A stretch of 62,531 nt of DNA, filler included, from Klebsormidium nitens (Eukaryota; Plantae; Klebsormidiophyceae), in NCBI GenBank assembly GCA_000708835.1. It is 5 parts of 5 records of this genome, joined end to end, with 100 filler letters (N's around TTAATTAATTAA, not from the genome) between each part and the next. Parts side by side here need not be neighbours in the genome. Positions count along the whole stretch, not along the records: positions 36,556 to 60,052 come from DF237891.1; 4 more parts are not named here. One strand, written 5' to 3'. Below, piece after piece: positions 1 to 62,531 of this stretch. The stretch's first letter is position 1. The number at the start of each line of letters is the position of its first letter. The notes under the pieces were generated by a model. That model was given only the letters and a program-made list of their open reading frames with translations, made no database searches and had not been told where the DNA came from. Both the position numbers and the translations under genes were made by a program.

Positions 1-544
1 TGAAAAGCTTCGCATGGTTTCCGCACATGTGAAGTAGACAGGCAGCGTGTAAACCCTGTCCAACCGTCACATCCAGATAGCAAGCTATCACGACTTACAA
101 GAGAGCGAGCTGGAGAGCGATTTTGCGAGCGAGAAGAAAAAAGAAAGCAAAAATCCCATAAAATCCCATAACCAATCCCTGACGTAAGTGGGTGGCCCCC
201 TCCTTGAGAGAGGGGAAGCCGGCAACCGAAGCCCCAGTCAACGATCAAGAGAACTTAACACGGTCGTTTCATCAGTCAGCTCTTTCTTTAAATAAGGCGG
301 GTCCGTCTACAAACCGAGAACTTGATCGTAGCTCCGCACTTCATCGTGCTAGCTCAACTGTCCTGGCAACCTTGGGCCTTCCGGCGAACCTTTAACTCGT
401 AGACGACACTCGGCCGGAGGGAAAGCAACCTGACTGATGGTGCAATCTCTCGTCTGCCTCACGGCAGCACACCTCTTAGCACCATTATCATATTTCCCTG
501 CATTCCGAACCAACCCCAGAGAAACAGCAGTTTCTTCTTTGCAG

Positions 545-3500
545 CGATCTCGGCGAATCCGACTGCCGATGAGCTTGGCGCGCGCTTCCCCCCGATCACA
601 GTCGTCCTACCGGGGGGTACCCGGTTGACAGCGACAGCGAAATCGTATGCCAAGGTGGGTCCACAAGTTTCAATCCTGCCTGCTAACCAGGCTGGGCTGC
701 AGACTTAAGTCCCGTTTTCCAAAAAAATACCCGGGCTGTTTAACCATTTACAAAATTCATTTCTTGCTCGAGTTCTGGTCAAGGGGGGAGTAGTAGTAAC
801 CAGCTCCTATCTGGACTCTGGACTGGAATCGACCACAGTTAAGCGACAGAAGACCCTGTCACAAAACCCTGTCACGAGCGAAGCCCGAATTGCAGGATCG
901 AAACATTCCCCCGCACGTTAGAATTCGTCTGTCCGGGGATCAGCAAAAGTAGGGCGATAGTCTCCGGAATCACCGCGTGCCGCGTAATTTCGCCTCCTTC
1001 TGTATCGAGCCTTTGAAACACCAGCGCCGTCAGTGGCATACTTCCCGGCAAGTCTGTAAAACTGGTCATTTCTGTGTTCCAAGTTCAGGTAGTTTATCTA
1101 TCGGACAAAATTCAATCGGCCAGCTGTCTTCAGCTGACTGCGGCATATTCTTCGAGCCGGTTTTGCTTATGTCCTTCGTTCCGTTCATCCAGCAAGACAG
1201 AACGTGTTTCAAATCCCCAGTCTCAGTGCGCATTTCAAAGCCTCGAGTTTCCTGACCCGGTTGCAGATCGACTGAACGTTCTAGTCGATCTCCAGACGCT
1301 TTTACACCCTACCCTAATCCTACCCTAAACAAGATTGCCGTGATAGTACTGACAAGTTCCTTTTTAAACCCGCAGATTGGAAGCTTTGGGCCCGCAGGAG
1401 AACTCGCCCTTAATCCGGGGCTTGTAGGGACGGACCCCGTTTTTGCGGGCACCGGTCGGCTAATCGGCGGCAACTTCCTCACAGACAATATGGTGAGTCG
1501 TATGAAGGTCTACTTCTTGGTCTTCAAGTCCCGGAACCCTAACCAACTTGAAGCAGATAGTTCAAGCTCAGTTACAAATGTCCCGAATCAGTGCAAAACA
1601 AATTTGAATGAGATGCCCGGGCCTGCTTGGTGGCATGACATCATCATATGGTGGGTCGACTGTGTAAAACACAGTACGTTAGTTCTGCCCTTTATGTGCC
1701 GTAATTGCATTTTGAAGCTCTGCATGCATTCGAAGCCTACTAGCTGGAGCTCCACGATTTCTAAAGAAACAAATATAGGAGACCCTGAGAAAAGCTGCCA
1801 AGTAGTAGCACCCAGACAAACTCAAGAACGCACTTCTCCGACTTTCACTTATCCGTTAACGCTTGAAACGAAAGGTTTTGTAGTCATTGTGTTGCCAAAC
1901 TCGTGTAGAATTGGTAGCCCGGATTACCTGTTTTTACAGAGGTGGACGTTTGGGTGCGAACGCGTCGTGCAGTCACTGAGTTGCATACGAAGGCTTTATG
2001 ACCGACACCAATCAAAAACTCGTGGCGCCTTTGACGGTTGCACTTTGATTGCATCAGACTGACGCCCCTACGCGTGATAATTCAGACCCCTTTATTTCTC
2101 CGACAGATTGTCTTCGACTCGGATGCAAGCCGCATTGGATTCGCTCCGGTGGACTGCGAAACGCTACGTGAGTTTAACGCAATCGTATCAAACTTGTTTT
2201 CCGTTCATCACTGAACCGAGAAAGGACGGGACCTTTAATGTGCTGTTTGTGATCGCTCTCTGGTCCTTCTTTCGTTTAGACGCAGCGAGCATCTCGTGCT
2301 CCCTGTGATTGGCTCTTCTTCCTGCTTAGCATCAAAGCAAAATGTAGTTCTCGATTTGCAGTACATCCAAGAAGCTGACCATCCCCAATCCGCGTGTTGA
2401 AAACGGTTGCGCAACTGGCAGCTTTCACTTCAAACTTTCAGCTTTCATGTTGTGCCTATCTTGATGTAATGAATCTCCGGAGATAATTCGTAGACGGACT
2501 TAATGTCCGGTACATCATCCAGCCCCTTTAAATGTGGTGCACACAACCATACCAAACCGTTGCATCGAGTCGAACATTTCTTTACTATGAACAGGACACT
2601 ACTCGTTGGGGCAAGCTGAGGTCAAGATTGCAGCTTCCTCGTTTCGTGTAATAGCATGCTCACCTGACGTTTTGCAGAGCCACTGGTCAAGGCGAACATT
2701 CCGGCCGTAACTACCCCCGCGCCGACCACCCCGCCCGACCACCCCGGAACCAACCACACCCGCCCCGACCACCCCGCCCGACCACCTCCCTCCCGACCAC
2801 CCCTGACCCGACCCGACCGTCCCGGAACCCGACCGACCCGCCACCCCCGCCCNNNNNNNNNNNNNNNNNNNNGAACCCAACCACCACCCGCCCGACCACC
2901 CCGCCCGACCACTCCTTCCCGACCACCCCTGCCCCGACCACTCCGGTAACCGACTACCCCGCCCTACCACCCCGCCCCGACTTACTCCTTCGCCAACTAC
3001 TCCGCCCGACCACCACCGGAACCGACCACCCGGCCCCGACCACCCCGCCCCGACTACCCCCGCCCCGACCACTCCCGCCCCAACGACTCCTCTCCCGACC
3101 ACCGGTGCCCCTACCCCAGCCCCCACGACCGGGGTCTTCCCCGCCGGGGGGGTGTGCGATGCCTTCTCGGCTTTCCCCAACCAGGTAAAACCGGAATTCA
3201 CCAACTCCAAATGAATCTGTCTTCCAGGAGACATTCCAGGAACTTCAAGTTGATTGTTTCAAGGAACCGTATCTGGCAGTAGCTTGTTTTTACGGCTTTG
3301 CTTTCAACTTGTGCGCTTTGGCCGGTGTAGCTCGATCCCCGTACTTGTGATTGCAAGCGACAAAAAAATGCCGTATGGACGGCTGGCACGGCTCTGCACC
3401 ATCAAACAATGGCCAATCTCTTCTTTGAAAGTCAAACGGTATGAGACTCCCCCTTTCAAAACCAGTCAAAAACCCAAGACGCTAACTTAATGCAGTCAGG

Positions 3501-4944
3501 AAAGAAGCTTCACTCACTTTTGCAGTGCTTCAGCAGTGACGGCAGCAGGTTCACGTGCTGCCCGGTCGGCGTCAGCTGCGCTCAGCCCGGTAGCGTCCCC
3601 CGGTGCGTTGGCTTTGCCAGCTTAGCAGACGCGCCGACCCCCATAACCCCTGCCCCAACCACTCCCGCCCCGACCACTTCCGCCCCAACTACTTCCGCCC
3701 CGACCACTTCCGCCCCAACTACTTCCGCCCCAACCACTTCCGCCCCGACCACAGCGGAACCGGTGACTCCTGCCCCGACCACTCTCGCTGCCACCACTGC
3801 TGCCCCGACCACCCCCGCCCCGACCACTGCAGGCCCGGTGACTCCCTCCCCGACTTTCGTCACCGGAAGCGCGCCGTGCAACCCTTTCTCGCCCAACCAG
3901 GTGCGCGTTGGCTTCAAGATTGGTATTCACAAACGGTTTGCTTTTCGTTCCGTGCCAGTGCCTTGATTTCGCCCACTGGAACGTCATACGTCTTCGCTTT
4001 CCTTCTGTGAACTAGTTAATCAATGTTCTATTCGCAGCTTTGACTGTTTGCAGAGGTTCGGTGGCCATGAATCACAAGAGAGAATCGACGTATCCTCTGC
4101 GCTTGCGATTGACTCCCCTCATTTTCACCTATTCCGCCGAATCACAAAAGTCGTACAGCTGACGGGTTTCAAGCTAGAGTCTTCTTACTTAGAACCGCCG
4201 ACCTGACATGATCGTATCGAATGCTGCGTCGCTCTGCGTGTACTCTACCCTGACTAGAATTGACACTTCTTATGCGCAAAAGTCTTTACGGGTGTGGCAC
4301 GTCTAGCAAGATTGGCTTTACTCTGCAACTATCAGTTCCTAAAATTGACAAGCGACGCGCTCGTCCGCTTTGTTCTGGTTGACATATTTACACTCAAAAG
4401 GTCACTCAAACTGCACTTTCCTTTCGATTTCCGAGCCCTGTCAATCTGCAGATTGTATATATGAGCGGTTCTTATGCCGCCGCTTCACCAGGAAAAAGCC
4501 ACGCCCAACCAAGCCTGGTTAGGCCTGCGTCCGATGCCTAAACCTTAAACCTTAAACCTTAAAGCTTAACCCTTAAATCTTAAACCTTCCACCTGGTTTA
4601 AACTGGTCGAGTCCTGCCGAACCAGGGCCCGGATCTAATAAGAAGCATAAACCACAGGAAGTTTTGACGGCTAACCTGGCTGATTCAGACTTGATTCTCA
4701 GCTTAATACTACTGGACAAATAACCGGTCTTTAACCTTGTCTCAAGGCTGGTAACCGCCCAAGTGTGGTCAATGGACAGTTCATAACCACATACCTCTTC
4801 ATAACCATCCGTGATTGAGGACCCAAAAAACAAGTGAACTTCCCCTGTCCGATTTTGCAGTGCTTCAACGCGGGGGGATCCCTCTTCACCTGCTGCGCCG
4901 GCGCCTGCTCCTCGACCCCGGGAGATGCTCCCGTCTGCGCTTAA
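545..4944 (+). CDS. A1 (pepsin-like, plant A1B-type) aspartic protease, 3' part, with C-terminal Thr/Pro-rich linkers and two Cys-rich modules; exons 545-654, 1376-1492, 2107-2167, 2678-3184, 3526-3900, 4861-4944; 5' end lies upstream of the window
   Basis: GT-AG exons join in phase to give FPPITVVLPGGTRLTATAKSY...LIGGNFLTDNM|IVFDSDASRIGFAPVDC, the typical C-lobe end of aspartic proteases. This is followed by TPAPTT repeats and C..F.PNQ|CF..GS.FTCC..C..P.C twice, with a TAA stop at 4942-4944. The catalytic DTG motifs are not in the window. Confidence 0.8.
2711..3860 (+). repeat. Coding T(P/S)APT tandem repeats (two blocks, ~2711-3130 and ~3631-3860), mucin/AGP-like linkers
   Basis: Repeated acc-ccc-gcc-ccg-acc units within exons 4 and 5; the first block contains a short N gap and apparent frame noise. 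Confidence 0.85.
4537..4588. repeat. Degenerate telomere-like heptamer array (TAAACCT)n, ~7 units, intronic
   Basis: cctaaaccttaaaccttaaaccttaaagcttaacccttaaatcttaaacctt; one mismatch per unit from plant CCCTAAA. Confidence 0.6.
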
Positions 4945-7900
4945 TCTGCCCGGTACGCAACTTCCAGTTCCCGGGGATCAATGTTTCTCAGTCTTAATTT
5001 GAGCTGCGCTTTGATGATTCTTGCCTCTTGAAGCAAAGTTTTGGAGGCGACGCAGGTTTGGATGTGTTGTTGAGTAATAATGGAGAATAAGAAGCCAGGC
5101 AATCTTAGCTGCATGCTGAGTCGATAGGCTATGAACTTCAACAGGGATGTGCTGTCGAATCCGAAGCGCGATGATTCGCTCAGTTCGAGTCGCCGCAATT
5201 CTGCTTCGACGGCGCAAGACTGATTGTCAGTAGAAGAGATAAGATTCGAGTGACTTGCTCGTTCAATCTTCTGATGGGTTTCCCTTCTCGTCATCTTTCC
5301 TCGACTGCGCAGATGCGGTCCCCTCCTGGCACTCGTTTGCTCTACCTTCAAAGCTACCACAGTTTTGCTAGTCTGCTGTAGGTCCACTTTAACTTTGATG
5401 AGGCGGCCGCTCGATTGCGCGCGCGGCCAATCAGCTTGAAAGTGCGTGCCATCTGCGCGCGCACATACCCAAGGCGCAGCTCCCCCCATTTCGATCTTGA
5501 GCCGTAGATCTCACTTGAGAGCAATGAGTGAAAAAAATTGCTGGAGTAACTCCCTCTGTGGTAATTTAACAGCCTCGTAAGCAGTCTGTGATTCAAGGAA
5601 AAAGTAACGGTTTGGTCTGGTTCCACACACAAATTTTGTCAGTTGTGGGTCTCTTGTAGAACTTTGTCGTTGATTTGATTCATCAATCTTGCGACCTCCA
5701 AGGCGGTAGAAGGCCCTCCATTCAATGCCTTTGACAATCATCCAGACGCGTAGGCTCTGGACAACTCGAGAACTTAGGCGGAAGCAGTCAAAGTTGGTAG
5801 CACGTTACTCTATCTGTTTCAAGAAGAATAAAATGAATAAAGACCGGCTGGCCTGAAGTTGCGTATGCTAGATATACGATTTTCCGTGCTGTTTGATTGT
5901 GACTCTTTAATCTGCTCCAAACCGTGCTTTTGTGGCACCTACTTCGGGGTGCTTTTTACAATACTGTAGTCCTCAGTCCTTCTGATCATCAGGCGGAGTC
6001 TGGCCTACTGAGAGATAGATTCGTGCGATGTTTGCAAAGCCTTTTAAAGTTTACAGTGAGTGCGGCTCAGTTGCATACTTCTTGTCAGATCAATGTACCG
6101 ACTACTCGAAAGCTCAGCTCTGTGCCATACGCTGCAATATAGCGGATCTATGGCTTTAATCGATCATGGCAAATGTATACTAAGAGGTGAGAATCAAAAT
6201 GCAACCGAACGGGGCCTTAACTTATCATCTGAGACAACATATCAAAGCAAGCCCTGGGTGGCCGGTACTATAGGTTATGCCGTGCTCACTTTGAGCCTCG
6301 ATCGATTCTTAATGCGATTCTACGCTGAGCCCCGTCGCAAGTGATGAATTCGCTTCCTATATGCCCCACATTATCATTCGCGATGTATCAGTATGCCCTT
6401 CGTAATTTGCGAAGCTAAAGCGTTCGTGGGATCTGCAGCAACAATTGCGGCCGGGCCGCCCCGCCAGTCTGGCAGGCAGCGGGCCTTTTGTGTATATATG
6501 TCAGCTACGTGCAAATGGTGTGACGCAACGCGCCGCCACCCGGCCGGATGAGATTCCCCGCGCTAGTGCTGCTGGAGTCGCGGCCGGCAACTGTCGGACG
6601 CGGCCGCAGGGTTTGATATGATGATCTCTGAAGGAATCGACAAATCCCGACCGTCGAGATCAAGACTTGAATGCTTATCGACGGCCCAGAGACGTGGGCT
6701 GCTTCGCGTGTTCATCTGAAACGGTCTTGCCGCAGATCATGGAAGAACCTCCAGTCCAGTTACTGTAATAGCTAGGACCTACTGTAGCGGTTGAGGACTG
6801 CGAGAAAGCGGACAAGGAAGAGGAGATCGAAGGACACTTCGCGAGCGGGAGAAGAAGAGCCTGACGTTGCTTCTATAGGCGCTCATCTCTGAAAATGACG
6901 TCCGACTCATCAGCAGCTCGACTTTCCTATGTGCATCTCAGGACAGTGACAGCGGTGGCGCCGGCTTCATGTGTAAGTGAATGAATGTTTGCAATTTGAT
7001 CGACCGGCGGAACCTTTCAAAAGTATATAATGGTGCTTCCTCATTTAGCTGAAATATATGACATATCCGGCTGCGCATGAAAAATTCGATCGATCGAGGC
7101 AGGGGAGTAAAATTCGTAGAAGTACCACCCGGACCGGAGCGATATCTTGCTGAGACACATCAGTCGCTGTGTATGCCATTGAATCATTGATTCTAGCAGC
7201 AATAAATGCTCGATAGAAGCGCAGGCGGCCATGAACTTAAATGAATTCAACTGACCGGCCGCCCGCGCGGCCTTCAAGGCTTGGCATGGCACGGTTCGCA
7301 AGGTTGACATTCCGGGCACCAAAAATGCCTAACATATAAACGCATATGCACAATATGAGTTGGGCCTCTGAAGTGGCGGCTTCAAATCCGGACATTTGTA
7401 TGCACGTACGTACGCATGTATCCGCCCATGCCAACTAAATCTTTTTAGGCCCTCCTGGAAAGGTCGGCGCCTCCTGGAAATGCCGGACGGTTGGACTACC
7501 GAGCCATCCGCAAGGCAGCTAGATATATGTCTTTATCCAATATTTTGTCTGCCATTCCAGTACGGTACTGGAACAGCGCACCATCTGCGGCCCTGTGACA
7601 TCAATCATCCACGAAAATCCACCCCAAATCCACTGTGATCCCCGCATAGCAAATTGAACCGGCGGAACCCCGCACCATGGCTTGCATTGCGAGTGCATAT
7701 GACGGGCCTCAAATCGCTTGCGCACACAGATTGACGAGGGAACGGATTGCTTGTTCGCTCTAGAAGATGACGGCATTCAGAATTTGTCCAACCTCCTGAT
7801 TGCCAGCGGTCCCGCCCCGGCCCGCCCAGGCCGGCGGGCGCCCCGCTGTGTGCCCATCCACCCACCTCCTTTCCGCACAATCGCCTCTGCTCGACGAACG

Positions 7901-7975
7901 GTTATCCAAAACCCCCTTCTCAGACGACGCTTTGCATACTCGGTTATGCTAGCGGCGCGGGTATGGTACAAACGT

Positions 7976-10900
7976 CTACTCAGCAGGGGCGCCGGGGGCA
8001 CCGCCACGGGGGGGGCCGCCGAACCGGCCGCCGCCACGTCCGAAGCCACGGCTCTCGCCGCCCTCTCCCTGCACGCGAGGAAACCAGGGATGAGGATTGG
8101 GGCTTCAAAACGACCTGGTGTTGCGGTCCTCGCTTCTTGACTGCTCTTTCGTCGTCGCTTATTAGTAGTCGAAGTCAAGGCTTGTCAATCGACCGTTCGA
8201 AACCAAGTTTCTACATCCGTTCTGCTGTAAATGTGCACGCCTCTGACCATGAGTCGTCATCCAGTTGGAAGTGCAGCACGAAAAAACAGACGGAAACGCA
8301 AAGTCCTTGAGAAACTGCCGTAAGGCCGCATGTGTTTGCAGCAACTAAAAGCGCATCTTCAAACAGAGAATCCACCTTCCTTGAGCTTAGAGATTTGACA
8401 TATGGTCAGGCGGAATTGACCCGAGACGCCTGATCAGAATAGAGGGTGCAACTAGACAGGATGCGAAAGAAGTGCGTAAACGAGCGTTTTCTTCTAGGGC
8501 CGTCCTCTTCGGACAAAAAGGTTTGACTTCTTCCAACTCTCCCAACGGAACGTGGCTGATGGATCGCCGTCAACGCCAAGTTCTGAGGAGGAATGAACTC
8601 GCTCGACCATGAAGCAAAGCCAGAATTTAGGGTACCGAACTTGATAAACCGCCGAGCAGAGCCAGAATATGGAGACAACGAACTCTCCTGAAGAAGGAGA
8701 AAAAGCAGATTATAAGATCGGCAGAAACTCACCTCACGGAACTCTGGCCGGAACTCGCCAGGAGCGCCGCCCTTGTCTCCGTAGCCGGGACGGGGGGCAC
8801 CGGACCGGTAACCCTCACGGTCACCACCAAACCGGGGCCGGTCACCCTCCATTCTGCACGAAGGAGGAAAGATGGTTAACAAAGCGAGCACATAACCAAG
8901 CGGGTCAGGCTCGTGGCAGAATGACCTCCAACTGCCAAATCTGGACCTGTCACCAGTGATTTACAGAGAAGACGCGCAAGGAGCTACCTAGCAAACCAAG
9001 CTTCAACACACAGAAGATCATTTCCCAAGAGACAGCGCTTTGATCTCAGAAGCACAAGAACGGGTTGAGGAGCGTGGAACATGGAACCCGATCTTGGGCC
9101 AAGCCCAAGGGGGGAAAGCAAGCTTCCTGTGAATGATGAATTGCTAGAAGGCAACGAGCATCTTCAGACGGCCAAAGTATCTATTGCGTGCCAGGATGGT
9201 GGACCAGAAATTCGAACGGCTTTCTTACAATTGCGAAACTGGCAAGCGGCTCAAGAATCACAGCTAAATCATCTGGATGACCCAACCCAGTCGTTCTCGT
9301 CCTGTGAGGGAGGAGCGCGAATAGAGTGTGATTGTACATCTCACAGACGCTGCAAAGAGTCTGAAAAAGAGTCCCAGACACAATCATCATGTTCCGAGAA
9401 AAAGCGGCACGAGGATCTGCGAAAACACCAACCTCGGGGGGCGGGGCGGGCGGTCGCCGCCGGCAAGAGGCCTCTGGGCCGGCCTGGCGGACTTCTTCAT
9501 GGTGGCGGGGACGATCTCCGAGGGCAGGTTCAGGTACTCGCGCAGGTAGGTGATGCCCTCCTCAGTCAGGTACCTGGTTACCAGAATGGATTCGGGTCAG
9601 CTTGACTAATCAAGCTGAATTTATCGCCGCTCGTGGAAGAAGCGAATGCCCTGCTCACTGAAGAGTACCGATAAGAGAGTCCAATATGTCCCGCTAACCT
9701 GGTAACACAATGATATGAATGGTAGTAATATGACCTTCTGAGCCAGGGAACCTGGTAAAGATGCACCAGGTAGTCTGATCACAAAAAGTGTTCAATCAAA
9801 GGCCCTGATCTGTCTGGATTCTTTATGCTGCCTCCAGCGGCGATGTGGTTTCTGAACAACCACTTCAATGGCCTAGATCTTGCTCAAAGTGTTCCAGTAT
9901 GCTCTGTCAGCTGTCTTTCTGTCATTGCTCAGACGCCATGCCTAGATTACTTCAACAGAGTCCTCAGATGGTCGCCGGAAATTCCAAAATCGCCCTGGAA
10001 CAGGCAGCCTTTCATGGATGGTCACTAGTAGTTAAGAGCACTGTTAAAATCTGGTCGGACAGTTACTGAAAAGCTTACATTCCAAATCTCTGGATAACTG
10101 TTGGCAACAGGCTCGAGGTACTTGAGGCGGTGCAAACCAGTTAACTTGCCAAGACCGCTTTGCTCAACACGCTTTTCAACGAGAAAACCCTCATCATTTG
10201 AAACCTTGAAAGGTGCAGCACTTTGCGTGGTTTTCCAGGACGATAGTGCTCACCAGTAGTAGTGCCTCCATGCAAAGCTCTCCTTCACATACTCCTTCGA
10301 CTTGAAGCTCTGCATAAGCTTGATAACCTGCACAGCCAAACCGTTGAGAAGCTTTAGAAGGGCTTAGTAAGACCTGTGGACAGAGACTCGGAGCTCGCAG
10401 CGCCCCTGGTCCCAACTGCAACTAATCCGGTCGTTCTGCAGCGACCTTTTTGCCAAACATCAACCTCGTAGTCGCAGAAGACGCAACAACCTCTTTTGTA
10501 AGTAGCCAGCGGCCAAATCTGACGACATACGCTTCTCATCAACGGTGTCAACTTTCCTAAAACCAGCTTTTGCTAGTCTCTAATAACGAGCTACGGATGC
10601 CTAAATCGCTCTATGCCTCCAGCGCTGGCAACATCATGCGCTCAAAGACGGCAGCCGTTCGACAGAGTTGGCAGCACAACCCAGCATCAGATAGGCCGAT
10701 TCAATGTCTCATTTTAGTCTGGTTGTAACCATTTTAGTCCAGTTGTAACCAGTGTGCATTCGCAGTGCAAGTATGATATCAAGCGCTTCTTCGCAAATTT
10801 ATGCAACGAGTGCCGCTACCCTCTGGATGAAACCCATCACTCCAGATGGTAGCCCTGCAATGAGCATCCAGCAGTCCATTCCATTGACAACTTTGTGAAG

Positions 10901-11866
10901 GTCATTGTTCTCAGCAACCTACCTGCAGGTTGGGCACATCAATCTCCGGGTGCTTGGGTGCCTCAAAGTCCTTCTTGGCATACAAGACCCCCTCGGAGAA
11001 GAGGAACTTGTACACCTCAGTGCGGTTCTTCTTGGGGATCAACTGCACACGATGATCGCACACTGCGTGAGCTACTCACTAAGCTAACCGAATCTTCCTT
11101 CCTATCGTGCTGCTGAGGGTTGCCAAACCTTGACCTTCTGGCCGCTGCCGAGTAAAAACCTTACCCGGAAACTTCATTGATCTGTCTTTAAGCCTGCCCC
11201 GTGACAGTCGCTGTAGCACTACTTAAACATCCTGGAAAAGTTCATTGGCTTCAATTCAACCATGCGCAAGTGCGAACACTTGTTACACGCAATCGCAGCT
11301 GCGTCCAACCGTTACCATTATTCAATCTGTGTGTGTGGGTTCAAAATGGCTGCTAGCCGTCAATCTCACACTACAACTACCCACCCCAACACTTTCCGCC
11401 GGTCCAAAGACCATGTTATCAGCTGCACATGACGTGGTCCCTGCCCCGAGGCCAGCTGCAATCTGCTTTGATGCCTTCATTTTAGAATGACAGGCGGTGG
11501 AGGGCACAAGCCAAGCTGGTCGCAAATTTGAGGAATCACCACACACCGTTACCAGCAACCAACACTGTGGGGTTTTGTCTACACCTCTCAGCAGCTAATG
11601 AGAAGAACCCTGTGCGTTCAACTCTCAAGAGCAAGCCTGCCCATCCAACGAACCCAAAGAAGAACACTAGAACTCCAATAGCCTGCAATCCCTATCAGAG
11701 AACCATGATTGCTGAAATGTACCACATGGCGTCTTCTCGCTGCTGCATATTCTTGCGCAATGTCACGACCTGCCAGGCTCCATGGCACACATGCTGAAAA
11801 CAGAACATGTCTTCCAATAAACCACAGGCACAAGTCTGGCCCAGAACGAGGAGGGAAACGCACCAT
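7976..11866 (-). CDS. RPS10: 40S ribosomal protein eS10; exons 11864-11866 (ATG only), 10923-11042, 10254-10327, 9433-9573, 8733-8853, 7976-8068 (183 aa)
   Basis: Spliced translation M|[40 protein letters not shown]|[25 protein letters not shown]|[28 protein letters not shown]...RGG-rich tail. All introns are GT-AG and the exon sum of 552 nt is in frame. The ATG-only exon is the least certain part. Confidence 0.95.
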
Positions 11867-11925
11867 GATGACGATCTGCGGCCTCTGACGAGGCGCTCAA
11901 AGTTTCGTGGCGATGCCAGGAGGTT

Positions 11926-11945
11926 GGAAAGAGAGAGAAAAGAGG
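11926..11945 (-). promoter_or_regulatory. Pyrimidine tract (TOP-like) upstream of the RPS10 ATG
   Basis: Minus strand reads cctcttttctctctctttcc about 60-80 nt upstream of ATG|gtgcgt. Confidence 0.35.
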
Positions 11946-12651
11946 ACGGCCACCAAGTCTCATACACTGGTCACACATGCCGGNNNNNNNNNNNNNNNNN
12001 NNNNNNNNNNNNNNNNNNNNNNNNNNNTTAATTAATTAANNNNNNNNNNNNNNNNNNNNNNNNNNNNNNNNNNNNNNNNNNNNGTGCTCACTGCATACAT
12101 ATGGCAATGGTGATTCTGCGCTTATCAGACCAATCCGACGTCAAGGAACATGCATGGGATACCGTAGTGGAAAGGTATGAATCCGAAAAAAAAAACTAGT
12201 TATGGGCTAGGAGGTACTCGCTGCAATTATAGAGAGTAGCCGGAATGAACACATCGATCTAATGCAGCCAAGAATTTTAGCGCTCAGTCCTCATGAAAGT
12301 GTCGTTTGAAAAGTTGGGGACAGTCATGTAATGATGTGTAGCATTGCAAGCATGTGGACACAAATGTTTGAAAAATGATTTTTCCAAAGGTTGTAAGGTT
12401 TCTAATGGTGAAAGTTGTCAAGAACGTGAAACGTAGTTGCCGCCCGGCGGAAAACTATGTTGTGAGAAGTCGTGTAAAGTTGAGAAGCCGGGTCATTGAA
12501 AGTTGTGCAAAGTCGCTGGTAACAACCTCTGGTTCCGGTGCAGGGTTAATAGGATCATGTTTATCTTCTATATAGTATCATGATTGCACGATTACTTCCA
12601 ATAGAGTTTGACGGTTGTGGCAGTCATGCTAAGTAGACAGTCAAATTTTTT

Positions 12652-13668
12652 ATGCAGTCTCAAGATACCACCTTCATTATCGTGCCCACGGCTGACAAGG
12701 AAGCGCAGACGGTGGCGGAGGCGTTCACCCGGGAAGTGCTGACAACGTTTGGGGCATGCGCTGAAATAGTGACGGACCGGGGGGGAGAGTTCGGGGGTGT
12801 CTTTCAGGAGTTGCTCGACCGGTCTCACATAGACCACCGGTCGACCTCGTCTCACCACCCGCAGGCGAACGGGCTCAGCGAGCGAATAGTGGGGGTGGTC
12901 AAAGGGGCGTTGCGCAAGTGGTGCCTTGGGCACGCAGCGGAGCAATGGGACGTGTACCTGCCCTGGGTCGCAATGGGGTACAGGTTCAGCGCGCAGGCGT
13001 CTCTCGGGGGGTTCTCCCCGTACATGCTGCTCTTCGGACGGGAACCGGTGTTGCCGGGGACAGTGCGCGCAGCGCTGGAGGAGCCCCTGGATCTCGACCG
13101 GCCCGACAGGTTGCGGGCGCTGGTGGCAGAGCGCGCAGCGCTGTTCCGGAAGTGGGTTCCCATGGCCATGGGAAACATGCAGATTGCGCAGCACCGCGAT
13201 ACGCTGCGGTACGCCAAGACCCGCAGTGGCGCATGGAAGCCCCAGATCCTCAGGTACGCGGTTGGTGACTACGTCTACCTGCAGCGGGAGATGCTCAACA
13301 CCCTGGACAGCCGAGCGGGACCGCGGATTTTGCGGGTCAAGCAAGTGAGAGCCGGGGGTGTTTTGGAGCTGGAGGGAGCGGACGCGCGGACGGTCCGGGT
13401 GCACATGGAGCTGTGCGCTCCTTGTCACAGAACCGACATCGACGACCGGCAGGATGCGCGCTTGGCGCGGCCCACAGTCGACTTCGCGTGCACGGAGTGT
13501 CGGCGGGCTGACGACGAGGCCTCGATGCCGTTGTGTGACGGGTGCGGGGCCGGCTGGCACACGAGATGCCTGGTTCCTCCGCTGGCGGCGGTTCCGGAGG
13601 GCGAATGGTTTTGCCCCAGGTGTCAGGCGGCACAGGCTTTGATTAGCCCGGTCGGAACAATAGAGTGA
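12652..13668 (+). mobile_element. 5'-truncated Ty3/Gypsy integrase with C-terminal PHD finger
   Basis: EIVTDRGGEF...HPQANGLSERIVGVVK...WDVYLPWV...SPYMLLFGREP (rve core and GPY/F region), then CTEC...LCDGC...WHTRC...WFCPRC (C4HC3). A polypurine tract AGGAGGGGAGAG follows at 13701-13712. Confidence 0.92.
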
Positions 13669-13712
13669 ACCGTGTTTAGAAAGTTGGGGGTGCACGGTTC
13701 AGGAGGGGAGAG

Positions 13713-14744
13713 TGTGACATGATTGTACAGCGTTGACATGCTTCATGGTGCCTGGCTCAGCTGGGTTTAGAGAGAGATCCTCAGATAGGATCGCGACAGC
13801 TGTCACGCCAGATTGTATCGCGACCGGGTTATCTCGCAACCCGGTCGGTATGTTAGGTTCAGCCGTAACTAGAGCTGGAGTGAATTCGGTAGTGCATTGA
13901 TGAGTGCTATGATTACCGTACAGAGCACTTAAGCAGAAGGCTGATAACCGTACAGAACATTTACGTAGGAGAATGAGCTGATTGTAGCTCATGTTCGTTC
14001 TAAGGCATATTGAGGGCGACTTTGATCAGCAACCATTGTCTCCCCNNNNNNNNNNNNNNNNNNNNNNNNNNNNNNNNNNNNNNNNNNNNNNNNNNNNNNN
14101 NNNNNNNNNNNNNNNNNNNNNNNNNNNNNNNNNNNNNNNNNNNNNNNNNNNNNNNNNNNNNNNNNNNNNNNNNNNNNNNNNNNNNNNNNNNNNNNNNNNN
14201 NNNNNNNNNNNNNNNNNNNNNNNNNNNNNNNNNNNNNNNNNNNNNNNNNNNNNNNNNNNNNNNNNNNNNNNNNNNNNNNNNNNNNNNNNNNNNNNNNNNN
14301 NNNNNNNNNNNNNNNNNNNNNNNNNNNNNNNNNNNNNNNNNNNNNNNNNNNNNNNNNNNNNNNNNNNNNNNNNNNNNNNNNNNNNNNNNNNNNNNNNNNN
14401 NNNNNNNNNNNNNNNNNNNNNNNNNNNNNNNNNNNNNNNNNNNNNNNNNNNNNNNNNNNNNNNNNNNNNNNNNNNNNNNNNNNNNNNNNNNNNNNNNNNN
14501 NNNNNNNNNNNNNNNNNNNNNNNNNNNNNNNNNNNNNNNNNNNNNNNNNNNNNNNNNNNNNNNNNNNNNNNNNNNNNNNNNNNNNNNNNNNNNNNNNNNN
14601 NNNNNNNNNNNNNNNNNNNNNNNNNNNNNNNNNNNNNNNNNNNNNNNNNNATTCAGAGTGTGACATGATTGTACAGCGTTGACATGCTTCATGGTGCATG
14701 GCTCAGCTGGGTTTAGAGAGAGATCCTCAGATAGGATCGCGACA
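13713..14744 (+). repeat. Putative 3' LTR region of the Gypsy element, bounded by an 86-bp direct repeat (13713-13798 and 14659-14744, 1 mismatch), each TGT...ACA
   Basis: Starts immediately after the PPT; the copies flank an N gap of about 600 nt. Confidence 0.7.
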
Positions 14745-15218
14745 CCTAGTGCAGACAGCCATAGACTTCTTTCGAGATCATGACATGGCATACATGACTA
14801 ATGCATTCATCAATTGGTGACAACATCATGAGAAGTTGATCATGGCGCATTACATTAGTGCATGCAAGACGGTGGACGGTACGAAAGAAACCCTGGTTAA
14901 ACAATCTGATGTCCTGTGTTTAATATTCACAACTTACATGCATTGAAATGCCATACACGCGTGCAAGTCCGCCCTAACCTGAATAAGTCGGACTTTCTAT
15001 GTAAAAGAACCATCTTCACGACATGACCCAACTCCTTCCAAAGACATCCGAACTAGTCGGAGGACCAGGTTCGTCCAGGGGGAAGCTCACATGTGGTAAA
15101 GGCCCCTCGCGATCGTAGCATGCCGAACCTGATGATCCGAGCATAGATTCCAATATGAAACCACCATGGCCAATGATTGCAGCCACTGCTGCAAACACTG
15201 CAAAAGCGGTCCTTGATT

Positions 15219-18200
15219 CTAGCTGATAACTGGTACCTCTGCCGTCTCAGCAGCGGGTTCAAGTTCAGCCTTCTCGCCATCCTTTTCTGCACTCTGCACT
15301 TCCTCTCCACTCTCCACCCCTTTCTCCTCCGCCCCATTCAGAACCGTGCTCTCCTCGCCCGCGCCCGTTTCCCGCCCCCCAACGCTCAGACTCTCAATTC
15401 CAGAAACCGCGGGCGCCGTCCCGTTACTCCGCCCGCCGTCAACGTGCACCGTCACCATCTTTCTCAGCGGTTCCAGCAACGCTTTCGTTTCCACGAGACC
15501 CGCGCCCCCGACGTAGCACCGCCCAAAGCACAGAACACAATACGGGGCGGCGACGTCGACAAAGGCCCTAACGAGAGCGAGGAACAGCGTTTGCTCGTTC
15601 TCGCGCAGGCCAATGCGCGTCGCGTGGTAGCGCTGCAGGGCCTCCGCGACTTGTCGCAGCCCGTCTTGGAGGACCGACGCGAGGGACGAGCGGAGCGCCG
15701 TCGGGGCACAGTGCCGGAGCTCGTTCAGAGCGGCGAGGACACCTGCGCACGTCGTGAAAAGGCTCAGAGAAGACCTGCAGCAGCAACTGCATTTCATCGT
15801 TCGAAGGTTATCCTCGCTGTGCGCCAGCGTCCTCGTTGCATTCAACGAGCTCCGGCACTTTCTCCTTCCAGTCTGAGATCCAGTGACAGGGCTTGGGAAG
15901 CAATGACAGGAGCTCAGTCGTTGAATACTTAAGGTGGTGCGCGACCGAGACTCAGGACCTTCTCGTGGTCACTGAGTAAAGAACGGCTTGTAACAGGTGG
16001 AGCGGGCCTATTGGCTTGAGTTGAAAAGCTGCTAAATTGATAGTTCAAGTCGGGGAATGGAGAAGTCCACCGATCCTGATCAAGGACATTATTATAGTCT
16101 CCTGGCGAGCTGGGGATCATTTGACACAGGTCCAGGTGAATGCGGTGACTTCGTCTTCTTCACCTCTAAACCTAGTCTCCTGGTCAGCAAGCACTCTTTC
16201 AACCCCGTCGCTTCAAACGAAAATCCAGTAGGAGCCAGCAAAGACTCACCATTCACAAACGCGGCCAGGGGCGGGTGCTCCATCAACGAATACGGGGGCG
16301 CCACGTCCTCCCCGTTCTCGTCTCCACCAGCGGACCGAGTTCCGCCCTTGATGGCCGGAAGCGGAACCCACCGGTGGGAATTGAGCACATGCTGGAACTG
16401 GTCGACTGCAAGGCCGATGTTGCGGGAGAAGAGGCCGAACACACATCTGCGGGAAAGCAAAAGCAAGGGTGTGCCGGAGAGGAGCGTTGAGTATCTGTTT
16501 GTCTGGCGCTTTCGAGTCGCTTAGCTAGCAGAGGGTCGTTTGACTTAGAAAACTATTTGGATGGGCTACAGCGTGCGGGAGATGAACATCATACGGAACA
16601 TAGAGCCGGCATTACAAACGGTCAACATCTGAAGGAGGGAGGCGAGGAAAGAGACAACAAAAGAGCGGGCCGCTTTTGAACCGTCATGCCGGAGGCCATT
16701 CAATGCAGTCACCCAGCGCAATTGTGATCTCGGATCCGACAATCGGCAAACAAGGGCGCAAATGATGCGGGTTACTCTGCGATGCAGATGAAAGCCAGAC
16801 AATAAGTTTGTATCGGCCACAGCTCCCGCCGCATGCGAGGAACGCCAGAACCACGTCCGCAATCCCCTGTACTTTGGGAACTAATCTCTATCACCAGCTG
16901 ACAGTAGAAGAACGCCTGAGAAGAGATTAACCGTCAATCCTCGTTCACAGGCCTCTTAACGAATCTTAGGAACAAACTCAAGAAGAACGAGCGGGCTTGA
17001 CTTACGCCTCAAAGAGTGGTGGAAGCAGCCCACGAAAGTCGAGGCCGACGCGCCCCAAACTCATGCCGCAGTACTGCACCAGAAATGTACCAACCAATCA
17101 TGGAGTGCGCTTTGGAAAGTATGTATAAGATGATCAAGCTACACAGCAGAGTCCACGGAGCAAGACACCTACTCTCAGTGAAGTCCTGGGGAACCCCCTT
17201 GCCGAAGCCCTCCGAAAAAACAGTCAGTGTTTGCGTACGATCAGCTTCGGCCTGCCATGAGAAAATACCAACTCCCAGAAACTTGAGAAGACGTTCGCCG
17301 GGGATAGGCATCTGTGTACAGATTTACGGATGTGACCCTTCAATACCGTTCAGGCACACACTTCTCACCACATCCACTATGAAAGGCACTACATGCGGTG
17401 GTTTACAGGGTTGTAAATACGCGTTGTCTGACGATGGGTGTGGCACATGCAGATACCCGATACTGTTTGGTATCAGAGACCGGATTGAAGGGCTGACCCA
17501 AGAGACGAACAGCACCAACAACTTCGCACGTAATCGAACTGCAATGGAGGTAGCCGGCCGACTACACCGAAAGTAGACTTGGGAGCCGCTTTACTTATAA
17601 GTCGCAAAAGTGCTGGAGAAACGTTAGCCCGCAGACTCACCATGCAGTGGTCCAACACGTTGCTCAGCGGGCTGCCCTCCGTGATCCTGGGCAGCATGTG
17701 CTGGAGGACTGTCAGGTATGCCGTCACGCGGTGCATCGCCCAGCTGTACACGAGGCCCCCGTCTGCAGCCTCCTCCTGCGGGTTGGGAGTTTTGAAAGGT
17801 GAGAGGGATCCCTCCAACCTGGGCGCTGTTCTAGAGGAACTGCTGTGCCGTGTGGAGCGCAAAAGGGACGCCGGAACGGTGGAAGAATGTGTCTAGGAAT
17901 GAGAGGGCTCCGTTGGGGATGGGCGCTGTTTGGGCAGATTGCACCCACAGGTGGAGCGAGCATAAACCAACGAAACGGTGGAGACAATTCGGAGGGGTTA
18001 GAGAGCGCCAAGGCTGACGTGGCAAAGTTGGATGCAGGACGTGGCAAAGGTGGATGTGAAAGAGGCGGCGTGCCCAGAATCTATGCAGGCAGGTGATGGG
18101 CGGGGCTGACAGATTTCCCTAAAATTGAATACTTATGGCCAGAGTAAAATCGTTCAGGAGGTGGACTTTGGACAGTCCTCAAGCGTCAGAAGGCGTACTG

Positions 18201-21200
18201 TGACCCGTGTTCTGAAGTGGAGTTCGGCAGGGCAGCGGAAATTGGGTTCCGTATCGTGACCAGGCTTCACTTCGAGAGGCGGCTTGTGGCTAGTAGCCTA
18301 GTAGTGTACTCTGTTTGTGAATTGTATTTCTTAGACTTTGACAAGTTGCGCTTTTGGAAGAAGCGGGACGGTTGGATTGGGCTGCCTCAAAACAGATTAC
18401 GAGCCCTCTCCGAATTGTGCTTGGCCGGTGATCCGAGGGGACACAAAGAGAAGACGCCAACTGTCGCTGGATCTGTAGCAGCTATCGAAACCAGGCTTCA
18501 AAATCCCTTTTCAAGTCCGTTTACTCAGCTCTTGATATTGTCGGTATAGGGTTCTACACGTCGGTTGTGCCGCCTTTCGATTAGCGAAGCCACTAGTGGT
18601 GGTAGCAACCCGCTCTTCTGCGGAATCGGTCGTAGATCGTTAGCAAAGACAGCGAGGACTCTTAATTCAACACAGAAGAAAAGCACTCATTATGTAAAAG
18701 TTCTTGCTGGGAGATGAATAGGAGATGAGTGTTTCCGTCTTGCCTGATTGGACGTGTCGTCAGCAAAGATGGCCCTGTACTGCATGACGACATCGAAGAG
18801 GTGCACTCGGTGGTGGTCCGTGAGGCGCTTGACGTAGTCGTACGGATTGGACGGGTCCAGGTCATCTATGATGTCAGCAAGCCACGCTTCCCGACACCTC
18901 AGGAACTGCACGGCAAATCTCGAAACGTGGATGTTTCGTCTTCGATTGTCGGGCTGAATTATGCGATGCTCTGGAAGGGCGTTTGGGAAGAGTAGACCAG
19001 AAACAAAATGGTCAACCCACGGAGAACGTGGGAATACCAAAGACCCAAATCGAAAAGGGGAGTCTGGAATGGTCAGGCAACACATTTTTTATAGATCAGC
19101 CAGTTTCAAAGGGCGCAGCATGAAAATGCTGCGGTCTTTCCTGAACGACGAGATGCGAACACTTCGAGACAGACTTCTGGTGCTTCTTCAGAACGTCAGG
19201 AAGAAGATTTAAGATGCAACATGAATCACCATGCGGATGAACATGATTCAGATGAGGAGTACTCTGTGCCGTCCACCAGGGAAGATCACGAGATAGTTGG
19301 GGGGATGGTGATAGACCATACCTGCAACCGCATGTCGTGCTCGCTGAAGACTGCCAGCCGCCTGAGGTACCCAATTACCCGAAGGCACTCCGGAAGCTGC
19401 ACAAGTGAGAGGAAACCGTTGTCTATTGTATTGACTCGCAAATCACATATGAATCGCACTGACACGGTTTGGCGTTTTCCGCTCGACTAGCGAAGAGTTT
19501 CGAGTCTCGATGGGGTCCATCTCTGATGACGACCGAGAAGCAAAGAGCCTGCGCGCGCTAAAAAAATGCGGGCAGCTTTCAGTGAGGCTTGTGAACCTCT
19601 CTTCTGATCATGACTGACGGAAGTGCCGTTCTCAGGCTTCAAGTGTCTACATAATCCAAGAATTTCAAATCGTGACAGTCGCACTTGGAACAATCGTTTA
19701 AGTCGAGGCGTTTACGAGACGCTACAGATCCAAACAAGAGCAATTTCAAATTGTTTGTAATAGCTCAGGCAAGTATACCAATCAAGGAGAGCGTATTCGA
19801 AAACGGCAGCAGGGTTTCTTGAAGCAAATGGTCACATTTGGATCCACCAGACTTCTTGCCTGTATGTTAGACCGTAGTCGCTGCAAGAGCTGAGAGAGCA
19901 TGGACTCGGTGGTGGCCCGGACCTCTTCAGCCAGCGCTTGAATGACAGGGAGTCTGCAAAGAAGTAGTCAATTCATTCGTAAACCAAGGATGTTCTGGAC
20001 CATGTGAGAAAGGAGACAAGTAGCCTGACACAGCCATAGAAAAAACAAGCCCCTGGTGATGGATAGAACTGAACATGACGATAACAATGAGAAGCTCAGA
20101 ATTGTGCACCAAGAAGGATCGAAGACGAAAGATGCACGTAGAGCGTTGAAGCTGCAGAATGAAGCAGAGGGATGGGCAGAAGCGTCAATTACTTGGAATG
20201 CATGGTGGCGAGTTTGGAGACGAAGGCCTCCAAGTCGAGCGCCTCATCATAGTTTCCGTTTCGGACACACCTGCATTCGAATTTGGGACGCCGTCCGAAT
20301 TTCATCGCTTGAAGCATTTGGGACGCCGTCCGAATCTCATCGCTTGAAGCATTGATCTCGATACAGCCTGCGACCGCTGATTTTGTACGTGTCAATTGGT
20401 GAAAGCACAAACTGTTGAACGTGGGCTGCCATCATGTGGTAACAATATATTTATCTGTCCACAAGAGGCCTTCTCAAAGTACCTGCTATGAGAACCAACC
20501 TGATCTAGGTATCTCTTTTGGGGTCTTGAAACCGAAGGGTTCAAACAGACCCTTGCCACATGTCGATCTCTTGTAAAATCTCCATGGTGCCTTTTCTCTC
20601 TGAGAATCTGCAGCTCTGTTGAACAGATGAAAATGCCTTACGTGTCCATAAGTTGTGGAATCTCAAGAAGGTCAAGCAGCTTCGTGTGGTTGGACTGCAT
20701 CGTCCTGTTCATCTTCCGCTTCTCGATGATCTGCTGTGCCTCCTCCTTGAAGTCGTTGCAGCCTTTGGTCAATCGAGGGAGCTCCGAGATCTGAGCTCCG
20801 AGAAAGTAAATCAGGACATTGCATTCCGCCGGCCTCTTAAGTCGAGAGTGAACGTCCTCTCAAAGATATGGCTCTATCATTCTTTGGTGAAGACTCGAGG
20901 GGGCTTCGGGAGGAGTCGCTCGAACTGAGGCTGATGGGGCGTAGTGTGAGATGGTGAGGTAATGAAAAGGAGCGGTCATTGGGCCTCTGAATTTCAGATC
21001 ACTGCAACGCCGCACGGACTTTCTCCTCTCACCGCCTCACTCCCTGATTGCACAATCTCAAAGAAGCCTCAACCTCAGAGCAGATCTCACTCCATGATGT
21101 AACCTTGTGACAGAGACAATGCCCTCCGGTGAGAAGATTGGAGACATCTATCGGCAGCTGACAAGCTTGCAATCCTCCGCTCATTCAAGAGCAACGTTGG

Positions 21201-21775
21201 CACACGCCAACTCACCAGGGACCCCAAATGATTGTCAATCGCAGACAGTTCCGCACGGATTGACTGCACCGCCTGCGCCGCTGTGATGAATGCACGGTAG
21301 TGGCTTACTGCCACTTCCTGCATTTGGCGCTTGACCCGGTCTCCATCCGCTTTTAGAAGCTCAGGCTCCTGCAGCGTCAAGCAAGAACACTGTGTCACTT
21401 GCCCTTTGTAGGGAGTATTTTCCTTCACAGTGCGACAAGGACTCCGCGTATAATGGATAGTGTGCCACGTGATCTACCGTCCGGCAGAATCTTCAGACTC
21501 AAAGTCGAGGGCAAAGAAGAAGGTCATTCAAGAAACCCCAACATCTCTTTAAAGTGCCCAAGAATAAATGATGAACACCAAAGATCCAAGACCTAGACCT
21601 TAGACCTCATTACGAGGTGCCAAAAACCCCTCATATCTTGTGGATTGTAATTCACCTTGTTCAAGCGCTCCAAGCTGTAAGAGAGCAGCTCCGACAGATA
21701 GGCGTCTTGGAGATCGTCCCGTGGAGCCCCGTTCTCCGACCCCGGGTATGGCGAGCTGGCAATTGCGTTCTCCAT
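15219..21775 (-). CDS. COG8: Conserved oligomeric Golgi complex subunit 8 (Dor1); exons 21656-21775, 21216-21368, 20642-20790, 20193-20270, 19860-19953, 19322-19396, 18744-18905, 17641-17775, 17006-17073, 16250-16446, 15219-15742 (584 aa)
   Basis: [15 protein letters not shown]|[31 protein letters not shown]|[59 protein letters not shown], all co-linear with plant COG8. The exon sum of 1755 nt is in frame. Confidence 0.95.
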
Positions 21776-22700
21776 AGCAAGCTGCAGCTTCCACACAATT
21801 CTGAGACAGGGCCTTGACCTTGCTCTCCAAAGCAAGTGCGCATGAAATGCTGCGCCCGCTGTTGAAGAATCCAACTAGGTATGTCTCGTCCTTAGGAACT
21901 CTTTCTCCGGGTCTAGAACCGCAGCTGTTTTCGACTTCGATGTTACAAGCTCGAAATTTCAGTCTCTTTGATCCATCAAGCAGAGATGGGGCCCTTTCTA
22001 ATACATCTGCTTGGAGCTTGGTCCGCCATTTCGCTGCGCCAATCTCAATCCCCAATCAGTGGATAAAACTCCCTTGTTCTGCACTGATCCCGTTTCAAGC
22101 AGGATCCACCCCACCTCATAGATTTAAAAAATGCACACTGGCCGGAATAGGAATAGACATCCCAGCTCAGCCCAGCTAGAGCTGAAAAGTGCCTGCATTA
22201 TAGGCCGCCATTTTTCACTTGGTTCCAGCTGACTTCTCTGCTTGGATTTCAGATAGTACCGAAGTTCGATCTAGTTGTAGTTTCTATTCATAAGCTATGA
22301 GCCGCCCTCGACAGGCACGTGCCTGGCTTGCACTTACTTCTTCACGTGGTAGATAATCGTGGATATTCTGATTGCGAAGCTGACGTGGACCATTCTCCGC
22401 CAGTCGAGCACCATCCAAAGAAGAAGCTTGATCTGCACGATTCCATTCATGAGCTTGTCGTGTCTGCACCCAAACAGAAGAGAAGGTTCGACTGCAAAGC
22501 GCGCGTCGTAACCATTTTCAGCCTTTCACTGTTACTGTCAGGACTCAGCTGCTTTGTGGAAGGGGCGCTTTTGTCCTAGCCTAGTAGCAGTGCTTTTCCG
22601 GCCATACAGCCGGTGTTTGGGAAGACGCAGGAAGTTGGCTTGAAACGAGACGTAATCTGCTGGTCGTGCGTAACTAGCTTGGAGCGATGGGTTCTTACAG

Positions 22701-25700
22701 GGGACCCATCCTGACAAACGGTGCTGGACACCCCGTCTCCGATGATAACAACAGGTATCGTCTAACCTGAGTATGGTACCTGTTGAAATTGTTTGCAGAA
22801 GAGTTCATAACGGAATGTTTTAATGGTTTTAGCCCTTGCGGTGTGGAAAGCAAGAATATGTGAAGGTCCTTGTGGGATACAACTCAGCTTGCAGAGAAGC
22901 AGGTTTAATCACAATCGTAGTCCTGGTCAGCAATTTGATTGGTGCCTAGGTCTTCAACCCACACTGTGCACTTCTCTATTGGTTTCTCATTTGCAATTGT
23001 TGTTGATTTTCTTTGCAGTGTGACCATCGGCGAGACTGGAAGCATCCTTCTTGAGGATTTCCACTTGCTGGATAAGCTTGCACATTTTGACAGGGAGCGG
23101 ATTCCTGAGAGAGTGAGTTTGCTCCTTTTTGAAGCTCCAAGCCTTCTGGCTTTTTCTTGGGGTGCCCTTGAGAGACAAAAAACAAAGCAATTCTTTTGTA
23201 ACCCTGGTTGCCGAGTCTGTTACAGCTCGCACCCTTTTCTTGTCCTCTTTCTTGCTCAGAGGTAGCGATATCAGCATTTTTTGGAGGTTGCATCAGTTGA
23301 AAGAACGAGGTTGGATAGAGTGAACGCTTAGTTGTTCTTGGATAGGAGGCCTTGCTTAATAGACTCGCTTCAGCAACCTCTTCCTTGATTGTGATGGGGC
23401 AGCATTCCTTTGGTGTGAAATTGGCTTCTTCAGTTTTCTTCAGTTTTGGAAGGTTTTTGTTACGGAACCCTTAACACTGTCTTGGCTACTTGCTGGCAGG
23501 TGGTACATGCTAAGGGAGCAGGTGCCCATGGTTACTTCGAGGTCACACAGTAAGACACCATCTGAGCTGGTCAATATGATGAGTTGGCTTTCATGTGGAG
23601 CAAAACATGGTTGATGGAGCAAAACTGTTTTTTTGTCCCCAGACCTTCTTGGGGTTGCGGTGCAAAATTCTTTCAATAAGCTCTGGACTTATTTTGTGCT
23701 GTGGTTCAGCAACTAATTTATTACTTGAATATTGATTGAGGCTGAGCACCTTGATGCCTCCTAATGAGGCTGAGCACATATATGGTTCTTTTTAGGCTGA
23801 TCATTTTTGCTGCTTGTCTACAGCGATGTCTCTGACATCTGCAAGGCCAAGTTTCTGGACCGGGTTGGAAAGAGGACCCGCTGCTTTACGCGCTTCTCCA
23901 CTGTCGGCGGCGAGTCTGGCTCTGCAGACACTGCCCGTGATCCCAGAGGTATGATTGTGTTGGGGGCTCAGTTTGTGAAGAAATTCTTCACAGTAAGATT
24001 ATCTGCAGAGAGGAAATAATGTTTTCCGTCAGTGTGGTACGCATGAGGTTAGAATTACCATTTGGTTTAATATTACAGTATGGGAGATTGAACAATGGTT
24101 GTTTGTGCTCAACACACAGCCTTCACAGTTGCAACTTACGCGGAGACGGATCATTCCATCAAGCAATGTTTGGAATGTCTAAGTCAGTTCTTCTTCCTTT
24201 TTCTGTGCGGCCTTTCAAATTCAGTTTGTGGAAAGTGGTGGGAGGTGGTGCGCAGTACCTCATCTATCTGTACAGAGGTCCTTCAAATTGACAAAGTTTT
24301 CTTTCTTTCATCCAGGTTTCGCCGTGAAGTTCTACACTGAGGAGGTAAGAATTTGCGCTACCTTTTCCCTAAGGGGTTTTGAATGATTGTCTTTGGTGCA
24401 ACCATGCTACTTTGCTGCCTCAGTACCTTTTCAGACCCGCTTAAAGAGGTTGCAGACTGCAACTTTACTAGCTTTAGAACAGAATCTGCAAATCATTTGT
24501 TTTTGTTCTTCTCTAGCCTTTCAGACGTCTGTACATTTAGTGTTTGTTTAGTGCATCCTTGCATAGGGTGTGGATCATTGATTACCTTCTGTTTTGCAAT
24601 GTCGTAGGTGGCAGAGTTTAATCTTGTCTCTTTGACCTTTGCAGGGCATCTACGACCTGGTTGGAAACAACACTCCAGTCTTCTTCATCCGCGACCCCCT
24701 CAAGTTCCCAGATTTCATCCATACCCAGAAGAGGAACCCCGAGACGCACCTGAAGGACCCGGACATGTTCTGGGACTTCCTGTCTCTGGTGCCTGAGTCC
24801 GTGCATCAGGTGCGCACATTCTTGGCGCTTCATCAGTGCCTCAATTGGGTCGGGGGGAAGGTTCTTCATGATTTTGCAGTGTTGCAACACGCACAGCAGT
24901 TTCAGCATTCCAGGGGCATCTTAAATTGATATTCTGCAGCGCAAGGGGAAGGGAGAGACCTGGTTGTGACAGGACAAGTAAGAGCTGCATGCTACGTCAA
25001 AATCTTGGCCTTGTGAGCCCGGCAGGTATGTTTGCTTTAAACAAAGCTGGGGTACCAATCTTTGTGAGGACTTCGTTTGCGAGGATACCTCATCTCAACG
25101 TACCACTTTTTGATACTCAGGTGATGATCCTGTTCTCGCCACGTGGTACTCCTGATGGCTACCGCTTCATGAACGGTTACGGCAGCCACACCTTTAAGTG
25201 GGTGAACGACCACGGCAAGGCTCACTGGGTGAAGATCCACTACAAGACTGACCAGGTAAATAAGTGAATCGTGCAGTAATTTATCTACTCTGAATCATGC
25301 CTGATCAGTGTTATCAGCTGTGTAAACATCAGTTCTCGAACTTCATCCTGCTTTCCACGTTCGCCTAGTTTGTTATGAAGTGCTTCAATTTTACTTTCAA
25401 GCTTTCTCTTACCGTCACGCATGCGGGTTTTGTGCAGGGCATCAAGAATTTGACCACGGAGCAGGCCGATCATCTGGCTGGCAGTGATCCAGACTATGCT
25501 ACCCGCGACCTTTCCAATGCTATCAAGAGAGGAGAGTACCCATCTTGGACCTTCTACGTCCAGGTACGAGACCCTCAATCATGCTCTGGCCTCTCAACAT
25601 ACCTTGAGCAGCAGGTTTTGTAGCGCCCTGCACAGCAGTAGTACTGTGTGCACGTGTCTCGAGTTGCCACTCCATGTCACATACTCTTTACCAGTTCCGC

Positions 25701-27463
25701 TGTTGAATGATTCAGTTCGGGCACTGCTGTTGAGAAGGCCTGTTTTGGACCGACAGCAGCAGGCATCAGTGTTGACACGTAGCAAGCACCAATGCTTGAA
25801 ACCATCAAAAGTGCCAGTACAGAGCGGTTCCTAGTTGACAGAGGAGATATTGAACTCAAACTCTGCCTGAGCCCCTCACTTCTACGTTTCCAGGCGATGC
25901 CCCTGGAGGACGCCGAGAGGTTCGACTGGGACCCCTTCGACCTGACCAAGGTGTGGCCTCACAAGCAGTACCCGCTGCGCCAGTTTGGGCGCATGGTTCT
26001 GAACCGCAACCCAGCCAACTACTTTGCGGAGGTGGAGCAGGCGGCGTTCTCCCCCGCGCACATGGTGCCCGGGATTGAGCCCTCGCCGGACCGCATGCTG
26101 CAGGGCCGCCTGTTCAGCTACGATGACACGCACCGCCACCGCCTGGGGCCAAACTACCTGCAGGTAGGAAGTGGGGAATTGGCTGCTATGTTCTGAATGT
26201 GTCGCTGAGGCGTCCGATGTGACTCAATTGCTGGCGCAGGATTGGTTCAGATTTGTTTGAACTCGTGCGTCAGGTGGCAAAAGATGTTTTCACTCGCTCT
26301 TCCTGTCCTGGTCGCTATTCCCGGTGCGGAGGTAGGGCAAAAGATGAGGGTAGAAGCTTTACCGCGCGGGTTTGCAGAGAACCTCGTCAATTGCAGATTC
26401 CAGCAAGTGAGGAGCATGCTTTGTTCCCAAGGATGAAGCAAGCTGTATCGGAGTAGATTGGTATGTTCTCCTCGAGGAACAGCCCTCCTGCGAGCAAGCT
26501 CCGGCTTTGTCCGTTTTTTAGCCCTGGTCCCCGTTCTTCTTGAGTGCCTTTCCCATAGTGCACAGAACCTCAACTTTGTTCTCCGCTCCGTGCGCAGATC
26601 CCCATCAACCGCCCGATCAACCCCCAGAGCAACCACCAGCGTGACGGGCTCATGACGGTGAACGAGAACGGCGGGGCCATGCCCAATTACTTCCCCAACT
26701 CGGTGGAGGGCACTCCGGCGCCGCAGCCGCAGCGTCCCGACGTCCACATGTACCAGTCCAAGGGCGGGGCCATCGGGCGCAAGGTGTTCAAGAAGTGGCA
26801 GGAGCAGGACGACTACTCGCAGCCGGGGGCGCTCTTCCGGCTCATGCCCAAGAATGAGCAGGACCAGCTGATTGCGGTGAGCGCTGCTCGCTGTTCTGCT
26901 TCTAGGACCGGATTGCTGACGAGATAGGAACTTCAGTGGTTGTCCTCGAATTCGGCTAACGTGGGGCGTTTCTGCTGGTTATCCAGTTGGGGTGTGAGTG
27001 GTTTGGAAAGGGATGCTTTTTACTTTTGATGCGGGAGAACAGCCTCATGTCTTGTGGTCTTTGGCAAGCTTTGCTACAGCTGTCGGGTTGGCGCTCATAA
27101 AGGTTTCAAAACGGCTGACAATGGGGCTCATACTTCAATCCATTTTGGAGGACCGTCTACTCCTAACCGCGAGTCCTGCCTCAAACCTGACCGTCAGTGT
27201 ATGGTAGCCGTCGGAGATCTTGATTATTGTCATACATTGACTTGGTGGAGGCTTGGACCTGATCTTTCCCTCGTTCTTGCGTCCAGAACCTCGCGGGCCA
27301 CATGAGCGCAGCCAAGGAGCACATCCGCAGGCGGGAGATCGAAGTTTTCAGACGCTGCGATGCGGAGCTGGGCAGGAGACTGGACCAGGCCATTGCAGAC
27401 AAAGTCCGCGGGGCCAGCCATGTCAGTGTCAATGCAGGGAACTTTGCAGTCGCCAACCTGTAA
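22701..27463 (+). CDS. CAT: Monofunctional heme catalase, small-subunit clade-3 type; exons 22701-22754, 23019-23112, 23500-23549, 23824-23948, 24316-24344, 24645-24809, 25121-25255, 25438-25563, 25894-26163, 26598-26876, 27287-27463; start exon not resolved
   Basis: FDRERIPER|[28 protein letters not shown]|[40 protein letters not shown] heme-ligand signature; ends ...FAVANL*. Confidence 0.95.
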
Positions 27464-27798
27464 ACGGCAGGTCCTCGGGACACTCAGGATGCATCTGGAA
27501 AGCAGAGTCATTGAAGTCGAGCATGGTGGCAATGGGATAGCCAGAGGCAAAGATTGAGTCGCAGTTACGTTCAAGGCAGAGACGCCTACTGTATCATGCA
27601 ATCCGTGTAGTAGCAGCTAGACAACTTTGGAATGTAGATTTCGATGTTTGCATGTGTCCTGTTCATCCTGTTCGGAGGGCATGGCTCCACTCAGACTGCA
27701 GACAACTAAAATCGGTTTGACGTTTGTCCCGTCACAGTTTGTCAACACTGATTCAACTGATTGCATCTTGAGAGAAACTCTGTTCACCGTTTGCATAC

Positions 27799-28190
27799 AT
27801 ACCATAGTGGAAAGGTATGAATCCGAATGGTCGAAAATGGTAATTATTCTATTGAATACGACCTCTTTTTCCGATTTATTTAATGAATGCGACCCTGAAT
27901 CCGAATGTGCTCGGAACTGCTCCCCGAGCACATTTTTGCCCCATATCTGCCGCTTCTGGAATGCCCGGTTAATACTTTGAGAATCCGACGGCATATGAGC
28001 AATTATTAAATGAATCCGAAAAATCACTTTCCGAACGAAAAACAGGTAACGGAGCATTCCGAATGGTCAATAATTATTGGCTAGGAGACACTCATAGGGC
28101 GGTCACATCTACGACTTTGAAAAAGTTCGGGGCTCCCGAAAAAGAAAAGTTCGGTACCATATAACGCCTTTCGGTCACATCATATAAAGG
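27799..28190. mobile_element. Probable non-autonomous DNA-transposon end with many TCCGA(A)/TTCGG subterminal motifs; the first 29 bp recur at 12159-12187
   Basis: atacc(a/g)tagtggaaaggtatgaatccgaa occurs at both 27799-27827 and 12159-12187. No matching inverted end was found. Confidence 0.4.
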
Positions 28191-29845
28191 CGGTTGTGGA
28201 GATGAAGAAGTTGCGCGCGGAGAAGAAGGAAGCGTACGTAACGTTGCAAGGAGACTTGATGGTGGTTGGAGAAGGGGGAGAGCGGCGGCGGACTTCCTTC
28301 AAGCTTGTGTCGGAGTCGCCATGGGCGGAGGAAGCTACAGCAGCCAGAGAGGCACAGTTGTCTTGGAGANNNNNNNNNNNNNNNNNNNNNNNNNNNNNNN
28401 NNNNNNNNNNNNNTTAATTAATTAANNNNNNNNNNNNNNNNNNNNNNNNNNNNNNNNNNNNNNNNNNNNTTTAGCGCCGAGCAGATGGGTCGGCCGAACG
28501 GTTTAACCGGGACTTGGAGGAGAAGACTCGGGCGAGGCTGGAGGACTGGGGTTTCTCAAAGAGTTGTGGGCGGAAGCCGTGGTGACGGCAAACTACACCC
28601 GGAATCGGACGCCCGTGAGCGCCCATGGAAGGACTTCCTGGGGAGTTTTCTTCGGTGAAAAGCCCAATGTCGGGCATATGAGGGTGTTTGGGGCCCGCGC
28701 ATTCCGCCACGTCCCCAAGCAGGAGACGTAAGCTAGATCCGGTGTGCAAGGGATGTGTATTCGTGGGGTATGAACCGGACTCAAAGGCGTATAGGTTGCT
28801 CCGAGACCCTGACGGGAAATCAATCATTTCTCGGGATGTCATTTCTGGCGAGGGGATCGGGGGCGACGGGGTTGTCGAGGTTGGCTCCGACCCCACGGGC
28901 AATTCCCAGACGGCGGAGTGTCACAGTGCGCAGATTCACACGGAGGTCCAAGAAGGACTCAAAGTTGAATCTCTGCGCGAAGTGACGCGGCCGCGCCCGC
29001 TTTCACAAACGGGCCAAAAGAGGGCAAGTTTGAAACTATGCGCGAGACCAGGGCAGAGCCTCAAGAGATTGAGGAGGATACTGGGATGCAAACACTGGCT
29101 GCTCAAAGGTACGCCGCGCGTGAGAGACGCGCACCGGGGGAGTGGTATCGCGCTAACTTTGCGGAGGAACCGAAGGCAGGGGAGCACCCCAAAGGACGGG
29201 GAAGCATCCAGAAGCGCATATCTATCAGTAGGGGGGGAAGAGAGTGAACTATGGCGGAAGTCAATGGATGAGGAGATGCGGCCTTTGTTGGAGAAGCACA
29301 ACCTGGGAGCTTTTTAAAAAACCGGAAGGGGTGAACCTGGTTCCCATGAAGTGGGTTTACAAATTCAAGCCGGACGCTCATGGAAATGTGGAGCGATACA
29401 AATCTCGACTGGTGTCGAATGGGTATCCGCAAAAGCAGAGAATTGACTTTGAGGAAGCCTACGCCCCGGTGAGCAAGCACACCACATTGCGTGCATTCTT
29501 GGCGGTGGTCGCGGAGCACGACTTGGAGCTTCACAGCTGGACGTCAAGACGGCGTTCCTCGATGGGGAGTTGGAGGAGGAGATCTACACGTAGCAGCCGC
29601 CGGGATACGAGCAAGGCGGGCCCAACATGGTCTGCCGCCTTAAGCGTACCTTGTACGGGTTGCGCTAGGCGCCACGATGCGCCTAAAGGAGGAGCTCGGG
29701 AACTTTGAGTTTGTGGCGTCAATGGCGGACGCGGCGCCTTCACGAGAATAGTAGCTGAGAAACGGGTCTACCTAGTGGTGTGGGTAAACGACATCTTAGT
29801 GGCGGCCCAGAGAGCGGACCGTATTGCAAAAGTAAAGGCGCATTT

Positions 29846-30378
29846 TGTTAAGATATGGGGTTCTCTTTGACGGCCAGATTGTGATAGAGTTAGGCGGGGT
29901 TAGAGGGTGGTTCCGCTCTATTTCCATATGTTAGAGTTGGGAGGTAGTAGCCTTGAGTACGCTCTAATGTCACGTGATTGAGTCGTCCCTGGAAGCGTAG
30001 GTTTGATTCACAAGGTCGGCCGTACCATTGTGGGCTTGCATGGTTGAAATCCACCATAGGATGCGCGACAAGTGAGCCGTAGGATTGTGTCCATTGTGAA
30101 AGGGTTCTTTTGTGATATGTACTTCGGTGTAGCCGTTCGATGGGTTCTTTTGTAGGCAACGACGAACACGAACCGTCGATTTGGCCAATGAAACACCTAG
30201 GGTTAAAGCTAGACTTGAGCTAGGCAATAAGACTTGGACTACATGAAAAGAACCCCACTCATTCATACTACCTAAAAGATGCTTGTTGGAAGCTAGGGCG
30301 CTCCTTTTGTGAAGGCGCTTGTGTGTGAGGGTGGTTGAACCCCTCGTAGGTTCCAAGCATGAGCGTATGATTTCAACA
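29846..30378 (+). mobile_element. Solo LTR (533 bp) inserted in the RT of Copia A
   Basis: TGTTAA...TTTCAACA termini with a perfect 5-bp TSD CATTT (29841-29845 / 30379-30383); removing it restores KVKAHLKEKFD. Confidence 0.9.
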
Positions 30379-30877
30379 CATTTGAAGGAGAAATTCGACG
30401 TACACGACTTGGAGGAGGCGAAATTTTTCCTCGGCATGGAGCTGACGCGCGAAAGGGAGGCGCGCACCCCGAAACTGACACCAAAGAAGCTGACGGGAGG
30501 GCTAGTCGGACAATACGGACAGGGGAGCGGAACGGGGGACAAATTGACAAAGGGGGTGAGCCCCTCGACACAAAGCGGTTTCCCTAGAGTGAGTGCATTG
30601 GGAACCTATTGTACTTGAGTGTGTGCGAAGGCCCGACAAGACAGTGGGCGCGCTTGCGCGCTTTATGGCGGGGCCGATTTAGGAGCAGTGCGGCGGGCGG
30701 CGCTTGAAGTTGTGCGCAACCTGGCGGCTACGGCAGAGGACGGGGTAACCTTTAGAGGGAGCGGAAAGACTCTCACGCTTATTGCGACGCGGGGTATGCG
30801 GCTGACCTGGACACAAAGCGGTCCACAACGGGATACGTCTTCTTGATATACGGGGGGGCTGTGACCTAGTCGAGTAG

Positions 30878-31276
30878 TGTTGAAAGCATTTCCCTCAGCT
30901 TGTCATAAGCTAGAGTATAACTACCCTCACACATATGCGCCTTCACAAAGAAGCACCTTTCTCCCTTCAAGCATCTCTTACAATGAATGTCATCACATGA
31001 CATACTTTAAAGTCACTCCAATTCTACGTGTACTCTAGCCTAGGTCGGATCTACTTCCACCATGCACTAGTCGGTTCAAATATACGGACTCCTTTATATC
31101 AACTACTACTCACAATACGGCCTGTATGCCACTCGGACTTGTGACCGGGGCACTATACTACTAGTGGTCGGTAGTACCGTACTGCTAGTGGTCGGGGTGC
31201 TATACTACTCGAGTCGACGCAAATCTATCGAGCTGAACTTAACAATTTGGCCGTCGATTCAACGGTTTTTTCAACA
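30878..31276 (-). mobile_element. Solo LTR (399 bp) inserted in the RNaseH of Copia A, opposite orientation and related to the 29846 LTR
   Basis: TGTTGAAA...TTTCAACA; TSD AGTAG/AGCAG (1 mismatch); removing it restores S(S)RLQPTVAAS. Its left end resembles the reverse complement of the right end of the 29846 LTR (accctcacaca..gcgccttcacaaa..caagcatct). Confidence 0.85.
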
Positions 31277-31623
31277 AGCAGGCTGCAGCCAACGGTGGCG
31301 GCCTCAATAGTCGAGGCGGTTTATGAGGCCAGAGCAAGCGGTGAAGGAGGCGCTGTGGTTCCGCAAGCTTGGGGGAGATCTTGAGTTGGACTTCGGGATG
31401 GTCCAGATCTACTGCGACAACCAAGGGGCACTATGGCTCCTCAAGCATGCAATCGTTTTACAGCGATTGAAGCACATTGACGTGATTCACTACTTTGCAC
31501 TGGAGCGTGTGGCAAGCAAGGAGGTCGCGTTTGCGTACTGCAAGACGGAGGACATGACCATGACCAAGGCGTCAGCACCGAGGAATTCTTGAGGTGCAAG
31601 AGCGAGATAAGAATTGCATAAGT

Positions 31624-32086
31624 CATTACACAACGCAAACACACTCATTGGGCCGTTTGCACGACGGCCACTGCCAGTGCACTGAAATTTAGCCCACGAG
31701 TCGCGATCGATCGCGAAAACGGAGCCTCGAAATTTCAATTTGAAAAGTCAATAGGGCCCACTTGTCGACCGCCGTAGCTCGAAACTCACCGTAAATTCAC
31801 TCAAGGATTTTGGATAGGCCAAAACTCCCACCGTGGCAGTTTGAGACTTTGACCATAGAATCTATTGCAACTTGGGAATTACCTTGGACTGCTCGTAATA
31901 AAGGTCTATTCCAATTTTCAGAACCAAAATATCGTGGCACACGTACTCAAAGGCAGGCTACCTTTACCACCCTAAAAATTGCCCTTTTTGACCACTTCCG
32001 GGTCTGGAGTGGTAAAATTTGCCTACCGCGCGATTTCGGCTTCACGACTTCGCGAGCGGTAAATTTGCCGTTTGCGTTGTTTAATG
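31624..32086. mobile_element. CACTA-like MITE between the Copia A pol stop and the PPT
   Basis: 17-bp TIR CATTA(C/A)ACAACGCAAAC with a 3-bp TSD AGT/TGT (1 mismatch). Confidence 0.7.
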
Positions 32087-32094
32087 TGTGGGAG

Positions 32095-32467
32095 TGTTGA
32101 GATTTGGGCATTTGGTGTGCGCGATCTCTTGGGTGACTTCAACGGGAGTTCGACGATAAGCAAGGTGCGGTTAAGTGCGCGCTGGTAACAGCGTTACACC
32201 CGATGACTTGTTGAGATAACCGCCGTAATGAGTAGCTTCGATAATAGCCGTAGATATTCAGATTTGCGCGAAAATTCCGGACTTGCTTATCACGGTCATC
32301 TGAGCCTACTAGGTATGGACTTAGTCTAGGAGTGTGACTCTACTTGAATGAGGCTAGCATAGCACGCGGACTACATAGCTTTGGCGCCGCTAAACTCCGA
32401 ACACTCGATATGTATTGTGTGAACTTGTCATTTAACCATCCACTCCCAACAACGCCGTGTTTCAACA
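32095..32467 (+). repeat. 3' LTR of Copia A
   Basis: TGTTGAGA...TTTCAACA directly after GTGGGAG, the same PPT-like motif found before the Copia B LTR. Confidence 0.75.
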
Positions 32468-32499
32468 AGTCCTAGACATGGTTTTCTTCAAAACGGGGC

Positions 32500-32830
32500 T
32501 CTTAACTCAAAAACAATTCAAAATGCGTTGAACATATACCTGTACATCCTCTTGAACAGCTTTTATCCACCGCACATGAAAACCGCCTTCCCAAAAGGCG
32601 AGCTTTGTCGATACTGTCTCCGCAAGTCGTCTGCAAGAGGGTTCCACCGCAATCAACAGCTTATTTACTACAAATTGCGAGCTCACGGTTATTCAAGAGC
32701 TTTTCTTCTGAAGGCTTTGAAGTGCATCAACTTTTCCGACCGCCACTGCCTGCTCAAAGAAGCTTCATCGCATTCCTCCGCTGCAACAAGAATCCCTCAT
32801 TCCGCCTTGCTTGTTTTCTAAACGCAACAC
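32500..32830 (+). mobile_element. Penelope-like retroelement relic (RT C-terminal/thumb region)
   Basis: LNIYLYILLNSFYPPHMKTAFPKGELCRY...LIYYKLRAHGYSRAFL matches the PLE pattern YL...S.HP..K...I.GE..R...L..RGYP. Confidence 0.65.
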
Positions 32831-32920
32831 AATGATTGAGTTGCAAAACTCCGCCTGAGCGCATCTCTACGAGAACCTTTTCTATTTCGTAATTTGGCCT
32901 GAACTTAACGGCTTTCTACG

Positions 32921-34684
32921 TGTTGAAACTCTGGATAGGGAGTCGTAATGTAATTGAGACACTCGTCATTGGGTCTTCTCGTGTTGCCCGGCAATCATGC
33001 TCATCACTCATTGATGGCAACCATGCATCCTAAGTGGAACACACGAAGCGCCCGACAAGCGGCTTCCTTCTCTCCACAAATTTCTCTTAGAATGATGTAT
33101 CACAATAGTGGTTTCCACCACTATTGTCTCACGAGTCTATCCCGTTCCACTAGGCTCACTAGCCTAAGTCACACACTACTAGGCTCACTAGCCTAGCTCA
33201 CAGTCACACTCAATCTTAGCCTTCGATATCCTCATCTACGGCTTACACTGACGGCCGCTCTCAACGCCTAACCTCCAAGCCGCCTAACGGTTTAGCCGTC
33301 AAACCGCCGTACACGCATGTCGGCGTTCACTAGTTCAAACCCTAACTCGGGCGAACCCTAATCACATAGTAATTTGGCTGACCATAATCACCGAATACTA
33401 ACACTCCCACTCAGACGAATTACTCTAAGCCTCTAACTCGTCGCGCTCCTCTTGCGGGCTGTCTTCTTTGCCTTTGGCGTCACCCACACGCCTCCACTGT
33501 CGCCATCGTCGCTCTTCTCCGGCGACATCTTCTCCACTCCGTGCTCCAGCTCTTCGGCTTCCACGGCTTCCGTTGCTCCCACATTTGCCCGATACCACTC
33601 TGCGGGCTCCCGTCGCACTCTCGCGGGACATCTTCCCAACACGTGGGACTCCATTACAAGCTTCTCCGTTGCCTGTTCCACACCGGCGGGCTTGCTCTCT
33701 ACCGCCGTTTGTGGACTCTCCTTGCCCTTTCCAATCTCCTCAGACACCTCCACAACTTCGCGCATCGTTTCCACAATCGGCCCACTTTGGCCTTTCTTTG
33801 AAACTGTGCGCGCAACGCGGCCGCGGTCCATTGCGGGCGCGTGCGCGTCCCCCTTGCGCGCCGTTTCAAATTTCGCCCCTTTTTCGACCATTTCTAAATC
33901 ATGCGCGCATTGCTCCTCTTTTCAAACTTGTCCTCCAACTTCTTCCACGCTTTCTCTGCAGTGGGTTGACCCTCAATCAATTCACATATGCATCTTCCGT
34001 GTGGATCAGCATCAGCCCCCTTGCTTGGCTTGACACTTTCTTTTTTTCCACGGACTTCGGTTCCTTAACCGCACACAGCCATCCCTTGTATCCAAAAAGC
34101 CCACGGAACTTGGCCTTCCATGTTGACCAATTCTCACCACACAATTGCGGGATCGACACCCTGTCTCCCGCCATTTCAACAGCACTCTCGTCTAGATCGA
34201 TCTCCACGACCTTCACCGTCCTTTTCACCACGCTTTCCGCTCGTACCAGCCTCTTTGCCGTGGCGCACACCCGGTTCCCCACGACCGGACCCCTCGCAAG
34301 AAATACTCTTTGTTTCCCCACGGTCTAAATCTTCCATAGTCCTCCACGCTTGACTGCCTCCATACGGACCACATTGTCCGTTTCTATCTGCGCGGTTCTT
34401 CCCTCGAGCACCACTCGTGCTCCAGCGTCGGTCGCTCTAGTTAGCGAGAACAAACTCGCCTATGCCCTCGGAGCGTGCCGGACCTCCCTCAAAGGTACCG
34501 TACTCACACCGCTCGGGGTCTTACACTGAAGCTCCACTTCTTCAATGCCCACTGCAATCAGAGACTCACCACAGATCCCCACGATCTTCTCATCACACAC
34601 AAGCTCTCTGTAAAGGCTACTCCGTTTGTGTCTCCTGCGAACTCTTTGTCCTCCGCGCGGCCACTTGAGCGCGCGCTCTGCCAT
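32921..34684 (-). mobile_element. Degenerate Ty1/Copia element B with LTR 32921-33403 and PPT GAGTGGGAG; internally deleted or rearranged
   Basis: Minus-strand LTR TGTTAG...TTTCAACA; gag N-terminus MAGDRVSIPQL.GENWSTWK.KFRGL; protease-region GIEEVELQCKTPSG...LREV...NLFSL; post-integrase RVRREPAEWYRAN, similar to Copia A RERRAPGEWYRAN. Confidence 0.8.
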
Positions 34685-36317
34685 ACATTGCCTCTATGTG
34701 GCCCTCTTAATGGGACCTTCCTTTCCAATTTCCAATTGCTATTGGATGTTTCACACAGGTTTGATGCACAATTTGCTTGATCTCCTGCTTAGCTAGGAAA
34801 ACTAGCTGTTCAATCATGTCCTAAACCCATCAGCCTAAGCGTGGAAGCGTGTCTGCAGCACGCCAAGCATACCAGCCTCAGCCTAAGTGGGCATGACTTT
34901 GCAAGACTGTACTAACTCCGATGATTATTGTCCTCCTCTCTGTAGACTGATAGGCTCTTGGAAGGGTTTTTGGAGCTACAACTCCACTTGTATTGGCTTA
35001 ATAACAACCCTAGTAAATTTATTCTTGTCCAAAAGTCAATCGGAAAGTTTTTGCTTGGAAGTTAGAGCACCCCAAGAATGATACACAGATCTAACACTGG
35101 CGGCATGCCGTTACTCCAACAGACTATCAACCTGCCCCAACCAAGAAACTTCGGCAATGCACCCTCCACTTAACAGAATATGCTGGATTCAAGCCTCAAA
35201 ACTGATTCTGCACTCCTCTCCGGCACAAAATTCAAATGCGAACAAGCAGGAATTTAAGAAGGCTAATTGGCAGCGCTTCTTGTCGTCAGCAGAGAACTGA
35301 AAGTCTTCTAGTTCACACAATCACAAATGGTGTCATCCGTTCGTACAGGCTTCACTAGATTTAGGCAATCACCTTAATGGTTCAGCATGTATAGAACTGC
35401 GGCCTCTAGAAAGAAAGCACCTCAGAAGTATTGTTCACTTTGATCCTGATTTGTGTTTCATGACGTCCCAATAAAGTAGTAAAATCTAGTAAGAAGCAAG
35501 CACTATCAGCCTTTGTCAAGCATGATTGCAGACGACGATAGCCCTCAAGACTGGCCCGATTGTCTTCTAATAACCTGGAAGCACCTTAACCTGCGCCGCA
35601 CTGAGAGAAGCACAAGCGGCTTGAACTTCCCAATTGCCTGATTGACTCAACCAGTCAAACCTCTAACTTTGCCGCTCTTCTTTCGGTTGACTTGTGTACT
35701 TCCTACGCTGTCCAGGAGAACTCTCTAGACACTCAGCGCAACTGACCACAACAGCGGTGGACTCAGCATCTGGCCTTTACTCGAAACCTATTGACCCGGT
35801 GCCTGGACCAGGTTACCAAGTCCACCTTCTTGCTGGGAAACACGCCAATGCCAGGGATTATATAACAGGACCTCACACGAGAGAGAAGCTAGCCCTGAAT
35901 TGTAGCGGAACCCTTGTCTGAACCCCCTCAAGCAATTCACTTTAATGCTGCTCGAGCATCTAAAATATCACAATAGCTACTCTGCTCATCGGAACTAAAA
36001 TCAAAACAGATACGCAACTCATTAAACCAGAGCAGTTTGGGAAGCTGCGGATGTCAGAATATAACTCAGTTGTTGTAATCGGTTACCTTTGGCCCTGTTA
36101 AGGCCTTCCAAATGCATGCTGGCATACTCGAAGACCCCCATCACACCAAGACATTCCAGCACCACTGTTGCTGCTGCCACACTGGGAGGCAAACACACGA
36201 GGGAGCGCCATTGAAAGCAGATTGCCTTTGCTGGGCCCTTTTGCAGCGGGCATATCCTGTGTGGGCGCATCAACTGCAAAAGCACCTAGATGAATCTCGT
36301 GATTCCCTGTGGTGAAG

Positions 36318-36444
36318 TGTTGTAAGTACGCACCGTGCCACGTCATGCCGACGTCACGCGAGTATAGTCCAGTTGGTAGCGCGCTTGGTTTAAGTACGGG
36401 ACTCGTGACGTCGGCATGACGTGGCACGGTGCGTACTTACAACA
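36318..36444. repeat. Perfect 41-bp inverted repeat (foldback/MITE-like) with a 45-nt loop
   Basis: TGTTGTAAGTACGCACCGTGCCACGTCATGCCGACGTCACG (36318-36358) and its exact reverse complement (36404-36444). Confidence 0.9.
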
Positions 36445-37194
36445 AAATGTGGGACNNNNNNNNNNNNNNNNNNNNNNNNNNNNNNNNNNNNNNNNNNNNT
36501 TAATTAATTAANNNNNNNNNNNNNNNNNNNNNNNNNNNNNNNNNNNNNNNNNNNNGGGAACGGTTATTATAATTCTCAATCATTGCGACTCAGATTGACG
36601 ACCGTGCGATGTAGGACGACCAAACGTTTTACGGTACAGCTGTTCAAGGTCCACGTGCTGTGCTATGCCGGAACTTTGCTGTGCTGTGCTGTGCTTCCCT
36701 ACCGGTCACACAATGGCAGGATAAGCGCCTGAATCGCGCCCGGGACTTTGCTGTGCTGTGCATCCCTACTGGGCACGAACTGTCCTAGTGTGCCCAACGG
36801 ACCGCTTTATCGCACGCGGCTTTCAATAATTGCATCATTTCGACATCACGTGGATGACCTACTGCTGCCGCGATCGCTTTCCGAATCGAACAACCCTTTG
36901 CCACACGTGATGGGCTGACAGGTGGCCAAAAAGCGGAGTAAAGTGAACACATGGCGATCGCTGCCGCCCAGGCCGGTTACATGTGATCAACGGCCCACTT
37001 GCAGGTGTATTCAAGTGATCGACGGTTCACCGGCGGTGCAGCAGCTTGTGACAACAAGAGCACTCCGTGTGCCATAGCTTTTGAAATGGAGCCCACAGTG
37101 CTCACATCTTACCAAACGGAGTGGAAGAGATCCGAGTTCGTCTGGAAGGGGAGGCAGGAAGCACTGTGAGGCCAGCAAGAAAGTGAGAGTCAAC

Positions 37195-38106
37195 ATGCGA
37201 GGAGAGCCGTGTGCTTACAAGGGGGGCAGGATCGTTGCACAAGGGCATGCCAGTGTGTGGTACCATGGTGTGGCCAAGGACAATATTCGTGCTGCAAACC
37301 TCTTTGCAAATGCCTGCAGCGAGGGGGCCGCCAGTGCGCAGTACAAGTCAGGATTGTACTTTGCCAACAAGAACGAGGCACTCGCTGCAAAGCTTTTCTC
37401 AAAGGCAGCCGAGCAGGGGTATGCTGATGCGCAATACAACCTGGGAGTGTGCTATTCCCACGGCAGAGGGGTGGTCAGAAATAGGGTGCTCGCTGCAGAG
37501 CTCTACTCAAAGGCCGCCGACCAGGGGCATGCCTCTGCACAGTTCAACCTGGGAGTTTGCCATCAGTTTGGCAGAGGTGTGGACAAGAACGAGGCACTTG
37601 CTGCGCACTTGTTCAAGAACGCTGTGGACTAGGGGCACCCCTATGCTCAGTGCAACCTGGGGTCTTGCTACATGTTTGGCATAGGCGGAGAGAAGGACGA
37701 GGCGCTCGCTGCCAGGCTCTACAGGCTGGCTGCAGACCAGGGGAACGCTGGTTCGCTGTACAATCTGGGAAAATGCTACATGATTGGGAGGGGAGTGGAC
37801 AGGAACGAGGCATCTGCTGCGCGGCTCTATAGCATGGCTGCTGACCAGGGGAATGCCAAAGCACAGTACTCTTTGGGAATGTGCTATTTGTATGGCGCTG
37901 GGGTGGCCAAAGATGAGGCGAGGGCCATGGAGCTCTTTGAAGAGGCTTCAAACCAGGGCTATGCCGCAGCGCAATGCATAATGGGAGATTGGTATCAGAT
38001 GCGCGCCAAAAAGCTGTACCTGATTGCGGCCAAACAGGGGGACGCTCTTGCGCAGTACAAGTTGGAAGTGTGTGGCGATATTGACTGGGGCTGCAGCAGG
38101 TTCTGA
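37195..38106 (+). pseudogene. Intronless SEL1-like repeat protein (~7-8 repeats) with one in-frame stop at 37630-37632
   Basis: Repeated AA.QG.A.AQYNLG.CY..G.GV.K; the two ORFs are in the same frame, with D*G where the other repeats have DQG. Confidence 0.9.
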
Positions 38107-39054
38107 AGAGTAGAAGTTGTGCTGTAGGGTGACGCAAGGGTAGGCCCTTGCACAGGAGGACAATCTCTAAAGTGTTTGACAGTCGTGTTGTACTCTTCTT
38201 ATCACAGTCAAAAAGTGCAATGGAGCGATGACTGAATAGGAGTGTCTTTGATGTACCTGGATTATGTCAAAAGCTGTTGATGATGTCTGTCTACACTTTC
38301 ACACAAAAGCGCCCAATCAGTTGCTGCTGCTTGGGGGGCTGTGGAGGGGCAATCATGCTTGCGTGCAAGGTACACACCCTCTGCAAGCGGGCGAGTGATG
38401 CCATGCACCCGTTGTTCGCATGCATGCCGGTACGAATCGTATGAGGTATGTTATTACAGTTTTCGTCACACGTGTTAGGCAAATTGCTTTGCAAACATCG
38501 TGTCTGCTAAATGCGTAGTATTTGAGGCTATCAATGTAATCGGATTGCTTGTTCACACTTGGCTGTCTTGTAAAAGGATTATTGATACATTCGAGAATAC
38601 AAAGCGTAATCAACTACCTCGGATACACTGGTCAAGCTACAACCGAATGCCACGTTGGCGGACTTGGGACAGTGGAGCCCTTTGGCGATGAACTATCTTG
38701 GACCGCCATCCGCAATTATGCAGCAGACGCTTTCTCTGGCGAGGCGAGATGCGCGCGAGTACCCCAATGAAGTAAACGGCAGCATCATTCGCAGGAGCTT
38801 TAAATTCTGCAAGTGATCATCAGGCGGTTTCTTTTGTTTTTCCTGTGATTATTCAAATCAGTTGATATGTGTTCAATCTTTTGCAGGAAACGGATGTGAG
38901 TTCATCGGAGGAAAGTGAGGAAGAAGAGGAGTACGAAGCATAATCCCGAAAAGTGAAATAGCTGTTCTGTTCCTTGCCGATCTGTTGAAGTCTATTGTGT
39001 TCCCTGGAACGGATTGCCTGTGTTTTGTTTTCTCCGGTAAGCTTACAGTCAGTT

Positions 39055-39809
39055 ATGCCTTTTGTTATACGGACACGTGCACAAAGGCAAGATTTAGATG
39101 AACTTTTGAAGCCACGTCTTCTGGCAGCATTTAGACGAATGCAAACGGATGAAGCGGCTGGCATGGTCCTGGTAAGTTGGGATGAGCCCGGCTCACCAAC
39201 TGTGTCCATTGTTTACGATAATGTCGCGATGGGGCTCAGGTTTGCATGCAGCATCGACAATGTCCCTGTGCCTGGCTACTACTATGGCAACGCCTTCATT
39301 ACGTTGGTGAGACGTGGCTCGGCATGTACGAGCACGATTATCAACCAGAAAACATTGCAAACGACATCCTTGAAATTTCATCAAATTGCGGGCTAGCTCC
39401 CAAGGTCATGTGGTATACAGGAGAAACATATGACCAATATATGGGACGGATTGCAGCTGGGGGAGCCCGTCCGGGACGTGTTATATTCGATCCAGAGAAT
39501 CCAGGCTCTGTGAATGCCCGGAACGCCCCTCGGAATCATGTAAACGACCCTCTGGGCAACGCAGGGGTTCTTGCAAATGATACTGCTTTTATCAACTCAA
39601 ATTGGACCCAGGTCAACAGGTCCGCAAACATCAATGTCGCAAAGTATCGGTACCTGCAGAGTGAATTGCGGCGTAACGGGACGGTCCCTAGGGTCTACCA
39701 CGAGAATGCCATAAAAACTGTCCGCAACGGACGGACCGGCAGGAGGCATCCCTTTACGCGGCAGCCGTGGACTGCCAACTTGGACGCAAGCGTGCGGCGG
39801 CTGCGATAG
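39055..39809 (+). pseudogene. Hypothetical virus-like protein, frameshifted near 39300; N/A-rich C-terminal half ending in an HPFTRQPW motif
   Basis: Overlapping ORFs 38995-39396 and 39246-39809 in different frames; no introns. Confidence 0.45.
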
Positions 39810-39994
39810 ATTCGCATGCAACTGTGATTGGAGTGTGTGAATAATAGCATTCCATTCCATCCTCACATGCATTCAAGAGTCTTTGGCAATGTTGGGGCAT
39901 CTGCAGCGGGCAACGGCTCTCGAAAGGTCAAAACGTACATCACACAGCTCCTTCTGCGAGCTTCAGACCACAGAAGGCCCGGCATCTCTTGCAC

Positions 39995-41187
39995 TCAGAG
40001 CTCGGCTGTGTCTCTCTTCCGCTTTGTCTTCCTTTGTATTGCACCATTGGATTGGCCTTGTCCCTCCCAACTGTAGCCATCATAAAACATGTGCTCAACG
40101 GTCACTTCGCGCACAGGCACGTGCATGAGGTGGTACTTGAGGCGCTCGACATATACATTCATGCGGGCTTCCATATGGCCTGGTTCCGGATGACGGGCAC
40201 CCCAAGCTTGTTGTACTTGAAACAGCTTGGGTGTTTTTCGCCATCTGCGGACGTGAAGCCGTCCGGATTGAACCGCAGCTGCACCTGAGGGCGATTGCCG
40301 GCATCCTGAAACAGCTCCATAAGCCTTTTGTTGTCGCACGAATAGTTGCTTGCAGAGTGTTGATCCTCGTCGCATTCCGAGTGCACGGTGTGGGTGTACA
40401 CATCGACAAAGATGTCAGGCCTCCGCGCCGAGCACCCGCCCTGAAGCCTCTTGTCGAAGGTGACTTCTGCAGTGTCTGGGAGAACGCTAGCCGCCTTGAT
40501 GTAGTCGACAAAGTGCTTCTCCTTGACCTTATAGTTCCTGGCAACCTTCTCGTCGGGAAACAGGTACACGAAACAACGCAGGCAGTAGCCCTTGTAGCGT
40601 TGTAGCGTGCTCTGAACGATAGTACCACAACCGTTAAGGCACATTCGGTTCACCAAGTTCACCATACCATCCGTCTTGCAGGCCGCGCAGTGGGTGGCCT
40701 GTCCACCCTCAAGTCCGAAGGACGGTTGTGCAGACTTGCAGTGGCACTTTGGATGATTCACATCCACCATGCCGTTCGTCTTGCAGGCCGCACAGTGGGT
40801 GGCCTGTCCGCCCTCGAGTCCGAAAGAAGGTTGCGCCTTCTTGCAGTGGCACTTTTGGCTCACCACGTCGACCATGTCGTCCGTCTTGCAGGCGATGCAG
40901 TGGGTGGCCTGTCCGCCCTCGAGTCCGAAAGAAGGTCGCGCCTTCTTGCAGTGGCACTTTCGGCTCACCACGTCTACCATGCCGTCCGCTCCCGAGAATG
41001 CAAGTGAACCGCGCTTCTTACCAAGCTGGGGATCCTCTCCCGAAGCGACTGCTGTGTGTGCAAGGACGCGCTCGACCAGAGCTCCCTCCATGATGCCAGC
41101 AGAGTTGCCAATCTCAACCGGAGCAGTCGCCCTAAGTGTTGACACAGGGGATGCCGCTTCCCTGGGAGCAGCCTCCATGTTGGCCAA
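39995..41187 (-). pseudogene. EsV-1-7-like Cys-rich repeats (3 x 34 aa) fused to a PD-(D/E)xK/Vsr-like endonuclease; 1-bp frameshift near 40175
   Basis: GMVDV..KCHCK.A.PSFGLEGGQATHC.ACK x3; RRPDIFVD...SECDEDQH...Y.CDNKRLMEL...LRFNPD. The alternate frame supplies the expected end ARMNVYVERLKY...EHMFYDG. Confidence 0.8.
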
Positions 41188-41289
41188 ATAGTTGCTACTC
41201 GTGGCCTGATCTGTTGCCCTAAGTGTCGATACGTAGGTGCCGTCGACTCTAACACGTCGTCATTATACGGGGGATGCTCAGCGCGCATG

Positions 41290-41545
41290 GCGCGCAAACA
41301 CGGAGGATTCAGAGCTGCCCCCTAGGAGGGAATCAGGGTGTCTGAGATTCTGAAAGACTTTTGAAAGTTACGCTCCATCTGCGTATGCGCGCAAGCTTGC
41401 CGTTCACTGTAAACGTTCCAATCATGCAGGGCATGCACTGCGCACATGGGGCACAAACACGGAGGATTCAGAGCTCTCCCCTAGGAGGGAATCAGGGCGT
41501 CTCAATTTCTCAAATACTTTTGAAACTTCTGCTCCATCTGCACAC
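41290..41545. repeat. Two diverged tandem copies of a ~159-bp non-coding unit
   Basis: caaacacggaggattcagagct..cccctaggag..aatcaggg...cttttgaaa.tt..gctccatctgc at 41295 and 41454. Confidence 0.8.
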
Positions 41546-41668
41546 GTGCGTGCGAGCCATCCATCCTAACATTCTTCAAATCATGCCGGGGTTTACTTGG
41601 AATTATAATAAAACGCCTGTGTCACCGTCTTATCTTCACATGCATGGTTGTACACCTGGGGCAAAACG

Positions 41669-43182
41669 CTACTCGGCTTGAGGCTTCAAAGAGACTCCCG
41701 CAAAGCCCCTGCAGCGCTTCGATTCAAACGTCATCTCTATCCCCTCGAATCCTATCGCATGCATGATCATACCAATACGCCTCTGGCCGAGCAGACGCCT
41801 GGGGATTTCACCGTACGTGGCAAATAGGTGCGCACGGAATTCCTTTGATGTTACCTTCTTCGACACCCCCACAACACACTGCTCTTCGACAAATCGCCTG
41901 ATCAGCTTCTCCACCTCGTTGTCGCGTGGAGAGGCTTTGGCATTTGGTGGGGCAGCACCTTGAACTTGCTGCTCGATGCCAAGGTTCTCGCCTCCATCCG
42001 CGACTGCCTGTGCTTCTCCTCCTGCCAGCACGATCGTTGTCGTTGCAGAGTCCTCTTCTGGTAGCTCTTCTGTACGTTCGGCGGTTGTGGACACCCAGCA
42101 GTCAGACAGAGCCATGTCTTGCAGTCGAGGAGCAGGCCTCACAGTGCTGGAGGTGGCCGACAATGTCCCCGCTTGCTCACAATCGGGAGAATTGGAACCA
42201 CGACTTTGCTCCCACCCGTCCAGCGGGTCAGCTGTTGGACTGCGAACTGCAGGAGGACTGCGAACTGCAGGAGGTTCAGCTGCAGCTCGCCCTGCTTGCG
42301 TCAGAGCTGCCAGCCTGAGCTCTTCCATCCTCAGAGCGTGATCCAATTCAGCCATGCGCACCTTAGCATCTATCTCGGCTTGTCGGGTCTTCTCCTTTGC
42401 CAGTAGAACCTCCTTACACTTCTCATCGTTGCTCGTGCCACCCACATAGAGGTGTTGGATCGTGTGTTGGCTCTTGTGGGCAGCCCTCTCTGCAATTGCC
42501 AGGACTGTGTCCCTGTCCACACGTTCTGGCAAGTGTATGATCTCTCGATGCACAGTGCCTCCGATCTCCACCTCTTGATGAAGTTCTTTGATCAGGGGGT
42601 CCTCCTTGAAGGAATCCTCGGCATCCTTTGGCCGATCCGCCTTCCATGCTCACTCCAGCCATTCCGCTTTTGGAGGTTGGTACTGCAACCGTACTTGTAC
42701 AGCTTCCCACTCTCACTGATACACGCAAGATATAGGCACCCTTGCTTGTCCAGAAGCATCTCCAATGCCTTCTCACGGGTCTCGATCGTCTTAAATGACT
42801 GTAGAGCCTCAACGTATGCATTCCTGATCGCTCGAAAGTACCGACGGACGCTGTCACCGACGGCCGTCTCTGTCCTCATGGCCAGGTCTTCGAAGCAATC
42901 CGTCGTGAGGAAGTATCTGTGGGCGACGGCACCACCTGTAGCATTGTCCTCAAATCTGATGAAACTCTCATTCTCTTTGTACTTATCCAGCCGGCGTAAG
43001 GCATTGGCCTTGGTGCTGTATTCCAACCACTGCCAGGCCTCGTCAAAGGGGACCGGATACTTGTTTCCGTGATCGTGGAACATTCCAACGAATATAGAAC
43101 CCAGTCGGTCCGTCATGCTCCTCTCGAATCCTTTTGAGATTGTCTCTAGAGTTGACGGGGTGATGATTTGCTGACTCGCCAT
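41669..43182 (-). pseudogene. MSV199/AntA-like N-domain + T5orf172(GIY-YIG)-like segment + coiled coil + D5/P4-primase-like C-terminal winged helix; broken by a frameshift and a stop near 42620-42670
   Basis: YPVPFDEAWQWLEYSTKANALRRL...YFLTTDCFEDLAM...VRRYFRAI; CLYL...YKYGCSTNLQKR; the third frame reads DAEDSFKEDPLIKELHQEVEIGG and continues into the 41669 ORF; IRRFVEEQC...VTSKEFR...GFAGVSLK. Confidence 0.6.
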
Positions 43183-43904
43183 CGTTACGGAGAGTCCTGG
43201 AATAATCTCGACCGTTTCAAACGCACTGGTCGCTAACCCTCACCAACATCGGCTCTGTTGGGCAATATCTGGAGGCCGTTGCCTCAAACTGTTTATTACA
43301 GTTTTCGTTGAAAGTGTCGCAGGTTGCGTGTAACGCTCGATTTTGATCAGGTGCGTTTGCTGCGTTTAAATGACCCAACTTTTTCCTAGGGAGATGGTAT
43401 GCTAACAGCCAATGTTGCATCACTGGGCTTCAATGACCTTGGACCCTTGCTCTCAGCGTGCCCCGTCACACACGGTATAGAGACCTTCATCCAAAGGCAC
43501 CATCTCAGTCCCTCCGATGGGACCTCAGTGATTCAGGTCGCGAGGTGTTCCGCAGGTGTACTCGTTATGGGTCGAAGGTCTATGGCATAGCTGAGGAATC
43601 ACAGCAAGTGTTGTCCTAAATTCAACAGTTTTTTCTGGTACCAGGCCTGCCTGGCGGCCAGAGGAAAGCCAGTTAACTCTGGTATTATTGCCATTTTCTG
43701 CTCTCTTTGTTTCCCCCGTTACGTTACAGGGGCGACAGTNNNNNNNNNNNNNNNNNNNNNNNNNNNNNNNNNNNNNNNNNNNNNNNNNNNNNNNNNNNNN
43801 NNNNNNNNNNNNNNNNNNNNNNNNNNNNNNNNNNNNNNNNNNNNNNNNNNNNNNNNNNNNNNNNNNNNNNNNNNNNNNNNNNNNNNNNNNNNNNNNNNNN
43901 NNNN

Positions 43905-44377
43905 TTGACAGCTGTATGGTTTGGCTGAAAGGCAAAGAGCGGCCAAAGCCATCGGCAAATCGAAGGGTGGCCCCTGCACCCCCACCCCCACCCCCTCCAC
44001 CTGGAAGATCGAAGCGGGCGACCAACATGTTTGAGACCAACCTGCGCGCACGCAGAGTCGCGGGGCATAATGCACCGGTTCTCGCCAAGGTAGCCCGGCG
44101 CTACACAGGGAGCAATCTGTCAAATGCCAACATTCTGCGCAATTACAGTCACAAGTACAAGTGGATCATGGATTCGGTCGCTCTGGCAGATGCAGAGCGC
44201 AAAAAGCTCAAGTTGCCCGTAAACGTGGTTGGCCATATCATTCCAAAGGTGAATAAGACGAAGCCTCTCACCGAACGAGACCTCGAAAGGCACTTTGAAA
44301 ACATTAAAAAAAAGGCTCAGAAAGCAAACATGTTGAGTGAGCTGCGTTCACGCCTAGCAAAACGGTCGGCAGTCTGA
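43905..44377 (+). CDS. Hypothetical protein (5' end in gap) with a poly-Pro tract and a basic C-terminal helix
   Basis: Open frame APAPPPPPPPPG...ANMLSELRSRLAKR; intronless. Confidence 0.55.
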
Positions 44378-44439
44378 GGGTTCAAAGGACTGACCGCGGC
44401 TTGGTGCTGGTCCACAATCTCGTTGTAGAACGTAACAGC

Positions 44440-45012
44440 ATGGTGATCGAGCACGAGTGCAGAGAGTACATGCTTCGAGCGATCGTGCAGGAGCCTGGAT
44501 GGAGGGTGGCAGAGGTGGGGGTGTTCCTGGGCGACCTCTCAGCATTCATGCTGTCACTGGAGCCAGCGGAGCTGCACCTCATCGACCCATTCGAGGGGCA
44601 GCTGGTTTCGGGCAATCGGGACGGTGACTCTATCCGCACGTGCCATGGGAACGATGCGATTGAGTATGTGCGGCGACGGTTCGAGGGTGACAACAGGGTG
44701 TTCATCCATCGGGCGTGGTCCCCGCAAGGACTGCTGCAATTCTACAGGGGGTACTTTGACCTCGTGTACCTGGACGGGTCGCACACTTACGAGGACGTGA
44801 AGAAGGATCTGGCGGCGGCCTTGACCAGAGTGAAGCCAGGGGGGTTCATCTGCGGACATGACTATGGGGCGAATCCGAAAAAGTGCCCTTTTGAGTACAC
44901 CTTTGGGGTGCGGCGTGCAGTGGACGAGTTCTGCAGGGATAACGACTTGCAAGTCTCACATGTGGCAAACGATGGATACATCAGCTTTGCAATCCAGCTC
45001 CCGCGAGCCTGA
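44440..45012 (+). CDS. Class I SAM-dependent methyltransferase (Methyltransf_24-like)
   Basis: VAEVGVFLGD (motif I), LHLIDPF, FDLVYLDGSHTYEDVKKDL, VKPGGFICGHDY. Confidence 0.9.
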   Translation: MVIEHECREYMLRAIVQEPGWRVAEVGVFLGDLSAFMLSLEPAELHLIDPFEGQLVSGNRDGDSIRTCHGNDAIEYVRRRFEGDNRVFIHRAWSPQGLLQFYRGYFDLVYLDGSHTYEDVKKDLAAALTRVKPGGFICGHDYGANPKKCPFEYTFGVRRAVDEFCRDNDLQVSHVANDGYISFAIQLPRA

Positions 45013-45212
45013 ACAGTCTCTAAACTCCTCCTAAACAGCATCAAAACTCCTCTCTGAACCTTGCCACCATCGTCACAGAATAGTTGTTCTTACCAGTCAG
45101 CATCTTTGAGCATATTGTCAAAGGCTGATACTCCGGGATATTGTAGCTGATTGTGTCAGAATAGACAACTCTAAGGGCCACTACCGAACTACACCATACA
45201 AAAGTCGATACC

Positions 45213-45640
45213 AGAATGAAGGTGTTACTACAAATTACACCTCTGAATCCTGAAGCTTCTAAAGCAGGTTCCTGAAGAAGTTAGTACAACACGATTGGAT
45301 CTCCAGAAAAAGGTGTTACTACAAATTACACCTCTGAATTCTGAAACTTCTGAAGCAGGTTCCTGAGGAAGTTAGTACAACGGCAAGTGCAACTACACCT
45401 TCTGATCCTGCAACCATTCACACCTAGTAATTCTGAAGCAGTTCCTGACATGCTAGTACAACACGACTGGATCTCAGAATGAAGGCGTTACTACAAATTA
45501 CACCTCTGAAACCTGAAACTTCTGACGCATTCTGAAGCAGTTCCTGACATGCTAATACAACACGATTGGATCTCAGAATGAAGGCGTTACTACAAATTCC
45601 ACCTCTGAATTCTGAAAGTTCTGAAGCATTCTGTTACTCG
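45213..45640. repeat. Intergenic tandem array, 4 copies of a ~92-99 bp unit plus a partial or divergent spacer
   Basis: agaatgaagg(t/c)gttactacaaattacacctctgaa starts at 45213, 45305, 45476 and 45575, with internal (t)tctgaa sub-repeats. Confidence 0.85.
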
Positions 45641-45790
45641 TAGAACTCAGAGTAACAAGAGTGCCTCAGATGGAACCATACTTTGCACTCCTCACGAGCT
45701 CTGCATGCACGTGCTACTGGGCGTGCACCTCGTCTGCCTGGACAAAGAAGATAGCGGGCATGCAGATTATTCTTACCTTGGAATAGAGCA

Positions 45791-46444
45791 ATGGAGTTTG
45801 TCGATGTTGTTGGGTCGAATTGAGAGGTGGATGTCTGCCTCCTCGAGGGGAACCACTGTAGGCCTTGGGTCCTCATCCGGCGATCGGAGGTCTTGAGGGG
45901 CATTGGAGGGGCACACGAGCTAGGGCTGTTTGCGGCGCGCCCGATGCCAGCGGGGACCATCATTGGGAGATACCTGGGCTTTGTGTTGGGAAAGCGAGGG
46001 AGAAGGCAAGTAGAGAGGGAGGCAAAGGTGCTGGAGGATGCGGGCAAGGCAGCCTACCTACTGACGATAAGGGGCATCATTGTGGACGGCTCAAGGCCAC
46101 CTCAGAGTGATGAGGAGCAGCTTGCGGTGGCTGGCACGGTGCTGTTCCCAACAGACGAGTACGACTACCCTGGGGCTCACATGCACATCATGAACGATGG
46201 GCACGGCATGCCGTATCCAAACAACGTCATGATTGACGCAGACGGGTTTGCCATCACAATGGTTGACGTTCCCGCTTACGCCCCAAAGGGCTCGCATGAG
46301 GCAAAGGCTCTGAGCGAACTCCTGTGGGATTACACGGACAGCTATTGGGAGATGATGGACTCTCTGCTGGCTGCAAACAAGAAGCGGAAGGGAGATGCAG
46401 CACGGAATGAGAGATATGCAAAGAGGGCGAAGATTGGGAAGTAG
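45791..46444 (+). CDS. Stand-alone SET-domain protein (vSET-like); probable ATG at 45791 followed by an in-frame TGA at 45821-45823
   Basis: IRRSEVL...LGLFAARPMPAGTIIGRYLG...HIMNDG...ELLWDY; intronless, no pre- or post-SET domains. Confidence 0.75.
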
Positions 46445-47823
46445 GCAGCTTTTTTGGCTGCGCCCACTGCTGCAGAGGCACCTTTTAACAATCATATAAG
46501 CCACATCTTGCAAGCCACGTCTGGATCCAGGTCACACTTGTGGGTTGCATGCACCGCTAGTCCACCGTCCATCACCTTTACGCACCCTACAGTATGCCGT
46601 CGATCGCCGACGGGTGAGCCGGTCCAAAAAATCGGTGACCTCGGGTATCAATTATGCACCTTCATTCACCGTCGTTCACCCAAAGCCACCCGCGTGTACC
46701 CGTTGGTAAGCCGTCGATCGCACAAAGTCACCTCTGAAGGACCGTCGATCACCCGAAGACACCCGCCGGTTAACCGGTTTCCCTTGACAGCCGAATATGA
46801 GCCTGGTGCGGTCAGGCCACCCGGGCGTCATACTTTTGGCAAACATTGAGGTAATTGATCGTCATACCTCAGACCCTGCCGAAACTTTCCAAAAGTTCCC
46901 ACATGGATTCACCAAGTCTCTTGACTCGGGCCCCTTCTTGCGAATCTGCATCATCAGGGGCTACTGTGGTGTCCCTCTTGGATTACAAGCCTGTTTTCAA
47001 GAGGACCACCTCCATAGAGTGCCCAAGAGGCGGCTGCAACGAGAGGTACGTCATGGTGCTGAGCTCAAGCAGGTTTGCAAGAAGATTCTGAGCTGGCTGT
47101 TGAGCTGCACGATGAACATGATAAGTGTTCTGAAGAGTCTGACATGTCTTGTCAGTCTCTGTGCAGGTACTTGGCGGAGACCAAATGGTTTCACGAGCTT
47201 GTCTGCTGCAGTGTGCACTGCCCGCGCAGCTTTGAGGTCTCTGGACAGCGGGTGGGCTGTACATGGTCGGGGAAGCGCGAAGATCTGGCCGGCCATGCTT
47301 GCTGCATGGAGGATGCTGAGGAGGTCTTTCGACTGGCCCTCCAGCTAGGTTACGCAATCAACCGCATGGTGAACCCCCCAAGCAAGCTGCCAGAGGTTTT
47401 TGTGCACAGCTCATATAACAAGACCTTTGCATGTTCGGAGACAACACAATCGTATAGGACGGCTCCGGAGACAACACAATCGTGTAGGACGGCTCTTTCT
47501 GTAGGAAACTGAGGTCAGAGTTGGAATAGTGAGACAGTAGGTTTTTGTAAATACAGTGGGCCGCTTTCTGTCGTTGGGACAACATAGGTGCCAGTGAGAG
47601 AGTCAGTCACGGACACTGAGTCTGGATATGAAGCAACCAAGAATGTAGAATATTAGAGTGAACAGCAAGCTTGCGCGGGTACACAGATGGCGAACAAATG
47701 TCAGCTTTTTGATTGTAGGGAGGGGAGCCAAACCCCTGTGTATCTGCGCACCTGCGCAAGCCTTGATCATCACACCAAATGTACGTTTCCAAGCATTGCC
47801 TGTGGCTTCCTCACTGTCAATCA

Positions 47824-48059
<236 letters not shown>

Positions 48060-48282
48060 TTGGATGCTATCTGTATTGTGCTGAGATAAAGTTCTTATGA
48101 GCTTTGGTGCACATCAGTATGACACCATCGATGCTTAGGGAATAGAGATCTGGCAGCACGAGCATTTGCAGTACGGGCTACGGTCGTTGGGGGCTTAAGG
48201 AAAAGAGATTTGGCAGCAAAGACATACCATAAGAACCATGGCGACCAAAGTGTGCAGGACCATAACGCAACGGACATTGTAA

Positions 48283-51200
48283 TCAGGACAGGTTCACCTT
48301 CTTTGCCGTAGTGCTCTTGTTGTATGCTTCTTTGGGGCAGGCTTTCCACCCATACACACCACCGCCCTTGGAAACTGATTTATGATGCTGCAAGCGTCCA
48401 CTTGAGTTCCTGGTCCTTCTGAAGACGCCATACGTGGTTGGCCGCCCATCTGAAGTGATGAGGTTGTGATTCGCATATGTTCTGGGGATAGTTGGACTTG
48501 CAGTGGGTGGTCCAAAGTTGCTTCTAGCACTTGTCCATTGGCCACTTGTGTTGGGCTGGGAAGGTCCAGCATTGTTCTGAGCGGTCTCTGCTGCCTGAAG
48601 ATGGTCTCGAGCTTTTGCTATGTGCTGAGCGGCAGCTGCCGCGTTCCTGGCCTTGATTGCATTGTTAGCTTCGACTACGCTGGCTGCTGTCTGGTGGGCA
48701 TCGGGGGCATTAGGATGCAGATTGTTGACCGCCTCCTCAATGTGNNNNNNNNNNNNNNNNNNNNNNNNNNNNNNNNNNNNNNNNNNNNNNNNNNNNNNNN
48801 NNNNNNNNNNNNNNNNNNNNNNNNNNNNNNNNNNNNNNNNNNNNNNNNNNNNNTGGGAGCTTTGTGGGATCCTTTCGAGATTGCCTTGCGAGGACCGAGC
48901 GTTCCTCTGGAGCGCATGACGGGTGCTATTTGAGCAGTTTTTGCTTGACCGCGGTTCTGCTGGGAAGGTCCGACGTTCTCTGCCGCCTCCAAATGTTCTC
49001 GAGCATTCCCCACGTGCCGTGCTGTGTTGGTTGCATTCTGGGCATTCATTGCGTTTGTTGCCTCGACTATACTGGCTGCTGTTTGTGCGGCATCTGGTGC
49101 ATTGGCTTGCAAGTGGTTGAGGGCCTCCTCAATGTGTTTGTTTGCAATGGCTTGGTCCTCCCCATTTGCCATCGCATTGAGGGCTGCATGGACGTGTGCA
49201 CGTGCCCGACGATTCCTGGGAGGGTCACTGTACATCCTCATGTTCTGTGCCGAGGGGCCACCCCGGGGTGGGTACACGCCACTTGCATACCGAGTGGCTG
49301 GCTTGCTTGTCCTCCCACTACTTCGAGGGACACGGCTCTGTGCGCGTGCTAGAATGCCCGGGTAGATTTCGTCCAAGCAACGTTCCAGAATCTTTAGCTT
49401 CGCAGGGGGGGTCTTTAAGGTGAGCCTGTTGTATCTTTTCAGGACTTCTGCTTCGGACAGCTCTTTCTCGTCCCAAAGACCCGCTTTCAGCAGGATGGTC
49501 TTGCAAGGACTGAGCGTTCCCCTCTGTACCCTGGGCATCTGATGCCGCAGTGTCCCGGGGCGGAGTACGGGTGCTCTTTGCCTCCCACTGCTTTGAGCTT
49601 GGTGGGACAGAGTACCCCTGGTTAACGGCCTCACGAGACCTGCCAGGTCCTCTGCGTTTGTAATCATGTGTGGCTGGAGCATACCTGTGTTCCCGTCTCT
49701 TAATGCAGCCAATCGTCTCTGTATTTGATCCAATTCTACGTTGTTGGAATGAGTAGGACGTGCTTGGGATGGCCCAGCATTGTTTTGAAGGACTGCCTTG
49801 CCCTTTCGATTCCGTTGTCTCTGTTCATTCTCCGCTCCGTGCAAAAGTTCCCGAGCATTTGCTACATGCTGGGCGGCAGCTGCCGCGTTTCGGGCATTGA
49901 TTGCATGATTTGCTTCGACTACGCTGGCTGCTGTCTGGTGGGCATTGGGGGCATCAGGTTGCAGGTTGTTGACCGCCTCCTCAATGTGTGCGTTTGCGAT
50001 TGCTGTACCCTGGCCACTTGCAACCGCATCAAGGGCTGCCTGGACTTGTGCACGTGCGCGACGATTCCTGGGAGGGTCACAGTACATGTTCATGTTTTGT
50101 GCCGAGCGGCCACCCCGGGACGGATAAACGCCGCTTGCGTACCGAACCACCGGCCTTCTTGTCCTTCCACTTCTTCGTGGGACGCTCGGGGCGTTTGCTG
50201 CGTGACCCCCAAAGCGAGGCCAAAGCCGAGGCCAAGGCCATTTCGAGGTCTTTTGGTGCTGGGCAGACGGACGTTCGAGAAATCTGGAGAAGCAGGATTC
50301 CCCGCTTTACGCTTTGGCACTCTCGTCCTTCCAGCTGTTGCTGTGTGATTGGGTCTCTCCATATAGCTGCGGACCCTTTGGCGTCGAGATGCGTCCCTGT
50401 CGCGTTTCTGTTGTCTTCTGGACAAGGGGTAGGGCGCGCTCGTCACGTGAACGCGCTTGCGCCTGGGTTTTGGACCGTAGAATGTGCGGGCACTCCTTTC
50501 TTCATCCACATTCAAGGCAGCATCTTCGTCACTCGAGTTGGAAGATTCAACCCTCTCGAGATAGCTTCTGACCCGTTGGCGTCGAGATGCGTCCCTGTCA
50601 CGTTTTTGCTGTCTTCTGGACAAGGGGTAGGGCGCGCTCGTTACGTGAAAGCGCTTGCGCCTGGGTTTTGGACCGTAGAAGGCACGAGCGGATCTCTCTG
50701 CTTCTCTCATCCTTTCTTCGGCGGCACGGGCTTCCTGTCGCCTTCTCAGGTTGTTGTGCCGCGTGTCTCTCTGAGGTCGCGCGTAGGGACTAGGGCGCGG
50801 GGGGCGTGAGTGGTGTCGAAATTCTGGTCCCGTGGGCCTGGACGTCGAGCTTTGAGCACCGTAGAATGATGTTGCATCCCTTTCTGCCTCCGTGTCCGCC
50901 GCTGCTTGGGCTGCACGGACTTCCGCGTTCAGCTGGTCTTGGGATTTCATCTTGAAGCACTCACTGACGCGCTGGAAGTAGTCTTTGGAGTCGACGCCGT
51001 ACATTGCTGTCTTGTCAGGATGGAACTTTAGAGACCACTTACGAAAAGCTTTCAGAGTCTCAGCCTCCGTAGGCTTGCGGATGTTTTTCAGGAGCTCCTC
51101 GCAGCTTTGTTTAGCACTGGAAGCAATGATGGATTCGAGCTCCCGCTTTTTGGCATTCTTCTCTTGCCTCACGCGATTGACATTTGCTGCGTGATTTGGG

Positions 51201-52402
51201 CCGTGGTGGGAAGGCCCAGCATTGTTCTGTGCAACTGCCTTGCCCTTTCGGTTCCGTTCCCTTTGTCTTTTCTCCGCCGCCTGAAGATGGTTTCGAGCAT
51301 TTTCTACATGCTGAGTGGCATCTGCCGCGTTTTGAGCATTGATTGCACGGTTTGCCTCGATCACACCGGCTGCTATTTCGGGAGCATCCGGGGCATCAAC
51401 TTGCAGGTGGTTGACAGCCTCCTCAATGTGAGCGTTTGCGATTGCTGCATCTCGACCGTTCACCACTGCATCAAGGGCTGCGTTGACGTGTGCACGTGCC
51501 TCAGGATCCCTGGGGGGGTTACTGTACATCCTTCTGTTGTGTGCCGATCGGCCACCCCGCGGTGCATAGTTGCTGTTTGTGAAGCGAACCACTGGCGTTC
51601 TTGTCCTCCCGCTTCTTCGTGGGCCAAGCGTGTGGGGCTTTTTAAAGATGGTCTTGCGAGGACCTAGTGCTTCTCCGTGTACCCCCGAGCGCGTCGCGGG
51701 CACTCTTGGCCTCTCGCTACCTTGAGAAGCATTTATGTCATCGACTGGATTGTCGTGATTGACATCCATATCATCTACAACATCCTCCTGTGGGGTTTGA
51801 GGGTGGGTGGACGGCCCAGCATTGTTTTGAGCACGTGTCTTTCCCTTTCGGTTTCGTTCTCTCTGTTCTTTAGCTTGCACGGCCATCTGCCGGAGCTCTG
51901 CAGAGAGCCCCTCCCGCCTCGTACCTTGACCGCTTCCGACAAACGCCCTCCTCGGTGCGACTTGCCCCCCACTCCTTGCCAGGCCGTGCTGCTCGCCTCT
52001 CGGTCGGTCGAGGCCAGCAAGGGAGTCATCTTCGTCTGAATCACCCTCATCGAGCAGACCCCCATACAGCTGCCGGTTGATATGTTGCTGTACTCTGTTT
52101 CGAGCCGCAGCTGCACGCTGTTGTTGCTCCCTAACCTCTGTTGCGTTTCGTTGCTGCTGCTGGTATATTTGATCGACCCATGCATCATCTTGAACGGTCT
52201 GGAAGCAGTCAATCACTCTCTGGAGAAGTTCTGTTTGACCATACCTGGCAGTATACTCTTGGACCCAGCTTTCAAAACGAGACCTTGCATCATTCTCGGT
52301 CAGACCGGGTTCCCATATACCTAGGACCCTGAGGATGTCCGTACACGGCATGCTTCGAGCGAGGCGGGCACAAACGTCATCCACATTGGTAGTCGTCCCC
52401 AT
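48283..52402 (-). CDS. Giant (>1300 aa) repeat protein with an internal J-domain and four ~95-aa Ala/Asn-rich modules; frameshift near 50200-50250, gap at 48745-48853
   Basis: TLKAFRKWSLKFHPDKT (HPD motif). The module Y..RGG.SA.N..MY..PPR..RARAHV.AAL.A...AIAN.HIEEA.N.LQ..AP recurs near 51250-51620, 49860-50150, 48960-49290 and 48580-48745; stop TGA at 48283. Confidence 0.7.
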
Positions 52403-53472
52403 ATCTGCACGTGGCGGGCGTGCATTCGGGCCTGCTNNNNNNNNNNNNNNNNNNNNNNNNNNNNNNNNNNNNNNNNNNNNNNNNNNNNNNNNNNNNNNNN
52501 NNNNNNNNNNNNNNNNNNNNNNNNNNNNNNNNNNNNNNNNNNNNNNNNNNNNNNNNNNNNNNNNNNNNNNNNNNNNNNNNNNNNNNNNNNNNNNNNNNNN
52601 NNNNNNNNNNNNNNNNNNNNNNNNNNNNNNNNNNNNNNNNNNNNNNNNNNNNNNNNNNNNNNNNNNNNNNNNNNNNNNNNNNNNNNNNNNNNNNNNNNNN
52701 NNNNNNNNNNNNNNNNNNNNNNNNNNNNNNNNNNNNNNNNNNNNNNNNNNNNNNNNNNNNNNNNNNNNNNNNNNNNNNNNNNNNNNNNNNNNNNNNNNNN
52801 NNNNNNNNNNNNNNNNNNNNNNNNNNNNNNNNNNNNNNNNNNNNNNNNNNNNNNNNNNNNNNNNNNNNNNNNNNNNNNNNNNNNNNNNNNNNNNNNNNNN
52901 NNNNNNNNNNNNNNNNNNNNNNNNNNNNNNNNNNNNNNNNNNNNNNNNNNNNNNNNNNNNNNNNNNNNNNNNNNNNNNNNNNNNNNNNNNNNNNNNNNNN
53001 NNNNNNNNNNNNNNNNNNNNNNNNNNNNNNNNNNNNNNNNNNNNNNNNNNNNNNATAAGCCGAGGAAATTTGTCGACTATGGTTATGTGAAGTATGTGCT
53101 TGGAGGCAGCTTATTGACATGCTGGGTACTTTTGGCTCATTCCGCCCGAAGTTCTTGTACTACAGCTGTGACATGCCTCTGCACGTTGCTCTATCCGCTC
53201 GACAAGTGGTCCCGAAATTCGCGGTCCGAATAGCTTGGCGTTCGATTGCCCTTTCCTAAACACCTGGCGATGAGACGTATCTACGGAAGAGCTTGGGATT
53301 CACTTCGGCCCCCGGGGTGAATTGCTCAACAGCTTTGAAATCAATCAGGAGGCCAAGGACCAGCAGAGCGATAAGGCAGTAGTAGAGAAACATGCTTGCA
53401 TACACCTTGTGAACAAAATCAGCTGCTTCGGTTAGCTTGCCATGAATTTTTTCCGACAACCATGTAACAGCT

Positions 53473-53606
53473 ATGAGGGCTTCTATAGTCCCAGTCCTGG
53501 TGCTTGCCATGCTGACCACATCTGTCTCTTCTGCAAGCGTCGCTCGAAGATCTCTCCTGTGTGCGAATCACACCTGCCACAACGTCACTCAAACGCCTGG
53601 CCCGGA
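53473..53606 (+). pseudogene. Truncated paralog of the secreted Pro-rich protein at 55840
   Basis: MRASIVPVLVLAMLTTSVSSASVARRSLLCANHTCHNVTQTPGP, near-identical to the N-terminus of the 55840 gene; runs into an N gap and the downstream sequence is unrelated. Confidence 0.7.
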
Positions 53607-53712
53607 NNNNNNNNNNNNNNNNNNNNAAAGTTCACACGGTGTTGACCTGCATTTGGACCCGTGCCAGTACTCGCAAATGCCACATGACGACGTCCACTCG
53701 TCCCTCTACTAA

Positions 53713-54195
53713 CTACAGGACGCGCGATTGGGCTTGTGCTAGTATCCACCCCCCTGTTTTGCCTGCTTCCGACACTGGCATCAGTACCTCTGCCAATGCC
53801 TCCGATCTGTAAGCCCACCTTGACTCCCCCGACCTGCGTGCCTCTGTTGAATCGTCCTGTCTGTGTGCCCATGTTGACTCCCCCGACTGTGTGCCTCTAT
53901 TGAATCTTCCTGTTTGTGTGCCCACACCGCCCCTCCTGACTGGTTGGGGCCTTGTCTGTCCTCTAAAGGTCTGACGGCAGTGTCTGTGTTGCCAGCAGAG
54001 CGTGCTGCCAAGCTCTGCTAAACGCGAGCACTGCCTGTGACCGGTCTTGACCACACACATGCACCGTGCTAGAGCAGGACTGCGCTGAGTTGCACTGCTA
54101 CCGCATGCCTGATGGAGATGACAGAAGCGGGATTGAGCTATGGCAGGGAGGGAGCAGCGACGCCCCCGTTGCGTTCTGCAAGCACACTGCATCAC
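53713..54195 (-). CDS. Small Cys/His zinc-binding repeat protein (DUF5763-like C..T..G..C...C..H x2) with a GTQTGRFNR repeat tail, probably frameshifted
   Basis: CACRTQRGRRCSLPAIAQSRFCHLH and CMCVVKTGHRQCSRLAELGSTLCWQH. Confidence 0.5.
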   Translation of the reverse strand: MMQCACRTQRGRRCSLPAIAQSRFCHLHQACGSSATQRSPALARCMCVVKTGHRQCSRLAELGSTLCWQHRHCRQTFRGQTRPQPVRRGGVGTQTGRFNRGTQSGESTWAHRQDDSTEARRSGESRWAYRSEALAEVLMPVSEAGKTGGWILAQAQSRVL

Positions 54196-54311
54196 TTACT
54201 CGTAAGCCGAGGAAATTTGTGGACAATGGTTATAGGAAGCCCGTGACATTGATTAGAAATTCCGCACCCTTTCAAAAAGCAGTACTGTAGTGACTGTACA
54301 AGTGTAGCAGA

Positions 54312-55562
54312 TCACACAATTGCGTCCAGGCAACAGTCTGTAATGGTAAATGCCTCATCCTCCATTATTGTTGGCTTGCCGTCCTTCAGATCGTAGTACA
54401 TGTATTGAACGTACAGACCTTCTGATTCCATCTCTGCTGCCTCATCAATGGCTTCGAGCAGACGTGCCTCTCGAATCTTGCGTGTGACCGCTGCTCGCTT
54501 CCCGTCAATCTGGAACGCATGAGGGTTGTAGCGAATGATGTGCACGGGCAGTGAGTTGCCTTCGATGGCCCACGCCTCGTAGATCTGCAGCATTCGTGCC
54601 ACATCGCAAGCCACTCCGTAGCCTTCGTGCTGGTACTCGTCAACCTCGATCACAATGATCTTCCCCTTGTGGTCGAGGATGAAGTCAATACGCGCGAACG
54701 AGCCCCCCAAGCAGTCAAAGGTCACATGATGCTCGCGCTTGAAAGGGAGTCCGGCCTTTGTGAGTAGCTTGGCAATCCGCTCCTCCTCGCGCTTCCGACG
54801 CTGCTGGCCCTCCTTCGTGTGGTAGTAGAAAGTGTGTGTCTTCAGGGGGTCGCCCCTCGAAAATGCTTCCTCGCAGTCTGCTTCGATGCACTTGTATGGC
54901 TTCTCGCCCGTATGCGTGCGCTCGTGCAACGTCAGATGTATACTTTGTGCGAAAGCTTTACCACATCCGGGATGAGAGCACGCATACGGCTTTTCACCCG
55001 TATGTGTACGCTCGTGCGTTCGAAGCTGTGTGCCTTGCGTAAAAGCGGCGCCACAGCCTGAGTAAGTGCATTTAAACGGCTTTTCGCCCGTATGTGTGCG
55101 CTCGTGAGACCTTAAGGCGCTGAGGTGTGAGAAAGCGGCTCCGCAGTTGAAAAAGGTGCATTGATATGGCCTCTCGCCCGTATGTGTGCGTTCGTGCTCC
55201 TTTAATTGGTCAGCCCTTGCACAAAGGGTGCTGCAATCTCGAAAAGAGCACTTGAAAGCCTTCTCAGCGGTATGCTGCGTGACTTTGTGTCGAGCAAGGG
55301 TCTTACTTCTGTTGAATTCAGCATCGCAATCTGGATGATCGCATTTGAATTCCTTTTCGTCGGTGTGCACCGAGGATTTGTGTTGAGCAAGGTTATCGCT
55401 TCTCGTGAATTTGGCGCCACAGTCCTGATGATCACACTTGAAAGCCTTCTCGTCAGTATGCACCGTGGATATGTGTCGAGCAAGGCTGTCAGTTCTTGTG
55501 AATTTGGCACCACAATCTCGATGATTGCACACGTACCACTTTTGCACGACTGGAGAAGCCAT
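54312..55562 (-). CDS. Intact 8x C2H2 zinc-finger array fused to a PD-(D/E)xK/Vsr-like endonuclease (416 aa from M at 55562)
   Basis: Eight C-x4-C-x12-H-x3/4-H fingers, four TGE(K/R)P linkers; C-terminal ARIDFILDHKGKIIVIEVDEYQHEGY...CDVARMLQI...IIRYNPHAF...VQYMYYD; no stops, no introns. Confidence 0.9.
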   Translation of the reverse strand: MASPVVQKWYVCNHRDCGAKFTRTDSLARHISTVHTDEKAFKCDHQDCGAKFTRSDNLAQHKSSVHTDEKEFKCDHPDCDAEFNRSKTLARHKVTQHTAEKAFKCSFRDCSTLCARADQLKEHERTHTGERPYQCTFFNCGAAFSHLSALRSHERTHTGEKPFKCTYSGCGAAFTQGTQLRTHERTHTGEKPYACSHPGCGKAFAQSIHLTLHERTHTGEKPYKCIEADCEEAFSRGDPLKTHTFYYHTKEGQQRRKREEERIAKLLTKAGLPFKREHHVTFDCLGGSFARIDFILDHKGKIIVIEVDEYQHEGYGVACDVARMLQIYEAWAIEGNSLPVHIIRYNPHAFQIDGKRAAVTRKIREARLLEAIDEAAEMESEGLYVQYMYYDLKDGKPTIMEDEAFTITDCCLDAIV

Positions 55563-55839
55563 GTTGAATTGATGCTTCTTGGGGTCCTGCAAGTCCCTAA
55601 GCAATGATTCTGTGCTGCTCAGACGCCTGGTGATGCCATGAATCTCTGAAAAAGTGTTGGATTCACCTCGGCCCATGGAGTAAATTGCTCCACAGCTTTG
55701 AAGTCGATCAAGAGGCCAAGGACCAGCAGAGCAATCAGGCAGTAGTAGAGAAACATGCTTGCATATACACCTTGTAAACAAAATCAGCTTGCTTCGGTTG
55801 GTGTGCCATGAATTTTTTCCGACAACCATGGTAACAGCT

Positions 55840-56481
55840 ATGAGGGCCTTTGTAGCCCCGTTCTTGGTGCTCGCCATGCTGACCATGTCTGCCTCTGCTG
55901 CAAGCATCTCTCGAAGATCCCTATTGTGTGCCAATCACACCTGCCATAACGTCACTCAAACACCTAGCCCGGAAACACTTCCAATCTCGTACAATTACCC
56001 GCCTCCAATGACAACACAGAGCTCTCCCCCACCCCAGCCAACAGAGACACAGAGCCCTCCACCTCCTGCAACAGAGAGTCCAACACTACCACCAAACCCC
56101 CCTCCTCCAATTCAGACTGAGGCTCCAACACCCGAACCAACTGAAGCCCCCACCGAAGCGCCCACTGCAACCCCAACTGAGGCTCCCACCCCAATTCCCA
56201 CACAAACGGAAGTCCCTTGTGTAAATACCACAGATGCACCCTCTCCTGAGCCTGCAATCGCGCCTGCTCCCCAGCCGATTGCACCGGCTCCGACTGTGCA
56301 GCCATCCCCCCCGCCAGAAATCCTGCCCATAGAGGCTCCAAGCCCAGCCCCCGCTCAAGCCCCTTGTGACGAACCGAGTCCCTCACCTGTCATTGCACCC
56401 GCACCAGCGCCATCAGAAGACCCCATGCAGGTCTGCTACAACTCATATGAACTGAAGAGCTGCACTTGCAAGTGCAACTAA
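55840..56481 (+). CDS. Secreted Pro/Thr/Ala-rich (HRGP/AGP-like) protein with terminal Cys motifs
   Basis: Hydrophobic signal-like N-terminus MRAFVAPFLVLAMLTMSASA; TEAP/PAPAP repeats; ends CYNSYELKSCTCKCN; intronless. Confidence 0.75.
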   Translation: MRAFVAPFLVLAMLTMSASAASISRRSLLCANHTCHNVTQTPSPETLPISYNYPPPMTTQSSPPPQPTETQSPPPPATESPTLPPNPPPPIQTEAPTPEPTEAPTEAPTATPTEAPTPIPTQTEVPCVNTTDAPSPEPAIAPAPQPIAPAPTVQPSPPPEILPIEAPSPAPAQAPCDEPSPSPVIAPAPAPSEDPMQVCYNSYELKSCTCKCN

Positions 56482-57156
56482 GCTGCCCTCAACAAAACCT
56501 TTGCGGACTATACCGAGCATGTCACTGAATCAGACTCAGATACTTGCACGCATCAATGATGTCAGACGCAAGCATGGGGCACCCGCCCTTGTTTGAGACG
56601 AGGCCCTCGCCAGGTGTGCTCAGGACTGGGCGAATCGGAAGCAGTTCGTTCACTCGACCGACCGGCAGTACGGGGAGAATCTGGCAAAGGTGTGGAGCTT
56701 CGAGCCGGACATGCACACCGCAATAGATCNNNNNNNNNNNNNNNNNNNNAATCGGCTCTCGCCAGGGACGCGCTGCGTGTATGACACGACTGGCGGCGCA
56801 AAGACCGTCCTTTGCCGGGAGCGTGGGTTTGAGACGTATCGAGACATCAATGGTGCGAAGGAGCATCTTCCTCAAGCAAAGGCAATTCCGTCCACCCAAT
56901 CCGGATGATTTCTTCCCATGATGCGAGCAGGCTGAGCGTTGACACCCCGTGCACTGAGTTATCGCACAATTCTTAGTGTTTTCGATTCGAATTGGATTCT
57001 TGAACAAGACATACATGTTCCTACTAACACCTGCATAAACTTCAAGCACAGAGTGGCGTAGACACTATTTTACTCAAGGGCTGGTTGTGCCGCTCAGTGT
57101 ACATTCCCTGAGCAGCAAAGCGGTTGCAAAATATTTGCCCATGTCCTTTAGAGTAG

Positions 57157-57867
57157 ATGCCATACATCCCGTCCCCCATTCGAATGCGGCCAAAAAGGAA
57201 TGATCCACACTGGTTGAAGTGGACACCGGACACTTATGACCGATACCTGACACAGAGCTGGTACACACCAGAACGCCTTGCAAAGGCAATGTCATCTATA
57301 GTCGAGCGGGACATACAGTCAACCGGGGGGAAAAGTCATGATTGGTCGATGTGGGACCCAGCTGCTGGTAGCGGGCGATTGTACGAATGCTTCACGAGCC
57401 GCAATCGCTTTGCATCTGATCTGCGAGGGACAGACTTTCCATGCAAGAGTGACAAACGATTTTTTGGGGGCATAGACTTCCTCAAAAACGTTCTTCAGCC
57501 TCTGGTTACACGCAAGCAGATATATTTGATTGTGAATCCGCCTTTTGGGGACCTCACATGCCACTTCATAAACAGGGCGTTTGATGGGACCTACCCTGTC
57601 AAGCGTGCTCTGTTTTTGGTAAGCGGTGCAGCAAACTCCGCCCGCTATCTTGACAAGGTTGATTACTCACGCTGTGTGCTTGTTCAGAAGAGCAAACCAT
57701 TCACGGCAGACTTTGAGATCCTGCTCGAGCCCCGTCAAGGGGGGCTACCAAAGTATCGGTCAAACAAGCAGAACGTGCAACTCATGCTGTTTTACTCATC
57801 CCATGAATACAAGGCAAACTCGAATCTGCTCACCAAGAGACGAAAACAAATGCTCCGTGTACCTTGA
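57157..57867 (+). CDS. Putative N6-adenine (or N4-C) DNA methyltransferase, gamma-type motif order
   Basis: WYTP (motif X), WDPAAGSG (motif I), IDFL, IVNPPFG (motif IV); intronless. Confidence 0.8.
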   Translation: MPYIPSPIRMRPKRNDPHWLKWTPDTYDRYLTQSWYTPERLAKAMSSIVERDIQSTGGKSHDWSMWDPAAGSGRLYECFTSRNRFASDLRGTDFPCKSDKRFFGGIDFLKNVLQPLVTRKQIYLIVNPPFGDLTCHFINRAFDGTYPVKRALFLVSGAANSARYLDKVDYSRCVLVQKSKPFTADFEILLEPRQGGLPKYRSNKQNVQLMLFYSSHEYKANSNLLTKRRKQMLRVP

Positions 57868-58619
57868 GCCTTCCCTTTTGATGTTGCCTATGTTCAGGAG
57901 ATGCGATAACGTCCTTTTGTCTAATTTATATGCCAAACTGCTTTTTCAGCCTCTTGCTGAGCTTCAATGCATCTGCCAACTCGTGGATCCTATCCGGATA
58001 GAAAACCCTAAGGTGATCAAGAACTCTTTTCTTGTGTGTTGCGCTGATGTTATGGTGGACGGGATGTACTGCTGTTCCTGGGTGTGGACACACAGGGCAA
58101 CTGAAAACCTTGGCATTCCTGGGCCCGGTATTCTTGGACCGTAGCGCAAAGACCTCTGCATCCAAGGTGTTGATCTGGGGTGGCGCTTCGCTCTGAACCT
58201 GGATCTGACAATGGCTCTCCCACCCTTCGTTTGCCGAGCTCTTGTCATCCTCAACCTGCGGGGAATGGGACTACATGTCGAGTTTGCACATCAGTATCAG
58301 CTAACAAAGCAGTAATCCCACTTTCTCTAAATGCAGTCTTGCCAACCATTTTATTGCACTGGGGACCACGGACCATTGTTGTTATCCAGAACATTCCTTT
58401 CAGTTGATTCCTCACCGATGGGGGGGCAACCAGTAGACACTGTACCCTGTTTTGAGGGGGTAATGCTACCTGCATCAAATGATGGAATTATGTGAGATGT
58501 TCTCTACGCCTGCAGTGTGGCAATCCTCAGCTTTGACTGTAACAATCAGTTTGACATATGAATCGAGAAATGTCAGTTGAGGACGTCTGCCAACGCAGTA
58601 AAATGTCCAGGCACTGCAA

Positions 58620-59849
58620 CTAAAATGTGTGTACTAACACGCTGTGGTTACCTGCCTGTGTATCTTGCATTGCTCCGTCCAAGTACTGACGGGCTACAGG
58701 GGGGATGTGTCTTTGCTCCATCCTCTCTGCAATCTCCCGCTCCTCCTGCATTGTCAAGAGTCTACCCTTCAAAGCTTCCTGTTGGTCGCACATCTTGGCA
58801 CATGCCTCGGTCTTGCGCCTGAGGCACTCGAGCGCAAAATGCCTTTGATCCTCGCGCGCTCTGATGGCAGCTTGCTGCCCTTCCCTTGCAGCCTGTATTT
58901 TCTCCACCTCCAACTGCTGCCTTCTATTCTCTACTTCTGCATGCAACTTCAGCGTCGCCGCGTTCTCCGTGCTCAACTTAGAACAAATGTCCATTGCTAC
59001 ATCTACACTGTCAGCAACACCGTGCTGCTTAGGTGAAAACCGCTTGCCTGCAGGAGCCTCATTGTCTTTCTTTTGGGCCCCGCGCTTCTTCCCAGCATGT
59101 TTCTTCTCCGGCTGGTTTGAATAAACTAGCACTTTCTGTGGCCCAGCGTCTGTCTGCTCGTAGACTGACAATGTGCTCCCCGCTGACTGCCATACTGTAC
59201 TCCTCAAGAGAGACTCAATGAAGGCCACAATTGCGCCCAGCTCTTCGAAAACCAGGCGCTCACCACTGGGAGGATTTTGGAGCTCGCACAGCATGCTGAT
59301 GTGCCCCTCGTAAGTCAAAGCAGACCCCCCCGCATCCTCAATCCGCTGGAATGCGTTCTGGAACATGGTGGCCAGCTCCGTTGAGTCTTGACCATTCTGA
59401 CCTCTAGACTGGGCAGTATACTTGAGAGACCCATTTGATCGCAAGAATAAGCTGACGCCTCTGTGACACAGCAGTGGTCCAGTGGAGTAATTTGGGGTCC
59501 TCAAGGTCAGGTTTGCTGATTCTAGTAACTCCTTGAAACAAGGATTTGTGACCTTGGAGCTGGATACAACAGTCGAGCATTTGCGCAATGCCTCCCAGGA
59601 TGGTCGGCACAAGAAGAATCGCCCATCCCGCCTTCCTTTTCTGCTTTCAAGGTAATCAGGCATGGCTGCCTTGATTGCTTCATCACTTCCGGCTGGTGGT
59701 GTTTGCCCCGCCATCACAAAGCTCTCTAGCGAAGAGAGTGGCTTCGTCAAACTTTGGAATGTACTCTTGGAGAAAGCTCCTTGTTTTGTTAAAACTCCCC
59801 GGATTTGGTGCAAACGACAATACGCCAGGTATTGACTTAGATCATACAT
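58620..59849 (-). CDS. Hypothetical protein (409 aa) with a basic NLS-like patch and a C-terminal coiled coil
   Basis: Long uninterrupted ORF; KKHAGKKRGAQKK; E/Q/R-rich heptads; no family recognised. Confidence 0.6.
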   Translation of the reverse strand: MYDLSQYLAYCRLHQIRGVLTKQGAFSKSTFQSLTKPLSSLESFVMAGQTPPAGSDEAIKAAMPDYLESRKGRRDGRFFLCRPSWEALRKCSTVVSSSKVTNPCFKELLESANLTLRTPNYSTGPLLCHRGVSLFLRSNGSLKYTAQSRGQNGQDSTELATMFQNAFQRIEDAGGSALTYEGHISMLCELQNPPSGERLVFEELGAIVAFIESLLRSTVWQSAGSTLSVYEQTDAGPQKVLVYSNQPEKKHAGKKRGAQKKDNEAPAGKRFSPKQHGVADSVDVAMDICSKLSTENAATLKLHAEVENRRQQLEVEKIQAAREGQQAAIRAREDQRHFALECLRRKTEACAKMCDQQEALKGRLLTMQEEREIAERMEQRHIPPVARQYLDGAMQDTQAGNHSVLVHTF

Positions 59850-59893
59850 TCTTAAAAGTGCTGCCAATTGGAAATATTACCAGAGAACATCTT

Positions 59894-60039
59894 TTTGGCG
59901 CAAATTTGGGGACAATGATGTACGTGGAGCTCACCTTTTCTCGTCCAACTTTTTTTGGCGCAAATTTGGACGAAGTGTGTGTTGACGCAAAAAAAGAATT
60001 AATCCACAAAATATGGTCATCGCTGCCCAAGTTTGGCGC
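59894..60039. promoter_or_regulatory. Three E2F-consensus sites (TTTGGCGC) upstream of the 58620-59849 ORF
   Basis: Exact TTTGGCGC at 59894, 59954 and 60032; the first two lie within an identical TTTTTGGCGCAAATTTGG. Confidence 0.5.
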
Positions 60040-60765
60040 CTGGACACGTGTANNNNNNNNNNNNNNNNNNNNNNNNNNNNNNNNNNNNNNNNNNNNTTAA
60101 TTAATTAANNNNNNNNNNNNNNNNNNNNNNNNNNNNNNNNNNNNNNNNNNNNCTGCATACGCGCAATCCCGGAGTCGCGTCGCGCGTGCGGTTATCCGAC
60201 CTTATCTCAAAAGTACGCACACTCGGTACGTACCCGATTTGGTACTCGCGACAGCCGGGCACTAAAGTGCACGCCGGGTCGACGTGGCTCAATTGCGGTC
60301 ACGGGCGATGAATAACCGGGCGCGATCTTCATGCAATGGACATGCAAACGGTGGCTCATGGCCACATGCAATTCCTCTGGGAAACCCTAACGGCGTGATG
60401 GGTGGAAACCCTATATGCACGAATGGCGAAAAGCCTTACTAACTAGCATGAGGCACAACTAGCACGTGCATCCGAGCCGTCACGGCAACGAGGCCACACA
60501 GCGTGACAATGACGGTAAAGTCGAATTGGATGATGGTGCCGCTTTGCAGGGCTCATCAAAATTGCCTTAAGTATCAGTGCATATAATGCAACGCCTTGAC
60601 TTCCATCCGGTGCTTTGATTTCCAGAAAAGAACCCAGAGCATGAGATAGCCGGCCACGAATGCCAATCACTCTTGCCAATCATGATTTCGAAGGAACGGA
60701 AGCTTGATTTTTGAGATGCTTGACGGATCGCGGAGAAGCCTGGGCCTGATCGATTTGGCCGGCCC

Positions 60766-62470
60766 TTGCAGGCAAGAGATGATAGGGAGCTCAGTGTAGA
60801 GACGGGCATCAAGAGCCAGGCTTTGCGTTACCTGGGTTTGATTGGCGAAGGGGTCTGCCGGGTGTTTGTGCCGGCTGAAAGCGCATGCCCGCCGTTGAGG
60901 CTGTACATGACAGGTTGGGATCACAATGGGCGCGGCAAACCAAGACCTCTTGGAAAGCCGGACAAGGTGTTTGCGCTGGCAGAGACGGTGTGGTGGAACA
61001 TGGTTGGCGAGCTAAGCTGCACGTGCGACCGGGGAAGACTGACGCATAATGCGCCATGTGTTCACAAGTTTGCAATGGCCGCACTCAGCGAGAGCTGGAT
61101 CCAGGGGGCGGAGCTGCCAACACGGCAGATGCTGGGGCAGGGAGTGAGGGTGGAGCAACTTGCGTCGGACGAGAAGGGGAGCTACTTTGCCGTGCTTGAC
61201 AACCCCCATAGTGTCTCACGACGGATGGTGTTTCAGAGCAAGAGTGGGGCCTGGTATTGCCAAGGAAAGCGAGATGGATGCCCGTCGTTGACGGAATGTT
61301 CTCATATAGGCGCGGCAAAGGCTGGTCCTAGTAACGGGATACATCCCGTTACGGAAGAGCTGGTTCTTGGGTCAGGGCCGCTTGCAAGGGCTGCCGCAAG
61401 TTGGTTGGAATTATCGAACGGCACGCTGCCTCTGATTGGGGTCTGCGGTGGAGGCGACTCGAGCAGACGGGCTGGAAGCATGCAATGGGGAGCAAGGGGA
61501 AGAAGCGCTCACGGAGGAGCAGCGCTATCTCTTGGGTCTTCTGGCAAGACAGCCACACACGGCGGCAGCCTGTGTCGGAAGCTCGTGCTTCTGTCGCAAG
61601 CATGCCTCCCTCTTTGATGAAGCGCGGCCGCCGTCGGAGGCAAGGGAGGTGGTAGCTGCGGCAAGCGAGGGGGCAACAAGTGGCGTCACCATGAAGCAAC
61701 CTGCTCGCAAGCGAGTACGCAGATCGAAGGCGTTCTGGAAGGAGGAAGCAAAGGCGCCAATGCGCAGCCGCCCCTCAGAGTCGCCCAAACCTTCCCCAGA
61801 TGCTCGGGGGAAGGATGCGATCCACGGCTGGGTGACTACATGCTCGAGCTGTACGCTGGAGTCGGTAGCATTCAGGGGGGGGTGTAACCATGGGGAGGAG
61901 GAGCGCATTATGTCTCCCGTGATGCTGATTGGCACCGAAGCGGTCCAGTTGACGAAACCAAAGCTTGCAAGGCTCAGTGATGCGCCGAACTTCCATGACC
62001 CATGGGTCACTATCCTCCGAGGGGGGCCGGTTCGGGTCAGCAGGCTGAGGGACTGTCATTTTGCGGAGCTGTCGGATCTGGGCATGCTGAGCGCGCCATG
62101 CCCACTCGAGCCCCCTCCCTGCGGCGGATCCTGGGTTGAAGATTGGGTGGAAGCCTCAGTGACCGCTTCGCAATGGAGCCAGCGGGTTCGAGTGCGCCTC
62201 TATCATTGTACTTGCCTCGACCAGGCGCACACCATCCATCTCGACGGAGAGGCTCTTGGCCTCTACACGTGGAACCGGAAGACCCTCTTTGTTCAAGAGA
62301 GCCTGCAGCTGCTTCTGCGTGGCATGCAGCACGGGCACTCGTTCAAGGCGGAGTTGGCCACCAATCAGGCGGCGTTTCAGCGGTGCCCGGAGGCGGAGGT
62401 CTTGAGCGAAGAGACGTGGCGCCGCGCGAGTTTGGACTTCTTCAAATTGCTCGGTTTGGGCATCCGATGA
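60766..62470 (+). mobile_element. 5' portion of a KDZ/Zisupton-type transposon ORF: two SWIM fingers plus a CxC4-like cysteine cluster; frameshift in the G-run near 61440
   Basis: CTC...CVH and YC....GC....CSH (SWIM); CPLEPPPCGGSW...LYHCTC...IHLDGEALGLYTWNRKTLFVQESL...TWRRASLDFFKL (CxC4-like). The catalytic KDZ domain is not in the window. Confidence 0.65.
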
Positions 62471-62531
62471 AGCGGCGCTGAACAGAATCGACTCGGGGTG
62501 AGAGAGATACGAGCTGGAGAGACGATATACG

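Follow-up and report, generated by a model that had tools for sequence, protein, structure and literature searches.

Vsr-Like Nucleases and Zinc-Repeat Proteins

The EDxHD homing endonucleases of phages, including I-Bth0305I, have an N-terminal repeated DNA-binding module and a C-terminal Vsr-like domain, and the family includes free-standing members, according to the accessible part of the report (PMC3239194). Escherichia coli Vsr has a zinc loop and intercalating tryptophans, as summarized in the same part of that report (PMC3239194). In mirusviruses, which are large DNA viruses of eukaryotes, spliceosomal introns carry VSR-like endonucleases (n = 16), and homing into virion genes has been proposed for these, as stated in the sections available (PMC12768974). 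The EsV-1-7 repeat is regarded as a possible new zinc finger class in the accessible text of a preprint (10.1101/2024.02.19.579948), and partial records of the literature also mention, in Ectocarpus, a fusion of EsV-1-7 to a TcMar transposase. No description of a family joining zinc-repeat arrays to a Vsr-like nuclease was found in the literature searched, which was seen in part and whose scope excluded most subscription papers.

Two Zinc-Array Genes in Klebsormidium nitens

The window, a stretch of 62,531 nucleotides, consists of several scaffolds with N spacers at the joins. One Klebsormidium nitens scaffold of 23,497 bases (36556–60052), bounded exactly by N spacers and matched to the K. 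nitens entries KFL_009420030 and KFL_009420060, bears two genes on the minus strand, termed here A and B. The preliminary description delimited these genes at 39995–41187 and 54312–55562 and assigned them a common C-terminal signature, behind three EsV-1-7-like Cys repeats in A and eight C2H2 fingers in B. Both repeat assignments are borne out; the gene limits hold for B, which is intact, and not for A, which is frameshifted.

Gene B (54312–55562, minus strand; ATG 55562, stop 54312) encodes 416 aa. Its eight C2H2 fingers occupy residues 12–248 (54819–55529, minus strand; Pfam zf-C2H2 and zf-H2C2_2) and have the recognition helices RTDSLAR, RSDNLAQ, RSKTLAR, RADQLKE, HLSALRS, QGTQLRT, QSIHLTL and RGDPLKT. 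They are followed by a predicted Vsr/EDxHD-like nuclease domain (54315–54818, minus strand; AlphaFold model pLDDT 91.8, structure search), which contains E260, D293, E306, D308, E309, H312 and D320. DNA binding is well based for such C2H2 arrays and putative for EsV-1-7 arrays; the window contains no match to a loose site guessed for fingers 1–4 from the C2H2 finger code. Engineered zinc-finger nucleases consist of a C2H2 array and a FokI domain. The C2H2 array of gene B likewise lies N-terminal to a restriction-fold nuclease, but the gene B type is natural and has a predicted Vsr-like domain in place of FokI.

The main frame of gene A (40159–41178, minus strand; ATG 41178, stop 40159; 339 aa) covers the EsV-1-7 array and the greater part of the nuclease domain; translation may actually begin at the ATG at 40980. 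Three 105-base repeat units (40638–40988, minus strand; direct repeat family D5, 77–78% identity) match EsV_1_7_cys (PF19114) in three stretches (E 9.8e-19; 67.4 bits against the Pfam cut-off of 25), which places gene A in the EsV-1-7 family. The last helix, the last strand and the MFYD motif lie out of frame (39995–40171, minus strand) because of a frameshift near 40170; this tail frame ends at 39995, and 39995–41187 is not a single ORF. In runs X1 and X2, the break is covered, once in each run, by a 531-base contig that has no gaps and no differing letters; as these runs possibly derive from the assembly's own sample, they do not support the frameshift independently. The AlphaFold model of gene A, taken from 40980, has a mean pLDDT of 86.9, and the nuclease part of the main frame contains E220, D255, E268, D270, E271, H274 and D282. 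No RNA data set containing gene A was listed. Close A-type relatives have 0–5 repeats and nuclease identities of 75–89%.

A Common Domain with a Predicted Vsr-Like Nuclease Fold

Genes A and B share one real domain, a predicted nuclease. Alignment of the two C-terminal domains, as the preliminary description had proposed, gives 31% identity over 81 aa by BLASTP (E 4e-8) and an HH probability of 99.0 in profile–profile comparison (E 2.8e-18, 142 columns); the MFYD of the common signature is out of frame in gene A. In 17 columns, including K..E, C, RxD, ExDExQH, C...R and RxNP, the same residue occupies >70% of the 63 rows of the A type and >70% of the 26 rows of the B type. Among 169 domains picked by the motif D..ExDE.H, the upstream E is present in 166, RxNP in 165 and an acid three residues before the conserved R in 158. 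The size and range of the family are lower bounds.

The fold of the gene B domain is predicted to be Vsr/DUF559/EDxHD-like, in line with the preliminary description. When the domain model was compared with 48,161 chains, the best characterized match was E. coli Vsr (1cw0; Z 7.9, rmsd 3.8, 123 aligned), accompanied by the DUF559-like 3hrl (Z 7.7) and I-Bth0305I (3r3p; Z 7.6, rmsd 4.1, 97 aligned); the top row was a Toxoplasma mitoribosomal protein (Z 8.0) and the fifth the RAP module of FASTKD4 (Z 7.3). Vsr-like folds fill the top rows, and the Z values of 7.6–7.9 are of middling size and level with those of Vsr-like folds that do not home. In Foldseek, neither the gene A nor the gene B model matched a PDB entry at E ≤ 0.001. 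In BFVD, 41 matches reached E ≤ 0.001, the best named being giant-virus 'endonuclease' or 'C2H2-type' proteins. No Pfam model exceeded its cut-off for the nuclease domain (best NERD, E 3.6e-4, 21.4 bits against 22.1); phmmer against PDB yielded nothing significant (one unrelated match, E 0.51), nor did tblastn against 50,697 phage records (seven records, best E 0.3).

Like I-Bth0305I, gene B has a repeated module at the N-terminus and, in its model, a predicted Vsr-like catalytic fold at the C-terminus, and the order E...D...H...D of likely catalytic residues is the same: E260, D293, H312 and D320 of gene B are conserved and, judged from order and spacing, would pair with E170, D196, H213 and D222 of I-Bth0305I. 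I-Bth0305I has NUMOD motifs, whereas the giant-virus family has C2H2, EsV-1-7 or other Cys repeats (Pfam), together with ExDExQH and RxNP motifs and a longer C-terminus. EDxHD enzymes belong to phages; the zinc-array family belongs to giant viruses, and no intron or intein was seen in it. The mirusvirus nucleases, as described in the available text, sit within spliceosomal introns (PMC12768974), whereas the zinc-array nucleases are free-standing. Unlike Vsr, the zinc-array family is mobile and fused to long repeat arrays, with no sign of the zinc loop and intercalating tryptophans ascribed to Vsr in the accessible part of PMC3239194. As to a Vsr-type function in mismatch repair, in which a stand-alone domain recognizes a T:G mismatch through its zinc loop and tryptophans, the gene B domain contains one Trp and no Trp pair is conserved across both lineages.

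Folds of the RAP type reach scores equal to that of Vsr, which would fit DNA-binding regulators whose Vsr-like domain does not cut, comparable to RNA-binding RAP domains or to the EsV-1-7 proteins proposed as developmental regulators of brown algae in the accessible text of the preprint (10.1101/2024.02.19.579948). Such a role is quite improbable, as both lineages keep the acidic and His residues almost without change and as patchy presence and decay are ill-suited to a core regulator.

Two Old Lineages of Arrays

The preliminary description had foreseen several N-terminal partners for the nuclease domain, and four array types are indeed found. It had also regarded the C2H2 and EsV-1-7 arrays as interchangeable; in the strong form of this idea, a single nuclease would freely exchange them and A and B would be a swapped pair. 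Besides the four array types, this idea could draw on the CEH-repeat domains, which are 45–62% identical to the nearest EsV-type domain, and on loci L026 and L061, where two array types adjoin each other. However, a nuclease tree of 76 rows splits deeply into a C2H2 and an EsV side (SH-aLRT 100) and shows no exchange between them among these rows. The best match lies in the own group for 36 of 37 C2H2 domains, the exception being a long-branch row, and for 109 of 109 EsV domains; the highest identity between the two sides is 46% over 105 aa. A C2H2 array occurs in none of 43 further A-type loci, and linker and inserts are specific to each lineage. As for the CEH array, several origins are not shown, one origin not being rejected (p-AU 0.25). 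Free exchange is thus very improbable and largely refuted as an evolutionary statement, although engineered exchanges might yet function in vitro.

The C2H2 and EsV types are old sister lineages, not freely swapped parts. Changes of array type are rare, with at least three events, two of which involve other Cys repeats. Within the lineages, the contacts of the fingers and the number of repeats evolve fast. A topology test rejected genes A and B as sisters (p-AU 5.4e-5), which together with the tree split rules out a local array swap between them.

Insertion Scars at DUF5901 in Viral Relatives

In giant-virus relatives, the C2H2 nuclease sits at codon ~44–46 of a DUF5901 gene. A 5' piece of that gene is left behind as an orphan, and an apparently recoded 5' end accompanies the nuclease as its replacement. 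The nuclease lies upstream of DUF5901 in 4 of 80 loci (3 distinct), and all four have an orphan 5' piece before it. In five more loci (3 distinct), the orphan persists beside a nuclease remnant or beside junction sequence only, the deleted remnants being those of L105, L119 and L125; the remaining 71 of the 80 loci have no orphan piece. Between L017 and L021, identity is 81–98% across the nuclease plus the opening ~120 bases of DUF5901, as against 50–93% (mostly 58–85%) past that tract and about 35–40% upstream. Compared with the empty allele L094, L017 is 66–76% identical within the ~120-base tract and 91–100% just past it. The EsV-type nuclease lies at the opposite end of the DUF5901 gene in 10 of 65 loci; between L003 and L004 its nuclease domain is 93–99% identical, while most of DUF5901 is 49–72% identical.

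The motif GTCGAYCTGGT is present in 7/7 orphan pieces, 1/7 replacement ends and 21/44 empty alleles; for replacement ends versus empty alleles p = 0.12, with the motif chosen post hoc and the alleles related, and any recoding signal at the replacement ends would be weak.

In these viral relatives, the nuclease is optional at a fixed site with empty alleles, and horizontal spread, co-conversion of flanks and decayed alleles accompany it. The DUF5901 pattern, new here, is a putative homing signature with a testable target, and the scars back the analogy with free-standing homing endonucleases drawn in the preliminary description. The relatives with scars are only 38–42% identical to the gene B domain, which weighs against extending homing to gene B, and the evidence of spread, co-conversion and decay concerns the viral relatives, not genes A and B; as a point in favor, the paralogous flank copy in the window lacks gene B. 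The middling Z values and the lack of a Foldseek match in PDB also tell against homing.

A second orphan piece in L021 lies before an unrelated gene, and another gene occupies the EsV site in 5 of 65 loci; therefore, both sites are possibly general insertion hotspots. This acceptance of other genes would suit a restriction-like or host-DNA-degrading nuclease that benefits the virus, through virus competition or host shut-off, and is moved by ordinary hotspot recombination. The predicted PD-(D/E)XK-type fold, a weak N6-methylase-like ORF 1.6 kb from gene B (E 0.18) and ORFs near L021 and L030, which resemble methylases in their motifs, point the same way. However, the long arrays imply long, rare sites, and the fixed breakpoint in a conserved gene, the replacement 5' end and the decayed alleles suit homing better, so that a restriction-like function is unlikely.

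A Possible Homing Mechanism

Genes A and B share a domain with conserved acidic and His residues and fall into two lineages, and patchy presence and insertion scars are observed in viral relatives. The reading that we favor, and consider reasonably probable, is that A and B represent two old sub-lineages of one giant-virus family of zinc-array, predicted Vsr-like nucleases, likely free-standing homing endonucleases and likely endogenous in this genome.

In such a homing process, the zinc-repeat array would bind a long DNA site and the nuclease would cut, in a co-infecting virus, an allele without the nuclease gene. That gene, with some of the DNA beside it, would then be copied as the cut is repaired from the carrier. 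At DUF5901, in the C2H2 lineage, the cut would fall inside the 5' end of the gene, and the cassette would restore DUF5901 with its own recoded 5' end, leaving the resident 5' piece as an orphan. The nuclease would decay later. Within a lineage, altered finger contacts and numbers of repeats would be the main route of re-targeting; only rarely would a new array type bring it about.

More tentatively, and with rather less confidence than in the family assignment, natural zinc-finger nucleases of giant viruses might home as free-standing units, mend the gene that they break with a recoded 5' end and re-target by evolution of their finger contacts; the EsV-1-7 sister lineage might do likewise, its repeat being a modular DNA reader spread by selfish viral nucleases. 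If so, giant viruses of eukaryotes would hold a large homing-nuclease family built like engineered zinc-finger nucleases, and the empty, carrier and decayed carrier alleles of DUF5901 would form a matched set for direct testing of cleavage and specificity. The EsV-1-7 repeat, one of the domains that have expanded most in brown algae, would gain a likely DNA-reading role.

Genomic Context of Genes A and B

Judging from the relatives of genes A and B, the 23,497-base scaffold is likely endogenous giant-virus DNA. A scan of its ORFs found no NCLDV hallmark gene, and next to genes A and B the window shows neither an orphan piece of a gene nor a target; both results count against the favored reading. 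Inverted repeats flanking either gene were likewise not found within the window. IMG/VR gave no confirmed relatives for two ORFs flanking the genes, and one further flanking ORF has only two homologues, both unnamed; therefore, these ORFs do not confirm a viral origin. The window itself adds only modestly to the picture, with an intact and a broken copy in what would be an old viral insert.

Upstream of gene A lie two copies, 81% identical, of a ~145-base repeat (41238–41541) that is high-copy elsewhere in the genome. In runs X1 and X2, its summed contig depth is about 220–250, compared with 11–15 for most of gene A, and its 20-base core has no exact match in IMG/VR.

The paralogous copy of the gene B flanks lies at 53056–53606, where 53056–53092 matches 54203–54239 (89%) and 53260–53606 matches 55623–55973 (85%); the two blocks are spaced by 167 bases in this copy and by 1,383 bases where gene B lies between them. 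In an ESM Atlas search, the first match (0.91) belongs to an unnamed cluster that is 94% viral, a lead only. Among the K. nitens paralogues of the nuclease family, known from protein searches alone, one with C2H2 fingers is 96% identical to gene B in the nuclease and 64% identical in the last two fingers.

Genes A and B Carry the Same Predicted Nuclease Domain

Gene B (minus strand, 54312-55562) is an uninterrupted ORF of 416 aa, in which eight C2H2 fingers precede a 168-aa domain. Arg comes first in five of its eight recognition helices, and three of these five have R-x-D, a pattern seen in fingers that read DNA. Gene A (minus strand, main frame 40159-41178) has three EsV-1-7 repeats followed by the same domain. 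The common C-terminal signature claimed in the preliminary description holds in that the two domains align (31% identity over 81 aa by BLASTP; 99% probability in a profile comparison), but the gene A ORF is interrupted by a stop at 40159, and its last helix and strand run on in a different frame (39995-40171). The letters at this break are identical in contigs of two sequencing runs, which may derive from the very sample that was assembled. Most likely, gene A is a pseudogene or yields a truncated protein.

An AlphaFold model of the domain, built from a 28-row alignment, is a confident alpha/beta fold (pLDDT 91.8). The top rows of a search against 48,161 chains were a Toxoplasma mitoribosomal protein, Vsr, 3hrl, I-Bth0305I and the FASTKD4 RAP module, tied at middling scores (Z 8.0-7.3). 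Foldseek listed Vsr and other restriction-fold proteins, with no match to the domain model at E ≤ 0.001; at that threshold 41 BFVD models match, and among those with a name the best belong to Heterosigma akashiwo virus, marseilleviruses, cedratvirus, pithoviruses and faunusvirus. The order of E260, D293, H312 and D320 in gene B recalls the EDxHD site of I-Bth0305I as outlined in PMC3239194, to which these residues would be equivalent.

C2H2 and EsV Arrays Lie on Opposite Sides of the Nuclease Tree

A protein search with gene B yielded 33 proteins; 32 of them carry C2H2-type Pfam annotations, and a scan confirmed the remaining one. A search with gene A yielded 65, none of them shared. Scanning IMG/VR by catalytic motif confirmed at least 325 relatives among at least 604 stretches, of which 80 were kept; adding the finds of two smaller scans brought the set to 90 nuclease ORFs, distributed among 86 of 88 loci. 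Exclusion of 18 rows that were too short or lacked the motif, together with one locus row and the two annotated products of the window, left 169 domains. After removal of near-copies and unlabelled rows, 76 domains entered an unrooted, quick-mode, nuclease-only tree, a sample biased by its seeding with genes A and B.

One side of the tree holds 25 C2H2 rows and one with CxxHGG repeats, and the other holds 45 EsV rows and five with CxH repeats (CEH); the split has an SH-aLRT of 100. Array labels change six times on this tree, compared with 26.7 in shuffles. A tree test does not reject a single origin for the CEH type (p-AU 0.25), so array changes number at least three. The proposal of one family with two interchangeable arrays is only partly supported: no exchange between C2H2 and EsV arrays appears among these 76 rows, and A and B as sister genes are rejected (p-AU 5.4e-5). 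No C2H2 array occurs in 43 further A-type loci (32 EsV, 3 CEH, 7 short or ambiguous, 1 lacking the motif).

Fast change falls inside the arrays, in finger sequences and repeat numbers. A K. nitens paralogue has 96% identity in the nuclease versus 64% across the last two fingers, and repeat number ranges from 0 to 5 among 13 close relatives of gene A. CxxHGG and CxH-x-CxxC repeats, which lack a Pfam model, occur on the same nuclease in giant-virus loci L023 (5278-6504), L026 (295-1419) and L061 (2137-3396).

Insertion Scars at DUF5901

In giant-virus loci L017 and L021, the C2H2 nuclease ORF opens with the 5' codons of DUF5901 (43 in one locus, about 37 in the other), and an intact DUF5901 gene lies downstream, with two major-capsid genes nearby. 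Among the best 80 of 128 DUF5901 loci, the nuclease is upstream in four (three distinct), all four having such an orphan 5' piece before it; a further five (three distinct) retain the orphan and no intact nuclease. L105 keeps the orphan and the nuclease 3' end, and L119/120/122 and L125 keep the orphan and junction letters only. The other 71 loci, some with only a short stretch of DNA upstream, showed no orphan. The orphans mostly break off at codons 43-46.

Identity between L017 and L021 is 81-98% across the nuclease and roughly 120 bases of DUF5901, and far lower elsewhere. Compared with the empty allele L094, L017 is 91-100% identical just past this tract versus 66-76% within it, and its orphan is 80% identical. 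Orphans, identity steps and remnants are what would be left if nuclease insertion brought a replacement 5' end of DUF5901 and the inserted nuclease later decayed. However, L021 carries a second orphan ahead of an unrelated gene, and a recoding test of replacement ends against empty alleles is weak (p = 0.12). The alleles L017 (5386-7578), L021 (5401-7587), L090 (1452-4005), L152 (353-2675), L105 (1291-2582), L119 (3001-4196) and L125 (568-1600) form a series in giant-virus contigs that runs from carriers, with the C2H2 nuclease and a putative replacement 5' end, through carriers in decay to empty alleles, providing ready substrates for a cleavage assay.

At the other end of DUF5901, 65 loci divide into 10 with an EsV-type nuclease, five with a different gene, including L090, and 50 with an empty site. 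Between L003 and L004, identity is 93-99% in the nuclease domain versus 49-72% across most of DUF5901. In L091 (4023-5310) and L103 (4026-5275) this site holds a different, optional gene with an N-terminal C2H2-like motif.

Comparison With Known Systems and Likely Viral Origin

By analogy, the family would work like an EDxHD homing endonuclease; it is not classed as one because the NUMOD module of those enzymes is replaced by other arrays in the giant-virus and Klebsormidium proteins. No homing target is visible near gene B in the window, where a duplicate of its flanks occurs without gene B. Duplicated at 53256-53606 and 55621-55973 is a gene pair: one gene for a small membrane protein and, read in the opposite direction, one for a secreted, proline-rich protein.

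A literature search found no description of this zinc-array nuclease family. Passages of related reports place VSR-like nucleases in mirusvirus introns (PMC12768974), describe a putative endonuclease in place of a transporter gene in EhV-99B1, with a 75-base scar left (PMC5371807), and raise the possibility that EsV-1-7 is a new class of zinc finger (PMC12477816; 10.1101/2024.02.19.579948; 10.64898/2026.04.27.720984).

The window consists of several scaffolds with N spacers between them, and genes A and B share one of 23,497 bases (36556-60052). In the nuclease region they match K. nitens KFL_009420030 and KFL_009420060 at 100%; splicing in the public gene models differs from the plain ORFs. 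One paralogue of the gene A type is a predicted fusion with PF04947, named 'hypothetical virus protein'. We take the alga published as K. flaccidum to be K. nitens. PMC5294986 reports Phycodnaviridae-like core genes in the K. flaccidum genome. Because the ORFs scanned on the scaffold included no viral hallmark gene, we only infer its viral origin.

Other Features of the Window

Two copies of a ~145-base element lie upstream of gene A (41238-41541), with a summed contig depth 15-20 times that of the gene. Other contigs depart from it at the same places, and the element may represent either a repeated viral promoter or the terminus of a small mobile element. A 196-aa ORF (42423-43182) with a weak AntA-like match and only two homologues, both unnamed, seems to continue in a different frame and probably represents a further disrupted gene of the insert. 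A non-coding unit of ~95 bases has four to five tandem copies at 45167-45633. Two ORFs of 472 and 770 aa (48546-51871) are made of long internal repeats (170-420 bases, 70-86% identity), the larger with a weak DnaJ match. An ORF 1.6 kb from gene B (57157-57867) carries two adenine-methylase motifs, DPAAGSG and NPPF, and matches Pfam N6_Mtase at an E-value of only 0.18. On other scaffolds (12652-13668, 29268-29708, 33433-34328 and 60766-62481) lie fragments of retrotransposon integrase and PHD domains, as well as an ORF with CxC4 (KDZ transposase-associated).

Follow-up and report, generated by a model that had tools for sequence, protein, structure and literature searches.

Introduction

Among the systems described so far, the EDxHD endonucleases, which include I-Bth0305I, have DNA-binding modules at the N-terminus followed by a Vsr-like domain at the C-terminus (accessible text of PMC3239194 and PMC3943268), and are encoded either inside an intron or by a gene that is free-standing (accessible text of PMC3239194). 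The structures of Vsr (1cw0), 3hrl and I-Bth0305I (3r3p) form one clade, listed for prokaryotes in the accessible text of PMC3424549. In T4-like phages, the free-standing enzymes Seg, Mob, Hef and F-CphI are encoded by optional genes placed between conserved genes, and cut the neighbouring gene in genomes that lack their own, as far as the accessible text of PMC2988022 and PMC6083498 describes them. A layout termed 'collaborative homing' is known for F-CphI (accessible text of PMC6083498).

Here we analysed a window (the whole stretch of DNA under study, 62,531 nucleotides) from Klebsormidium nitens (GenBank assembly GCA_000708835.1), which holds a gene for a protein of similar layout, with a predicted Vsr-like domain behind N-terminal DNA-binding modules. 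Genes of its family are likewise optional and can lie between conserved genes, and cutting of the neighbour in gene-less genomes is proposed here by analogy with the phage enzymes. The best reading of the sequence comparisons, and in our judgement a probable one, is a free-standing homing endonuclease that is retargeted through its zinc fingers. The wider proposal, that natural zinc-finger nucleases number in the hundreds in giant viruses, where they home into core genes, are reprogrammed through their arrays and often bring along a recoded target end, is tentative, and we place it slightly on the doubtful side.

Results

The finger array

The first-pass annotation had proposed an intact, intronless ORF with eight C2H2 fingers, and both points were confirmed: the ORF translates throughout without a stop codon, and a pattern scan recovers eight fingers, starting at residues 12, 43, 74, 105, 135, 165, 195 and 225, with helices identical to those first reported (RTDSLAR, RSDNLAQ, RSKTLAR, RADQLKE, HLSALRS, QGTQLRT, QSIHLTL and RGDPLKT). 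In the Pfam scan of the 416-residue ORF, zf-H2C2_2 (E 1.7e-36) and zf-C2H2 (E 8.9e-27) were matched. The array is built as two blocks, with 93-bp repeats forming fingers 1-3 and 90-bp repeats fingers 4-8. The proposed TGEKP-type linkers hold for the second block, where four canonical Krüppel-type linkers lie between fingers 4 and 8, but not for the first three linkers, which are non-canonical. Similarly, the Zif268-like R-x-D type describes only half of the helices: Arg at -1 is found in five of the eight fingers and is combined with Asp at +2 in four, the other half being of other type. The public K. nitens gene model KFL_009420060 (P0002; window 54315-59300), which is the best match and the same locus, splices the nuclease to antisense and unrelated upstream frames, and the true ORF is not annotated as such.

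Table 1 Coordinates of the features of the nuclease gene, its scaffold and the window
Feature	Position	Strand	Remarks
Zinc-finger nuclease gene	54312..55562	-	416 aa, uninterrupted ORF, intronless
Array of eight C2H2 fingers	54819..55529	-	aa 12-248; pattern scan
Linker helix and predicted Vsr-like nuclease domain	54315..54818	-	aa 249-416; E260, D293, E306, D308, E309, H312
Optional segment	54267..55595	.	1,329 bp: gene, 45 bp behind it and 33 bp before it
Mid-array replacement	54891..55471	-	paralogous X1 contig has 395 other letters, 186 bp shorter (two-finger length)
Paralogous flank copy	53055..53606	.	85% to 55623-55973 (351 bp); 89% to 54203-54239 (37 bp)
Upstream flank ORF	55619..55756	-	45 aa; copy in duplicated segment; no Pfam family
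Downstream flank ORF	53713..54192	-	159 aa, Cys/His-rich; weak CCCH match, E 0.02
Scaffold with the nuclease gene	36556..60052	.	23,497 bp, intron-poor virus-like genes
Sel1-repeat gene	37078-38103	+	one stop codon splits the gene
EsV-1-7-repeat protein sharing the nuclease domain	40159-41178	-	31% over 81 aa
Methyltransferase-like ORF	57157-57867	+	236 aa; DNA adenine methyltransferase-like motifs by eye
Artificial N44-12bp-N44 spacers	11984-12083, 28370-28469, 36456-36555, 60053-60152		window is five joined scaffolds/parts

The predicted nuclease domain

The last finger and the C-terminal domain were modelled with AlphaFold2 from 25 sequences (pLDDT 88.9). Compared with 48,161 chains, this model is closest in fold to Vsr (1cw0; Z 8.0, rmsd 5.4, 125 aligned), followed by 3hrl (DUF559-type; Z 7.3) and I-Bth0305I (3r3p; Z 7.0, rmsd 4.0, 97 aligned). 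All three stand in the top five, a coherent ranking with middling Z values, and Z 8.0 is what the tool grades as a possibly common arrangement. A Vsr-like fold of the C-terminal domain is thus supported by the model, in line with the Vsr/DUF559-type nuclease suggested in the first-pass annotation. The nuclease assignment is drawn from the fold; the Pfam scan of the C-terminal 168 residues returned no family above cut-off and, as its only sub-threshold match, NERD (E 3.6e-4). A Foldseek search of the PDB with the nuclease model gave no match at E ≤ 0.001, and neither did a PDB sequence search give a match. A homodimer prediction made without an alignment scored 0.05, which speaks neither for nor against a dimer.

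The acidic and His residues that had been expected of such a nuclease are all found in the sequence (Table 1). Counted over 171 stored proteins without a motif filter, in the rows covering each column, E260 is present in 166 of 167, D293 in 168 of 168, E306 in 169 of 170, D308 in 170 of 170, and E309 and H312 each in 169 of 170. E260, D293 and H312 follow the E-D-x-H-D order, an order taken from the sequence and not from residue-level superposition, with E306, D308 and E309 as additional residues; the last acidic position of the motif (320) is Asp or Glu.

Breadth of the family

At E ≤ 0.001 the nuclease domain alone retrieved 1,811 clusters out of 1.84 billion, and the stricter E ≤ 1e-10 left 637; some of these clusters are finger-less. 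Among the best 150 family members, C2H2 fingers occur in 124, with a maximum of 17. Homologues with diverging helices, which the first-pass annotation had suggested looking for, do exist: 761 distinct helices were counted in the 764 fingers of these 150 members. The family is mostly a giant-virus one, and the Atlas clusters (searched with the homologue P0008) are mostly Nucleocytoviricota. None of the structure neighbours is named for a function; they are giant-virus proteins, for example a C2H2 protein of Heterosigma akashiwo virus (E 3e-13). The relatives in IMG/VR have at least two fingers in 18 of 20 loci; the own clade of the window gene was not recovered from IMG/VR with exact patterns, the five matches being EsV-1-7 nucleases. 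Distant relatives bear other Cys-rich repeats, with at least two C2H2 patterns in 3 of 65. In prokaryote genomes, a weak search with single-protein patterns gave 46 pattern matches, none of which was a relative. Three further proteins labelled K. nitens are present among 26 matches.

Some relatives depart from the simple layout. Finger-only ORFs lie directly before the nuclease genes at L032:3817-4257 and L043:9520-9912 (split arrays), and at L033:1201-4101 a long unrelated ORF runs in frame into the nuclease.

The scaffold of the window copy

Since the window is joined by artificial spacers, the real neighbourhood of the nuclease gene comprises only positions 36556-60052. This scaffold holds virus-like genes, which, together with the mostly giant-virus family, supports the viral context claimed earlier. 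We infer from the gene content, the decay and the further algal copies that the scaffold is endogenous giant-virus DNA in the algal genome; it showed neither a capsid nor a polymerase gene, and no host gene flanks it. The algal copy is likely frozen in this viral DNA, as a gene with eight C2H2 fingers and a predicted Vsr-like nuclease. The decay of neighbours described in the first-pass annotation is seen in the Sel1-repeat gene, which is split by a stop codon, and in two further genes that by eye seem frameshifted. Pfam also gave weak SET and DnaJ matches on this scaffold, and none for the methyltransferase-like ORF, 1.6 kb from the nuclease gene.

Several other features of the window were noted. 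The C-terminus of the EsV-1-7 nuclease seems to run on in another frame (39998-40414), tandem repeats of 99 bp lie at 45167-45627, and the long ORFs at 48300-53100 (minus strand) contain a module of 170-400 bp four times and match DnaJ weakly. Outside this scaffold, an integrase-like ORF with a terminal PHD finger (12652-13668, plus strand) is likely part of an LTR retrotransposon, and a perfect 41-bp inverted repeat (36318-36444) lies at the end of the preceding scaffold. CxC4/KDZ-transposase-like frames at 60724-62467 (plus strand) belong to the next scaffold, so the KDZ-transposase-like gene (60.7-62.5 kb) was ruled out as a neighbour. An Rfam scan of the window gave no match. In run X5, 169 of the 200 changed places in 53055-56729 are C>T or G>A, as in bisulfite-treated DNA; the low change rate in the X5 contigs hints at dense methylation, with the likeness filter biasing that rate.

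Optional presence and array turnover

An empty allele is given by a 311-bp contig of run X6, from another study and under another organism label, which joins 54266 to 55596 and whose flanks show 5 differences from the window in 106 letters and 2 in 205. It is known from this one contig of one run, a second run giving a weak, different join, and could represent either the state before insertion or a loss. Run X6 also has pieces of related nuclease genes at 86-89%. The optional segment has no terminal inverted repeats and no target-site duplication.

The array itself differs between copies. In a paralogous contig of run X1, which is possibly the source of the window and so not independent of it, the first and last fingers are kept and the middle differs (Table 1). 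The paralogue P0004 has a nuclease 96% identical over 139 aa and different fingers, and two low-depth contigs show changes at codons within the helices of finger 2 and finger 3 (40 of 83 rows, by hand). In the paralogous flank copy, 167 unrelated bp take the place of the nuclease gene. Different middle fingers in paralogues at what seems to be the same site would sit badly with one fixed target. The window copy is intergenic and adjoins small non-core genes, and no recoded gene end could be found in its flanks. What is established for this copy is its optionality and its family membership alone; its cleavage activity, its target, its homing and its endogenous state are what we infer.

Insertion sites of the relatives

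For the comparison of insertion sites 70 loci were fetched, of which 68 yielded an ORF, and after 22 duplicates, fragments and finger-less loci had been dropped 46 were examined. The nuclease gene lies directly upstream of the major capsid gene in 5 of the 46 loci, upstream of a DUF5901-like gene in another 5, upstream of one unnamed gene in 3 and behind topoisomerase II in 1, these names coming from a Pfam scan of five neighbours, one example per type. Most of the 46 loci have varied neighbours, none recognised as core genes with five neighbours Pfam-scanned.

A quite different role, without self-spread, would be that of a DNA-binding regulator, of a restriction enzyme paired with a methyltransferase or of a gene domesticated by the alga. 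We regard it as very improbable, the least probable of the readings weighed here. Databases do label the relatives merely as C2H2 proteins, and near the window copy there is the methyltransferase-like ORF (57157-57867), with the nuclease ORF intact among decayed genes. Against such a role stand the near-invariance of the active-site-type residues, the optional and intronless state of the gene and its mostly Nucleocytoviricota relatives; moreover, no methyltransferase recurs by eye as a direct neighbour in the 46 loci.

The DUF5901-like gene was followed in the best 80 of 128 loci and two more, which gave 60 distinct alleles. The nuclease gene is upstream in 5 of these 60 (three of them in the earlier locus set), and in a FastTree tree of the gene body the five occupied alleles fall on five branches, each beside nuclease-less alleles, a scatter read directly from the tree and seen in the DUF5901-like relatives. 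In four of the five carriers, the original 5′ end of the gene is stranded upstream and a new 5′ end is found behind the nuclease gene; stranded and new ends are 67-73% identical in nucleotides and 78-97% in amino acids. In two carriers the stranded start runs in frame into the nuclease. The remnants end at codons 43-45 in seven of eight distinct remnants, and codon 46 or 50 encodes a changed amino acid in 5 of 5 carriers vs 6 of 55 other alleles, a contrast that the Fisher value overstates because the alleles are related. Between L076 and L158 the carried 5′ ends share 92% identity, vs 73% for the gene bodies.

Stranded starts without a nuclease gene were observed at L092:1291-1425, L106:3001-3129 and L112:568-696. 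Two of these three nuclease-less alleles have a recoded start and the third, L112, has a native-type 5′ end. The remnants are likely scars of an invasion followed by loss.

Illegitimate insertion with a long target duplication, or ordinary recombination, could leave similar ends that diverge later, with no site-specific cutting. The 85% flank duplication in the window would fit, as would the 139-bp repeat (96%) on both sides of the nuclease gene in L012, which restarts a nuclease-like frame. However, the stranded ends of L076, L077, L092 and one L158 remnant are 92-98% identical to nuclease-less alleles and only 61-73% to the adjoining carried end; the carried ends are alike across distant hosts, and the remnants stop at one place. 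We therefore consider this explanation highly unlikely. Since the stranded end is native-like and the carried ends are alike across hosts, the new end would have arrived with the element. A flank duplication is present at 7 of 43 loci (window included) and absent from the other 36, and in distant non-C2H2 relatives such duplications are rare and short (3 of 53).

At L010:774-1068 a group I intron lies in the start of the capsid gene, right behind the nuclease gene. Other arrangements were also observed: group I introns in the gene upstream of the nuclease gene (L012:8015-8400 and 8855-9181); a minus-strand gene whose 3′ end is duplicated (72%) on either side of the nuclease gene (L036:675-860 and 2139-2324); and, at L006:10627-10700, first codons of the capsid gene that by eye seem AT-richer than the rest, like a co-converted start. 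EsV-1-7 and C2H2 nucleases do not share one site: the two kinds adjoin the DUF5901-like gene at opposite ends.

Finger helices and insertion site

In 16 pairs of nucleases inserted at the same site, identity is 0.54-0.57 at helix positions -1, 2, 3 and 6 vs 0.44 at six non-contact positions. The 10 pairs from different sites, with nuclease identity of 0.70-0.95, show the reverse, 0.21-0.32 at contact and 0.53-0.61 at non-contact positions. The comparison was made under three register rules, and the pairs are hand-picked, with overlapping members, and hence not independent, and L044 has no assigned site. This pattern fits fingers that would read an unchanging target as long as the site is the same and be remodelled on moving.

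The alternative of a viral weapon, which would cut host or co-infecting virus genomes at sites unrelated to its own position, with fingers shaped by an arms race, draws on the same helices. Their diversity is extreme (761 of 764 distinct), fingers are swapped among the paralogues of the algal locus, and several copies occur in one algal genome. Contact positions are, moreover, less conserved than non-contact ones family-wide, in every identity bin, although the register was chosen on non-contact positions, which favours that outcome. On the other hand, helices are conserved at a shared insertion site, and the recoded neighbour-gene end of the carriers would be needless for a nuclease aimed elsewhere. 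We consider a weapon unlikely as the main role; homing and the exclusion of competitors are not mutually exclusive and can coexist.

Discussion

Homing into gene-less genomes is favoured because of the empty allele at the algal locus, together with the recoded ends, the scattered occupancy and the site-linked helices in the relatives. Of the roles listed in the first-pass annotation, homing thus gains comparative support, while attack on the host and exclusion of other viruses gain none. In the mechanism we propose, the fingers would bind, during a mixed infection, a long stretch of a gene-less genome that lies at the insertion point or close to it, and the C-terminal domain would nick or cut beside it. 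Repair off the carrier genome would then copy in the nuclease gene and some flanking DNA. In some clades the copied flank would be the recoded end of the target gene, making the carrier resistant, and an intron in the target gene may be an alternative protection. At new sites, the array would be remodelled by point changes of contact residues or by gain, loss or swap of fingers, with the nuclease domain staying nearly unchanged.

Zinc-finger nucleases are taught as something that people devised, and a large viral family has the same layout. If the homing mechanism is correct, this would be a new DNA-recognition strategy among homing endonucleases, with contact residues tracking the insertion site, and, within the literature searched, the first broad class of giant-virus homing genes beyond inteins and introns. 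The position and stranded gene end of each member would point to its target, yielding a natural library of arrays and targets, and the finger-target pairs, many with non-canonical helices, would test the C2H2 recognition code. The compact, FokI-independent nuclease domains would already be tuned to finger arrays and may serve in editors. The algal copy suggests viral DNA as a route by which nucleases of this kind reach eukaryotic genomes.

Mobile endonuclease ORFs make gene hybrids in fungal mitochondria, as in Allomyces atp6, where a replacement end of the target gene is carried and the original stranded, as in the DUF5901-like clade. Those elements are of the LAGLIDADG/GIY-YIG type and act on 3′ ends in organelles, whereas here it is mostly the 5′ end, in giant viruses. 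PRDM9 places DNA breaks with a fast-changing finger array and has this array in common with the present family, but is without a nuclease of its own.

No description of C2H2 arrays fused to this nuclease was found in a full-text literature search that covered few subscription papers. The family is not described in the accessible text of PMC10448965, PMC11788076, PMC12584671 and PMC3424549, whose supplementary annotation tables may name members. The EDxHD enzymes appear to share the Glu, Asp, His order, as read from the sequence, and have NUMOD/HTH modules (accessible text of PMC3239194), whereas the window protein has eight C2H2 fingers over aa 12-248, an additional invariant E-x-D-E cluster in its family and relatives in eukaryotic giant viruses instead of phages. 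Since the NUMOD/HTH region is missing, we do not file the protein as an EDxHD member and liken it to these enzymes by its working. The free-standing phage enzymes have other catalytic folds and binding domains, I-TevI's zinc finger being a single distance ruler and not a base-reading array. The arrangement of intron and nuclease gene in L010 is the 'collaborative homing' layout of F-CphI (accessible text of PMC6083498).

The EsV-1-7-repeat nucleases of giant viruses (PF19114) have the same nuclease domain, with Cys-rich repeats instead of C2H2 fingers. In the R2 retrotransposon proteins (PDB 9dou, 8gh6), natural C2H2 fingers likewise guide a restriction-like nuclease, but these are few and are combined with Myb and a reverse transcriptase. 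Engineered zinc-finger nucleases have the same N-terminal Krüppel-type array and C-terminal restriction-fold nuclease; they use the FokI domain, whereas the family described here is natural, with a predicted Vsr-like domain and up to 17 fingers in relatives.
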